From positions 15,190,001-15,254,000 of the forward strand of contig OX597827.1 of NCBI GenBank assembly GCA_951406725.2: a DNA stretch of 64,000 nt, written 5' to 3'. Origin of the DNA: Octopus vulgaris. Its lineage: Eukaryota. This document shows, one piece after another, positions 1 through 64,000 of the stretch (position 1 is the first letter of the stretch; every line of letters begins with the position of its first letter). The translations under genes and the position numbers were made by a program. The notes under the pieces are model-generated. The model had not been told where the DNA came from. It saw nothing but the letters and a program-made list of their open reading frames with translations, and made no database searches.

Positions 1-545
1 AATAGCCTTAAGAACAACTGTTTAAAAGCAGCAAGTGATTGAATTGGCCAATCTTTTGGCAAAAATGGAGACACCATTTCAGTCATTCGTCTACGACAAT
101 CTGCAGAGTGGACCCTCTAAACTAGCCTAATTATAACCCTTGAACTGAGACATTCTAGCATGATCTAGAAGAAAAGCACCTTTTTGAGCTCCATGCATCT
201 AACACACTCAGGTATGCCTACAAAGACAGAAAGCAGCACAGCTCCCATGACTTTTGGAAATATTTTTTCACACCCAGAGATGCTGAAGCATGGAACAAGC
301 TACCTGCATCAGTTGTTAGTTGCCAAGATACTGCATCCTTTAAAACCTCAATGCTTCCTGAAATTCGTCAACACTACACCTGATATCCCACCCCACCTCC
401 TTATGCATGCACACATGTATATCATGATTCATACCCTGTTCACTTTCCTGACTTTTGTACATAATTTCTATGTACTGTACATGCACCTTTGATGAGTTGT
501 AGTACACCTGAGCACTATACACAATAATTTCATTATCATTATTAT
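1..545 (+). mobile_element. CR1/L2-type LINE 3' end (decayed)
   Basis: Frame ending at TGA 381-383 reads HLFELHASNTLRYAYK..FWKYFFTPRDAEAWNKLPASVVSCQDTASFK, the CR1 ORF2 C-terminal pattern (TRGH..K..FF..RV..WN.LP..VV...FK). It ends in an (ATT)-type tail; the same tail recurs at 47045-47083. Confidence 0.75.
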
Positions 546-551
546 TATCAT

Positions 552-850
552 ATTCTGAGGATACACCTGTAAGAAAAAGGTATTACAAAAGGAAAAAGGG
601 GCTCTCTACCCCCCTTTTGACCAGGCTCCCGTGGCTTTTATGGGTTTTTCCACCAGGAACCTTTCGAAGCGCCTCCCCCTTTTGGGAGTTTTTCATTGTT
701 AAATATTTTCGTTGTTACACTGTTTTTTACACGGATTTTTGAAACAGACAAAACCCTTTGTAACTTTCGTCCTGTGTTTTGTCCCTTTATGTTTTAATTA
801 ATTTTTGTCAGCCCTTGTGGCCAATAAACGAATTAATTATCATTATTATA
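552..850 (+). mobile_element. Tx1/L1-clade LINE 3' UTR fragment
   Basis: Near-identical to the 3' part of the elements at 17520-18228 (-) and 47084-47686 (+); ends AATAAA plus (ATT)n. Confidence 0.75.
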
Positions 851-1375
851 ACCTTATCGCATCAAGTCTGGTTGCTAACTGGTCAATAACTTGACCTTTC
901 ATGTAAACAAGGTTGTGCTATGTCATAACAAACTTAGCAATCTGGTGATTCAGTTTCAAGTCTTGCTACAAAACCATCATCTCTCCTTCAAACACCATTT
1001 CACACACCTCCATATATCCACTATGTATGTATGTATATGCATGTGTTTGTATGCTTACATATGCATATATATATATATATACATACGCACTGGATCCAGT
1101 CAAATATGTATGTATGTATGTGTGCCTTTTCTGTGTTTAATCATTTAAATTCGTCCTCTGAAGAAGGGAGCTGGTTTCTAACAAAGCTACAAAGCTCAAT
1201 CTTTGGAATGTCGATAACAAAAACGATGTCATATTTTAAACCTGAGAAGAAAGTCTTCCTCGTCGACATCATCATCATTGGCTGCAGTAGTGGGGGGGGG
1301 GGGTGTCATCGTCATCAGTGAAGGTGTCATCATCATCATCATTATCACATATTCAAATCCAATGTACTTTTCAGT

Positions 1376-1512
1376 AAGGAAGGAAGGAAGGAAGGAAGGG
1401 GGAGAGAGAAAGAAAGAGAAAGAAAGAGAGAAAGAAAGAAAGAGGGAAAGAAACAAAGAGAGAAAGAAAGAGGGAAAGAAAGAAAGAGAGAGAGAAAGAA
1501 AGAGAGAAAGAA

Positions 1513-1560
<48 letters not shown>

Positions 1561-1619
1561 AGAAAGAAAGAGAGAAAGAGAGAGAAAAAGAAAGAGAAAG
1601 AGAAAGAAAAAGAGAGAAA

Positions 1620-1653
<34 letters not shown>

Positions 1654-1662
1654 GAGAAAGAG

Positions 1663-1697
<35 letters not shown>

Positions 1698-1742
1698 GAG
1701 AAAGAAAGAGAGAAAGAAAGAGAGAAAGAGAGAAAGAAAGAG

Positions 1743-1777
<35 letters not shown>
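1376..1777. repeat. polypurine (GA/GAAA)n microsatellite
   Basis: About 400 bp of almost pure A/G; explains the KERE-rich and SLFL-rich ORFs. Confidence 0.95.
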
Positions 1778-1965
1778 GTTGAGTGGGATTTCAAGTTTTG
1801 ATTTATCATCTTGTTGAACCTGTTGAACAAGCTTCGCAAGGCTAAAAACGTGAAATCCAAGTCAAAACAATTTCACTCGACTCAATGCAAAGAGAGAGTC
1901 CCACCATCAATAAATGTTTTCTTTGTTTTCTACACTGTCTGATCAACTGTACCAGATAATATACA

Positions 1966-2179
1966 GATATATGTATATGTATATATGTATATGTATATGT
2001 ATATATATGTGTATATGTATATATGTATGTATATATATATGTGTATATGTATATATATATATATGTATATATGTATATATGTGTATATGTATATATGTAT
2101 ATATGTGTATATGTATATATATGTGTATATGTATATGTATGTATATGTATATATATATATATATATGTGTATATGTATG

Positions 2180-2226
<47 letters not shown>

Positions 2227-2260
2227 GTGCGTGTGTGCGTGTGTGCGTGTGTGTGTGTGT
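1966..2260. repeat. (TA)/(TG) compound microsatellite
   Basis: Direct inspection. Confidence 0.95.
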
Positions 2261-2316
2261 ACTCTTTGAAGAATTTTAGTGGATTAATAAATCATAATTA
2301 ATCACTCTGCAACCAT

Positions 2317-2738
2317 AGGCGCAGGAGTGGCTGTGTGGTAAGTAGCTTGCTAACCAGCCACATGGTTCCAGGTTCAGTCCCACTGCGTGGCATATTGGGC
2401 AAGTGTCTTCTGCTATAGCCCCGGGCGACCAATGCCTTGTGAGTGGATTTAGTAGATGGAAACTGAAAGAAGCTTGTCGTATATATGTATATATATATAT
2501 ATATATGTGCATGTTTGTGTGTCTGTATGCATGTTTGTGTGTCTGTGTTTGTCCCCCTAGCATTGCCTAACAACCAATGCTGGTGTGTTTACGTCCCCCG
2601 TCACTTAGCAGTTCGGCAAAATAGACCGATAGAATAAGTACTGGGCTTACAAAGAATAAGTCCCAGGGTCGATTTGCTCGACTAAAGGTGGTGCTCCAGC
2701 ATGGCCACAGTCAAATGACTGAAATGAGTAAAAGAGTA
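2317..2738 (+). mobile_element. SINE family A (tRNA-like head, internal TA/TG tract, AAAAGAGT tail)
   Basis: Head aggcgcaggagtggctgtgtggtaag..ggttcagtccc with A/B-box-like motifs; more than 10 copies in the window. Confidence 0.9.
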
Positions 2739-2845
2739 TATGATTCTGAATCACACTGCATTGCCCCAGTTCAACCAATGCCTGCCTTGTCAGTGAATTT
2801 GGTAGGCAGAAACTGTGTGGAAGCCTATGATATATATATATATAT

Positions 2846-3050
2846 ACTCTTTTACTTGTTTCAGTCATTTGACTGCGGCCATGCTGGAGTACCGCCTTTA
2901 ATCGAGCAACTCGACCCCGGGACTTATTCTTTTTGTAAGCCCAGTACTTATTCTATCAGTCTCTTTTTGCCGAACCGCTAAGTTACGGGGACGTAAACAC
3001 ACCAGCATCGGTTGTCAAGCAATGCTAAGGGGACAAACACAGACACACAA

Positions 3051-3103
<53 letters not shown>

Positions 3104-3270
3104 TACAACAGGCTTCTTTCAGTTTCCGTCTACCAAATCCACTCACAAGGCTTTGGTCGGCCCGGGGCTATATCAGAAGACACTTGCCCAAGATGCCACG
3201 CAGTGGGACTGAACCCGCAACCATGTGGTTGGTTAGCAAGCTACATACCACACAGCCACTCCTGCGCCTA
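2846..3270 (-). mobile_element. SINE family A
   Basis: Full-length reverse complement of the 2317 copy; tail-to-tail inverted pair. Confidence 0.9.
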
Positions 3271-3278
3271 TATATCTA

Positions 3279-3416
3279 TATAGAAATATTAATATTTCTA
3301 AGTCTCTCTAAAAGAGACTACGGCAGCGGTACTGGATATTAATAGTTATCACCAAGCTAATATGGCAGTCCAGAAATATAGGACGAATGCTGCCGTTGAT
3401 TAGCTCCAGGAGACCA
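3279..3416 (-). mobile_element. diverged 3' fragment of the 14.4-15.2 kb Penelope-like/retrozyme unit
   Basis: tagaaatattaa..ctaagtctctctaaaagaga..tagttatcaccaagctaatatggca..ttagctcca aligns to the reverse complement of about 14715-14848; abuts a TA tract. Confidence 0.7.
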
Positions 3417-3579
3417 GTATATAAAATAATGTAACGAAAATCACGTTTGTTTCCGACGTTCTGATAATTCTGCCAATCCAGCAATCATAGGGAAGAGTAT
3501 TTCCCCTTGAACAACTCTTTGTCTAACAGGGGAGACAACTTAAGATAGCAGCTGTTTATAATCGTCATTTTATTTTTGA

Positions 3580-3875
3580 CTAGCAGTATCGCCCGGCGTT
3601 GCTCGGGTTTGTAAGGGAAATAACTATATAAGCATTTTTAGAGAGTTACTTCCCTTATATAATAGCGAAAAAATGCATTAAAATGGGAAAAATTGATGGT
3701 AAATTTTTTAAAATCGTAGACTCATCGTAAACGCGCGCTAATACCCAGAAGGGGTCGATATGAATCACGACTATAAGATACCCACTTTTGGTTAAACTGC
3801 ACCGCAAAATGTGGGAGTAGTTAGGAATCTAAATCGTAGGAGACAGACACACAAGTTCACTTTTATATATAAAGA
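3580..3875 (-). mobile_element. non-autonomous Helitron
   Basis: Minus strand starts TC and ends with hairpin cccgagcaacgccggg then CTAG; sits between A and T; no TSD. Copies at 23500-24012 and 40046-40330. Confidence 0.85.
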
Positions 3876-3984
3876 TTTGTTTATCGAGTGTGTTCGTGTG
3901 CACGCGCACGCGAGTGTATGTGTTTGTGTGCACGCGCACGCGAGTGTATGTGTTTGTGTGCACGCGTATGCATGTGTTTGTGTT

Positions 3985-4173
3985 TGTTAAAGGCCATTGA
4001 TTGGTTAAAATTCGAAAAATTAAACTACGTTAAACTTACAAATTACAATTTTCTCAAGAAAGCCAAGAGAAAAAAATGTTTTATTTTGACACATTCTACC
4101 AGTATACGAAGTTTAAAAGTGTTTAGTTAACTAGAAATTGTGTTGACATCGGCCGTCCAAAAGGAAAAGATCC
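3985..4173. mobile_element. MITE family D, partial (one TIR)
   Basis: Ends ..gccgtccaaaaggaaaagatcc like the 42096-42731 copy. Confidence 0.7.
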
Positions 4174-5069
4174 TATGCATGTGTATATGCGTACGTATAT
4201 ATTTGCATGTGTATACGTGTGTGTATGCGCGCGTCAGTGTGCCTCGCGCACGCGTCTGTGAGCATGCGTTTGTGAGCATACGTGCGCACGCCTGTATGTG
4301 TGTGTGTGTATGTCCGTATGCGCGTGTGCACGTGTATGTGTGTGTGCGCACCCACACATACATGTGTAACTTCTAGTCAGCTTTGATCAAGATTTACCTT
4401 CGATGCTGTTGTAGTTTTCAAAGAGACTCATTGTGACAGACTGTGACAAAGATGGCCCTTTGAATTTCAGGTACAACTCATTTTTGCCAGCTCAGCGGAC
4501 TGGGGCTATGTGAAATAATGTTTGCTCAAGGATACACAGCATTACCGAGGATCGAACATACGACCATACGATCTCGAGCTGAATATTCTAACTACTAAGC
4601 AACGTTTATTTGTAATAAGAAAAACATATTCTATGAATTTCTTCCCAACTGTAATTATTTTTCTTTTGTAAGAAATGCCTCCTTTCATAAAATGCTTAAT
4701 TACTATATTTCAGGTTATATTATACTGACGATTTCTAAAAAGAATGAAACAGTCCTATACATGATTATAACCGACGAGAAATTTTAAGAACTTTGTAATA
4801 AGTGAGCAAAACAAAAATACGTATATTATGCAGCTCTTTCCCGATTCTTTAATTTTAAATTCAAATTTCTAATCTTGCCAAATATTATGAAGAAATGATT
4901 ACCTCCATAATAATAGTTGTCTTCAAGGGTACAACACGTGTTTCATTTAAGAACATTATTAAAAATGTCTTCCATATTTCACTTAATTGTCCCTAAACTC
5001 ACGCACAGACATACTCCGGTCTCATGGTCAGAGAGAAAAGCTGCATTCCGTCTCTACCTTTCTGCCTCT

Positions 5070-5295
5070 ACTATAATGGACAAAATCGAAGCTGCCCACC
5101 TCCTCTCTTTCTTTCTCTCTGTCTCTTCTACTAGTAATATAACGATCGAGAACAAAGTTGCCTTCTCTTTACCTCTTCTATTTGTAATATAATGGCCGAG
5201 AGCGAAGCTGCCTTCTCTCTCTCTACCCTTTCTACTATTATTATCACAGCTCTCGCTCTTCAGAGTTTGCTAAACTCACGCCACCTCCACTCAGT
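5070..5295 (+). mobile_element. LTR-like repeat fragment (inverted relative to 8460-8828)
   Basis: Reverse complement of 8460-8828 apart from the length of the GA tract. Confidence 0.6.
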
Positions 5296-5311
5296 TCATT
5301 CCTGAACTGCC

Positions 5312-5916
<605 letters not shown>

Positions 5917-6876
5917 AACCTTTCGATTAGATACATTATGATGGGCAAAAGTCTTAGTGACTTTAACTTGCCAACGAAAAAATCCGAGTTGTTTTTTACA
6001 GTAAATGTTTCCTTTTTCGCTTTTGTTAAACACAATATTTTAATCGATTAGAAATATTTTCAAGTGAATGTGATTTCAAAAATGTAAATTATTTGTACAG
6101 TAAGTATTTATATTTCACCTTTCTTTAAACAGACAATATTTTAATCTTTTAAAAATAATTTTCAAGTGAATAGTATTATAAAAATTTGGGTGGGGGGCAT
6201 ATTTTAAAATATTTTAAAGTGAAAATGACTTTTAAAATGCGATAAATATTTCGTAAAAGATCCGTTCATAGCCTCGGTATGAAATCCTTTTTTTCCATAG
6301 GTTTTTTTCGAGTGCATTCAACGTATCTCACTTCCAAAGATTTGGTGACTTTTTCTAGCACGCCCTACTACCACGTAACAGTTATTCACGGTAAAGGACC
6401 CGAAATAGCTGTTACGTGGTAGCAGGGCGTGCAAGAAATGGCAGCTAAATTTTTCTTTTTCTGGGAAAAGAAGCTGTTTACGCGTATGACCTTACTCTAC
6501 GTGACATATGCGACAGCAATGAGTCAATCGGTGGAATTTTGACAATTTGCTATGGCAATTTCCGTCAGCTTCTACCAGTAGTGAAAAGGGGAAATGACGC
6601 GGATGTGGAAAATGCCTGAATTGCAAAATCATACTTACGGCAAAGCTTTGAAATTTTTCAGTTGAAGACAAACATGCAATTGAGTGGGAGAGCAGAAGAG
6701 TACTCACAGTTCCTATTGGATATTGGAGAAGATGGAATCCAAAAAAATGAAAATGACGAAACTATTTTGCCAAAAGAAATGGTTCTCCATGCAACAACTA
6801 TGGAAGAATGCATTGACTTCATCTACCCTTCATTCGACAATCCAGGTGAAGTGTTTTCGAAAAATTGCATCTTAGT

Positions 6877-7218
6877 CACAACATCATAAGCGGAAAGTGT
6901 AACCTCTCGAAAGAGCTTTCTTCACTCCTGCTCCAGAGCGTGGGCTGCAAGGTCACTCCGAAAAGCTCTACCTACGACGATTTCATCTCAATCGAAGGAG
7001 AGGGGCTTTCTCCGTCCGGGTTGCGGATCCGTGAAATAGGCTGCCGGACGAGATAGTGAAGATGCCGACGACCGCTCGGTTCAAAGTCTCCCTTGACCAG
7101 AAATGGGCTGAACTCTTTGCATGAACACCCTCCCTGTACATAACTCCATGTCCCCCTACATGGCCTTGCTTTTGCTTTTTGAGCCAATAAAGATTAAATT
7201 TTTAAAAATTAAATTAAA
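6877..7218 (+). mobile_element. CR1-type LINE 3' end inserted in the helicase
   Basis: Reads GLQGHSEKLYLRRFHLNRRRGAFSVRVADP*NRLPDEIVKMPTTARFKVSLDQKW; AATAAA plus (TAAAT) tail; the helicase frame resumes after it. Confidence 0.8.
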
Positions 7219-7422
7219 TTAGTACCTCTCAATCAAACGATGAGAAGCATCAATTCTGCCTGTACTAGACGCCTTACCTGGAATCATTACAGAGTACTGA
7301 TCCTATAATTCTGTGAGTGCTGGTGCCAATGCCACTCATCTCCCGACTGAATTCCTTGACTCAGTTGAACCATCAGGACTGCCACCACATAAACTGGAAT
7401 TGGAAAAAGGATCGCCCGTAAT

Positions 7423-7584
7423 AGGCGCAGGAGTGGCTGTGTGGTAAGTAGCTTGTTTACCAACCACATGGTTCCGGGTTCGGTCCCACTGCGTGGCATC
7501 TTGGGCAAGAGTCTTCTGCTATAGCCCCGGACCGACCAGTGCCTTGTGAGTGGATTTGGTTGACGGAAACTGAAAGAAGCCTGT

Positions 7585-7630
<46 letters not shown>

Positions 7631-7870
7631 TGTGTGTGTGTATATGTTTGTGTGTCTGTGTTTGTCGTCCCCCCCCCCCAACATCGTTTGACAACCGATA
7701 CTGGTGTGTTTACGTCCCCGTCACTTAGCGGTTCGGCAAAAGAGACCGATAGAATAAGTACTGGGCTTACAAAGAATAAGTCCCGGGGTCGATTTGCTCG
7801 ACTAAAGGCGGTGCTCCAGCATGGCCGCAGTCAAATGACTGAAACAAGTAAAAGAGTAAAAGAGTAAAGA
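7423..7870 (+). mobile_element. SINE family A
   Basis: Full length, with (AAAAGAGT)n tail. Confidence 0.9.
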
Positions 7871-8266
7871 GTAATTCTGACGAGAAACTTGAATCCTCCA
7901 AGGCTTTGTAATGGAACGCATATGATCGTGGAAGAACTGCACGACAATCTCACAGTTGCGAGAATCAACACAGCTACTTTCAGAAATGAAATCGTTATGA
8001 TACCAATAATAATTGATCTATCCAAAGATGAGGATATCCCTTTGCAGCGAAGCCAATTCCCAGTTCAATCATGCTTCGCTATGATAATTCATAAAGCACA
8101 AGGACAAACTATGGACAACGTCTTGGTTTATCTGGAACGACTTGTATTCCAGCACGGTCAACTGTATGTGGCCCTTAGCCACGGAAACCGAAAGGAGAAT
8201 GTCAGAATGTTTCTGAAGGATACCCAGTCAACTAAGAATGTTGTCATCAAAAGCATTCTTGAGAAC

Positions 8267-8619
8267 TGTTATGTGTAGTTTGGGTTCTAATGGGATGGAC
8301 AACCAAATGAAGACCATTGTTATTGTTTACGTGTTTATTGCTTTACATGATACACGGACGACGACATTCAGCGTAGTAATACATTATATACTTTACACAC
8401 AGTTTGTACTGTTCACTAACAAATAGTGCCAAGAGTGGGGATGTAGTTTAACAAGAACAAACTGAGTGGAGGTGGCGTGAGTTTAGCAAACTCTAAAGAG
8501 CGAGAGCTGTGATAATAATAGTAGAAAAGGTAGAGAGAGAAGGCAGCTTCGCTCTCGGCCATTATATTACAAATAGAAGAGGTAAAGAGAAGGCAACTTT
8601 GTTCTCGATCATTAGTATT

Positions 8620-8677
<58 letters not shown>

Positions 8678-8828
8678 AAGAGAGAGAGAGAAAGAGGGAG
8701 AGAGAAAGAGGGAGAGAGAAAGAGGGAGAGAGAAAGAGGGAGAGAGAAAGAGGAGAGAGACAAAGAGGGAGAGAGAAAGAGGAAGACAGAGAGAGGAGGT
8801 GGGCAGCTTCGATTACGGCCATTATAGG
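8267..8828 (-). mobile_element. LTR-like insertion
   Basis: Sharp TGTTATG boundary shared with the copy at 54024-54203; on the minus strand AATAAA precedes a terminal ..TAACA. Confidence 0.5.
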
Positions 8829-9527
8829 AGAGAATGTTGTCATCAAAAGCATTCTTGCGAACAAACTGTAACAGCGTCAGAATATGAAAATATTCCTTCC
8901 GACATCAGAACGTGAAAGGGAAAGGAAAAATTAAGACAAGTATGAAGAATTTCCTTCATTTCGATGCAATGTTGAATTCAGCTTCAGTGTTTTATAACCT
9001 GAGCTGTCAGTGACCCAACGGGGCCGCTTACGATATCGATGTGACGTTCGTTGAAAGCATACAAAATAGCCTGGGGAAAAAATCACGAAACGAAACTTCG
9101 TTGGTGGAAAACGAAGTTTCCCGGCAAACACCGAGGTCCCTACAACCCCTCTCCCTTCTTTTCCGGAAGAAAGTAGCTCGCGGTGGGTTTGGAGGTGAGA
9201 TACGTTGAATGCACTCGAAAACACCCGTGGAAAAAGAAAAAATCATTTCACACCGAAGTACGAACGGGTCCTTTACGAAATTTTTACCCAAGATCGGGAC
9301 AAGGGTACGAATAGAAGGGTCGATGAGACTGAGCGTCTGACGGAACAGGGGGAAAGTGACTGAAGCAGGAGAGATCAGGAATCGGACATTTGAAGAATTG
9401 AGCGTCTGGTGAAACAGAGAGAAAGAGACAAAAGCATGTATTATGCACATACACACACACACACACATACACACACACACATACATATATTTCCGTCTAC
9501 CAAATTCACTAACACGGATTGCAGGTT

Positions 9528-9833
9528 ACATGTGTTCCTTCTCGAGCCATGCCTGGCTCATAAGGGCCGGTTTCCCAGTTTCATTGGCGTATAGGTTCCC
9601 CACCTGGACGGGACGCCGGTCCGTCGCAGGTGAGCTGCAAGATGCAGGAGGAAAGAGTATGAGAAAGTTGTGGCGAAAGAGTCAGCAGACGTTTCGCCAT
9701 TACCTTCTGCCGAAGCAGCGTGGAGCTTAGGTGTTTTCGCTCATAAACACACACATTGCCCAGTCTGAGATTCGAACCCACGATCCCTCGACCGCGAGTC
9801 CGCTGCTCTAACCACTAGGCCATGTGCCTCCAC
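9528..9833 (-). mobile_element. SINE family B head with alternative tail (B3)
   Basis: tRNA-like head tggcctagtggttagagc..gggttcgaatc; tail cctgcgacggaccggcgtcccgtccagg differs from other B copies. Confidence 0.8.
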
Positions 9834-9913
9834 AGGCTACATGCGTAGAAGTTATTAGGTGTGGCTTAGCATTTAGTAGTGGTGTTGGTGTAAGATGTGT
9901 GCTTTGGCGTTGG

Positions 9914-10231
9914 TCGGTGAGCTGGCAGAAACGTTAGCACGCCGGGCGAAATGCTTAGCGGTATTTCGTCTGCGTTACGTTGTGAGTTCAAATTCCGCCG
10001 AGCTCGACTTTGCCTTTCATCCTTTCGGGGTCAATAAATTAAGTACCAGTTACGCACTCTGCGTTACGTTGTGAGTTCAAATTCCGCCGAGCTCGACTTT
10101 GCCTTTCATCCTTTCGGGGTCAATAAATTAAGTACCAGTTACGCACTGGGGTCGATGTAATCGACTTAATACCTATGTCTGTCCTTGTTTGTCCCCTCTG
10201 TGCTTAGCCCCTTGTGGGTAATAAAGAAATA
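9914..10231 (+). mobile_element. SINE family C with internal tandem duplication of about 108 bp
   Basis: Core ttgcctttcatcctttcggggtc(g/a)ataaattaagtaccag present twice. Confidence 0.85.
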
Positions 10232-10675
10232 GTTATTGTTTGTATGAATTGTGCATCTTGTCCCAGGCAAATGGGTGAAGTTACGGTCATTGCATATGCA
10301 TAGTCTCTCACGTTGAGAATAGCTGCATGTCTTCGGGTTTCGTACGTTCGTGATTTTACTTTATTTACAGTTGGTAGATTTATGATGGAGCTATTCAGGT
10401 TGGGCTGAGCGGGGGGTGAGGGAAGAAAGGGGTGATCCTTTACTAACTGGGGTAGAAGTAGTAGTACTGGTAATGGTAGTAGCAGTAGACTGGGATGATG
10501 GCAATGATTGATGATGGACCTCGTGCTATTCTGGGGGGGGGGGGAGAAATTTGAGTGACCCGACTGCGAAGAAGAGCTAGCGATCGTGATTGTTTAATAG
10601 GTCAATTGTTCTAGTATTAAAGAAAGATTGCCAATGCTCACCCTTGCTGTTGCTTTTGTTTAGTTGTGGTAAGGG

Positions 10676-10749
10676 CAGTAGTAGTAGTAGTGGTGGTGGT
10701 GGTGGTGGTGGTAGTAGTAGTAGTGGTGGTGGTGGTAGTAGTAGTAGTG

Positions 10750-10805
<56 letters not shown>

Positions 10806-10812
10806 GGTGGTG

Positions 10813-10864
<52 letters not shown>

Positions 10865-10962
10865 TAGTGGTAGTAGTAGTAGTGGTGGTGGTGGTGGTGG
10901 TGGTGGTGGTAGTAGTAGTAGTAGTAGTGGTGGTGGTGATGGTGGTAGTAGTAGTAGTAGTA

Positions 10963-10995
<33 letters not shown>

Positions 10996-11009
10996 GCTGT
11001 AGCAGTAGC

Positions 11010-11048
<39 letters not shown>

Positions 11049-11118
11049 GGTGGTGGTGGCGGTGGTAGTAGTAGTAGTAGTAGTGGTGGTGGTGATGGTG
11101 GTAGTAGTAGTAGTAGTA

Positions 11119-11188
<70 letters not shown>

Positions 11189-11206
11189 CAGTAGTAGTAG
11201 TAGTAG
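10676..11206. repeat. (GTA)/(GTG) trinucleotide microsatellite
   Basis: Explains the poly-S/G, poly-V and poly-L/P ORFs. Confidence 0.95.
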
Positions 11207-11386
11207 AGCGCGATGACAGTGATGATGATAGGTCACTTGATCACTTGAGGTATTTTCGAGGCAACGAGGGAGTGGATAGCTGAATCTCTGAAAAGCTTGT
11301 GATTGTGGAATTTAATATCTGCAATTTATTATCTCATCAATTGTGCTAGCATTGAGGAGTGGCCGTGATTGTTGTTGTCGTCGTTA

Positions 11387-11568
11387 TGATAGATCGTTAG
11401 CCACTACACGCATTTGTTTTCTCTCCTTGTTTTTTTCTGTGTCCCTTTCTGTAGAAGAGCGTAGGCTCGAAACGTAAAAGACTTTTTCTATTCCTGAGCG
11501 TTATACTTATACATCTGTTTGTTTTGTACATCACCTGTCTTCGTCTTTTGTTTTTCTCGTAAATTCTC

Positions 11569-11572
<4 letters not shown>
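11387..11572 (+). mobile_element. Penelope-like terminal repeat with variant minimal hammerhead
   Basis: cttt-CTGTAGA-a-gagc(gtag)gctc-GAAA-cg-TA-aaag at 11445-11480; ends in (TA)n; near-identical copy at 59598-59776. Confidence 0.65.
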
Positions 11573-11600
<28 letters not shown>

Positions 11601-11606
<6 letters not shown>

Positions 11607-11842
11607 GAAATAAGGTACTCAGAAATCTGGATGGTTTTATATTTACAGATATTTATTAATAAGTCACATGTTTTTATGAATCATATATTAGCGCTTGCGT
11701 CCACTCTAGTGGAGTATTCTAGTGGAGTCTCCACTAGAGTGGACGCAAGCGCTAATATATGATTCATAAAAACATGTGACTTATTAATAAATATCTGTAA
11801 ATATAAAACCATCCAGATTTCTGAGTACCTTATTTCTTCTAA
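11601..11842. repeat. perfect palindrome (114-bp arms) in (TA)n, Penelope-like terminus
   Basis: 11601-11714 is the reverse complement of 11729-11842. Terminal motif tgagtaccttattt is shared with the 16249 element. Confidence 0.9.
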
Positions 11843-12032
11843 TATATATATATATATATAATTATAATTTTAATGTTGAAGCTGCTTTAGGTCAGTGATA
11901 TATCTTTATAGGGATTGGGGTGGGGTGGGTGGGTTTCTTTTTATTTATTTTTCGTTGTTCTTATCTTCTAAGCCTGAGAAAGGTAAGTAGGGGATGCGAT
12001 TATATATATATATATATATGCGCGCGCGCATA

Positions 12033-13260
12033 GAGGGTGCGATGGGTAAATTGTCGCCATTTTATATTTTTAATTTTGCGCATGTGGTTAGTTCGTTTTT
12101 GCTTTTGTCGACTACACAGTATAGTAGGATCAGATGGGCACCGCCTGTGAGAAAAACAGTAACATGACGCAATTCACTCAGCCACAAATTTGGAAACGAC
12201 ATGCTGTACTGCTTGGCATTTGCGCCGGAAGCTCCTATACACACAGTGTTTGGGTGACAATCTGAGACATGTTGTTGGAAGCACTCCGTCGGTTACGACG
12301 ATGAGGGTTCCGGTTGATCCGATCAACGGAACAGCCTGCTCGTGAAATTAACGTGTAAGTGGCTGAGCACTCCACAGACACGTGCACCCTTAACGTAGTT
12401 CTCGGGGATATTCAGCGTGACACAGAGAGTGACAAGGCCGGCCCTTTAAAACACAGGTACAACAGAAACAGGAAGTAAGAGTGAGAGAATGTTGTGGTGA
12501 AAGAGTACAGCAGGGACCACTACCATCCCCTGCCGGAGCCTCGTGGAGCTTTTAGGTGTTTTCGCTCAATAAACACTCACAACGCCCGGTCTGGGAATCG
12601 AAACTGCGATCCTACGACCGCGAGTCCGCTGCCCTAACCACTGGGCCATTGCGCCTCCACCTGAGGACATGTACTGAGAATGATAAAAATCAACATCATG
12701 GTGTTTGGAGTGATCACTAGTGATGGCGACATCATACTTCCATTAATCTTCCCACGCGCTCTCACACTCAACACGGAGGTCTACATCAAGTGTCTGGAAG
12801 AGGTAGTGCTGCCCTGGGTCAAAAGGGTGGCTGCTCGAAGACCTTATGTCTGGCAACAGGACCCTACACCATGCCACAGAAGCAGGCGAACCCAGTCAGA
12901 CAATTTCTAATATCTGGCCACCTAACTCCCCAGACTGCAAACCCCCTTGATTATTATGTGTGAGGCTCAGTTGAGCGAAAGACCAACAAAACTCCTTGTA
13001 ACACCAATGATAAACTGAAGGCAAGGATTATGGCAGTATTCATCAACTTAAAGAAGGAGACCGTCCAGAAAAGATGCAGGAGATTACGAAGTCTTCTTGA
13101 GGCCATGGTTGAAGCCAATGGCGATTTTATTGAATAAATTTACTCTTTAGCATTTCAATATATCTTCATGTAATTTTGGTAAATATATCTGTTAAAATGA
13201 GATGTCAGTGTTGTTTACAATTTTGCAAAATTTAGACGACAGTTTATTCACCGCACCCTG
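12033..13260 (+). mobile_element. Tc1/mariner maT-like (DD37D-type) transposon, internally deleted
   Basis: TIRs gagggtgcg..aaattgtcg / cgacagtttattcaccgcaccctg with TA flanks; MVFGVITSDG..WQQDPTPCH..WPPNSPDCKPLDYY..EANGDFIE* with frameshifts. Confidence 0.85.
12277..12660 (-). mobile_element. SINE family B inserted in the maT element
   Basis: Full length; imperfect TSD ctga(g)gacatgt. Confidence 0.9.
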
Positions 13261-13419
13261 TATATACATACATACATACATACATACACATACATGCATA
13301 TACATACATACACATACATACATACATATTTATACATACATACATACATACATATATACATACATATATATACATATATATATACACATATATATATACA
13401 CATACATATATACACATAC

Positions 13420-13452
<33 letters not shown>

Positions 13453-13559
13453 CATACATACACATATACATACATATATACATACATACACATATACATA
13501 CATACATACATACACATATACATACATACATACACACACATACACACATACACACATAT

Positions 13560-13602
<43 letters not shown>

Positions 13603-13783
13603 TATACATACACACACATACATACATATACATACACACACATACACACACACATACACACACATACACACACATACATACATATACATACACACACATA
13701 CGCACATACATATACATACACACACATACACACATATACATACACACACACACGCATACACACATACATACATATACATACAT

Positions 13784-13846
<63 letters not shown>

Positions 13847-13856
13847 TACATACATA
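13261..13856. repeat. (CA)/(TA)/(CATA) compound microsatellite
   Basis: Direct inspection; source of five spurious long ORFs. Confidence 0.95.
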
Positions 13857-14578
13857 TTGTTGTTTTATTAACGCTATAAATCGAAATTGTTTGAATGATA
13901 TTTTTTTTAAAACAGAAAAAATGTGGGGAGGAAGTTTTATATTAATGTTCATAGTTGTTAAAGTGGGCGGGAAGCAATAAAGTAGGAGATAATGGCAGAA
14001 GATAAAAAGACGATGTACATGTTAAAACGATAATGTATAAAACGGAAACAATACTCAGGAAAATATATAAAATATCGATCGATAGACAGACAGACAAGTG
14101 GGTGGGTGGGTGGATGTACGAGTGAGTGGACGAAAGAAAGAGGCGTTACATATTATCGTTTAAAACAGTTTGATTCGACCCCAATGCAATGTAAAGTCTT
14201 ATAGACTTCTTACAGAAACCTAATTCGTCGAATATCTCTCCATTCAGCTACCTGCGCTGAACGAGTTAGGATTCTGTAAAACTTTGAGTCGCATGGACCG
14301 AATCAATATATATATATATATATATATATATAATTCACTGCGGGGAGACTTTTTGAACACTGTGTATGTATGTGTATATATATATATATAATAGTTATCG
14401 CCATACTAATATGGCATTCTTATAAAAATAAGAAAAAAGCTGTCCGCTTATTAGCTCCATGAGGCCATCGCCTTAAGTTAGCTATTTGATACACAAACTG
14501 TATCCATATAACCTTCGAACAAGGGAGGTCAGTCGCTCCACACTACTTGACCGGCAGCTACACCTACTGGCTGGCTAC

Positions 14579-14620
14579 GCTGCATTGAAAAGGGGCAATA
14601 CCCCGAAACGCGTCTGTAGC
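14579..14620 (+). ncRNA. minimal type I hammerhead ribozyme (U3:A8 variant)
   Basis: gctgca-TTGAAAA-gggg(caata)cccc-GAAA-cgcg-TC-tgtagc: 6-bp stem I, 4-bp stem II, palindromic ACGCGT stem III, GUC site. Confidence 0.8.
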
Positions 14621-14940
14621 TGCCGGTCAAGTAGTGTGGAGCGACTGACCTCCCTTGTTCGAAGGTTATATGGATACAGTTTGTGTATCAAATAGCTAAC
14701 TTAAGGCGATGGCCTCATGGAGCTAATAAGCGGACAGCTTTTTTCTTATTTTTATAAGAATGCCATATTAGTATGGCGATAACTATTATTTTCCGGGAAC
14801 GCTGCCGCTGTTCTCTTTTAGAGAGACTTAGTTATTTTAATATTTCTATTATTGAAAACAAGTGGATGTATTCCACCGAAACTAGGTAAATAAAACCATC
14901 GAACAGAGATTGTCGGAAGCGACACCTACTGGCTGGCTAC

Positions 14941-14982
14941 GCTGCATTGAAAAGGGGCAATACCCCGAAACGCGTCTGTAGC
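14941..14982 (+). ncRNA. second copy of the minimal hammerhead ribozyme
   Basis: Identical to 14579-14620, 362 nt downstream. Confidence 0.8.
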
Positions 14983-15202
14983 TGCCGGTCAAGTAGTGTG
15001 GAACGACTGACCTCCCTTGTTCGAAGGTTATATGGATACAGTTTGTGTATCAAATAGCTAACTTAAGGCGATGGCCTCATGGAGCTAATAAGCGGACAGC
15101 TTTTTTCTTATTTTTATAAGAATGCCATATTAGTATGGCGATAACTATTATTTTCCGGGAACGCTGCCGCTGTTCTCTTTTAGAGAGACTTAGTTATTTT
15201 AA

Positions 15203-15270
<68 letters not shown>

Positions 15271-15278
15271 TACATATA

Positions 15279-15510
15279 CAGAGTGTTCAAAAAGTCTCTC
15301 CGCAGTTAATTTTTTCAAACACATCACCATGGCGCTATCTCAAGAGTTTTTCGGTGAACGGATTATTTCGAAGAGACTTTGACCACTAAAATCACCTGAT
15401 TTAACACCGCCAGACTTTTTTTTTCTGGAGAGCAAGTAAAGGATCATTGTACAATAATCTCCCGAAGACCATTAAATACTTACTGCGGAGAGACATTTTT
15501 TTAATACCCT
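15279..15510 (+). mobile_element. short rosa-like Tc1/mariner deletion derivative
   Basis: TIRs cagagtgttcaaaaagtctctccgcagt / actgcggagagacatttt; remnant FGERIISKRL*PLKSPDLTPPDFFFW; a lone TIR lies at 14337-14363. Confidence 0.7.
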
Positions 15511-15761
15511 TTATTCCACGTTGCTCCAGTCCACTTAACTGGTAAAAAAGAGTAGTACCTGCATTTCAAAGGGGCCAGCCTTGTCACACTGTGTCACGCT
15601 GAATCTCCCCGAGAACTACGTTAAGGGTACACGTGTCTATGGTGTGCCCACACACTTGCACGTTAATTTCACGAGGAAGATGTTCGATTGATCGTATCAG
15701 CTGGGACCTTCGTCGTCGTATGTATGTATGTATGTATACATATATATAGAAACAAAGATAT

Positions 15762-15839
15762 TTTATTACACACGGGCAGAAATATGGGAAAAATATAGAA
15801 GACGTCTTTCTATTTGAACTTTTTGAAAATCAGTGTAAA
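15762..15839 (-). other. candidate terminal exon
   Basis: Acceptor ctgttttacag|, then AATAAA at 15767-15762 overlapping an in-frame TAA. Confidence 0.35.
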
Positions 15840-16206
15840 CTGTAAAACAGGTTAAAACTTCAAATACTTTAATAAAAGATATTTTAACTATTCTCAGTGC
15901 ATTTTCAGCTTCTATTTTTCCTATGTGTGTGTGTGTACATACATACATACATACATATATATACACACACACACACACACATACGTGTGTGTGTTGTCAA
16001 TGTGCACCAGAAATATCCACTTGTTTTATATTACTCAGAAGAAATTATAAAAGCCACTCACACATTATTTTGAAATGCATTAATGTGATAAAGATTCGTT
16101 TGTTACAACCGAAACGAAAAATTGCCGGTGACAAATAGACTCAAAGAAGACATTTTTTTAAGGGTAATTTCAAAACATATTTAGCAGAAATCAGTTTTTT
16201 TTTCTT

Positions 16207-16248
<42 letters not shown>

Positions 16249-16251
<3 letters not shown>

Positions 16252-16436
16252 GGTCCCGGGGTGAGTCGGGGTTAACCACAGTAAATAAGGTACTCAATAC
16301 ATAGCAGAGTAAAATAATTTATTTTATTTTATAGAAGGAGCTTCTACAGGACTAGAACTGTTTCATTCAAATGAAATCTTCAGGAAGATTTCATTTGAAT
16401 GAAACAGTTCTAGTCCTGTAGAAGCTCCTTCTATAA

Positions 16437-16446
<10 letters not shown>
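16249..16446 (-). mobile_element. palindromic Penelope-like terminus with hammerhead core at its centre
   Basis: Arms about 16325-16381 and 16384-16441. Minus strand reads CTGAAGA-tttcatttgaat-GAAA-cagttctag-TC. Flanked by (TA)n. Confidence 0.7.
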
Positions 16447-16474
<28 letters not shown>

Positions 16475-16659
16475 GTGTCGCAAATATAGATATTAATCAA
16501 AACACATTAAGAATTTAATTCCTAAAACAGACCACTCGGCAAGAATATAGTTAGAAATTACAAACCTATCCAAATGAATATAAACATAAACATATAAATA
16601 CACAAATAACAAGTGATGCTTCCGTATTTCCGGGGCCAGATGAAAGTAAAAATGCTTAC

Positions 16660-16685
16660 CTTGTCGAAAGTTAAGCTGAATTTTC
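16660..16685 (-). other. candidate 26-nt micro-exon
   Basis: ttccattttccag|gaaaattcagcttaactttcgacaag|gtaagc in non-repetitive sequence. Confidence 0.5.
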
Positions 16686-17118
16686 CTGGAAAATGGAATT
16701 ATTAAGGATCGAGTGTTGATGTAGAAAATTAAATGAATTAACGAAGAATTCAAATAATTTCCGCAATGAACAGTAAATTACATAATAACATAAAAGCATC
16801 CTGTTTGCCATTTTCATTCTGTAATATGTATTTATTTGTTTTATTTAGTATCATGCATTTCCGTCAATTCGGACAGCTACTCGACACTTCCTATATCGAC
16901 ATCCGTTGTAAAAAAAAATTATAGATTTTTGATTAAATACATGTAATAAACCATTTGAATCCTTTACAAGACAAAATATTTAAACATATTTAACTGAAAA
17001 AAAAAAAATTTTATCTACTAATAACCAACATGGTATGCTGCAAAAGCATTCACAATCACTCAAGTACAATCTTGATTAGACGCTTCAACAAAATAGATAT
17101 TATTAGCCATAATAATAT

Positions 17119-17508
17119 AGGCGCAGGAGTGGCTGTGTGGTAAGTTGCTTGTTTACCAACCACATGGCTCCGGGCACCTTGGGCAAGTGTCTTCTACTAT
17201 GGCCTCGGGCCGACCAAAGCCTTGTGAGTGGATTTGGTAGACGGAAACTGAAAGAAGCCCGTCGTATATATGTATATGTATGTATGTGAATGTGTTTGTG
17301 TGTCTGTGTTTGTACCCCTAGCATTGCTTGACAACCGATGTTGGTGTGTTTATGTCCCCGTTACTTAGCGGTTCGGCAAAACAGACCGATAGAATAAGTA
17401 CTGGGCTTGCAAAAGAATAAGTCCCGGGGTCGAGTTGCTCGATTAAAGGCGGTGCTCCAGCATGGCCGCAGTCAAATGACTGGAACAAGTAAAAGAGTAT
17501 AAAAGAAT
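17119..17508 (+). mobile_element. SINE family A (small deletion in head)
   Basis: Similarity to the other copies. Confidence 0.9.
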
Positions 17509-17519
17509 AAACGGTTATA

Positions 17520-18228
17520 ATAATAATAATAATAATTAATTCTTTTACTGGCCACAAGGGCTGACAAAAATTAATTATAACATAAAGGGACAAAACACAG
17601 GACAAGAGTTACAAAGGGTTTTGTCCGTTTGTAAAAATCCGTGTAAAAAACAGTGTAACAATGAAAATATTTAACAATGAAAAACTCCCAATAGGGGGAG
17701 GCGCTTCGAAAGGTTCCTGGTGGAAAAACCCATAAAATCCACGGGAGCCTGGTCAAAAGCGGGGTAGAGAGCCTCTTTCTCCTTTTGTAATACCTTTTTC
17801 TTACAGGTGTATCCTCAGAATGGCTCCTTTCATACTGGCCATTCTTGCGACATTTATCCACCCTTCAATAAATTTGCCACGAGACATCACTTCCCTCTCT
17901 ACTCTCATCTTCCTTTTCAAGTGAAACTTGAAAAAGTTGATGAGGCCTGGGCCAAAGAGGAAAGTGTCTGACCTTAGCCCTTGCAAACGGGTCCACTTCT
18001 TTTGCTACAGCCACTAGGCAAAGGAAAACTGCCTTGCTCTCCCGGTAAAGGAGGTCGGCGGGGCAATCTTCACTATGGATTCAGCTGATAGCCGGATCCA
18101 TCCTATATGCAACAGTAGCTGTTCGACATAAACCCATAGTTCAGCAATACTCGGACACTGGACGAGTGCGTGCAGAATGGTTTCGTCGTCCTGGCAGCAC
18201 CTCCCCTCAAAATTGCTCGTTGTGTGCA
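17520..18228 (-). mobile_element. Tx1/L1-clade LINE 3' end
   Basis: RCCQDDETILHALVQCP (C-terminal CCHC knuckle), LINFFKFHLKRKMRVERE, then a 3' UTR; (AAT)n on both sides. Confidence 0.8.
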
Positions 18229-18286
18229 AAAATAATAATATTAGTAATAATGATTTCTTTTATTTGCCCCTTGAAAGAAAGCTCAC

Positions 18287-18332
18287 CTATTGATAGGTGT
18301 AGCAGTAGTATGTCCCTTTAACATCAAAGTAA
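18287..18332 (-). other. candidate 46-nt micro-exon
   Basis: tctgttttcttttcag|ttactttgATG..caatag|gtgagc. Confidence 0.55.
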
Positions 18333-18426
18333 CTGAAAAGAAAACAGATAAGATTAGTGGATACCAGTACTTTCGGGTTTAGGCTGCAAGAATGTAGTAC
18401 CGCAGCAAAGTCTGAGTCATTCTTAC

Positions 18427-18462
18427 CATGGAAGGATCACTTGGCACAGCGAGACTAGCAGA
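18427..18462 (-). other. candidate 36-nt micro-exon
   Basis: ttttctccactcatctttccag|tctgc..ccatg|gtaaga. Confidence 0.55.
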
Positions 18463-18839
18463 CTGGAAAGATGAGTGGAGAAAATTGGAATTGAAATCAA
18501 AACATCACTGCTTCAAAAAAAAACTTGTTTCTTAGGGACGGGGAGAATCATACGGTTATCTGAGGTCACAGGAAGTGACCTGATACCAAGAAAATTGACC
18601 GGCTAAATTGCATTTAAAAAGCTGTGATAAGGAAGATAACAACAGCAGCAGCAATACTATTGTAGATATTCTGAATGTCCGTTTCATTTCAAATTGCAAT
18701 CTCTTGAACAGATACGAATCAGGCTAAATTAATTAGCAAAGGATATTATCCTCAGCTTGGCGACAGGCTTCTTCAATTTCGAGACATGCTGTTACCAAGC
18801 CCCAAATTAGTATGTAATAGCTTTTGTTGAATAATACTT

Positions 18840-19355
18840 GTACATTGTTTTGTAATGTTATGTAAATTGTTTTGTTTTGGTATAAAATATGGGCTACAGT
18901 AAATATTCTGCTCAATACCACAGATTTGCTTGTCAGTTGTTTGACCTTAACCAGTTGAGCATGTCCCTTAGTGGCTGACGATATGTGCATCTCTGATCAC
19001 AAGCAGAAGTAGTTGGGGAGCATCATAGCAGTGTGGTGAGAGAAATTCACCTCTGGAAACATGGGTGTTTCGTTCATCATCTTTAAACAATCCTTATTCA
19101 GGTAGCTTTTGTGCGGAATGGGTTACTCGACCTGAAGAAAATTTTAACTGGGCCCTACCTGCAAGATCATGTGCTGTTAATCTTTATAATCTTTAAATGA
19201 GATCACCATGTCACGCACATATGGTTGTGATGCATGTACCTGGTGTACCCTTATCAGACGGGTGGTCATGATGGATATAGTGGATTTCGTATATTTTACC
19301 TCAGTGTCACTTTGATGGCATGCACTGCTCTCTCAATAATAATAATAATAATAAC
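18840..19355 (+). mobile_element. interspersed repeat, probable retroposon 3' UTR with (AAT)n tail
   Basis: Ends in (AAT)n; resembles a common octopod repeat as I recall it; family not assigned. Confidence 0.45.
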
Positions 19356-21169
19356 AATCCTTTCTATTAAAGGCCCAAGACCTGAAATTTTGGGGAAGGG
19401 ACTAGTCAATTACATCAGCTCCAGTGTTTCACTGGTACTTAATATATCGACCCCGGAAGGCAAAATCGACCTCCGCAGAATTTGAACTCAGAACGTAAAA
19501 ACGGACGAAATACTGCTAAGCATTTTGACCGACGTGCTTAAGGATTCTACCAGCTCGCCGACAATCCTGAAATCTTGGGGAGGGAGATAGTCGATTACAT
19601 CAACTGGTACTTATTTTATCAACCCCTTAAAGGATGAAAGGCAAAGTTGACCTCGGCAAAATTTGAACTCGGAACGTTGACAGCCGTAGCAAATAAGAAT
19701 TATGTCATATCTTATTGCCTCTCATACTGGTCTTGTATTACGTAAGTTCTTGGACGCTTACAACAGCTGACCGTTTGTGAATAAACTTCATTCTCAATTT
19801 TTCTATATAAAAATAGTGAGTCGAGACATTTCAGTAAAGTATTTGATGAATTTATCTTTTATGTATATACAGAAAGAAATATTTGCTTCAGACAGAGACA
19901 TTAATGTTTATTCTCGACACTGAACCTTTTATCATTAGATCCCCGTCGTTATTTGAAATATGAATGGCACGGACATAGAAATAAGAGGAACAACTGTTGT
20001 ATTACGTGATAAAAATACATTAGCATATTTATTTCAGTGTTACATAGACAAGCTCTTATAAAGAGGACATTTATGCAGCTTATGAATATATTAACACTGA
20101 AATTCATACCCATGAAATTTGGGTTAATCCTACGTGCATTAAATCACGTTCGATCAGCGAATCGCGTAACTTTTTTCTGAGAGCAATTTTTGCATCTGAA
20201 CTTCTGGTGAAAACAGTCTTTGGGCTTCCAATATAAAATAAATAAATAAATAAATAAAACTGTATAAATCGAGAGATTTGACCGAGAAAAAAGGCAACCA
20301 TTTAGAAAGAAAACAGAACGGAGCTGCCGACTCAATATTTTTAAATCTCCGTCAAGCAGAAAATAACCCATTAAGTTTGCTTTCAAATTCGTATAGCGTA
20401 AGTTATATAGATTTTTATCATATAAATCGCTTTATTAATCAAATTTAACGGTAGTTGGTTTTATAAATTATGTACGAAGCGTAGTTTACAAAAGAGTGAA
20501 TTTCATTAGTTTCGGAAAAGTTGATCTGAAAGACGAGCGGCGTCTCAGTTGTCAAAAGGTTCATAAAACCGCAAGTGTAAAAAGGTTCACGAAAAATACA
20601 ATTTCAAAATTAAATTAATTATAGTTCCACTGAGTGTCACTTTGGGGGCAAATGTCTTCTACCTTATAGCGCTGGGATAATCAACGGCATGAGAGCGAAT
20701 ATTCTTGACGGAAACTGTGTGGAAGCCCATCTTATATTCGCGCGCGCGCGTGTGTGCGTGTGTGCGTGTGTGCGTGTGTATCTTGCAGGCATGAAGTGGA
20801 TTCGATCCTAGATAGCTAAATTTAAATTCAACAAAACTTTTCTCACGGTGGAACAATGGTTTTTCAGTGACAGCAGTTTAACATATACCAGATGCCTTTA
20901 GCTAGGCCGAAATAATATCTTCACCACTTGACCCTTTCTCACCTCTTCTACTTCACTAAAAGCTAGAATTAAGAAAATAAGTACCACCAACGAAATCTTA
21001 TTGTTCTCACCGATATGCCTATCCATCTGGATAGTTCTAAAAGCAAGAACCCCAAGCAGTTAGTCACTCGGTAACAACTCGTGAGTTGAGAGAGAGCTAA
21101 CATCAGTTAGTGAGCCGACCACTAGCAGGCATACAAGCGGCCAGATGGAAAAAGAAAGTTTACAGTCAA

Positions 21170-21909
21170 TTTCTTTATTCGCCATAAGGTTGAGAAAAAG
21201 AGGGGACGATACGAGGACAGACAAAACAAACGTTGGGGTCTGGGGATCGAATGAGACGAAACGTATGAATAAACAAACAATTAAAATATATACAATTAAA
21301 TGAGAATGATTGATTTACAAAAAATGAAGCGGAGGACGCAGTCGACCCCACAAAACACATACTCATACTGAAGACTTTGCTTTCTCCTTTTTATATTTTC
21401 GTTTAAACAGGTTCTTTCACTCGCAACATACTTGCTATAGACTTCCATCTTTTACGAAACACACTTTGCGACAGGCATTTCTTCTCCAGCCTTATTTTCC
21501 GTTTCATGTGGAAAACGAAAAAGTCGATTAGCTCGAGACTGGAGATGAACATGCCTGTTGCAATTCCTTTCACTCTCGTCTTCCATACTACCTCTTTCGC
21601 AACCGCAACTACCGAGAGAAAACAGGCTCGCTCCTCCCTACTCAGGGAGGTCAGCGGAACGATCTTAATTACAGATTCGCTCGACAGTTGTACTCTTCTC
21701 GAATGCGACAGCAGGTGTTCGACATAAGCCCAGAGCTCAGTTACCTTGGGGCATTGCACAATCGCGTGCAGGACAGTTTCACTGACTGTCCTGCTCGCAT
21801 CTTGCACAAACCGGCGAAGGCGCACACCCATGTCTAAAGAGCTTATCTCGAACCGGTAAAGCTCCTCTGTAAAATTGCCAGTGCGACAATATGATACAAC
21901 TTTCCACAC
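21170..21909 (-). mobile_element. second Tx1/L1-clade LINE family, 3' end
   Basis: ETVLHAIVQCPKVTELWAYVE..KEVVWKTR..FHMKRKIRLEK..FRKRW, homologous to the 17.5-18.2 kb protein; the UTR ends at AATAAA. Confidence 0.8.
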
Positions 21910-22278
21910 CCTCTACTTTCACTTTCTCTTCTCTGCACATTACTATATCTCACTCTATGGATTACTACTACAATAAGAATATACAGGCCGAAATTAACCT
22001 TTGTTTCTTCGCATGCACTAGGATTTTATCACCTGCCCTCGAGACAAGGTATTGTTTAATGTAACGGTAAAATAAATATTTTCTTCACAACTTCAATCAC
22101 TGTTCTTTCGTCTTTACATAATAGCAATCAACAAAGAACCAATCCTTACAAACAGATTACATTCTATCCTACTGTGTATCAATTATCGTTTTTCATACTA
22201 TTGCTTACAAATTAATTTCAACCGTAAAAAAAAAAATTAATCTTCAACGTCATATATATATATATATATATATATATA

Positions 22279-23463
22279 CTAGCATTATGATCCGGCGTTG
22301 CCGGGTCATAGCGCTAGTTTGGTATAAATTTGTTAAATTAAAAATTTGGAGTAATAAAACATACAATGACATATTAAAAAGACGAATTAAAATTCCAGAG
22401 AAAAATACATAGAAGATAAATATACAAATTTACAAAAATACATAAAAGTTCATCTACGGGCCGTTTCGGAGATGCGCCAATTAATATGAAACATATAATA
22501 TATTTAAAATTGACACTCCCCTCGTCAGGATGTTTTTTTACACACAACACATAGTACACGGAAACAAATGCACAATTACGTAGCGGCTACATGCGAAAGA
22601 CCAGACATTACGTACTCCCAAAAATTCTCATAGATACTGAATGCTACTTTATAAGCATGTAATTCAATCTAGCAGCTATAGTAAATGGTATGCGCACAGC
22701 TGGACTAATTCACTTCTGCACTCAATTAAATTTTTAATCGTTTGATTTCTCCCATTCATGCAAAGCCAAATATTCGAGTTCAAGTCCTTGATACATTTTA
22801 TACTAATTGCTATTTTTTCTTTAGTTTTATTTTAATTACTACTTTCTATATTTACTATATTTAATTCAATTGTTATTATTACCTCTAACTTTTATTGCTA
22901 TTTTTATTTCTAAATTTCTTATGGAACGTCGAGTGGATCTTATGCGTACAATATATTTTTATATGATGTTTATATATTACTATATATTTCTAAACGTCAG
23001 GCTTTATATCTGTTCTGTAGATATATATGAATATATGTATGTGTTTGATCTTTCTGTGGATTTTGTAGTGCTCTTGTAGTTGCTGCTCGCATTGCTTCCC
23101 CTCGGATTAAAAAGTGTATACAGCTCATTTGAGCGCTACTATTCCAGTCTCTTATACATTTTGAGCGTTGTTGTCACTAACGATCTCAAGATATAACTTT
23201 ATATTTTGTAATATATACATATATATATACATCCATATACATACAATAGAGAGATATTTTTGTTTCACTTTTAACACGTAATACTGAAATAGTGGAGAAG
23301 ATATGATATTGCTGTGAGCTCGCCCTAGGCAAGAAGTTGAACATTTTTTTGCCCATGAAACTACATGGACCCTAAGTAAGGCATGTGTAAAATTTGAATG
23401 AAATTGGTTGTGTAGTTCTCAAGTTTTAGGGAAACACACAGACAGACAGACACACATTCTCAG

Positions 23464-23465
<2 letters not shown>
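22279..23465 (-). mobile_element. non-autonomous Helitron with about 1 kb of internal cargo
   Basis: 3' hairpin gacccggcaacgccggatc plus CTAG at the left; Helitron-like 5' region (tgtgtgtctgtctgtctgtg) at the right; TA flanks. Confidence 0.65.
22451..22532 (-). ncRNA. type I hammerhead ribozyme, canonical core
   Basis: catc-CTGACGA-ggggagtgtcaatt..aattggcgcatctcc-GAAA-cggcccg-TA-gatg. Confidence 0.8.
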
Positions 23466-23499
<34 letters not shown>

Positions 23500-23514
<15 letters not shown>

Positions 23515-24011
23515 TGCAATTGTGTAAGTGTCTGTCCCCTTCGATTTAGATTCTTAACTACTCCCACATTTTGCGGTGCAGTTTAACCAAATTCGGGTAT
23601 CTTATAGTCGTGATTCACATCGAGCCCGTCTGGCTATTAGCGCGCGTCTACGATGAGTCTACGATTTTAAAAATAATTTAACATCATTTTTTATTCCATT
23701 TTAATGCATATTTTTTCGTGTGTCGATGGCGGCGGAGTTGGCGTCCATGGTCACACCTGCACCTGTGTTGCTTCTCCCTCTTCTTCCCTCCCTCGTGAAG
23801 CTGTGGGGAAGGGAGTGTAAGGAAATCAACGTCGTAAAGCGTTGTCAAGGAGACCAGCGTTCTTTTAGAACAACGACTTCATGGCTTGAAGACACCAAAA
23901 CAGAAATGGCTAAGAAAGCCCGAATTGGCATCTATAAGGGAAGTAACTCTCTAAAAATGCTTATATAGTTATTTCCCTTACAAACCCGAGCAACGCCGGG
24001 CGATACTGCTA

Positions 24012-24012
<1 letters not shown>
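23500..24012 (+). mobile_element. non-autonomous Helitron, long variant
   Basis: Same ends as the 3580 copy, with an extra segment of about 215 bp (23718-23932). Confidence 0.85.
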
Positions 24013-24065
<53 letters not shown>

Positions 24066-24066
24066 A

Positions 24067-25334
24067 TTGGGTCATTCCATAAATAATGCGTTTATTTTTA
24101 TAGTTCTTTTATTTTTCAAAATTAAGATAAATAAAGTTCTTTGTTAATCTAAAATATACTCTCCATTTTCTACAATGCTCTTCCATCTATCTGGTAGACT
24201 TGCAAAACCCTCTTCTAAAATTCACTTGTCCGTAACGAAAAATGCCCATTCAGTATTGTTTTGACTTCGTTTACAGAATTCATATTTTTTCCGTCCAAAT
24301 GATTTTGAAACATGCGAAATAAACGATAATCAGATGGGGTAATGTCCGGCGAATATGGTGGGTGGGCATTGTTACCCATTCAAACTGCTCCAGCCTTTGG
24401 AATGTCATCCTTGCTGTATGTGAGCCGAGCATTATCCTGATTGAAGAACACCTTTCGTCTTGAAACCAAAGGTGATCGTTTTTCTTCCAGCGCTGACTTA
24501 AGGTACTCGAGCTGCTCGCAGAAGATCTCCCTTGTTATCGTCTGGTTTGTGTTTAAAAGTTCAAAATGGACTAAACCTTTCATATCCCACCAGACAGATA
24601 ACAACAGCTTACGTGGGTGGAGACCTTCTTTAGCTTGGGGTGCCACTGTTTCTCCTTTCCCTACCCACTGTTTTCGGCGCTTGGCATTTTTATAGAGAAC
24701 ACATTTCTCATCACCAGTTACTTTTCGGTGCAAAAACGGTTCATTCGGGGTAGGTGCCAGCAAAGAAGAGCACACATTCACTCTCTGTGCACGATTAGAT
24801 TCAGAAAGTTTGTAAGGAACCCATTGACCCAATTTTCTAATTTTTATGATGGCTCACAGGTGTTGATGAATGGTTGAATGACCAAATCCAAGCTTTTCTG
24901 CTAGTTCCTCAACAGTTACGATGGGATTTTGATCCACCAGGGTTTGCAGGACGTCCTCGCCGAGCTCTACAGATCATTCAGGATGAGACTCGTTTTCTAG
25001 GCTGTAGTTTCCGGCTCGGAATTTCTGGAACCACCATTGACACTAGTTTACTATTATTGTCCGATTCCCACACACTACATTAATATTCCTCACACTTTCT
25101 GTTGCGATGTTGCCTTTATTGAATTCATAAAGCAAAATATGCCGAATGAGCTTCTTTGTCACTTGCATTATGGTTTTGAAAAAAATTGCACTCTTCATAA
25201 CTTACACTAAGAATAAGTACAAGGTAAAATTAGTACCTGCTTTTATAGCAAGTTGATGCAGGTAGTTTATCCCGTTCCCTTCCGACTTTAATTCAAGTAA
25301 TTGAAAGAGCGGCAATTTTTATGGGATGACCCAA
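24067..25334 (-). mobile_element. full-length mariner (DD34D) element with disabled transposase (about 25168-24146)
   Basis: TIRs ttgggtcattccataaa / tttatgggatgacccaa with TA TSD; MQVTKKLIRHILLYEF, WVPYKL, VTGDEKCVLY, QDNAR, HPPYSPDITPSDY; several stops and frameshifts. Confidence 0.93.
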
Positions 25335-26800
25335 TATATATACTCTTTGTGTGTTTGAGAGAGAGAGAGAGTGTGTGTGTAGTGTATGTGACTTTGTGTC
25401 TGTTTGTCAGATATCCACTACCGTCTGACAACCAGCGTTCGTTTGTTTACGTCCCCGTAAATTGGCGATTCGGCAAAAGAGACCAATACATTAAATACCA
25501 GACATTAAATCGAAATGCAAATACTAGGATCGATTTGTTCGACCAAAACCGGCCAAAGCAGTCCCTCAGCAGAACGCAGTCCATATTTCCTAATTAATCC
25601 TCTAAATTTAATTAGAAATAACATTGCTAAGTCAACTAGGTAGAAGCATGAGTTATCTGGAACAGCCAATCTGTTGATAATACCAAGTTGTTTGGACAAC
25701 TGCCTTACTTACATGCTTAATCAGAGCTGACCAGAGGCTAAACAAAATTTAGCCAATGTTGGAATGATATGGCAGAGAATATTCCCAGTTTTGAACAGCA
25801 AACAGTTAAAGGGAAATTTAATCCTACATTTTCAGGAGTTTTCAAATTCTTCAAGATCTCCACTCCTGGTGGAAGGAGAGGGAAGCAGTTATCCTCAGAC
25901 TGTAGAGAGTATCTGAATGTGTACAAGAGAGTGAATCCCACAAGAGAGTGAAGCACTTAAGGACCAGGTGAGGGAGTTAAATTGGTCAACTGATTAAGTC
26001 TGCTGCCCAAGAACTAAGAATGCAAAGAGCTGTAAAAATACTGTTAGACATTTCTGTCTAATGCTTTAACAATTTCAATTAACTATTTCACTGGTACTTT
26101 ATTTTATTGACCCCTAAAAGATGAACAGTGAAGCTGACCTTGTTAAGATTTGAATATAGACCACAGGGAGCTAGAACAGATGTTGCAAGACATATTATCC
26201 TACATTTTCAGGTGTTTGTAAATTTTGTGATTGTCAGAGTATTCAAACCACTATTCCACACAGCTGTAGAAGTACTGGAAATAGAGGTTCTGAGTTCCAA
26301 CTCACTTATGAGACATTCAGATATCTAAGAATTTATTTTTTTAATGACTTAATCTGAAGAAGAGTACATGACCCTTTTTAGGGCTTCTGCAGCTGGTGGG
26401 AGAAAAAAAAGAAGTCTTCTTCAGACTAAATTCTTGCAATAGAGTGGACCCTCTTAAAGGTACCCAAATATCCTCAGGTGGTTGATTTAGGACTACATAG
26501 GAATGCTAAGAGAATTGGCTGGTCAGAACTTTGAAGAAAGTAGAAATATGAAATATAATAGAAACTGCATGGAAGATTACTCAGAAGAAGAATTTTGTGC
26601 AGAAACAAACCTAACACATGTCAGCATGATGGAATAACAGAGGTAAAAATGATGATGATTGTGAATAAGGGAAGAAATCATTTAGTAAAAATAAAAGTAC
26701 TTTCATAAGTCAAGGATGGAACAATAATAAATAAAAAGGCAGAAAATATATATATATAGTAAAGAAATATAAAAGAAAAAGTAAAGAAATATATATATAT

Positions 26801-27112
26801 ATCACCGTGATCACTGTGACTGACCAGGCTATCAGATGTTGCTACACATAGCTGGTCACAATGCGCTTCGCATTGTTTTAGCCTTCAAATGACGCCACCC
26901 CGCTGGCTAAGCGAGCAGGCCAACAGAAGAAAGAGTGAGAGAAAGTTTGCGGCGAAAAAGTACAGCAGGGATCGCCACCACCCACTGCCGGAGCGTCGTG
27001 GAGCTTTAGGTGTTTTCGCTCAATAAACACTCACAAAGCCCGGTCTGGGAATCGAAACCACGTTCCTACGACTGCAAGTCTGCTGCCCTAACCACTGGGC
27101 CATTGCGCCTCC
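26801..27112 (-). mobile_element. SINE family B head with alternative tail (B2)
   Basis: Tail ..ggcctgctcgcttagccagcgg..gatcacggtgat; second copy at 60907-61217. Confidence 0.85.
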
Positions 27113-27128
27113 ACACACACACACACAC

Positions 27129-27526
27129 ACTCTTTTACTCTTTTACTTGTTTCAGACTGCAGCCATGCTGGAGCACCGCCTTTAATCGAGCAACTCGACC
27201 CTGGGACTTATTCTTTGTAAGCCCAGTACTTATTATATCGGTCTCTTTGCCAAACCGCTAAGTGACGGGGACATAAACACACCAGCATCGGTTGTCAAGC
27301 AATGCTAGGAGGACAAACAGACGCACAAACATACACACACACATATATACATAGATATATACGACAGGCTTCTTTCAGTTTCCGTCTACCAAATCCACTC
27401 ACAAGGCATTGGTCGGCCCGGGGCTATAGCAGAAGACACTTGCCCAAGATGCCACGCAGTGGGACTGAACCCGGAACCATGTGGTTGGTAAGCAAGCTAC
27501 TTACCACACAGCCACTCCTGTGCCTA
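27129..27526 (-). mobile_element. SINE family A
   Basis: Similarity to the other copies. Confidence 0.9.
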
Positions 27527-28474
27527 CATATATTTATAAGATAATGTATGATGAGAAATGAAGCAGACTCTGACAGAGTATTAAAATTTAAGTTGTATCT
27601 GATATTTTAGGGTAGATAACAGCTGGAAAAATCATGGATGTAAAAGTAAACAGAGTTTAAATAGCTTTGCCAGGAATAGCAGATAAGCTATGTTATATGA
27701 ACTGCATGATGAGTGTTGGAGATGTAGTTAATAATATATGAATAGCTAAGGTCTATAAAACAAAGAAGAAATTTCAAAAACACCTGTAAGTTAATAGACT
27801 GCTGAGTCAATAAGGTAGCAAAAAAATCTAGTAAAGAGTTAACGCTAAGTTATCAATAATTCTGTTATGTGCAGACACACGACTCTTAGTAGCAAATCCC
27901 ATATAGCATTATAGTGTAGACTAGCACATAGTGCTAGTGCATGCATATACAGCTGCATGCATGCGCACATACACGCAAGTACTTTCCAAATCTCCGACCA
28001 ATCACATACAGCTAGCTGGCATTCAATTGGCATATCAAGTTTTTGGATAGAAAATTCACAAAAAAGTCACTTCTATTGATTTTTTAATGGCTTTGCGGGG
28101 TGACTGGGGAAATGTAAAGATGTGCACGACCACCCTTGGATGGTTTTGAATGACCATAGAAAGTGTGAGCCCTCTGACTGAAAAATTGTGGATTTGTATA
28201 AAGGATACACACACAGACGTTTTGCCGTTTATATATATAGAGATGTAACAAGGTGGTATAATTAATTGCTGTGAGCAGTCACTAAGTAATTAATAAGTAT
28301 TTTGTCGATTGCTGTGCTGGATTTAATTGATCTGGTTAGAGAAGCTGCTTATGGTAAGATTAGTATCTCGAGGAAATTCTTTTCCAAGAAACTGAAGATA
28401 GGCACTATCTGTAAGGATCCTTTTGCACAGACAAAATAACATTGCTAACTTTTGAGTAATCTCCATGCAGTTTC

Positions 28475-28707
28475 TTATTTCTTTATTGCCCACAAGGAGC
28501 AAAACACAGAGGGATAAACAAGGACAAACAAACGGATTAAGTCAATTAGATCGACCCCAGTGCGTAACTGGTACTTATTTAATCGACCCCGAAAAGATGA
28601 AAGGCAAAGTCAACCTCGGCGGAATTTGAACTCAGAACGTAGCAGCAGACGAAATACCCCTAAGCATAACGCCCGGCGTGCTAACGTCTCTGCCAGCTCA
28701 CCGCCTT
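28475..28707 (-). mobile_element. SINE family C monomer
   Basis: TSD catgcagtttct. Confidence 0.9.
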
Positions 28708-29884
28708 CTGCATGCAGTTTCTATTATATTTCATATTTCTACTTTCTTCAAAGTTCTGACCAGCCAATTCTCTTAGCATTCCTATATAGTCCTAAAACCA
28801 CCACCTGAGGACATTTGGGTACCTTTAAGAGGGTCCACTCTATTGCAAGAATTTAGTCTGAAGAAGACTTCTTTTTTCTCTCCTACCAGCTGCAGAAGCC
28901 CTAAAAAGGGTCATGTACTCTTCTTCAGATTAAGTCATTAAAAAAATAAATTCTTAGATATCTGAATGTCTCATAAGTGAGTTGGAACTCAGAACCTCTA
29001 TTTCCAGTACTTCTACAGCTGTGTGGAATAGTGGTTTGAATACTCTGACAATCACAAAATTTACAAACTCCTGAAAATGTAGGATAATATGTTTTGCAAC
29101 ATCTGTTCTAGCTCCCTGTGGTCTGTATTCAAATCCTAACAAGGTCAGCTTCACTGTTCATCTTATAGGGGTCAATAAAATAAAGTACCAGTGAAATAGT
29201 TAATTGAAATTGTTAAAGCATTAGACAGAAATGTCTAACAGTATTTTTACAGCTCTTTGCATTCTTAGTTCTTGGGCAGCAGACTTAATCAGTTGACCAA
29301 TTTAATTCCTTCACCTGGTCCTTAAGTGCCTTTAATGGGATTCACTCTCTTGTACACATTCAGATACTATCTACATTCTGAGGATAACTGCCTCCCTCTC
29401 CTTCCACCAGGAGTGGAGATCTTGAAGAATTAAAGAGTGATGAGCAACGCCCTTACCTCCCAGACTAAATGATTTTAAAAAGACATGAAATAAATATAGA
29501 CTAACTCCAAAAACATGCAAATTCCTCCAACATCAAAAGAGGAGTTTTCAAGGTCAGTGCTTACATCTAGTTGTATTATATTTAAAGTAGATGAGAATGC
29601 AATCTCATTTTGGAAGCTGCAATGTTCAATGATGTATTTCCAATAACATTCCATGATGACATGGTAGCTATTCTGGGCAGCTAGATAAACTAAAGAAATC
29701 TGAAATAAAAAGGTTCTTCTCAGAAGCAGCAAAATGTGACGGTGATAAGCAAGCATCACTGTGATACAACTGATGTTTGTTTTCACTCATTCATGGAAAA
29801 TATTACCTTGCTTAGAAAATGGGGAGGGTTGGCAACAGGAAGGCCATCCAGTCACAGAAATTCTGCCTGACCCATATAAACACG

Positions 29885-30314
29885 GGTATCAGCGCTGCCT
29901 TGACTGGCTTCTGTGCCAGTGGCACATGACCTGCTGTGCTTGAGGACACCTATTGAGTCAAGTACATCAACATCAAAATGAATATCAAATGGAAATAGTA
30001 GTTGTGATACCTGTGCCAGTGGCACGTAAAAAGCACCATCCGAACGTGGTCGATGCCAGCGCCGCCTTGACTGGCTTCTGTGCCGGTGGCACGTAAAATG
30101 CACCAACCGATCGTGGCCGCTGCCAACCTCCCCTGGCACATAAAAAGCACCCACTACACTCACGGAGTGGTTGGCGTTAGGAAGGGCATCCAGCTGTAGA
30201 AACATTGGCAGATCAGACTGGAGCCTGCTGCAGCCTCCTGGCTTCCCAGACCCCGGTCGAACCGTCCAACCCGTGCTAGCATGGAAAACGGACGTTAAAC
30301 GATGATGATGATGA
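29885..30314 (+). mobile_element. retroposon 3' region with internal repeats and (GAT)n tail (probably RTE-associated)
   Basis: Repeated ggcacgtaaaaagcacc motif; ends ggacgttaaac(gat)n. Confidence 0.65.
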
Positions 30315-33300
30315 TATATATATATATATATATATATTTATTTATTTATATTTTATCAACGGTATATATTGTGAGTGTGCTAGATGAGCACTGCACAGCC
30401 ATCAAAGATGGTAAATTCATAAATTCTCACTCAACAATTTAGTCACAGATCATAAAGTGAAAGTAATATTTTTCTATCCACAATTATGAGATATTGTGGC
30501 TGTTGTTCTGGTGACAGAACTGGCTGTCAAGAATGCAGTGTAATTCAGGGTATGGCACTAAGTGGATGGTACAATAATGAAAGTATGACCAAAATGAGGA
30601 CCAATATGAGAACCAACATTCCACAAGCACGCATCCGGTGTTTGTTTTCAAGGTGAGAAGTTTTATGTATAAAATTGTTGAAAATTAACTGAAACTATTT
30701 TGCTTGATAATTCTGTTCTTTCACTATCAGCATGTAATATGGAGTAATTTTTTTTTAAACTCTAAAAATACACACTCAATAGCAAATATTAAATCAAAAT
30801 TTTGAGTTGTTGGCGTTATTTTAAAATTTGTGTGTAAAATGAAATTAATCTCTAAATTTGCAATTCATACAAATTACAGAACATGCGTGACAATTCGTAT
30901 TACATATTCAAACTAGGCCGAGGGCGACTTTGCCTTTCATCCTTTCGAGATCGATAAATTAAGTACCAGTCAAGTACTGGAGTCGATCTAATCGATTGGC
31001 CTCCTCCCCCAAAACTTCGGGCTTTGTGTCAAGAGTAGAACAAGAAATTCATATTACATAATCAATATGTATTACGTATAAAAATAACTCAAAGTTTGTA
31101 GGCTTATTTTTGAGTAATAATAAATAGGTTCAGCAAGTAACACAGTGCACGCACTCCATAACAACAACAAGAAAAGCATCTACACATACGTGTAAAGTGA
31201 TATGTCAAGCTGCGTCCGATAACTTGGCCGCTCGACAAATAGAGATCAAAAGAATAAGTGCTAGACTGAAATAAAGTCTGCGGTCGAAACGATCAACAAA
31301 AACTCGCGAAGGCAGAGTCCCAGTATGGCCCTGTATGTCCAGAGCCTGAAACTAGTAAAAGGGATAAAAACAAAACTTCAGCCAAGCAATGAAACGGATT
31401 CCTCTTTTAATTTAGTAGAACTATTGAATATTAAAATAGCAACGGGTATATATAAATGTTAAAGTAGCAACGGGTATATAAATTATTGAACAAGAAAAAT
31501 TGCTAAACAAAATGTTTAATGAAATTCCTGACATTAATTGGTAAGTGAAATTATCCAGTTGTATTTATCTATTTACAAGGCATTAAGAATGAACTACTAA
31601 TGAAGTACTACCACTCAAATGACTAAATACGAGCCAAACACGGAGCCTCTATGAAATCGTTATACTTACTAGAAATAGCAGCCAAATCCCTCCTAAAACC
31701 ATCCCCAAATGTTTTAAACCCTTTTCCACTTTAGGCACAAGGCCAGAAATTTGGGGGGTAGGTGGATAGTCGATTACATCGACCCCAGTGCTCAACTGGT
31801 ACTTATTTTATCGACGGGGTGGTCATCGCTGGAATTCCTTTGATCTTAGGTCTATTTGATCAAGGGATGAACTGATGCTAAATAACTGGCATCAGTTGAG
31901 ATTTTGGTTTCATAAGGGTTCGATAGTTATTCACCTTCGATATAGATGTAACTGACATATCTTTCTTTTCAAGTATTAAAGTTTATTATTACAGTTTAGA
32001 CACCGTGATTACGGCGATAATATTGCTTGTCTAAAAATTGAGAGAGAGAAATAGTCTATCAGGTGAAAATAAAATAAAAACTGTTTAAATCATAAAAGAA
32101 TAAATTAATTTAAAGCTTCATTCTTTTATAATTAAGGTGTTCTTTCACCTCATCTAAATTACATATTATGCGATTTTTTAAAAATCAAATAACTGATAAC
32201 TTATATTCAATTTATACTCAATACAGACAGAAAAATATGGTTTACTACAAAAGTTATGTTCTTAAGAATATAAAGAAATAGATGAGTTCGGAATGTTTTA
32301 ATAGCGATAAATATTATCATTTGTCCGCAAAGTGGGGGAAAAGCTGTGGCATTTAAGTGCGTATTTTATTTTTTAATTTGCTTCTTTTAAAAAAAAATAT
32401 TTATAATACTTATATAATAAGTGATCCAGCCATTTATTTTATCGCATCACGTATCACTTAAGAAAGCGACATTCGAAATTTTAAATTGAAACATCAGAAA
32501 AAAATAAAAAAAGACAAGAAGCCAAAGTAATACATAAGCAGGAAAAAAAAAACAACTGGTCAGAAATTGCATAAGAATTAACATAAAAAAATTTTTTCGT
32601 AGAATTTGCGTATCAAAAATATATAAAAGTACGACATGGTGATCGATATCAAAACGGGCACCTGAAATATCTGTATCAATTAACAATAAATTGCATTTTA
32701 TCTTAATAATATTTTAAATAAGATGCTTAGTCGCGGCTACAAAATGTCGACAGGGGCTGATTTCGAGATATTTTTCTACTCACGCCTTTTTTATTTTATT
32801 TTTTATACACATCCAAGGAGCGTTACGAAATTTTTTTTCATCGTTAGCAAGTAGCAAGAACAATTAAGTCGGTGTGACCGGTGTAAAAGTCCAATTTCAG
32901 TAAATACCATTAGGTCTTCCTTAGAATTGGTTTCTAAGTAAAACAAGCTATCGTTGAGATCTTCTAATTGCTATTAAAAACGTCAGGATCTTTTTAGAAA
33001 CGTTTGATGTTTGGTAAAAAAACATATTCGAGTATATTTTGGCAGATTTTCTACTGGAAACACAACCAATTCTATGGTGCTTTATAATTGTCTCCCTTCA
33101 TCTCTATTTTTCTCAGTTGACATGTATCCTCCCCTTTTCTTAACTTGTCTTTCTTCACCCCTCCTACTCCTATGACCGCTTGATCCTTAATTGAAGTTCC
33201 AACTTATAAGTAAGGTAAGTGCTGCAACAGATAAACTCTACAATACACCACCTGTTGCTTAATTACATGAATCACTTTCAAAAATTAGTAAATTTATTTA

Positions 33301-34849
33301 TTTCTATTAGCAATTATTTTCTTTCTTTAATCAGCCTTTTATTATTATTATTATTATCATTATTATTATAAATCACACATGAAATGTTCTTTTCCTTCCG
33401 TCCCCATTTAATACTAGTTCCTAGTTTTACTTTGGCAACGATTACTGGTAATTATGTCATCGTCGAAAATGTGTCAGGCTGATCCGATCTGTGATGGCCT
33501 GTGACATGAATGCTTCCATCTCGCTCGCACCAATTCCAGACTCACTCTTACCACTTTGAGTAAGAACTATCAAATTCGCTGTCAAACAGGCAAATTGTGA
33601 TTAAGTCGACCGAAATATAAATAGTATTCATTTTTAAAAATTTAATCTAAGAAAATCTATTTGCTTTAAATATTTTTCTTTTTTTTATATATTTTTAGAG
33701 AAAGAAAATATTTCCCCAGAAAAAATGTTAAAATTGTTTAAATTTAAAGTGAAAAATTAATATTTAAAAAGTTTCTCTTTACAATCACAAAAATGTGCTG
33801 GAATTAAATTGAAAATTTTAAAAAATATTTAGCTTGGCATCTTTTGATCTTTGATGCTTACTTTCCTTTTGCACAAAAGTAATACCTGTCTTGTATTAAA
33901 AGTTTTCTTTCTAAACCGGGAAATAAGAAATCAGCGATTGTCATGGTTATGAAAAAAAATGAAATAAAAAGTTTAAAATTTCTTTATTTTGTTTTTAATT
34001 TGCTTTCTGGTTATCCTTGATTACAACTCTAACGAAGTAAACTTACTAACTACTTAGATATCAAAATTTATTTGTAAATATTGTGACATTCGGATTTTAC
34101 CTATTTCTTTCATAACATCCTTCTTTTAAATTAATTAAAATAATAAGCTGCACACACCTTCTATTTATCTGTATTCGTTAATTTGATTTTTTTCTAAATC
34201 ACTTTTCATTATTTTGCTTATAGATTATATTAACAAATCCAATATGCCTCTACGGGCCATATTCAAAAGCTGTCGTATTTTTGTGAGAAACCTGTGTAAG
34301 GTTTAATAATTTTATACTTCTCGATAAAATCTAGTTTAAAACTGTTGCGTATTATAACATGTTTTGGTTTACTGTCATATTACATAATAATATCAGTGTG
34401 GGATCCAAACCTTATTTGTCACATTACCTTCCACTGGTTGTTACATCAAAGCAGTACCTTGGTAGATATTTTGCGAAGTGACCATACACTTCTCTTCAAT
34501 TACCCTCAGAAGTTAAAGATTCTTTACTAGTAATAACTATTATCATTTTTTGTGTAATACTACTTTTCATTAGGTATATCTATATTAGTCACCAACCACT
34601 TACGATCGGTTTAAAATGATGCAGTGTTCAATTAACACCAAATATTAGTGCAACAACTTTCTCTACAAGTGATTAAAACCTGAAACGAAAACGTGAAGCA
34701 AGGCAGATAATTCCAATATCAGCCAAGCGGAATGTTTTAGTAGTTAAAGATGATGATATCAGAGTGGATCTTGTCTTTAAAGGTTATTAATCTCATTGTG
34801 AGATCGTACCGTATGTGTATATATATTTTTTAACGTAGAGCGCTCCACG

Positions 34850-35172
34850 GATATTTCCCTTCGGCCATATTGTAGAGGTTCTTAACCAGTATCGTTGTAT
34901 GGGAGGTCACAGCTTCGGAACTACGGGCAGGTGATTAGAATGTCGCAGGAAACAGTCGCAATCGGGATTCTTCAAACCGAGCCAGCCGGCTGGAGAGACC
35001 TACTGGTAGACCAAGAATGAGATGGTTGGATGGTATCCAAAGCTTCAGTTGGTCGCGCTTGGAACTCCGGACGGAAAGAGGAATGACGGTTGCTTCTGAT
35101 TAAGACCGTATGGAGGAGGTGATTGGAGTTCTCTATTCCACAAGCCTCCCAAGGATATCGGGCGTTGAAGAT
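34850..35172 (+). mobile_element. RTE-type LINE 3' end (decayed)
   Basis: QLRNYGQVIRM..RPTGRPRMRWLDGI pattern. Confidence 0.7.
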
Positions 35173-35386
35173 GTGTGTGTGTGTGTGTGTGTGTGCGTGC
35201 ACTAATCATTTGTGCCTTTGTGTGTGTGTGCACTAATCATTTGTGCCAACTGAGCACAAGATATTTCGCTGAGGTCTAATAAGATCGAAACATATCCGTT
35301 ACTTTTTACCATTCAGCTTTAAAGACAAGATCCATTCTCATCTAATTTGTCATTGTTTTGGTTGATATTATTAAAGTTATCTCCCT

Positions 35387-35417
<31 letters not shown>

Positions 35418-35760
35418 AATATTTTAAACACTCTTAAGGTCAGTTTTTCCCTACCAATTTCAGGGATAGTTTCAGTTCACCGGAATTTTCCAGTTCACTG
35501 TTACATAAGTGGGACCCTACCGTATCTCTAAAGTTACATTGCCCATAGAGCCGGGTTAAAGTCAGCTGGTACACTAAGCAAAGCACAGCTCGACAAGGTG
35601 CTCCTTCGACCCTTCCTTTGACAAGACAGTGACATAGGAGCTGAATATGTAACTCACTTTTCTTTCAGACCAAATCCTACAATTATATTACAATTAACCT
35701 GTTTTATTATTTATTTCTAAAATTTTATTTATAATTTGCAAAAATATATAAATAAAAGTA

Positions 35761-36143
35761 TGGAAGCACTCCGTCGGTTACGACGACGAGGGTTCCGGTT
35801 GATCCGAATCAACGGAACAGCCTGCTCGTGAAATTAACGTGTAAGTGGCTGAGCACTCCACAGACATGTGTACCCTTAATGTAGTTCTCGGGGATATTCA
35901 GAGCGTGACACAGAGAGTGACAAGGCCGGACCTTTGAAATGCAGGTACAACAGAAACAGGAAGAAAGAGTGAGAGAAAGTTGTGGTGAAAGAGTACAGCA
36001 GGGATCACCCCCCACCCTGCCGGAGCTTCGTGGAGCTTTAGGTGTTTTCGCTCAATAAACACTCACAACGCCCGGTCTGGAAATCGAAACCGCGATCCTA
36101 TGACCGCGAGTCCGCTGCCCTAACCACTTGGCCATTGCGCCTT
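35761..36143 (-). mobile_element. SINE family B
   Basis: Full length; TSD aaataaaagtat. Confidence 0.9.
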
Positions 36144-36199
36144 CAAATAAAAGTATATGCATGTAGTGAACGTAGGTGGCTTACTTAGTCGGAATAAGC

Positions 36200-36530
36200 T
36201 CCGTATCTTCATCGTTCTAAGGCGGAGGTGATGTCTGTGGGAGAATGCGATGTCGATTTGGCAAGCACCCCGATTCTGGTGGCCCTAATGGAATAGATCT
36301 AATTACAAAACGTGCATTAGCCAAAGTAAAGCTCCTCTCAATTTTCGAACCAATGAATAGGTGCCTCATATGGGACCCCACTGTTACATATTCTTTCGCT
36401 CCATCATGCACCTTAAATGCTGCGTTGGAGCTGAGATTGAACGGAACAAGACCCCGAAATACTGTAATTTGTAGGTGAATTTTATTTCTCGACCTTTGGC
36501 GTTCGAAATTTTGTCTTTGTTAACATCTCA
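36200..36530 (+). pseudogene. restriction-like endonuclease C-terminus of a CRE/R2-group retrotransposon (decayed)
   Basis: NRCLIWDPTVTYSFAPS..KYCNL..PLAFEIL resembles G+.L.WD.TV.D..A..K..KY..L..F.P.A.E.LG. Confidence 0.5.
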
Positions 36531-36699
36531 GCTTACCAAACAACCGTGTGATCCTCGTAGGGGCGCATAGCTGTTTCAACACCCTGTGGTGGATCGTGGA
36601 GATATCCTGAAGTTTAAGGGTTGCCTTATAATTTTTTTCAAGAGAAATACTAGTATATCTATCCTCGTTTATCACGAGAAAAGGATTGGTTCTGAAAAC

Positions 36700-36892
36700 A
36701 CAGTAAGTTAATCACCCTCACGTATTTTGTTAACGGAACGAATAGTAGATTTGTTAACACCAAATCGCGGCCCACGGCAGCAAAGCTTCCACCGTCACAG
36801 ATTTTCTTGGTCACCTCTACATTTTCCTGTAGAGAATACACTCGCCTGCATTGTTTGTTAGCATCAGGCACCTTCGTATTCATTCTGTTCAC
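36700..36892 (-). pseudogene. Tigger/pogo transposase N-terminal HTH fragment
   Basis: RRVYSLQENVEVTKKICDGGSFAAVGRD, then frameshifted GVNKSTIRS. Confidence 0.6.
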
Positions 36893-38052
36893 CGATCCTA
36901 TGTTGATGGGTACGAGTATATAAATCTGTATTTAAAAAATGACTTCACAGCACAGTCGTGTAAACACAAAGGATAATCAGTGCATTTTAGTTAGCTGAGC
37001 ATTGTGAGCGGTCGCTTGGGCGCCGTTTTGCGGTATAAGCGGAAAATTCGTTTGATCGCCGACCTGTGTTATCATTATCAATGTGTGACAAGCGTAACAT
37101 GGTTCTCAATTGAGCGTATAATGAAACTTAATGCATTCCCTATTTTAGTGTGTCAATAAGAAAATGTGTTTGCATTTGACACATGCTTATTGTTATTTAT
37201 TTAACACCAAATAGCAGTAAGCGGTTTAAGCAAATTATTTATAACTAAGACGACAAAAAGCAATTCAAACTTTCAACATTTTTTTTTCATTCGGAATTTT
37301 TTAATCACGCTAAAATCTAATTTGCACCATGATAAATCTGGCACTGGAAAAAAATGTGGTAGATGTGTTGCTTCCCAACCACATGGTTCCGGGTTCAGTC
37401 CCACTGCGAGGCATCTTGGGCAAGTGTCTTCTGCTATAACCCCGGGCCAACCAAAGCCTTGTGAGTGGATTTGGTAGGCGGAAACTGAAAGAAGCTTGTC
37501 GTGTGTGTGTGTTTGTATTTGTCCCTTCTCCGATCATCGCTTGACAATGGGTGTTGATTTGTTTACGTCCCAGTTACTTAGCAGTTCGGCAAAAGAGAAA
37601 CCGACAATAAGTACCAGGATTTTTTTTTAAAGGAGTACTGGTGTCGATTCGTTCAACTAAAACCCTTCAAAGCGATCGCAGCGTGTGTCTGATTACTGAA
37701 ACAAGTAAACGGTAAAAGATACCCGCCCTCTTTTTGTTGGTGTCTTAAGCACTTGCTGCTGTTAAATGGTTCATCTGGCTCTGATTACCGAAATCAAAAG
37801 TTTCCAACTAGAGTTGGAAAAATGTCAGACTGTATCAGAAAAAGATTAAAAAGAAAATAGCAAGCATAGGAGAGAGTGAGAAAATGCACCCAGGGTATAG
37901 TAGAGTTTGTTTTGAGACTAATATATTCTCTGTTGAACCAAAGTAAGAATATCTTACTTCTTGTACTAGCGGTGGTAGTCATCGCTTGACAATGGGTGTT
38001 GATTTGTTTACGTCCCAGTTACTTAGCAGTTCGGCAAAAGAGAAACCGACAA

Positions 38053-38410
38053 GCGTACAAAAGACGGCCAGAAGAAACGCTACAAGGACTCCCTGAAAAC
38101 GAACCTCAAAAAGTGTGACATTGACTTCACTAACTGGGAGGAAACGGCAAAAAACAGACCACTCTGGAAAACCACCATCCATGAGGGAACGGCGACTTTC
38201 GAGTCGAAAAGGTCTGCAGAGCTGGATGAGAAAAGACGACGACGGAAGGAGCGCCAACAACAACCACGTGCGACTCTCCCTTCCGGCACTAGATGTCTGC
38301 ACTGCGACCGATCTTTTCAAGCAAGAATTGGTCTTATCGGTCACCTACGGACTCACCAGTAAATTTGCGCGAAGACCATCATCCTCGACCTTGAGGGATT
38401 GCCATAAAAA
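38053..38410 (+). mobile_element. RTE (BovB-like) LINE 3' end
   Basis: Uninterrupted GQKKRYKDSLKTNLKKCDID..WEETAKNRPLWK..CLHCDRSFQARIGLIGHLRTHQ* (C2H2 finger), then a short UTR. Confidence 0.9.
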
Positions 38411-39966
38411 AGTCATCCGGGGTGAGTTGATCCGGCTCCTACCGACGTGTTTACCCCGTTCCTCACGAATGCTGATCACATCCGACAGACAAATGCTTCA
38501 CTGGGAGAGCAAGCGCGTCGGAGAGCGCGAACGTCGTGGCCGTATTTGTCATTCGGTGTTGAGGTGTAGAGTTCATGTTCGGAATTTCAGTGGGAATACA
38601 CGTTCACATGTTGTCCCTGGTCACATGCATGCACACTTTGAGATTTTGTGATCCGTAGCAGCTCATCATGCTGTTGATTTTTGACCGTCGCAGAGGATTC
38701 GCTGACCAAGTCACGGCCAGTTATCGGAGCAGATCTAGCCTGGATTTGCAGCGAGTTCTAGAGACATGCTTTAACAAAAGCTAAGGAGTGTCTCACTCCC
38801 GGTGGTCTCCCAACCCGCCTGACCCCAACCCGGAATTTCTGAGGGCCTGTGATATTGCTAGATAGTCGTAGAACCTACATTAGGCTCATCCGTCCAAGAA
38901 TATCGGGTAACTTGAGCATTGAGCATTAAGGGTGAAGGGGTCACAAAAGCACGTTTTCAAATCAGTGAACGTTGGAATCTTAGTAATTAACCTTTCGATA
39001 ATTATGTATATTTTCCAATTTGATCGGCTTTCCCTCGAAAGGAGCTTTTACGTGGCCGCTTGACCTGCTAGAAACAGCAGCCAAGCATCCCTCTGATTGT
39101 ATATTACTGTCTTAACTAGTCGATCTTGTAGTCCTAGAAAGACAGTGGTCTACGGCTGGATTAGCTCTTGGTCGTAGGTGTCCGCTCAATCAGAGATGAC
39201 TACTCCTGCACCATCAAATGGGGTGGCCACTACACCAAACATAGGCAGCCCGTCTTTTGTTTTTGTTTTTGTTTTTTTTGTGTAGCGGGCCGCATGAGAT
39301 ATGGTTCATCACCAGGAGGGCCGCACTGCTAACAAATTTTATGGAAACTTTACGTTTACGTGTTCCATTCGGAGATTCTCGCAGTTTGTCCACGGCTGCT
39401 CTGCACAATCACTCGATTACTAGAAATAGCATCCAAATTTCGCTCAAACGATATTGTACCGCTTTGGAAAATTACACTGACGAAAAAAAAATCGACGGGA
39501 TGGTCATAGCCTGGACAACTTTTGATGAAGGGTTACTGATTCAGAGTTGACCTGGGAATAAACAACAATTTTATTGTGTCACTGAAGGAAAATAACCCCA
39601 AGGTAATATTCTGCATGCTGATTACAAATGTAGCAGGGTCTCACAAACCTCGATTAGTTGAGATTATCCGATGAAATTTAATAGATAAAATTTGTCTAAA
39701 AATGTTTAAAATTTTAAAACAATAATCAGGGGAGATAACTCCCAATATTATCAGTTGGTAAAAATTTTGCATAATATAGTCGACCAGTGCGCTATGGATT
39801 TTTTTTCTTTTTTTTTTGTTTTTGTTTTTAATATATAATTGAATGCTATACCGATGTTTGAAGGTGTTGAAAAATGTTTTATACTTAATTTTGTGATACG
39901 AAAAATATTTAATTTTTCTAAATGTTTAACTTCAAAACATTTTCAAACTTCCAACGGAAACTACAG

Positions 39967-40033
<67 letters not shown>

Positions 40034-40045
40034 CATATATATATA

Positions 40046-40330
40046 CTAGCAGTATCGCCCGGCGTTGCTCGGGTTTGTAAGGGAAATAACTATATAAGCA
40101 TTTTTAGAGAGTTATAGCCAAAAAATGCATTAAAAATGGGAAAAAAATTATGGTAAATTTTTTTTAAATCTTTGACTCATCGTAGACGCGCGCTAATACC
40201 CAGAAGGGCTCGATATGAATCACGACTATAAGATACCCGGTTTTGGTTAAACTGCACCGCAAAATGTGGGAGTAGTTAGGAATCTAAATCGTAGGAGACA
40301 GACACACAACTTCTCTTTTATATATAAAGA
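40046..40330 (-). mobile_element. non-autonomous Helitron
   Basis: Copy of 3580-3875. Confidence 0.85.
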
Positions 40331-40347
40331 TATGTATAAATATATAT

Positions 40348-40635
40348 ACACTCAAATAGACGACACAAAAAACGGACGGGTCATTCGAAGCCTCTAATCT
40401 TCAGTCAAGGACCGGATCATCCTCGCAATTTCGGCTGATTAATCTTGAGATCGCTCCGATCCGGCCAGCCCCAAGGAAAAACTAAGCTACGAGCATTAGA
40501 TTTCTCGGAAAAAGGATCGAATGTATACGAAACAAGGACAGAAAAACGGGCGTAGAGGCTTCGAATGACCCGTCCGTTTTTTGTGTCGTCTATTTGAGTG
40601 TTTTGCGTTCTTGTCCCATTTTGTATTTTTATATA
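40348..40635 (-). mobile_element. partly palindromic Penelope-like terminus carrying a structured RNA motif (40411-40470)
   Basis: Arms 40348-40396 and 40553-40601; homologous to about 53715-53860; same terminus as the 5399 and 5665 hairpins. Confidence 0.7.
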
Positions 40636-40677
40636 TTTTTTATTCATATTATTGCGGTGTAACGTACATCTTGTTCT

Positions 40678-40741
<64 letters not shown>

Positions 40742-40940
40742 GTTAAATTAGCGTACCACGGGAAACAGAAAAGAAAAATGTTTAAGAACCACTGATATAA
40801 AATGGGGATTGGAATGAATGTGAGTCAGCTAGTGGAAGTGATGGACATGTTTCAATCGTGTTAGACCTCGTCAGCGAAGTACGTTTTATTCAGTCGGTAA
40901 TACTTAGAGTGGTCTATATTATATTTGTGTGTGTGTAAAT

Positions 40941-41137
40941 GTGACTAAATATGACTAGGATGTTAGAACACTCACATTGCTAGAAATAAGAGCTAAAAAG
41001 CTCTAATGCACATAATTGTACACAGTCCCTGTCAGCACACACGTATACAGTTATGTGCTTTAACTACAGCATCAGAGCATTTTAGCTCTTATTTCTAGCA
41101 TTGTAGGTGTCCTAACACCCTGGTCTTATTTAGTGAC
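40941..41137. mobile_element. palindromic MITE-like hairpin
   Basis: Imperfect arms of about 70 bp plus an inner 14-bp stem. Confidence 0.55.
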
Positions 41138-41162
41138 AAACAATTATAGTTTTCCATTTTGG

Positions 41163-41578
41163 GGATCTTTTCGGTTTGAACGGCAGTTTTTCTAGCGTTG
41201 TCATATGAAATTGTCACCCATAATTATGACCCTAGTATCGATCTATTGCATTTCAATCTGTTTTAGGGTTAGGGTTAGGGGTGGGGAAAGAGTATCTTCT
41301 TTTCTTCACAAATGTAAATAAACCCAATCTGTTTCTTAAACAAGGGACATATTCATACGATACAGAATGTTTTTTACCTCAATAGACGTCAGTGATTGGT
41401 TGAAATTGCAGAAATTGAAGAAAAAAAAACAACAAATATCTTACAAACTATAGAATTTTCTCAATAAAGCCAAGAGAAAAAGATGTTTTATAAACATATT
41501 CCACCAGTATACGAAGTTTAATTTTTTTTAGTTACCTAGAAATTATGTTAAAAACTGCCGTTCAAACCGAAAAGATCC
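41163..41578. mobile_element. MITE family D (TIR GGATCTTTTCGGTTTGAACGGCAG, internal TTAGGG)
   Basis: 8-bp TSD cattttgg. Confidence 0.92.
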
Positions 41579-42095
41579 CATTTTGGTAACACATTGCATA
41601 CGGCTGTCTGTATTAATATATATATATATAGTAGAGTCAAGGTTGAGCATTCCTTTTCACAGGTATGTGCAGGTTTTATCGTTTATCTTTTACTTGTTCC
41701 AGTCATTGGACTGCGGCCATGCTTGGGCACCACCTTGAAGGGTTTTAGTCGAACAAATTAACACCAGTACTTACGAGTTTTTGGGGGGTTTTTTTCGTTT
41801 GCTTGTTTTGTTGCTTTCTTTTTAATGCTGGTACTTATTCTATCGCTCTCTCTCTCTTGCCGACCTGCTACCTTACGAGAACGTAAACAAACCAACGCCA
41901 GTTATCAAGTGATAATAGGAGGGGGTCTTACATACGCACACACACGCGTCGGGTTTCCACGCAGTTTCCGTCTACCAAATCCACTCACAAGGCATTGATC
42001 GACCAGGGCTACAATAGACGACACTTGCCCAAGGTGCCGCACAATAGGACTGAACCCAAAACCATGTGGTTGTAAAGTACACTTCTTAAACATAC

Positions 42096-42731
42096 GGATC
42101 TTTTCCTTTTGAACGGCAGACAATTTCTAGTTAACTAAAAACTTTAAAACTTCGTATACTGGTAGAATATGTCAAAATAAAACATTTTTTCTCTTGGCTT
42201 TCTTCAGAAAATTGTAATTTGTTTGTTTAACGTAGTTTAATTTTTCGAATTTTAACCAATCCTATGCTCTCTTTTGAGCTAAAATCATTTGCTGCGTCTA
42301 AAACTGAGACAACATCCTGTAACTAACCCTAAACCTCCCCCCTAACCCTAACCCTAAATTTTTTTTTCTTAATTGTTAAATTAATTTAATTGTTACGCGT
42401 GTAAAAGAAACTAAAGCAATGGAATTAAATTAATTTAACAATTAAGAAAAAATGAGGGTTAGGGTTAGGGGGGAGGTTTAGGGTTAGTTACAGGATGTTG
42501 TCTCAGTTTTAGACGCAGCAAATGATTTCAGTTGAATGGAGGTAATCGATTGGTTAAAATTGCCGAAATGCTCGGATTTTCAGATGAAGTATCTTACAAA
42601 CTATAGAATTTTCTCAATAAAACCAAGAGAAAATGGTGTTTTATAAACACATTCTACCAGTATACGAAGTTTAAAAGTGCTTAGTTAACTAGAAATTGTG
42701 TTGACATCCGCCGTTCAAAAGGAAAAGATCC
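42096..42731. mobile_element. MITE family D, long foldback variant
   Basis: TIRs plus an internal inverted repeat of about 110 bp with CCCTAA/TTAGGG arms. Confidence 0.85.
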
Positions 42732-43078
42732 AGAAATACTTCTTAACCATATCAATGTTACATGTGAGTCACTAATGTAAGTTGGAAAGAATGTCTCCTG
42801 TATGTAACATATTCAAGTTGTAACATAATGTGTGTAGTTAGCATTTTTTAAAGACAGTTCATTGAAAGAATCCATTTTCGGCAGTTTCTTAAAGAGGCGT
42901 TAAAGAATATTCAGAAGGCAAGTTTATAAAACAAAAACATTGAAATTTATTCAGTAGTGTAATGAGTGTTAGCATGTGGCAACAAGGATTAATTTGGGAA
43001 CCAAATATATGTGTACGCAAGACAGGAAAAATCGCATGATTAACTATATACACTGTGGTTTATATTAAGCAGAGTGAA

Positions 43079-43493
43079 GGCGGCGAGCTGGCAGACACGT
43101 TAGCACGCTGGGTGAAATGCGTAGCCGTATTTCGTCTGCCGCTACGTTCTGAGTTCAAATTCCGGCGAGGTCGACTTTGCCTTTCATCCTTTCGGGGTCG
43201 ATAAATTAAGTACCAGTTACGCACTGGGGTCGATGTAATCGACTTAATACCTATGTCTGTCCTTGTTTGTCCCCTCTGTGTTTAGCCCCTTGTGGGTAAT
43301 AAAGAAATAGGTATTTCGTCTGCCGCTACGTTCTGAGTTCAAATTCCGCCGAGGTCGACTTTGCCTTTCATCCTTTCGGCGTCGATAAATTAAGTACCAG
43401 TTACGCACTGGGGTCGATGTAATCGACTTAATTCGTTTGTCTGTCCTTGTTTGTCCCCTCTGTGTGTAGCCCCTTGTGGGTAATAAAGAAACA
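43079..43493 (+). mobile_element. SINE family C dimer
   Basis: 18-bp TSD tatattaagcagagtgaa around the whole dimer. Confidence 0.9.
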
Positions 43494-43865
43494 TATATTA
43501 AGCAGAGTGAAAGCTGATATTAATCAAATGAGTTGCGTATAGTTGATGGTGGACACAGAAAATGTGACATGTCGAAGAAAGCGATGTTGCCTCTATGTCG
43601 TCAAATCCGTAACTGGTTTGAAACTGCCGCTTCTCTGCTGTAGTGAGTTTCTTCCATCTAGGGCAGATCACTGCCGTTTTATTCATACACCTCCAGATCT
43701 ACCGTTTGGAATCTTCCACAGCACTACTGAACTATATAACAAAATAGATTTGTCCTGTCTCGCTACACTACCCCACTGCAGACTTTAAGTCGATACAAAC
43801 AAGAAAAAGGAAGGATAAAAAAAATGTAAAGCAAAGGAAGTAAAAATAACAATACAAAATATTCC

Positions 43866-44281
43866 GGATCTTTTCGGTTTGAACGGCAGTTTTTTCTAGC
43901 GGTGTCATATGAAATTGTCACCCATAATTATGACCCTAGTATCGATCTATTGCATTTCAATCTCTTTTAGGGTTAGGGTTAGGGGTGGGGAAAGAGTATC
44001 TTCTTTTCTTCACAAATGTAAATAAACCCAATCTGTTTCTTAAACGAGGGACGTATTCATATGGCACAGAATGCTTTTTACCTCAATGGACGTCACTGAT
44101 TGGTTGAAATTGCAGAAATTGAAGAAAAAAAGCAACAAATATCTTACAAACTATAGAATATTCTCAATAAAGCCAAGAGAAAAAGATGTTTTATAAACAT
44201 ATTCCACCAGTATACGAAGTTTAATTTTTTTTAGTTACCTAGAAATTATGTTAAAAACTGCCGGTCAAACCGAAAAGATCC
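43866..44281. mobile_element. MITE family D
   Basis: 8-bp TSD aatattcc. Confidence 0.92.
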
Positions 44282-44564
44282 AATATTCCAAACAATGGCA
44301 AAAGAAAAATACATTGCATACGTTAGAAGTCAACAAATGTTCAGACACTGGGAAAAGAAAACAATATGAATGCATTAAGAAGAAAAAAAGACAAGCATGC
44401 AATTAGACAGTTAAAGACACTCAACGCCAGTTCATTTACAAATAGTTTCACAGAGCCTCTCAGGCCAATGGATATACAACGGCCGCTGAGAGTTGTCGTA
44501 AGGTATCTTGGTGAAGATGGGGGGAGATGTTTGTATCGACTTATCGTCTGAAAAGGGGGGATGT

Positions 44565-44936
44565 GGGAAGCACTCCGTCGGTTACGACGACGAGGGTTCC
44601 GGTTGATCCGAATCAACGGAACAGCCTGCTCGTGAAATTAACGTGTAAGTGGCTGAGCACTCCACAGACCACGTGCACCCTTAACGTAGTTCTCGGGGAT
44701 ATTCAGAGCGTGACACAGAGAGTGACAAGGCCGGCCCTTTGAAATACAGGTACAACAGAAACAGGAAGTAAGAGTGAGAGAAAGTTGTGGTGAAAGAGTA
44801 CAGCAGGGATCACCACCATCCCCTGCCGGAGCTTCGTGGAGCTTTTAGGTGTTTTCGCTCAATAAACACTCACAACGCCCGGTCTGGGAATCGAAACCGC
44901 GAGTCCGCTGCCCTAACCACTGGGCCATTGCGCCTC
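44565..44936 (-). mobile_element. SINE family B
   Basis: Similarity to the other copies; small deletion in the head. Confidence 0.9.
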
Positions 44937-45235
44937 TACAGGGGGGAGAGTGTAACGAGTCAGGAAAGACCTATTACGTCGCCGTAGTATAATAGTTTGG
45001 TTGTGCTGTGGAAGATTCCGGCCAATCAGAGCTGGAGGCGTATGAATAAAACGGCAGTGATCTACTTTAGCAGCTGAACTCACTACAGCAGAGAAGCGGC
45101 AGATTCAAACCATTTACGGATTTGACGGCATAGTAGCAACATCGCTTTCTTCGACATGTCACATTTTCTGTGTCCGCCATCAACTACACGCAACTCAGTT
45201 GGTTAATATCAGCTTCCACTCTGCTTAATATAAAC

Positions 45236-45435
45236 CTACGCCATATGCCCGCGGGCATATGGTGTAGTGGTTAAGAGCGCGGGCTACTAACCCCAAGATT
45301 CCGAGTTCTATTCCTGGCAGTGACCTTAATAATAATAATAATAACAACAACATCAAAAAATACCTTAGGAATGAGAACCCAGGTTCAAAATTTCCCCCAA
45401 GACACCTGATGAAGGCTGGAGGGTATATCAACCGA
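45236..45435 (+). mobile_element. tRNA-headed element with truncated hammerhead-like motif
   Basis: A box tggtgtagtgg, B-box-like gagttctattcc, (AAT)n, then acac-CTGATGA-aggctgg..tcaacc-GACA. Confidence 0.55.
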
Positions 45436-46944
45436 CAGAAGCCGTATTAATGCTAAGCAGTAATATTCATCCCCACTTAAAAGTGGATGATCTGTTAAAA
45501 TACTGCGGTTGTTACCATGAGAGAAACTCTCGTCGGTGCGTAAGTGCACTCTAGTTTATATCGCTAGCCGTGGGAGGAATAAATCATCTGCCATCGCCGA
45601 GACCACGAGATCACGTGGTTTGGGCCTCCCAGTATTTGCTCGACAAAAGGCGGTGCTCCAGCATGGCCACAGTCAAATGACTAAAACAAGTAAAAGAATA
45701 AAAAGTGAAAAACTTTGTAGTCGAAAACTCTGGTTTTACTCTGGGCTACAATAGACGACACTTGCCCAAGGTGCCGCACAATAGGACTGAACCCAAAACC
45801 ATGTGGTTGTAAAGTTCACTTCTTAAACATACGGATCTTTTCCTTTTGAACGGCAGACAATTTCTAGTTAACTAAACACTTTAAAACTTCGTATACTGGT
45901 AGAATGTGTCAAAATAAAACACTTTTTTCTCTTGGCTTTCTGGAAGAAGGGACTACACTAATTTTTTTTTTTTCGTGTCATCAGAAAGCTATGTGATCAA
46001 TGTGACTTATATTGGTCTTCAGTAACTTTGTTCATTACTACAGGAAAAAATAAAGGTAGACAGGGATGAAAATTTCCAGGGTGGTGAGTGGAATTTACGT
46101 TCTGGTGAGACGGATTGGGTATGGTGTTAAGTGCGAGGCTTGAGTGGGTAGGATCACAGTAAAACGCTAGCAAGATTGGAATAAGGTCTTACATAAATAA
46201 GCTGTGTGTGTCTGTAAAATCTTGGATCTCCGTCGGTTTCGATAATGAGTATTCAGTTGCACAAAGAACTGAATTTCCTACTCATTGAATTAACGAATAT
46301 TCCACAAACTACGTAGTTTCAAGTTCAGTCCCTCTGCGCGGCACTTTGGGCAAGTGTCTTCTATTATAGCCCCGGGCTGACCATTGTCTTGTGAGTGAAT
46401 TTGGTGGGTGGAAGCCCGTCGTATATATTTATGTTTGTGTTTGTATCTCCACCACACAGCCTGACGACCCTTTTTTTTTGTGGGGTTTTTTGCACTTTGA
46501 CGTCCCCGAAATTTTATCGATTTGGCAAAAGAGAGACCGATAGAATAAGCGATAGACTTTAAAAAGTTAGTATCGGGTCGATTTGTTCGTCTTAACCATT
46601 CGAGGTGGTGGCTCTGCATGGCCGCAATCCAATGACTGAATCGGGTGGTTGAATTTTCCACAAACATGGAATAACACAATCTTCTGGAAGAACTGGTTGT
46701 GGCAAGGTTTTCCCTTTGAATTGCAGGTATAATCCATCCGACGGACTTGATCCTAGTTTCCGTCCACCAAAGCCTCTTTCACAAGGTTTGGGTCGACCTG
46801 AGACAGTAGTAAATGACACATGCTCAAGATGTCACTCAGGGGTATCGAAATCAGTACTTTCTGATTATGAAGCAACTTTCTTAATCATTCGACCATTTTA
46901 TGTCTGGTTGTTGGCCGTACTAGTAAGTAAACCGCCAAAATGAA

Positions 46945-47025
46945 GTCTCGTGGCCGAGTGGTTAAGGCGATGGACTAGAAATCCAGTGGGGTCTCCCCGC
47001 ATAGGTTCGAATCCTATCGGCGACG
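46945..47025 (+). tRNA. tRNA-Ser(AGA), possibly a pseudogene
   Basis: tggccgagtggttaaggcgatggactAGAaatcca, long variable arm, T arm atagg-ttcgaat-cctat, TTTT terminator at 47034. One base is missing from the 5' acceptor strand and there is an A-G mismatch at the top of the anticodon stem. Confidence 0.85.
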
Positions 47026-47083
47026 GTTAGGTATTTTGCTTTTTTGTTGTGGTGCACCTGAGCACTGTATACAATAATTTCAT

Positions 47084-47644
47084 TCAGCTGAATCCATAGT
47101 GAAGATTGCCCCGCCGCCGACCTCCTTTAACCAGGAGGGCAAGGCAATTTTTCTTTGTCTAGTGGCTGTAGAGAAAGAGGTGGTATGGTGGACCTGTTTG
47201 AAAGGGCTAAGGTCAGACACTTTCCTCTTTGGCTAAGGTCTCATCATCTTTTTCAAGTTCCACTTGAAAAGGAAGATGAGAGTAGAGAAGGAAGTGCTGT
47301 CTCGTAGCAAATTTATTGAAAGGTGGATAAATGTCGGAAGAATGGCCAGTATGAACGGACCAATTCTGAGGATACACCTGTAAAAAAAAAAGGTAATATA
47401 AAAGGAGAAAGTGACCCCCCCCCCTTTGATCAGGCTCCTGTGGCTTTTATGGGTTTTTTCCACAAGTAACCTTTCGAAGTGCCTCCCCCTATTGGGAGTT
47501 TTTTACTTGTTATATTTTCGTTGTTATCTTTGCATTTTTACACGGACTTTTTCAAACGGACAAAACCCTTTTTGTAACTTTCGTTCTGTATTTTGTCCTT
47601 ACATGTTTTATTTGATTTTGTTAGCCCTTGTGGCCAATAAAAGA

Positions 47645-47686
<42 letters not shown>
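47084..47686 (+). mobile_element. Tx1/L1-clade LINE 3' end
   Basis: Same family as 17520-18228; (ATT)n tail; starts directly after a CR1 tail. Confidence 0.8.
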
Positions 47687-47822
47687 ACAAAAACGGCGGG
47701 ATGGGGATGGGTTCCGAAAGTGCTAGTGACTGTCTTCTATGTCAGTAAAGATTTAGTAAAGTCCGTATCCGCTTTCCTCCACAGCATACGAACTTAACCT
47801 AAATTTACGAATATCTCTAGTA

Positions 47823-48042
47823 CAGTGGTTTTCAACCAGGGTTCCACGGAACCTTAGGGTTCCGCCAGTACAGTCCAGGGGTTCCGCAAGAAGTTACAAA
47901 ACTGCTAAAATCGGCAGTAATTTTTAATTCTCCTGTGCAGATATGTGTGCATAAGACTATTAAATTATTGCACAGGGGTTCCCCGAGCCAGTGGAATGTT
48001 TCCTTGGGGTTCCGCTCCAGCAGAAATGTTTGAAAAGCACTG
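47823..48042. mobile_element. hAT (Charlie-like) MITE
   Basis: CAGTGGTTTTCAA..TTGAAAAGCACTG termini; 8-bp TSD ctctagta. Confidence 0.9.
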
Positions 48043-48365
48043 CTCTAGTAAATAAGGTCGAATTACAAATATGTAGCACTTACTAAATGTCGTTTAATGG
48101 GAAATTGTTTTGTTTCCGATTGTTTCGCTCATTCACTCTACTGAGATTAATTATGCTTCTGATCTACTTAAGAGATACTTTTGATAAGGAAAGACTGAAC
48201 AGTTGTTTATCTTAATCCACTAGAGTGAAGGAGTCGTTGTTTGTTGTTTAGCTCGAAGTCAGCTCTGATTGAAAAGTCTTTAATCATTAATCATTAAATC
48301 ATCCTTTGTTTTATTTTTCCTCCACACATGGCACGCGCAGGAATGGCCGTGTGGTTAAAAAGTTC

Positions 48366-48780
48366 GGATCTTTTCGGTTCGAACGGCAGTTTTTAAAAAT
48401 AATTTCCACGTAACTAAACACTTTTAAACTTTGTATACTGGTAGAATGTGTTTATAAAACATCTTTTTCTCTTGGCTTTATTGAGAAAATTCTATAGTTT
48501 GTAAGATATTTGTTATTGTTTTTTTCTTCAATTTCTGCAATTTCAACCAATCACTGGCGTCCATTGAGGTAAAAAAAAACATTCTGTGCCGTATGAATAT
48601 GTCCCTCATTTAAGAAACAGATTGGGTTTATTTACATTTGTGAAGAAAAAAAGATACCCTTCCCCCACCCCTAACCCTAAAACAGATTGAAATGCAATAG
48701 ATCGATACTAGGGTCATAATTATGGGTGACAATTTCATATGACACTGCTAGAAAAACTGCCGTTCAAACCGAAAAGATCC
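48366..48780. mobile_element. MITE family D (opposite orientation)
   Basis: 8-bp TSD aaaagttc; splits an old SINE A head. Confidence 0.92.
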
Positions 48781-49186
48781 AAAAGTTCCCTTCATAACCA
48801 AGTGGTTTCAGGTTTGGTTCTATCACACAGGGCATTGTGTTGAATCGACGAGCAAACACATATCATAAAGGTTCATATTGTATATGCATGTCAATTTCGG
48901 GGGCCTGGAAATGTTTTTTTTTATTTTTTTATTTTTATTTTTAAATAATAATTGGTGCAGACATGGCTACGTGATTAAGAAGCTCGATCTGTAACCACTT
49001 GGTTCCGTGTTCAGGCTTACTGCGCGGTACCTTGTGCAAATGTCTTTGTATTATCGCCCCTGACCGATAAATGCATTGGTGAGTGAATTTGATGGACGGA
49101 AACTATGCGGAAGCCCACCGTATATACAGATGCTTATTTCATGTATTTCTCCACCTCATAACACACCACACAAATTCATTGCACAT

Positions 49187-49644
49187 AGGCGCAGGCGTAG
49201 ATGTGTGAGGGCGCGGGTGTGGATGTGTGGAGGCGCAAGCGTGGATGTGTGGAGGCGCGGGCTGTGGTAAGTCGCTTGCTTACCGACCACATGGTTCCAG
49301 GTTCAGTCCCACTGCGTGGCACCTTGGGCGGTTGTCTTCTACTACAGCCTCGGGCTGACCAAGGAAACTGAAAGCAGCCTGTCTTGTATATATATATATA
49401 TATATATATATTTCTTTACTACCCACAAGGGGCTAAACACAGAGGGGACAAACAAGGACAGACAAAGGGATTAAGTCGATTACATCGACCCCAGTGCGTA
49501 ACTGGTACTTAATTTATCGACCCCGAAAGGATGAAAAGCAAAGTCGACCTCGGCGGCATTTGAACTCGGAACGTAATGACAGATAAAATACGGCTACGAA
49601 TTTCGCCCGGCATGCTAACGTTTCTACCAGCTCGCCGCCTTGAC

Positions 49645-49685
<41 letters not shown>

Positions 49686-50000
49686 ATATATATATATGTG
49701 TGTGTGTGATATATATATATATGTGTGTGTGTGATATATATATATATGTGTGTGTGTGATATATATATATGTGTGTGTGTGTGATATATATATGTGTGTG
49801 TGTGTGTGTGTGTATGTCCCCCCACTATCACTTGACAACCGATGCTAGTGTGTTTACGTCCCCGTAACTTAGCGGTTCGGCATAAGAGACCGATAGAATA
49901 AGTACTAGGCTTACAAAGAATAAGTCCTGGAGTCGATATGTTCGACTAAAAAGACGGTGCTCCAGCATGGCCGCAGTCAAATGACTGAAACAAATAAAAG
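49187..50000 (+). mobile_element. SINE A with stuttered 5' end, interrupted by SINE C (49410-49641, minus)
   Basis: Head and tail of A flank a C monomer inside the internal TA/TG tract. Confidence 0.8.
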
Positions 50001-50747
50001 GATAGCCCTCTTTAACCACACACATATCCTACACACCCGCACACACAAATATCAGTATCATGACTCCCATATTACCTCTTTCATTTCCCCCTCCTTTTAT
50101 CACTCTCTCTTGGTTATTCTCTCCCCCTCTCTCTTTTCCACTTTCTCTAACTCCCCCTTTTTCATTTGCCCTTCCTCCTCATTCTATCCCTCTTACTGTA
50201 TTTGACCCAACTGTACCTCTACTTCACTTCTCTAATTCTACCCGAGATATGCCATGTGAACAGGCGTCTTATTTGGTATCGTACATTTTTTTCTGCACCT
50301 TCTGCCTCTTAATTCCATTCTTTATCTTTTGATAAACGGTATCACTCCGAAACGTCAGGTTCAGTTCTGTTTTCTTTTTGATATACTAAGCTTTATTGTA
50401 CATTTCTTAGTTTGTTGTTTATTTTGCTTTATATTTCTACACTTTTCAGGCACGTGCTTTTGCTTATCTGACTCTGCATGGCGTTTGTTTTTCATTTGTT
50501 TCTTCTTTACCTCTAATTTTGATTTATGAATGTATTTGAACCCCCACCGCTTGAACCGTGTTACCACTGTAATAAAGCAGTTCGGCAAAAACGACTAATA
50601 AAATAAGTACTATGGTCTATTTATTTGACCAAACCCTCCAAGGCAGTGTCACAGTTATAACTAAGACAAATACAAGAATAACAGTAACTATATCAGGTAC
50701 TACATTATCTAACGTATCTTTTATTAAGGCAGTATATCGTATTAGGG

Positions 50748-51225
50748 TGGAGGCGCAATAGCCCAGTGGTTAGGGCAGCGGACTCGCGGTCGTAAGATCG
50801 CGATTTCGATTCCCAGACCGGGCATTGTGAGTGTTTATTGAGCGAAAACACCTAAAGCTCCACGAGGCTCCGGCAGGGGGTGGTGGTGAACCCTGCTGTA
50901 CTCTTTCACCACAACTTTCTCTCACTCTTTCTTCCTGTTTCTGTTGTACCTGTATTTCAAAGGGCCAGCCTTGTCACACTCAGTATCACGCTGAATCTCC
51001 TCGAGAACTACGTTAAGGATACACGTGTCTGTGGAGTGCTCAGCCACTTACACGTTAATAAATGAGCTGCGACGTCAATGGTGCCAAGCTGGTGGCGTGG
51101 AGAGGGGAGGCTATTATCTGTGGGGCGACTGCTGGTCTTCCATAAACAACCTTGCCCAGACTTGTACCTCGGAGGGTAACTTTCTAGGTGCAATTCCATG
51201 GTCATTCATGACCAAAGGAGGTCAC
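50748..51225 (+). mobile_element. SINE family B chimera with a different 3' tail after 51058
   Basis: Matches B to ..cacgttaat, then switches sequence. Confidence 0.75.
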
Positions 51226-51701
51226 AATCACAGTATTAGGAAGATTTAGCTACGACCGTGTTATTACTGCTGTGCTGGCTTGTGTGTAGTGGAATTGTTG
51301 CATAGCTTCTAGTCGTGCAGATCCATCTTCTCAGTTATACCATGACTTAATCTAGTTGAGGACCATATTGCACACTGCACACATGTAGTAATGAATCGCG
51401 TGAGAATCACTGAGACATATGATCTAGGCATATTGCATTCACTCTTCAGGGCAATATATTTCCATATGCTGTAACTTCTGGGGGCATAAAGTAGATTCGG
51501 TGAGAGTGTTCGGAACCAGTGAATGTTGCGGCTGTTTTTGATTTGTGTGTTTTGCTATGTGGGCTGAGAGGAAGAAATAGTGGGTTTTAGGATTTTGCAG
51601 CTGTGCACTGTGTGTGTGTGTGTGTGTTCTTGTTTTCTTATCGTGACGTATCTAGCTGCTATTATAACTATCACAAGAGAACAGAGCCAGTTGTCTTCGT
51701 A

Positions 51702-52048
51702 TACTGCTAGAATGTGTTTATAAAACATCTTTTTCTCTTGGCTTTATTAAGAAAATTCTATTGTTTGTAAGATATTTGTTGTTTTTTTTCTTCAATTTCT
51801 GCAATTTCAACCAATCAATGACGTCTATTGAGGTGAAAACATTCTGTGCCTTATGAAAATGTCCCTCGTATAAGAAACAGATTGGGTTTATTTACATTTG
51901 TGAAGGAAAAAAAATACCCTTCCCCCACCCCTAACCCTAACACTAAAACAGATTGAAATGCAATAGATCGATACTAGGGTCATAATTATGGATGACAATT
52001 TCATATGACACCGCTAGAAAAAACTGCCGGCCAAACCGAAAAGATCCC
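51702..52048. mobile_element. MITE family D, partial
   Basis: One TIR plus internal CCCTAA. Confidence 0.85.
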
Positions 52049-52218
52049 TGCTCTGTAGTAAACTTGAAAATTAATAAATATGAGATAATTACCACTGATC
52101 ATTCAAGCCGTTTAATGTGTTCAGTTCCTCTCAAAATTCTCCTTCTCGTTCACAATCTTGAGTTTCTTCAAAAACAAGGTTGCACGGACTTTTAATTATT
52201 TATAGCAGATTATAATAA

Positions 52219-52624
52219 GGCGGCGAGATGGCAGAAACGTTAGCACGCTGGGCGAAATGCTTATTCGTATTACGTCTGCCTTTACGTTCTGAGTTCAAAT
52301 TCCGCCGTGGTCGACTTTGCCTTTCATCCTTTCGAGGTCGATAAATAAAGTACCAGTTACGCACCGGGGTCGATGTAATCGGCTTAATACCTATGTCTGT
52401 CCTTGTTTGTACCCTCTATGTTTAGCTCCTTGTGGGTAATAAAGAAATAGGTATTTCGCTGCCGCTACGTTCTGAGTTCAAATTCCGCTGATTCCGACTT
52501 TGCCTTTCATCCTTTTGAGGTCGATAAATAAAGTACCAGTTACGCACTGGGGGGGGCGATGTAATCGACTTAATCCCTTTGTTTGTTCCCTCTATGTTTA
52601 GCCCCTTGTGGGCAATAAAGGAAT
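52219..52624 (+). mobile_element. SINE family C dimer
   Basis: TSD tatttatagcagattat. Confidence 0.88.
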
Positions 52625-52805
52625 ATATTTATAGCAGATTATTTGTCTAAACATTTATGGTGTCACGAGGGAGATGAGGTTTGTGCTAAGGCGAGAACGG
52701 CATTCTTTTTTTTAATTTTCTTTTTTTAATCCTTTTTAGAACCTGGTTCAGCACTATGGGTTTATATCAACTTAGATTTTCATCCTTTCAAGGTCGATAA
52801 ATATA

Positions 52806-53038
52806 TGTTTCTTTATTACCCACAAGGGGCTAAACACAGAGGGGACAAACAATAACAGACAAACGGATTAAGTCAATTATATCGACCCCAGTGCGAAACT
52901 GGTACTTATTTAATCGACTCCGAAAAGATGAAAGGCAAAGTCGACCTCGGCGGAATTTGAACTCAGAACGTAACGGCAGACGAAATACGGCAACGCATTT
53001 CGCCCGGCGTGCTAACGATTCTGCCAGCTCGCCGCCTT
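52806..53038 (-). mobile_element. SINE family C monomer inside an older C relic
   Basis: TSD aggtcgataaatata. Confidence 0.88.
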
Positions 53039-53725
53039 TAGGTCGATAAATATAGTAACAGTCAAGTACTAGGATCGTGTTTTCTTTATTTATTTCTGTC
53101 TTTCTCTCTAATTAAAATTGGAGAGACATAGACTTGGCCAGGCGTAAAATCTCCGAGACATGATGTATATCACAACGGCACTCATTCACTTCTATCGAAG
53201 AAGGAACAAATGTATTTACAAGCATTTTAGAAAAAGAGTTGGAAAGCCATCCAGTCTTGATGCAGAATTAACCTTTCCGTAGTTTATTGATTTTTATTAA
53301 TACTTTATTTATAAAAGGTATTTTCAGACCTTGTTACGATAAAACACTCGCGGGCACATTTAGCATTTTGCTATTCACTAGCTTACAAACATTATTACAC
53401 TTCTCTTTACAAATCTTGTGAAAGCCTGAACAAATGAACTATTTCGGTATATCTAAAGCTCTATTTTCGATTCCAACATTGCTAACTATCGAGTATAACT
53501 AAGGTTGTGTTTCAGTTTTTCAATTGTGATTTCTTTGAGCTTTATGATGCAGTTATACCGGTAACACTAAGGAGTTCGTTTCGTAACAGACTTGGTTTTG
53601 GATAAGACCCGACTTACGCGGCGGCGCCTTGGTCAAGTATCATCCATGTTTTTAACCGTTACTGTCTCCAAAAAAGATTTTTCGTTTCATGTTCGTCTCT
53701 GTTGCGTTGCATTCTTTCCTTCTGT

Positions 53726-53787
53726 GGCTGGCTGATTCAGAGCGGATCTCAGAATTAAACAGCCGAAATCTGCGATGAGGGATCAGT
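53726..53787 (+). ncRNA. candidate structured RNA: kink-turn hairpin plus pseudoknot
   Basis: Covaries with 40411-40470 (-); see findings. Confidence 0.55.
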
Positions 53788-54023
53788 TTCTGACTGAAGA
53801 ATGAAGGCTTTGAATGACCCGTTTGTCTTTTTGTTCGTCCCTTCGTGTATTTCATGTTATTTATTTATGTAAAGGTTTATTATCTTTTAACTAGTCTTGG
53901 GCCACAAAAGTGATTAAAATTTAGGAGACAGTGCGTAAGTCCGTTGGTGGACTGTTCCCGTTTTTGGGAGTGATAGACTTAAGCCGTCATCCTGCTTTAC
54001 CCCGCCATCTGGCCCATGGGTAC

Positions 54024-54203
54024 TGTTATGTGTAGTTTGTGTTCTAATGGGATAGACAATTAAATGAAAGCCATTGTTATTGTTTACGTGTTTATTTACT
54101 ATTCATCTTACACGGAGTCGACATTCAGCGTAGTGATACATAATATACTTTACACACAGTTTGTATTGTTCACTAACAAAATAGTGCCAAAAGTGAGGAT
54201 GTA
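54024..54203 (-). mobile_element. LTR-like fragment (same family as 8267)
   Basis: Alignment from the same TGTTATGTGTAG boundary. Confidence 0.6.
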
Positions 54204-54623
54204 TTCTGCATACATAAACACATAGATATGAATGTGTAACAGGTACCTTTAGAGGAGTTCCTTCTGTTGCAAACATTCTGGCAAGATATCCAGTCTGAAG
54301 ATAGCTCCTTCCTTTCCTTCATTTGTTTTGGAGAACATGGAAAATGGTCATGGTATTTTCTCTTCTGACTAACCCCATTAATGGTTTCTGATGCAGAACA
54401 GCAATTTTGAGAAGCTAGTCAATACCACTGAGCCCAGTATTTTGTTGGTACTTTATTTTGTCGATTCCGAAAGAATAAAAGGCAAAGTGGACCTCGGTGG
54501 AATTTGAACCCAGAATGTAAAAAGCCGGGATTAGTACCCTTCCCAAAACAAGGCAATTTTTCAATCGCTGTAACGATTCTGACAGCTCAACGCCTTCGAT
54601 TAACCCATTAATAAAAATCTGTA

Positions 54624-55007
54624 GGAGGCGCAATGGCCCAGTGGTTAGGGCAGCGGACTCGCGGTCGTAGGATCGCGGTTTCGATTCCCAGACCGGACGT
54701 TGTGAGTGTTTATTGAGCGAAAACACCTAAAAGCTCCACGAGGCTCCGGTAGGGGATGGTGGTGATCCCTGCTGTACTCTTTCACCACAACTTTCTCTCA
54801 CTCTTTCTTCCTGTTTCTGTTGTACCTGTATTTCAAAGGGCCGGCCTTGTCACACTCTGTGTCACGCTGAATATCCCCGAGAACTACGTTAAGGGTACAC
54901 GTGTCTGTGGAGTGCTCAGCCACTTACACGTTAATTTCACGAGCAGGCTGTTCCGTTGATTCGGATCAACCGGAACCCTCGTCGTCGTAACCGACGGAGT
55001 GCTTCCA
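54624..55007 (+). mobile_element. SINE family B
   Basis: Full length; TSD aataaaaatct. Confidence 0.92.
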
Positions 55008-55412
55008 TTTTCCATTCCAATAAAAATCTATATCAAGTGTTTGTTGGCTTTTTTGTTTTACCTTAGTTCCCGTTCTCAGCAGGATTTTTTTTCTTTTTCT
55101 TTCTGTGGAGGGTATTATACTTCAAGAACAACTTGGATTGTGGCCAATTCGTTACTCCCCGCTATACAACTCTCTCTTCCATTTTCTTAGGTAATTTGAG
55201 ATTAGGGAAGAGGGAATCTTGTTAAAGTTTCTGTAGGGAACTTGATAGGGAACGATCTTATTAAGAATTACGAAAACAAAATGAAAACCTTCTTACGTAT
55301 GACGAGTGGAATGTGAAAGTAACAAAAAATAGCTTCAGGGCTAAGATGTTCGTCTCACTTTTTGACACAACATCGGTCTCTTAAACATAAACATAAATTC
55401 ACTATCACACAC

Positions 55413-55480
<68 letters not shown>

Positions 55481-55678
55481 TACAGGAGTGGGCAAAGGTA
55501 GATATAAAGTTGCTTAATATGAGTAGAATGTTCTTTTTTTTTTACCTAAGCGATACATAAAGTGACTAAGGAATTTGTGGGAGATGCCTGGTTCATTGGA
55601 ATCCTTTATTTCGATTTCTGGAGAGACTTTGAGTGAATGCTTGAGCAACAAGCAGCCGTATACCTACTTTTGCCCAAT

Positions 55679-55738
<60 letters not shown>

Positions 55739-55883
55739 TGTATGTATGTGTATATATATATGTCTGTATGTATGTGTATATATATGTCTGTATGTATGTG
55801 TATATATATGTCTGTATGTATATATATATATGTCTGTATGTATATATATGTCTGTATGTATATATATGTATGTATGTATATAT

Positions 55884-56086
55884 ATAGTTAATCCAAACAA
55901 GAAAACAAAAAAACAACAACGCAAGGATGTGGAACAAATAAAGTATTATTGGACGCTCAGGAAAGAAGGGAAAAAGGAGGGTTTGACGTTTCGAGCGGAG
56001 CTCTTCGTCGGAAACATAGGAGAAGGAAAGATCCCGAGAAGGGAAGACAGAGAAAAAAAATCGCTAGTGATACAGACGAAGTCACA
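55884..56086 (-). mobile_element. Penelope-like terminal repeat in (TA)n
   Basis: Contains the hammerhead at 55981-56015; same layout as the 11387 family. Confidence 0.7.
55981..56015 (-). ncRNA. minimal hammerhead ribozyme (C4 variant)
   Basis: gttt-CCGACGA-a-gagc(tcc)gctc-GAAA-cg-TC-aaac. Confidence 0.75.
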
Positions 56087-56160
56087 TATATATATATATG
56101 TGTGTATATATATATATGTACGTATATATATGCATATATATATGTATGTATGCATGTATG

Positions 56161-56240
56161 GTATTTACTCGTGTATAAGTCGCACTTGATTTTAAGCATA
56201 AAAAATAACAGGGATGCGACCTCTGCACGAGTAAACACGG
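56161..56240. mobile_element. short Tc1/pogo-type MITE
   Basis: gtatttactcgtgtataagtcgca / tgcgacctctgcacgagtaaacac inverted termini. Confidence 0.55.
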
Positions 56241-57036
56241 TGTGATGGGGTTGTATTTCAAGAGTTAATTTAGATGGAACTATTTCCTTCAAATTCCATT
56301 CACACGACTTCAGTCAAATCGAGTATATCGTAGAAGACACTTACCCAAGGCGTCACGCTGAAGGGTCGAACTGTGTGTCACGTGATCCGAGTCAAAGTTA
56401 GGTTCGGCTTGGCGCTTGTAAACCTCTACTTTCGGTTTCGAATATATTTTGCTAGTACTTTACCTTGACTCATCCAGTTTTGATTCACTATTCTGGAATC
56501 TCACTTCACTTCTGTCATTAATGCCCATAGGAAAGCTAAACTCAACGAAATACTTACTCTCTCTCCTTCTCTCTCTCTCTCTCTCGCTTCTTTTCTTTTT
56601 CTTTTTTTTTTTTATCCGCCAGTAAGATTAATGAAGTTAAATAAACATTGGTGAATGCATCTTAATTCCAAAAAATAAAAGCATCTCATTCTGTTTATCT
56701 CACTTTTCATAAAGCATATTTATACAATCAACCCGTCGAAATTTACGAGTAAAAAATGTTTATTCTGAAAATACAAAATGGGTGTTTTATTTTCTAGAAT
56801 GTGCAAATTCTTGGCACACTGACATGGTTGTCATTTGGTTGTCTTCTTCATATTCTAAGCAAATACAGTATCTATAGCTGAAATTCAAAGAAGATTTCGA
56901 TGGGAATTAACAAACACTACAGCTAACTGTAAGCTAGGTGGGAAAAGGATCGGCTGCCCCAGGCGACGCTTTCATTGGCAGGAGTAGTCGTTTTGAATCT
57001 GCTGTATAACTCTGAATTGGCTGTGAGGGGTCGGCA

Positions 57037-57452
57037 GGCGGCGAGCTGGCAGAAACGTTAGCACGCCGGGCGAAATGCTTAGTGGTGTTTCGTCTGCCGT
57101 TACGTTCTGAGTTCAAATTCCGCCGAGGTCGACTTTGCCTTTCATCCTTTCGGGGTCGATAAATTAAGTACCAGTTACGCACTGGGGTCGATGTAATCGA
57201 CTTAATACCTATGTCTGTCCTTGTTTGTCCTCTCTGTGTTTAGCCCCTTGTGGGTAGTAAAGAAATAGGTATTTCGTCTGCCGTTACGTTCTGAGTTCAA
57301 ATTCCGCCGAGGTCGACTTTGCCTTTCATCCTTTCGGGGTCGATAAATTAAGTACCAGTTACGCACTGGGGTCGATGTAATCGACTTAATCCGTCTGTCT
57401 GTCCTTGTTTGTCCCCTCTGTGTTTAGCCCATTTTAGGGTAATAAAGAAATA
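57037..57452 (+). mobile_element. SINE family C dimer
   Basis: Same dimer junction as the 43079 and 52219 copies. Confidence 0.9.
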
Positions 57453-57754
57453 GGTATGGGACAGGCACTCTAGCTACATAACTGATTGTTAAAAATTGTG
57501 AAGGTGCGTGGCTTAGTTAGGGTTTTGAGCTAACGATCGTTTGGTTGGCATTAGTTCGGTTCTCGAACCGTGCGATACGCTGTGTCTTCATTTCCCTTTG
57601 CTCCACTACACTCAACTGAAAATGCATACCAGTGGCTCCTTGAGTTAACCCTGCGACGGACTGGCGTCCTGTTCAGAGTGAAGGCAATTCTTTACTCTCA
57701 ACCTAAACGCCTTGAAAATCCGGCTAAACTCCAGCCTCATGAGCCTGGGTGGTA

Positions 57755-58797
57755 AGATAGACTTTTAGAATTACTCTCTCTCTCTTTTACTCTTTTACTT
57801 GTTTCAGTCATTTGACTGTGGCCATGCTGGAGCACCGCCTTTAGTCGAGCAGATCTACCCCAGGACTTATTCTTTGTAAGCCCAGTACTTATTAAAGTAC
57901 TAGTACTTATTAAAGTACGATAGACTTTTAGAATTACTCTCTCTTTTACTTGTTTCAGTCATTTGACTGTGACCATGCTGGAGCACCGCCTTTAGTCGAG
58001 CAAATCTACCCCAGGACTTATTCTTTGTAAGCCTAGTACTTATTAAAGTACTAGTACTTATTAAAGTAAGATAGACTTTTAGAATTACTCTCTCTTTTAC
58101 TCTTTTACTTGTTTCAGTCATTTGACTGTGGCCATGCTGGAGCACCGCATTTAGTCGAGCAAATCTACCCCAGGACTTATTCTTTGTAAGCCTAGTACTT
58201 ATTAAAGTACTAGTACTTATTAAAGTAAGATAGACTTTTAGAATTACTCTCTCTTTTACTCTTTTACTTGTTTCAGTCATTTGACTGTGGCCATGCTGGA
58301 GCACCGCCTTTAGTCGAGCAGATCTACCCCAGGACTTATTCTTTGTAAGCCCAGTACTTATTAAAGTACTAGTACTTATTAAAGTACGATAGACTTTTAG
58401 AATTACTCTCTCTTTTACTTGTTTCAGTCATTTGACTGTGGCCATGCTGGAGCACCGCCTTTAGTCGAGCAGATCTACCCCAGGACTTATTCTTTGTAAG
58501 CCCAGTACATATTAAAGTACTAGTACTTATTAAAGTACGATAGACTTTTATAATTACTCTCTCTTTTACTTGTTTCAGTCATTTGACTGTGGCCATGCTG
58601 GAGCACCGCCTTTAGTCGAGCAAATCGACCCCCAGGACTCATTCTTTGTAAGCCTAGTACTTATTCTATCGGTCTCTTTTGCCGGACCGCTAAGTTACTG
58701 GGACGTAAACACACCAGCATCGGTTGTCAAGCGATGTTGGTTGGGGGGGGGCAAATACAGAGGCTATAGTAGAAGACACTTGCCCAAGGTGCCACGC
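57755..58797 (-). repeat. tandem array (6 units of about 150-163 bp) built from a SINE A 3' end plus flank
   Basis: Units start near 57755, 57918, 58068, 58227, 58387 and 58537; the last continues into the SINE body. Confidence 0.9.
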
Positions 58798-58993
58798 AAA
58801 ATCCATCACTCATTGACTAAGGCAACTGCAGCTCCACACTGTACGTATTTTACAAAAGTTATAAACATTTTTTACTCTACCTTCATAGTCCCATCACCAG
58901 GTACAATTTCTAGTCACCATGAGCGAAGGGTTCCCTATTCTTAGCAGTGTCTCTTCTATCACCTTCAAACAGTGCGCCCCACAGCTAAATACC

Positions 58994-59228
58994 TATTTCT
59001 TTACTACCCACAAGGGGCTAAACACAGAGAGGACAAACAAGGACAGACATAGGTATTAAGTCGATTACATCGACCCCAGTGCGTAACTGGTGCTTAATTT
59101 TTATCGACCCTGAAATGATGAAAGGCAAAGTTGACCTCGGTGGAATTTGAACTCAGAACGTAGCGGCAGACGAAATACCGCTAAGCATTTCGCCCGGCGC
59201 GCTAACGATTCTGCCAGCTCGCCGCCTT
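58994..59228 (-). mobile_element. SINE family C monomer
   Basis: TSD gccccacagctaaatacc. Confidence 0.9.
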
Positions 59229-59597
59229 CATTTAGCCCCACAGCTAAATACCTTCGACGAACTCTCTCCCTTTTTTTCCCCACTTTCTCTCTCTCTCTGT
59301 CTCTCTCTCACACACACACACAAACAAACACACACTGACATCCAAGACCAGTCCTTTCTCAAACTCTTTAAATCATCACACCTTTTCTTTTTCTAGCATC
59401 TTTCCATCATGCTACGATTCAACGAACCCATCCACCCAATTCTGTTTTTCTTTATCTACATACACGTAATATCAGGTCAGAATCATTTAATTCTGAGTAT
59501 TAGTTTCAGGGGAGTGACTACATACCACAGTATTACTCTACTATAAGCAAATACTCATAATTATGTAATGTGTGTGTGTGTATGTATATATACATCC

Positions 59598-59776
59598 ATG
59601 ATAGATCGTTAGCCACTACACACATTTTTTTCTCTCCTTGTTTTTTCTGTGTCCCTTTCTGTAGAAGAGCGTAGGCTCGAAACGTAAAAGACTTTTTCTA
59701 TTCCTGAGCGTTATACTAATCTGTTTGTTTTGTACACCACCTGTCTTCGTCTTTTGTTTTTTCGTAAACTCTCCCT
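59598..59776 (+). mobile_element. Penelope-like terminal repeat with variant hammerhead (59655-59690)
   Basis: Copy of 11387-11572. Confidence 0.65.
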
Positions 59777-59789
59777 ATATATATATATG

Positions 59790-59940
59790 AGGTATACTTG
59801 CCATCTCAATATGGCTAACCACTAAGGGTGGGTGTTACTGTAACCCCAGGAGAACATCGTCTCCAGCTGGCTTTAGGCACACTTTCTGTGCCCTTATGGT
59901 ATTTGCAAAGGAAGGTCATCCCTCCCTCGTCAACCTAAGC
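59790..59940 (-). mobile_element. distant relative of the 14.4 kb retrozyme unit
   Basis: gccatctcaatatggc, catcgtctccagctggct and aaggaaggtca parallel 14400-14532; tail-to-tail with 59598 across (TA)n. Confidence 0.5.
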
Positions 59941-60906
59941 AGCTTGTTCTCTTGATCCGATCAACTGGGACTCTCAGCGTCATAATAGATGGAGTGTCAT
60001 TTACGGTGTCGAAATTTTCGTCGTTCGAAACTGCGACTTGGAGCACAAATTTTGTCAGTGACCAAGGCCGCAGTTTCGAGCAACGAAAATTTTGACACCA
60101 TATTACATGCAGTAAATGTTTAGGTGAAGTTAACAGTCTTTGTGTGTTTCTGAATGGCTAACTCGTGCCGTCGACGCTGAAATCGTTTTAGTTTCAACTC
60201 ACGATCACAGATGAAAACACTTTCCATGCCATGCAAGAACATCTCTGTAAATTGTATTGAAAGAAAGAGAAGTGAGGGGAAAATGGTTTATATGATTTTG
60301 AAAAATGTAGCGGTGATGAAAGTGGGGGGGAGATGTGTGATCCCTCGTTTCTTTGTAATGCTTTCATTGCGTTTGTATCATGGCTTCAAGCGTGAATCCC
60401 GAGTAACATTGCACGTTACCGTTCAGGTAGATATCGCTTTCCGACTTTCAGTCCCTCTCCCCCTCCTCATTTGCCTTAGTTCATTGCTCTCTCTCTCTCT
60501 CTCTCTCTCTCCCTCCCTCTCTCTTATACACACACACGCATTCTCAATCACATTGGTACGAACGCAGATTATAGTAGTTTGTTAGCTTGCCTCCAAGACA
60601 GTCGTGATTTAAAAGACCAACGATCAAAGTCATTACAGCCGTGACCATCCTGTCTTTTACCGAAGAGGGATATGTAGGACTGCATTATCTAACGAGTCTT
60701 TCCTTTGGAGTGAAAGCGACAGAAAGAGAGAGAGATTTCTTGTAGATCGAGCTATCATGTAGAAGCTCCCTCCCTCGTCGTTTTTTTCTTTTTCTATTGT
60801 CCAATGTCTTCCTGCTATTTCTAACAGGTTGAGACACCGTGGAGAAACTCCCATAGAGGAAGAACATGTGTATACGTATGTATGTATATATAAATATATA
60901 TATATA

Positions 60907-61217
60907 TCACCGTGATCACCGTGACCGACCAGGCTATCAGATGTTGCTACACATCGCTCGTTACAATGCACTTCGCATTGTTTTAGCCTTCAAATGACGC
61001 CACCCCGCTGGCTAAGCGAGCAAGGTCAACAGAAGAAAGAGTGAGAGAAAGTTGTGGCGAAAGAGCACCGCAGGGATCGCCACCATCCCCTGCCGGAGCC
61101 TCGTGGGGCTTTAGGAGTTTTTGCTCAATAAACACTCACAACGCCCGGTCTGGGAGTCGAAACCGCGATCCTACGACCGCGAGTCCGCTGCCCTAACCAC
61201 TGGGCCATTGCGCCTCT
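60907..61217 (-). mobile_element. SINE B2
   Basis: Copy of 26801-27112. Confidence 0.88.
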
Positions 61218-61652
61218 TCATATGTGTGTGTGTGTGTATGTGTGTGTATTTACAAAATCTGTTAATCTAAATTTCCCAAACGAATTAGCCTGTTTCTAAA
61301 CCAGAAAACAGGATTGCCATTTTTTTCTCTCCTCTTTTCAAATGTGTCCTGGTCAAATGCAGTTAATTTTAATGTGGCCTTCCAACAAGTAATTTCCCAC
61401 CTCTGCTTTCGTGAGTACATTGTAACCAAGAAAGATAACTTCAATAAAATCGGGGTTGTCTCCCTTCGCGTGACGTGACCAAGACACCAACAATGAGTAG
61501 AATTAGTATATTAATTCTCTAAAACAATGGTCGCCAAATATATTTTGTTACAAAAGCTTCATCTGATTTTCCAAAACTCGTGGAATGCATACCAATCTTT
61601 TGTGGCCAATTTTCATTCACTGTAGTTTTGATAAGACCTTAAATGAAGAACA

Positions 61653-61888
61653 TTCTATTGTGTCTGGGGAGAGTCATTTTCTTTTTGTGCCTTATAATTT
61701 AACACACTCACCGATAAAATTTCCACATTTTTCTTATTTTTATTGTCCTAAAATTTTCATTGCAACCTTTTCAAGATGCAACGAAAATTTTAGGACAATA
61801 GAAATAAGAAAAATGTGGAAATTTTACCGGTGAGTGTGTTAAATTATAAGGCACAAAAAGAAAATGACTCTCCCCAGACACAATAGAA
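61653..61888. repeat. near-perfect palindrome (arms of about 110 bp), probably Penelope-like
   Basis: Arms differ at a few positions; the centre reads TTGAAAA-ggttgcaat-GAAA on the minus strand. Confidence 0.85.
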
Positions 61889-61989
61889 AATGCTTCAACA
61901 CACGAACTCATATAAAGAATCTTGCAAACCAAATCCAAAAACGAAATTAAATAAAACGTAAATTGCTTTAGAGAGAGAATTTATATTTA

Positions 61990-62395
61990 TATCGTTTATC
62001 TTTTACCGGTTTCAATCATTAGACTGTGGCCATGCTGGGGCACCTTCTTGAAGAATTTTAGTTGAATGAACCAATCCCAGTACTTCTTCTCTTAAGCCTG
62101 GTACTTATTCTGTAGGTCTGTGTTTGCTAAACTGCTAAGTTACAGGGTTGTAAACACACCAACACCAGTTGGCAAACAGTGGTCGGGGACAAACACAGAC
62201 GCATAAAGATATAGATACATGTGTGTGTGTGTGTGTGTCACAGGCTTCTTTCAGTTTCCATCTGCTAAATCCACTCACAAGGCTTTGGTCAGTCCAAGGC
62301 AAGAGCAGAAGACATTTGCCGAAGGTGCCACGCAGTGGGACTGAACCCGGAACCATGTGGTTAGGAAGCAAACTTCTTACCAAACAGCAATGCCT
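61990..62395 (-). mobile_element. SINE family A (older subfamily)
   Basis: Similarity to the other copies. Confidence 0.8.
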
Positions 62396-62422
62396 AAAAA
62401 GAAAACTTTCATAAACCTTCCA

Positions 62423-62852
62423 GGATCTTTTCAGTTTGAATGGCAGTGTTTTCTAGCGGTGTCATATGAAATTGTCACCCATAATTATGACCCTAGTATC
62501 GATCTATTGCATTTCAATCTGTTTTAGGGTTAAGGTTAGTTAGGGTTAGGGGTGGGGGGAATGGTATCTTTTTTTCTTCACAAATGTAAATAAACTCAAT
62601 CTGTTTCTTAAACGAGGGACATATTCATACGGCACAGAATGTTTTCACCTCAATAGACGTCATTGATTGGTTGAAATTGCAGAAATTGAAGGAAAAAAAC
62701 AACAACAAATATCTTACAAACTATAGAATCTTCTCAATAAAGCCAAGAGAAAAAGATGTTTTCTAAACACATTCTACCAGTATACGAAGTTTAAAAGTGT
62801 TTAGTTACATGGAAATTATTTTTAAAAACTGCCGTTCAAACCGAAAAGATCC
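62423..62852. mobile_element. MITE family D
   Basis: 8-bp TSD accttcca. Confidence 0.92.
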
Positions 62853-63149
62853 ACCTTCCAAAATGATGGGTGCCATATTTTTTTATAAAATAAATTTTTA
62901 TTGAATTATTTTATTAAAAGACACCAGATCTCACAGAACTCTAGAATTTTTCCCAGAACCCTAGTTTGAAAACACTGATCTAGAACAGAAAGTAGGCATG
63001 GATTTATTTAGTATATTTGCATTTTCTCTGTAAAAATTTTTGAGGGGTTTTTTTTTTGTGGGCGGGGTTGTCCCAAATTTAGTATATTTGCATTTTCACC
63101 ATTAAAAGCAGTTTTAGGCTCTTCTAACTCATCAGCTGGATTTCAGTTT

Positions 63150-63570
63150 ACTCTCTTTACTCTTTTACTCTTTTACTTGTTTCAGTCATGTGACTGTGGC
63201 CATGCTGGAGCACCGCCTTTAGTCAAACAAATCGACCCAGGACTTATTCTTTGTAAGCCTAGTACTTAATCTAGCGGTCTCTTTTTGCCGAACCGCTAAG
63301 TTACGGGGACGTAAACACACCACCATTGGTTGTCAAGCGATGTTGGGGGGACAAACAGACACACACACACACGCAATATATATATATATATATATATATA
63401 TACGACGGGCTTCTTTTTTAGTTTCCGTCTACCAAATCCACTCACAAGGCTTTGGTCGGCCCAAGGCTATAGTAGAAGACACTTGCCCAAGGTGCCACAC
63501 AGTGGGACTGAACCCGGAACCATGTGGTTGGTTAGCAAGCTACTTACCACACAGCCACTCTTGCCCCTAG
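63150..63570 (-). mobile_element. SINE family A
   Basis: Full length. Confidence 0.9.
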
Positions 63571-63964
63571 CATACTATAGTATAAAACATCAATCTTCAG
63601 CTTTTGTAAAGTAGAGGGTTCCACTGACAATTCTCTAATTGGGCTCTGCACTTCCTAGCATTGACTATTGCATTTATACATCAATGACAAAATTGATATG
63701 GCTTCATGTTGCTACTATTAATCTGAAGGTCAAGGTTACTCATATATGGCACTGCAGTCATGAGTAAAAATGTTAATATATTCCAAACCAAAGTTGTTTT
63801 AAGTAGTGTTTGCCTTGTTATTATCAGTCTCATGTTTTTACAATGAAGTAAAAAATCAAAAATTCATATTTTCATTTTATATTTGAAAAATTATGTTTAT
63901 TTAAAATTATTTCAATAAATTTAATGTTATATTTACATTTAAATATTTTTTCTTTATACTGCAG

Positions 63965-64000
63965 GTTTACCAAAATTTCCCAGAACACCTGAAATTACTC
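63965..64000 (+). CDS. probable internal exon start (runs off the window), product unknown
   Basis: Strong acceptor ttttttctttatactgcag| after an AT-rich intron-like stretch; open frame (G)LPKFPRTPEIT. Confidence 0.35.

Follow-up and report, generated by a model that had tools for sequence, protein, structure and literature searches.

A hammerhead ribozyme motif within a multi-copy non-autonomous Helitron of Octopus vulgaris

The ribozyme-bearing element and its surroundings

The window analysed here, a 64-kb (64,000-nt) stretch of the Octopus vulgaris genome (contig OX597827.1, positions 15,190,001 to 15,254,000), contains a 1.19-kb element at positions 22279-23464, which lies between a (TA)13 and a (TA)23 tract and bears a type I hammerhead motif on the minus strand (22451-22532). 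Read 5′ to 3′ on that strand, the element consists of a Helitron 5′ core with a (CTGT)n microsatellite (23238-23464), an acquired internal sequence (22533-23237), the hammerhead motif, a T-rich stretch of 132 nt (22319-22450) and a Helitron 3′ terminus (22279-22318). The distance from the ribozyme to the terminal CTAG (22282-22279), on the same strand, was measured as 172 bp; an earlier reading made from the letters of the window (the sequence-only reading) had given about 170 bp.

The 3′ terminus borders on a (TA)n tract at 22252-22278, and on the minus strand CTAG is followed by a host T at 22278; the target itself is a TA tract. A palindromic hairpin of 41 nt spans 22278-22318 and folds as DNA at -12.8 kcal/mol (z -5.5, a value reached by 0 of 200 shuffles). 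The element thus ends in a 3′ hairpin followed by CTRR, one of the marks of HLE1 Helitrons as defined in the available part of PMC11417382. The same 3′ end is recognizable in three ribozyme-free sibling copies (at 23984-24013, 40045-40074 and 3579-3608). Alignment also relates the 5′ terminus to those of three siblings, and two of these have A|TC at their start; in the ribozyme-bearing copy the end merges into (TA)23 and a 5′-TC is not visible. The non-autonomous Helitron host proposed in the sequence-only reading is supported by the hairpin-CTAG|T 3′ end and by a 5′ end homologous to those of siblings that start with TC.

The acquired interior is a patchwork of AT-rich segments which differ in abundance, as judged from depth, joints and loose ends, and one of its parts is a decayed TA tract around 23200-23245. 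In 22240-23520 we found neither a tandem repeat of the ribozyme unit nor a pseudo-LTR pair or an inverted truncated copy. The window contains no second copy of the ribozyme segment.

Sibling non-autonomous Helitrons lacking the ribozyme were identified at 23511-24013 (plus strand) and, by similarity within the window, at 40045-40330 and 3579-3880. The first is placed head-to-head with the ribozyme-bearing element, and repeat and sequence reading assign the (TA)23 tract at 23465-23510 to both; its interior differs from that of the other sibling copies and is longer. A decayed Helitron helicase end was observed at about 7350-7420 and 7868-8278, in which the two halves of a Pif1 2B match (Pfam, below the curated cut-off) lie around a SINE at 7421-7868. 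Four further intervals, 24383-24853 (minus), 21406-21912 (minus), 38027-38359 (plus) and 46945-47025 (plus), correspond in this order to a mariner-type transposase fragment (Pfam Transposase_1), two fragments lacking a convincing Pfam match which, from their resemblance, are probably LINE 3′ ends, and a tRNA-like sequence (Rfam).

Structure of the hammerhead motif

Helix I of the motif is formed by CAUC (22532-22529) and GAUG (22454-22451), giving 4 bp on the minus strand. It is followed by the first core half C3UGACGA9 (22528-22522) and by helix II, in which 22521-22508 pair with 22482-22468 in 14 bp with one bulged A at 22473. The loop of helix II is AU-rich and 25 nt long, and 7 further pairs are possible in it. 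The second core half, G12AA, occupies 22467-22465, and helix III is the palindrome ACG-GCC-CGU (22464-22456) with 3 pairs and a 3-nt loop. A17 is at 22455, so that the predicted cut falls between 22455 and 22454. The motif therefore has a type I core (C3UGANGA9, G12AA, an A15.1-U16.1 pair and H17) and three helices of 4, 14 and 3 bp, with helix I open. The first bases of the T-rich stretch at 22319-22450 are predicted to be able to prolong helix I beyond a 3x3 internal loop.

The sequence-only reading had described an intact CUGACGA core, a stem I, a stem II of about 14 bp with an AU-rich loop and a near-palindromic stem III, and all of these are present on the minus strand where it had placed them. 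Its label of a canonical hammerhead applies to the core and not to the motif as a whole. Rfam gave no hammerhead family, either above the gathering threshold or in a list of 38 weaker hits (E up to 10). The spacer separating the core halves is 54 nt, four times longer than in 33 Hydra-clade hammerheads, where it measures 11-17 nt. A likely cause of the Rfam miss is the length of helix II.

A descriptor of the core and the three helices gave one match only in the 64 kb, on both strands, and this match was at 22532-22451. The same descriptor was matched by 0 of 200 dinucleotide-shuffled local windows. A loose long-helix pattern, requiring the core only, matched 120 loci in viral contigs, none of which had the three helices when judged with a similar descriptor, and no exact ribozyme words were found in viral contigs or metagenome contigs. 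Folding was less distinctive. The free fold of a 92-nt stretch has a z-score of -1.75 (10 of 200 shuffles were equally good), the minimum-energy fold has helix II and lacks helix III, and the pairing probability of helices I and III is near zero in a 220-nt context. When forced, the hammerhead fold is 2.3, 2.8 and 7.1 kcal/mol above the minimum in contexts of 82, 112 and 220 nt, and three Hydra-type controls forced likewise are 5.3, 5.6 and 8.6 kcal/mol above theirs. The Rfam miss, the weak z-score and the near-zero pairing of helices I and III would all be compatible with a chance arrangement in a captured, hairpin-bearing sequence that was never a ribozyme. This explanation is scarcely credible in view of the shuffled and core-only controls, and the palindromic helix III is of the Penelope type even though the descriptor does not demand it.

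It has been reported that many animal hammerheads work as dimers which pair through helix III (PMC4209133, PMC7229834), and that motifs of similar kind cleave poorly as monomers (accessible part of PMC4209133). In our analysis two helix III palindromes pair with each other at -10.2 kcal/mol. A lone copy is predicted to cleave weakly, since its helix III is short (3 pairs closed by a 3-nt loop); two copies could form an active dimer via the palindrome, and dispersed copies would be predicted to meet in this way only rarely.

Copy number and linkage in sequencing runs

Of 24 sequencing runs listed, 20, from 10 studies and four organism labels, contain 0.23-0.55 of the sampled words of the element. 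None of the listed runs is recorded as RNA; X10, which may be RNA, did not enter into any reading of expression. Four runs were aligned to it, namely X3, X7, X10 and the raw-read run X22. The alignment figures given here are those of the listed variants, joints, loose ends and pieces; a further 23 variant rows, 7 joints, 413 loose ends and 8,421 pieces lie outside them. In X22, whose organism label is that of the run richest in words of the element, 7 of 12.9 million reads aligned, and none fell on the ribozyme or on either end. Three X22 reads with less than 90% likeness to 23038-23117 run into a TA tract at 23113, a hint which suggests that an older TA-inserted element ends near this position.

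In X3, 6,079 contigs were aligned to the element. Summed over these contigs, the depth was 268,000 in the terminal 40 bp. It was 29,000-39,000 from there to the ribozyme, 20,000-26,000 across the ribozyme itself and 8,000-27,000 immediately upstream, and it rose to 0.7-1.7 million in the 5′ core, which is common to a far larger family. The profiles of X7 and X10 have the same shape; in X3 and X7 the last 40 bp are about 7-9 times deeper than the next bin. Both ends of the element and its interior are thus multi-copy, and the ribozyme motif itself is multi-copy in X3, X7 and X10. Its summed depth is 23,000 in X3 and 1,300 in X7, compared with 30-65 and 4-9 for long variant-rich contigs. This corresponds to roughly 450 copies (357-779) in X3 and 177 (139-334) in X7; summed contig depth is not copy number, and these figures are orders of magnitude, about 150-800 overall.

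The copies are distinct from one another. Variants inside the ribozyme are carried by 36 X3 contigs at 22473 and by 44 at 22497. We found that the listed pieces tile the region from near the 3′ end through the ribozyme (22292-22379, 22326-22491, 22428-22576 and 22469-22636), each covering only part of the element. None of the 19 listed loose ends occurs in more than three contigs between 22319 and 22455. There is one listed contig which crosses 22318, with a short side of 26 bases, below the 31-base rule; linkage of the ribozyme to the Helitron 3′ end draws its support from the lack of loose ends in this list. Behind 22318, loose ends in 34 and 33 contigs were considered as a family boundary and set aside, since the end is palindromic and they may be reverse-aligned flanks of other copies. 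In other copies, deletion joints at 22383-22534, 22617-23099 and 22897-23288 (one contig each) leave the order of parts unchanged, and the last of them connects the interior to the 5′ core. The junction at 23204-23246 is masked as repeat, and the linkage to the 5′ core is therefore carried by this one contig. At 22950, five contigs in X3 and two in X10 exit into the same other sequence, so that the interior also occurs in a longer or alternative form.

The sequence-only reading had left room for a one-off later insertion, that is, a single retroelement fragment inserted late into one Helitron copy. The 64-kb window, with no second copy, and the lack of the segment in most 5′-core relatives would agree with it. 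It is nonetheless very improbable and was rejected: the ribozyme and its flanks are present in dozens of distinct variant-bearing contigs under three organism labels, the tiling proceeds from the 3′ end with no listed break, and the deletion derivatives keep the order of parts. That reading had also held that its proposal would fall if other copies of the Helitron lacked the segment. The answer depends on the level at which copies are compared. Many copies have the ribozyme within the subfamily, and in the wider family it accounts for about 1-2% of the 5′-core depth. With a depth only 0.8-2.2% of that of the 5′ core, the ribozyme marks a subfamily, which makes up only about 1-2% of the elements sharing this Helitron 5′ core. 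Comparison of the ribozyme-bearing copy with the majority shows 17 listed differences over 1160 nt, and as this divergence is only about 1.5% (a lower bound) the subfamily is young.

The ribozyme depth is 0.70-1.24 of that of the stretch toward the 3′ end (three runs) and 1.9-2.9 times that of the interior upstream. The latter ratio is what 5′ truncation would give, and bears on a spread through RNA, in which a non-autonomous Penelope-like element or retrozyme would be inserted into TA tracts by a Penelope reverse transcriptase and the Helitron ends would be cargo or neighbours. Insertion into (TA)n is documented for Hydra-clade elements in the accessible part of PMC8557442, one X10 contig has a diverged homologous flank upstream of the ribozyme, and 5′-truncated retro-copies could also exist. 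We nevertheless regard a spread of this kind as unlikely. The depth does not change abruptly at the cleavage site and none of the listed joints or loose ends falls there, no backward joint is found among the best 15 of 22 joints, and a tandem repeat of the unit is absent. The 3′ end is the Helitron hairpin-CTAG shared with ribozyme-free siblings, and the lower upstream depth falls on a cluster of changes private to this copy, at which short contigs would be lost.

Origin of the ribozyme

Hydra-clade Penelope-like elements insert into (TA)n and have 3′ hammerheads, including one from O. bimaculoides (PMC8557442, available part); the present motif differs from the hammerhead published there for Hydra-1_Obim. 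For comparison we used 121 loci with the Hydra-type endonuclease motif, 62 of which have at least 300 nt after the stop. A sense hammerhead was detected in 33 of these 62 loci and an antisense one in none. The helix III span is 9 nt in 22 of the 33 and A is at the cut in 16. Both traits recur in the ribozyme: its helix III, a near-palindrome AC...GU of 9 nt with an A after it, is of the Penelope type. The element has a sense-strand hammerhead near its 3′ end with a palindromic helix III, as Hydra-clade elements do, the length of helix II apart.

A covariance model was built from 24 of 30 distinct Hydra-type motifs, near-duplicates being left out. With this model the ribozyme site reached 11.6 bits, at E 0.009 in a search confined to the element and at E 0.5 in one of the whole window, where it came behind two weaker-looking partial matches. 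The same model detected a second hammerhead at 16339-16389 (minus strand; 23.3 bits, E 9e-5), which has a CUGAAGA core, a short helix II, a 4-bp helix III and a GUA cut, and no BLAST similarity to the main motif. It is located in a perfect 120-bp palindrome within a 196-bp insert (16248-16443) between two (TA)n tracts. A fold-back of this shape has been described for Penelope insertions, and the insert resembles a Penelope-like 3′ end that was inverted and truncated; folding back would sequester the ribozyme. Penelope-type ends thus insert into the TA tracts that these Helitrons also occupy, and capture is readily imagined.

Coding remnants of a donor were searched for in the element. Pfam matched none of the six frames of the interior, and phmmer, run on one of the six, gave no hits. 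A 59-residue piece, examined by protein word search, supported no GIY-YIG-like or other remnant. A profile of 39 Hydra-type proteins gave a best whole-frame E of 0.83, and the best tblastn match (E 0.011) was unconvincing. A five-residue resemblance to a Hydra-type endonuclease end at about 22690-22790 was discarded on its noise-level profile score. The element thus lacks the open reading frame for a reverse transcriptase with a C-terminal GIY-YIG domain and CxxC and CxH motifs that characterizes the Hydra clade, and it is not assigned to that clade. Naiad_Ovul, for which a 'half core' is reported, was weighed as a donor; six short words had no match in the supplement of PMC8557442, in which line breaks may hide words. 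Just upstream of the ribozyme core, 19 of 21 letters at 22530-22550 (minus strand) match the Hydra-1_Obim consensus about 25-45 nt upstream of its hammerhead; this by-eye match in low-complexity sequence may be due to chance.

From its architecture, a Penelope origin of the ribozyme is likely, and the T-rich stretch at 22319-22450 is likely the 3′ tail of the captured retroelement. The multi-copy contigs support the proposal of the sequence-only reading that a Penelope or retrozyme piece is being spread by a Helitron, the Penelope part of it being drawn from architecture.

Proposed history of the element

The explanation that we favour, and consider probable, is that a hammerhead from a Penelope-like 3′ end was captured once in a Helitron and amplified as DNA, with the ribozyme as a passenger. 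A Penelope-like 3′ end in or beside a short Helitron would have become enclosed between the 5′ core and the hairpin-CTAG end, either by bypass of the 3′ terminator or by insertion of the retroelement into a TA tract inside the Helitron. Terminator bypass is the standard model of Helitron capture (PMC6431247, in its available part). The chimera would then have been copied as DNA by rolling-circle transposition, with RepHel supplied in trans, to probably hundreds of sites, and the ribozyme is predicted to play no part in the transposition cycle. We infer a single capture and mobilisation in trans by RepHel of the host.

It is also conceivable that the ribozyme is kept by selection, cutting read-through or host transcripts, so that silencing triggers are fewer or the cost of insertion is altered and intact masters are favoured. 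All six listed variants in the motif spare its structure (one in the bulge, three substitutions and one deletion in loop II, and one change of G-C to G-U), the probability of at least five of six falling in unconstrained positions being about 0.014, and four of five CpGs have no listed variant. The cost of forcing the hammerhead fold, 2.3-7.1 kcal/mol, is similar to that in the three Hydra controls (5.3-8.6). This test is, however, post hoc and uses six listed events, with 23 variant rows outside the list; an intact core is expected anyway at about 1.5% divergence from the majority, and mutation may be faster in the AT-rich loop. Some 98-99% of the elements that have this 5′ core thrive without the ribozyme, and the poor monomer cleavage of similar motifs (PMC4209133, as far as accessible) also speaks against selection, which we consider doubtful. 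The stronger form of this idea, in which the Helitron would have domesticated the RNA enzyme and the long-helix-II hammerhead would be active and selected in hundreds of copies, cutting read-through transcripts and shielding the element from RNA-based silencing, appears improbable to the same degree. If true, a domesticated hammerhead would amount to portable self-cleavage sites planted genome-wide. Capture with the ribozyme as a passenger remains the reading that we prefer.

Comparison with known systems and significance

The closest parallels in Helitron structure are Lep1, an insect non-autonomous Helitron with a variable acquired interior, and Hel-2. Both are described in the available parts of PMC4038834 and PMC4344730 as having a conserved 5′ core, a variable acquired interior, a 3′ stem-loop with CTAG and insertion at A|T; Hel-2 also has (CTGT)n near its 5′ end, and one Hel-2 copy contains an internal 577-bp piece of another transposon. 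These elements are likened here by description and not by sequence. Ribozyme cargo is not mentioned for them in those parts, and the acquired part of the ribozyme-bearing Helitron measures about 920 bp. A rolling-circle spread of a non-coding internal module in a mollusc genome has been described for the Cg_HINE Helentrons of the Pacific oyster (PMC7492417, available part), which are HLE2-type with satellite-like arrays, whereas the CTAG end of the octopus element is of HLE1 type and its cargo is a ribozyme motif.

As regards the ribozyme, Penelope and Hydra-clade hammerheads are likewise type I, with a helix I of 4-5 bp, a 9-nt palindromic AC..GU helix III, A at the cut, a position 100-200 nt from the 3′ end and a TA-tract niche (PMC4209133 and PMC8557442, accessible parts). 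The octopus element differs from the Hydra clade in lacking a remnant of the reverse transcriptase or endonuclease and a pseudo-LTR pair, and in having Helitron ends as its flanks. Animal non-LTR retrozymes, as described in the available parts of PMC7229834 and bioRxiv 10.64898/2026.07.22.740005, are also non-coding, multi-copy and type I, with a weak helix III that favours dimer cleavage. They are organized as tandem units of 170-400 nt which give rise to circular RNA, whereas the octopus element has a single motif in 1.19 kb, DNA-transposon ends and no tandem unit.

Eight recently active Helitron families and 31 Penelope-like families have been reported for O. vulgaris in PMC13282606; the words 'ribozyme' and 'hammerhead' do not occur in the main text of that paper. 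Our literature search, which covered openly accessible text and thus few subscription papers and not Repbase, found no published report of a hammerhead carried in a Helitron, and in the accessible text of papers that name both the two terms are unconnected. Hammerheads and Helitrons are each well known, and the capture of foreign DNA is normal for Helitrons; the new part is the hammerhead as Helitron cargo. The cargo is unusual, yet it is an expected outcome of known Helitron capture, and if it is only a passenger it adds one more example of such capture.

Hammerheads in animal genomes have been regarded as signatures of retroelements that move by way of RNA. A Helitron subfamily with probably hundreds of them would be a second, DNA-based route, and because of this route hammerhead counts can overstate the activity of retrozymes and Penelope-like elements. 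Many young copies with no need for a function at the RNA level would also provide a natural experiment, in which neutral decay could be set against selection and sense-strand exclusion from introns.

What the first reader, a model, noticed from the sequence alone, without database searches (positions are those of the whole stretch)
40411..40470. Unrecognised kink-turn plus pseudoknot RNA motif with covariation (second copy at 53726-53787)
Seen: minus strand ggctg-gccggatc-g-GA-gcgat-c-tc-aagattaat-cagcc-ga-a-attgc-gag-GA-t-gatccggt versus the plus-strand 53.7 kb copy ggctg-gctgattc-a-GA-gcggat-c-tc-agaattaaa-cagcc-ga-a-atctgc-gat-GA-g-ggatcagt. The 8-bp basal stem changes on both strands yet still pairs. 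The upper stem has a compensatory G/C insertion. The internal loop fits the kink-turn consensus (3-nt bulge, tandem G.A/A.G). The loop CAGCC can pair with the 5' GGCUG. Established: a kink-turn that enables a loop pseudoknot occurs in SAM-I and c-di-GMP-II riboswitches. Inference: a selected RNA fold near the end of a TA-associated Penelope-like family, perhaps a new self-cleaving ribozyme, an RT-recognition signal or an L7Ae/15.5K-binding site. I do not recognise it as a named family.
Basis: partly seen in the sequence, partly recalled or inferred. Interest (0 to 1): 0.85.

Follow-up and report, generated by a model that had tools for sequence, protein, structure and literature searches.

The report
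Split-core hammerhead ribozyme in animal retroelements
A repeat with over ten thousand matches in this animal genome carries all conserved parts of a hammerhead ribozyme in a rearranged strand order with the core opened, and likely cuts its own RNA into circles that are likely copied back into the genome by Penelope-type retrotransposons.

Summary
Its 5' strand lies upstream, detached from CUGAnGA: at that fixed position it pairs in 20 of 33 cluster representatives, against 0 of 33 directly after CUGAnGA. All four helices covary (84% of cells paired, 21 of 24 pairs with double changes). A kink-turn-like loop joins stem III to the helix bridging stems I and II. Two further helices are predicted between A9 and G10.1. 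The genome has 11,014 pattern matches against 161 for the control. The element is an ORF-less unit of about 0.6-0.9 kb; 24 of 30 long copies run upstream into their own tail, none into an ORF, as a circular or tandem template would give. Published type-SGC hammerheads come from metatranscriptomes and were defined with this block unbroken. Cleavage, expression and the partner reverse transcriptase are not shown. Verdict: new variant of a known kind.

The parts
40511..40523 (-). Helix IV, 5' strand (predicted); pairs with the trailer after CUGAAGA
40471..40508 (-). Hairpin V (predicted), abutting G10.1
40466..40470 (-). Stem II 5' strand, GGCUG (G10.1 at 40470), detached from CUGAAGA
40458..40465 (-).
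   Evidence: PMC10085705
40455..40457 (-). Kink-turn-like loop, non-bulged strand (N-G-A)
   Evidence: kink-turn consensus recalled
40449..40454 (-). Block S: stem III 3' strand, U16.1 (40450), C17 (40449); predicted cut between 40449 and 40448
   Evidence: site by analogy with hammerheads
40443..40448 (-). Stem I strand 3' of the predicted cut
40433..40437 (-). Stem II 3' strand, CAGCC
40425..40432 (-). Block G: G12 A13 A14 A15.1 and stem III 5' strand
40419..40424 (-). Kink-turn-like loop, bulged strand (3 nt, then G-A-N)
40411..40418 (-). Return helix, 3' strand
40398..40410 (-). Stem I partner strand (40410-40405; 5 pairs in this copy, 6 in most relatives) and C3-A9 core CUGAAGA (40404-40398)
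40382..40397 (-). Trailer, helix IV 3' strand (predicted)
40348..40552 (-). 5'-truncated copy of the family A unit (97.6% to L014 over 205 nt)
40553..40690 (+). Inverted copy of the element's 3' tail next to the truncation point, ending in a TA tract
53637..53883 (+). 5'-truncated copy of the family B unit
53726..53800 (+). Second ribozyme copy: stem II 5' strand 53726-53730, predicted cut between 53748 and 53749, GAAA 53765-53768, CUGAAGA 53794-53800
53710..53816 (+). Second copy with helix IV (53710-53725 with 53801-53816, predicted); this family has no hairpin V
   Evidence: (L032 row), centroid

Best explanation
The motif holds a complete hammerhead core in the order S-G-C with the 5' strand of stem II moved to the front, so the chain is opened between A9 and G10.1, and it likely self-cleaves after C17 (40449) to release unit-length RNAs that likely circularise and are likely copied into TA tracts by a Penelope-type reverse transcriptase. 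Shown by sequence and covariation: strand order, stems I, II, III and the return helix, conserved core and tandem GA steps, more-than-unit-length copies without an ORF. Predicted by folding plus partner swaps: helix IV and hairpin V, which sit between A9 and G10.1 and carry the rest of the element in and out of the core. Inferred: the kink-turn bends stem III back so that the return helix reaches the far ends of stems I and II; cleavage of tandem transcripts; ligation to a circle of about 0.8 kb; reverse transcription starting about 100-140 nt downstream of the ribozyme and running more than once round.
For: Core letters and spacing fit in both window copies. Stem II partner at a fixed 5' offset gives at least 4 of 5 Watson-Crick pairs in 20 of 33 cluster representatives (23 with offset 0 or 1), against at most 3 of 33 at slid offsets and 0 of 33 at offsets 0-4 after CUGAnGA. 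On 30 sequences 84.3% of 720 cells pair, 21 of 24 pairs show double changes, 0 of 500 shuffles reach this and slid partners give 26-42%. With a block left free in the genome search it is still mostly there: by eye 63 of 100 listed hits have exact CUGAnGA and 20 differ at one letter, about 71 of 100 have exact GAAA, about 70 of 100 have both GA steps. Leader-trailer duplex -12.3 against -10.2 kcal/mol for swapped partners, 0 of 300 swaps as low. 24 of 30 long family A copies continue upstream into their own tail or a second ribozyme and none into an ORF. [quoted passage not shown]
Against: No cleavage or expression data. No hammerhead with more than 1-2 nt between CUGAnGA and stem II was known to Eckert et al., so activity with an opened core has no tested precedent in what I read. 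Nested folding prefers other local hairpins to the return helix and stem III, and energies do not stand out from shuffles. In 7 of 33 representatives a GGCU-like stretch 5 nt after A9 could also pair with stem II, and in group C the trailer gives 3-4 weaker pairs (by eye). A first leader-trailer test limited to 12 nt upstream was negative (696 of 1000 shuffles as high). Loci were collected with patterns that fix core letters, and the shuffle control ignores relatedness. No physical link to a reverse transcriptase ORF was found, and the two autonomous Neptune-like units examined have no hammerhead core.
Confidence: 0.78

Rival explanations
1. Ordinary type-SGC hammerhead: stem II's 5' strand follows CUGAnGA after a short insertion, and the upstream GGCUG is a decoy or regulatory competitor.
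For: GGCU lies 5 nt after A9 in the window's two families; 7 of 33 representatives give at least 4 Watson-Crick pairs at that offset; group C trailers can form 3-4 pairs with wobbles (by eye).
Against: 0 of 33 at offsets 0-4; the 5' strand tracks the 3' strand through many different sequences; the trailer is predicted to be taken up in helix IV with compensatory changes.
Confidence: 0.06
2. A hammerhead-derived fold that cleaves poorly or not at all and is kept as a recognition site for the reverse transcriptase or for an L7Ae-family protein at the kink-turn.
For: It sits 100-140 nt from the fixed 3' end; tandem GA steps are conserved; minimal Penelope hammerheads cleave weakly in vitro (PMC4209133).
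Against: Catalytic G8, G12 and the A15.1-U16.1 pair are kept across families of about 70% mean column identity; more-than-unit copies fit processed circles; part of group C appears to replace the kink-turn with another loop.
Confidence: 0.13
3. A non-hammerhead element (riboswitch-like kink-turn pseudoknot, SECIS-like signal or DNA-level signal), with hammerhead-like letters by coincidence.
For: No Rfam hammerhead model matches; Naiad Penelope-like elements carry SECIS elements and insert in TA tracts (PMC8557442).
Against: All three core blocks and stems I-III occur with hammerhead spacing and covary; there is no ORF upstream for a SECIS to act on; Rfam models cannot express this strand order.
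Confidence: 0.03

Closest known systems
Type-SGC hammerhead ribozymes, HRIMA-1 and variants (Eckert et al. 2023, PMC10085705)
   Same: Block order S-G-C; short linker from stem I to stem II (5 nt here, about 3 nt in group C and typically 3 nt there); a helix joining the strand 5' of stem I's partner to the strand 3' of stem II's 5' strand; full core.
   Different: Here block C is split: stem II's 5' strand is at the front, against the paper's assumption that blocks cannot be interrupted. Both strands of the bridging helix run into stem III through a kink-turn-like loop. Two extra helices are predicted at A9/G10.1. It lies in an animal genome, whereas the paper found none in genomes of known organisms.
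Minimal type I hammerheads in Penelope-like elements (Cervera and de la Pena 2014, PMC4209133)
   Same: Near the 3' end of elements with tandem and inverted truncated copies; extra sequence tolerated between positions 9 and 10.1; many divergent families in one genome.
   Different: Those are circular-order type I cores with a weak palindromic stem III that work as dimers and carry one extra nucleotide. This has a 5-7 bp stem III, non-circular order and whole helices at that junction.
Metazoan non-LTR retrozymes (PMC7229834; bioRxiv 10.64898/2026.07.22.740005)
   Same: ORF-less repeat unit with one hammerhead per unit; proposed circular RNA intermediate and dependence on Penelope-like elements.
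   Different: Those units are about 150-450 bp with type I hammerheads, often in long arrays. These are about 615-910 bp, mostly 5'-truncated or slightly more than one unit long, and no circular RNA is shown here.
Pseudoknot-containing hammerhead, PDB 8YDC (Zhan et al. 2024, PMC11300833)
   Same: Hammerhead core with extra helices and pseudoknotted connectivity.
   Different: As described there, the loop after A9 and G10.1-C11.1 forms the pseudoknot and the layout is pistol-like with a minor-groove triplex; no detached stem II strand and no kink-turn in the parts read.
Kink-turn plus pseudoknot riboswitches SAM-I and c-di-GMP-II
   Same: A kink-turn positions a long-range pairing.
   Different: No Rfam match; the paired strands flank a hammerhead core instead of a ligand pocket.

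Membership tests
Hammerhead ribozyme class | C3-A9 core CUGAnGA directly after stem I | tested here: met
   left free, 63 of 100 exact and 20 with one change, by eye
Hammerhead ribozyme class | G12 A13 A14 A15.1 between stems II and III, A15.1-U16.1 pair, H17 | tested here: met
   U-A in 30 of 30 rows is fixed by the search pattern, one search is the free test
Hammerhead ribozyme class | Stems I, II and III with covariation; G10.1-C11.1 as commonest first pair | tested here: met
   83-89% of cells paired in the three stems; G-C in 21 of 30
Hammerhead ribozyme class | A9 joined to stem II directly or through 1-2 nt | tested here: not met
   0 of 33 at offsets 0-4; criterion from PMC10085705
Hammerhead ribozyme class | Site-specific self-cleavage after H17 | not testable with these tools
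   needs an in vitro assay
Type-SGC hammerhead | 5'-to-3' order site, GAAA, CUGAnGA | tested here: met
Type-SGC hammerhead | Helix bridging the far ends of stems I and II | tested here: met
   return helix, 79.6% of cells paired, 7 of 8 pairs with double changes
Type-SGC hammerhead | Uninterrupted block C | tested here: not met
   so not filed as type SGC
Types I, II, III (circular permutations) | Circular order of the three blocks | tested here: not met
   order is S-G-C; no Rfam hammerhead hit
Kink-turn | 3-nt bulge followed by tandem G-A and A-G between two helices (consensus recalled) | tested here: met
   about 70 of 100 listed hits keep both GA steps when these are left free (by eye); A/B group only
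Kink-turn | Sharp bend on Mg2+ or L7Ae-family binding | not testable with these tools
   needs FRET, gel shift or a structure
Non-LTR retrozyme | ORF-less repeat unit with one hammerhead per unit, in tandem | tested here: met
   units of 615-910 bp without microsatellite gaps; no match to four Penelope-type proteins in 6 units
Non-LTR retrozyme | Type I hammerhead | tested here: not met
   see above
Non-LTR retrozyme | Expressed as linear and circular monomers | tested here: inconclusive
   only contigs of runs not on record as RNA were available
Autonomous Penelope-like element | RT plus GIY-YIG ORF between the repeats | tested here: not met
   0 of 30 long family A copies run into an ORF; no consistent link in other loci
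Penelope-like insertion structure | 5' truncation, adjacent inverted copy, partial tandems, TA targets (PMC8557442) | tested here: met
SECIS | Position in the 3' UTR of an ORF with in-frame UGA | tested here: not met
   no ORF linked; SECISearch was not run

The most novel reading that the evidence does not exclude
A seventh natural hammerhead topology: an active, monomeric ribozyme whose catalytic core is opened between A9 and G10.1 into a five-way junction, braced by a kink-turn, that drives a whole radiation of circular-RNA retroelements of 0.6-0.9 kb in an animal genome. It would be the first non-circularly permuted ribozyme with a defined host and job, and it would show how stem III can be joined directly to the stem I-II bridging helix.
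Probability: 0.6. Interest if true: 0.9.

Novelty: new variant of a known kind. Interest (0 to 1): 0.8.

Why it matters
The six-permutation scheme for hammerheads assumes that CUGAnGA stays attached to stem II, and descriptor searches of animal genomes are built on that. If this RNA cleaves, the scheme is incomplete and such searches have missed a class with thousands of copies in one genome. It places a non-circularly permuted ribozyme in a known biological setting, offers a concrete answer (a kink-turn) to the geometric puzzle Eckert et al. left open, and gives a short testable construct for the open question of whether Penelope-associated hammerheads make circular transposition intermediates. 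A core that lets arbitrary RNA enter and leave at A9/G10.1 could also be useful for circular RNA engineering.

Tried and rejected
Rfam: whole window at E up to 5 gave only low-complexity microRNA-type matches and one tRNA hit elsewhere; the two loci gave two weak matches each, E 4-7. Folding energy: no significant z-score for any of 7 folds. Leader-trailer pairing within 12 nt of G10.1: negative; the partner strand lies further upstream. Expression: no RNA holder listed; 19 of 23 rows hold part of the stretch, none on record as RNA; four runs laid were contigs and cannot show strand or ends. Other collections: 120 metagenome loci (2 of 64 parts scanned) and 120 viral loci (40 of 64 parts; 85 distinct scorable matches) gave 0 with at least 17 of 22 pairs, against 101 of 110 in the own genome; this is a narrow fixed-spacing test, not proof of absence. 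Autonomous partner: the apparent link in L115 is a chimeric junction not shared by relatives; L171 shows a separate insertion; Pfam gave only a sub-threshold RVT_1 match for one of 4 pieces. Naiad and SECIS reading rejected for lack of an ORF. Earlier scan notes: nothing in three look-ups. Literature: ten searches found no report of this arrangement; 'type-SGC' occurs in one paper. No covariance model was built and R-scape was not available.

Full report
Observation. The two strings are present as described at 40470-40411 (minus) and 53726-53787 (plus). The window lies in a 2.8-Gb assembly of 227 contigs; its repeats looked cephalopod-like to me, which is recalled and untested. Each copy belongs to a young family: the first look found 1,974 and 1,487 candidates, and the 40 scored were 98-100% identical. 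Rfam has nothing meaningful at either locus.

Seven bases past the end of the motif comes CUGAAGA (40404-40398; 53794-53800). The six bases before it pair with the six after 'AUC', and GAAA follows CAGCC. These are the three blocks of a hammerhead core in the order site, GAAA, CUGAnGA. Eckert et al. 2023 (PMC10085705; I read parts 2-5 of 8 and passages, no supplements) call this order type SGC and showed that it cleaves. [quoted passage not shown] The predicted cut is after C at 40449 and after C at 53748.

Abundance. A pattern for the 3' half gives 11,014 matches against 161 for the reversed control; many are truncated copies. A second pattern for a diverged group ('group C') gives 2,555 against 8, partly overlapping the first, with 4 of 100 listed rows from an unrelated canonical family by eye.

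Which strand makes stem II. Using core letters only, not pairing, I collected 110 distinct 73-mers in 33 clusters from the fetched loci. The five bases before GAAA pair (at least 4 of 5 Watson-Crick) with the 5' end of the motif in 20 of 33 representatives at one fixed offset, 23 of 33 allowing one base of slip, and at most 3 of 33 at other offsets. After CUGAnGA the count is 0 of 33 at offsets 0-4 and 7 of 33 at offset 5. The 5' strand tracks its partner through GGCUG, GGCCG, GGCCU, GGGCA, GCCCA, GCGCC, GCACC, GCGUC and GAAGG. For the pair count I aligned the window copy and 29 of the 33 representatives, dropping three with truncated or duplicated 5' ends and one of different geometry. 84.3% of 720 cells pair, 21 of 24 pairs show changes on both sides, 0 of 500 shuffles reach this, and slid partners pair in 26-42%. 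The shuffle control ignores relatedness; the slide control keeps it. The chain is therefore opened between A9 and G10.1, inside the block that Eckert et al. assumed unbreakable because no insertion over 1-2 nt was known there. Penelope minimal hammerheads do keep one extra nucleotide at this spot (PMC4209133, parts 1-2 of 4 read), so the junction has some tolerance.

Is the core conserved or only selected by my patterns? With CUGAnGA left free, the 100 listed hits were by eye 63 exact, 20 with one change, 9 with more and 8 unrelated repeats (455 hits, control 22). With GAAA and UH free, about 71 of 100 were exact and 21 had G12 to A, as CpG decay would give (482 hits, control 3). With both GA steps free, about 70 of 100 kept both (439 hits, control 1). 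No family-level alternative core appeared among the listed rows. This fits neutral decay of old copies from source elements with an intact core.

The kink-turn and the return helix. That is the position of the stem I-II interaction helix of type SGC. Eckert et al. noted that in some cases this helix is linked directly to stem III although the two are far apart in the crystal structure. Here both strands are linked through a 3-nt bulge with tandem GA steps, the kink-turn consensus (recalled). A sharp bend there would resolve the geometry; this is inference. In part of group C the loop reads AGUA opposite GAA, which resembles a bulged-G motif (recalled), so the kink-turn is not universal.

What fills the break. 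A first test of leader-trailer pairing within 12 nt was negative. Wider flanks showed the partner further upstream. In 31 clusters chosen for a perfect stem II, co-folding predicts that the bases right after A9 pair with a strand just 5' of a hairpin that ends next to G10.1, with first pairs changing between families. The mean duplex energy is -12.3 kcal/mol against -10.2 for swapped partners (0 of 300 as low). The set includes one probable chance match (L222) and two misplaced rows (L019, L424). Family B, the window's second copy, has helix IV without the hairpin. Nested folding of the 142-nt window copy recovers helix IV, hairpin V and stem II but prefers other hairpins elsewhere, with z = -1.0; it cannot hold both pseudoknots.

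The element. The first copy is a 205-nt 5'-truncated piece followed directly by an inverted copy of its own tail, in TA-rich flanks, the arrangement described for Penelope-like insertions (PMC8557442, passages). Same-strand neighbours without microsatellite gaps are mostly 615-910 bp apart. Of 30 family A copies that reach the far end of the body, 24 continue upstream into the element's own tail or a second ribozyme and 6 stop; none enters an ORF. Six units have no match to four Penelope-type proteins. A fixed 3' end, a variable 5' end and lengths above one unit fit a circular or tandem template, as proposed for Penelope elements and shown for animal retrozymes (PMC7229834, passages; bioRxiv 10.64898/2026.07.22.740005, part 1 of 5). 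Young Neptune-like elements are abundant (150 of 150 scored matches identical over 142 aa; intact frames of about 780-870 aa) and are the likely helpers, but no physical link was found and two of their units lack a hammerhead core.

Against, and open. Cleavage and expression are not shown; the available runs were contigs not on record as RNA. Presence in other species is open. Metagenome and viral scans gave no structured match in a narrow test.

Comparison and novelty. It works like a hammerhead and meets every sequence and pairing feature except A9-stem II continuity, so I do not file it as type SGC or as type I-III. The pseudoknot hammerhead (PMC11300833, parts 1-2 of 6) has a different, pistol-like layout. 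Passages of PMC3088659, PMC13725137, PMC10162972, PMC6765202 and bioRxiv 10.64898/2026.09.16.752053 showed no such form; figures and supplements were not seen, and Luense et al. 2017 was seen only as a reference. Ten searches found no report of it in the held library. Verdict: new variant of a known kind; interest 0.8; confidence in the best explanation 0.78.

Noticed in passing
L161-L172, L203-L222 (for example G000:C9:10671000-10688000): Young Neptune-like elements with a 370-500 aa first frame overlapping a 750-870 aa RT plus GIY-YIG frame, in tandem units of about 4.4-4.7 kb; two units examined have no hammerhead core on either strand, unusual for this clade.
   Followed up: partly
L111:944 (-), L247:2716 (+), L249:1510 (-): A canonical-order hammerhead family whose stem II is also GGCUG/CAGCC with one extra A after A9; a possible relative or ancestor of the split form.
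   Followed up: partly
L161:7710 (+), L128:714 (-), L120:4193 (+), L252:1839 (-): Other pyrimidine-rich repeats with minimal canonical-order hammerheads and a palindromic stem III.
   Followed up: no
L087, L092, L103, L220, L233, L252: Group C variants in which the kink-turn-like loop is replaced by an AGUA/GAA loop resembling a bulged-G motif (consensus recalled).
   Followed up: partly
L115:4810-4560 (-): An inverted group C tail joined directly to the 5' UTR of a Neptune-like element; one case only, possibly a template switch.
   Followed up: partly
window 42297-42513: A palindrome of about 215 bp whose arms carry TTAGGG/CCCTAA repeats; gives spurious microRNA matches.
   Followed up: no
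window 46945-47025 (+): Rfam tRNA match of 42.4 bits, above the gathering score of 29; tRNA gene or tRNA-derived repeat.
   Followed up: no
window 24380-24853 (-): Open frame of 157 aa resembling a mariner-type transposase fragment (recalled, not searched).
   Followed up: no
L219:2400-2800 (+): Repeated blocks with GATTGG and TGACGTC upstream of a TATA-like box and an intron-containing 5' UTR in the Neptune-like element; looks like an internal promoter array.
   Followed up: no
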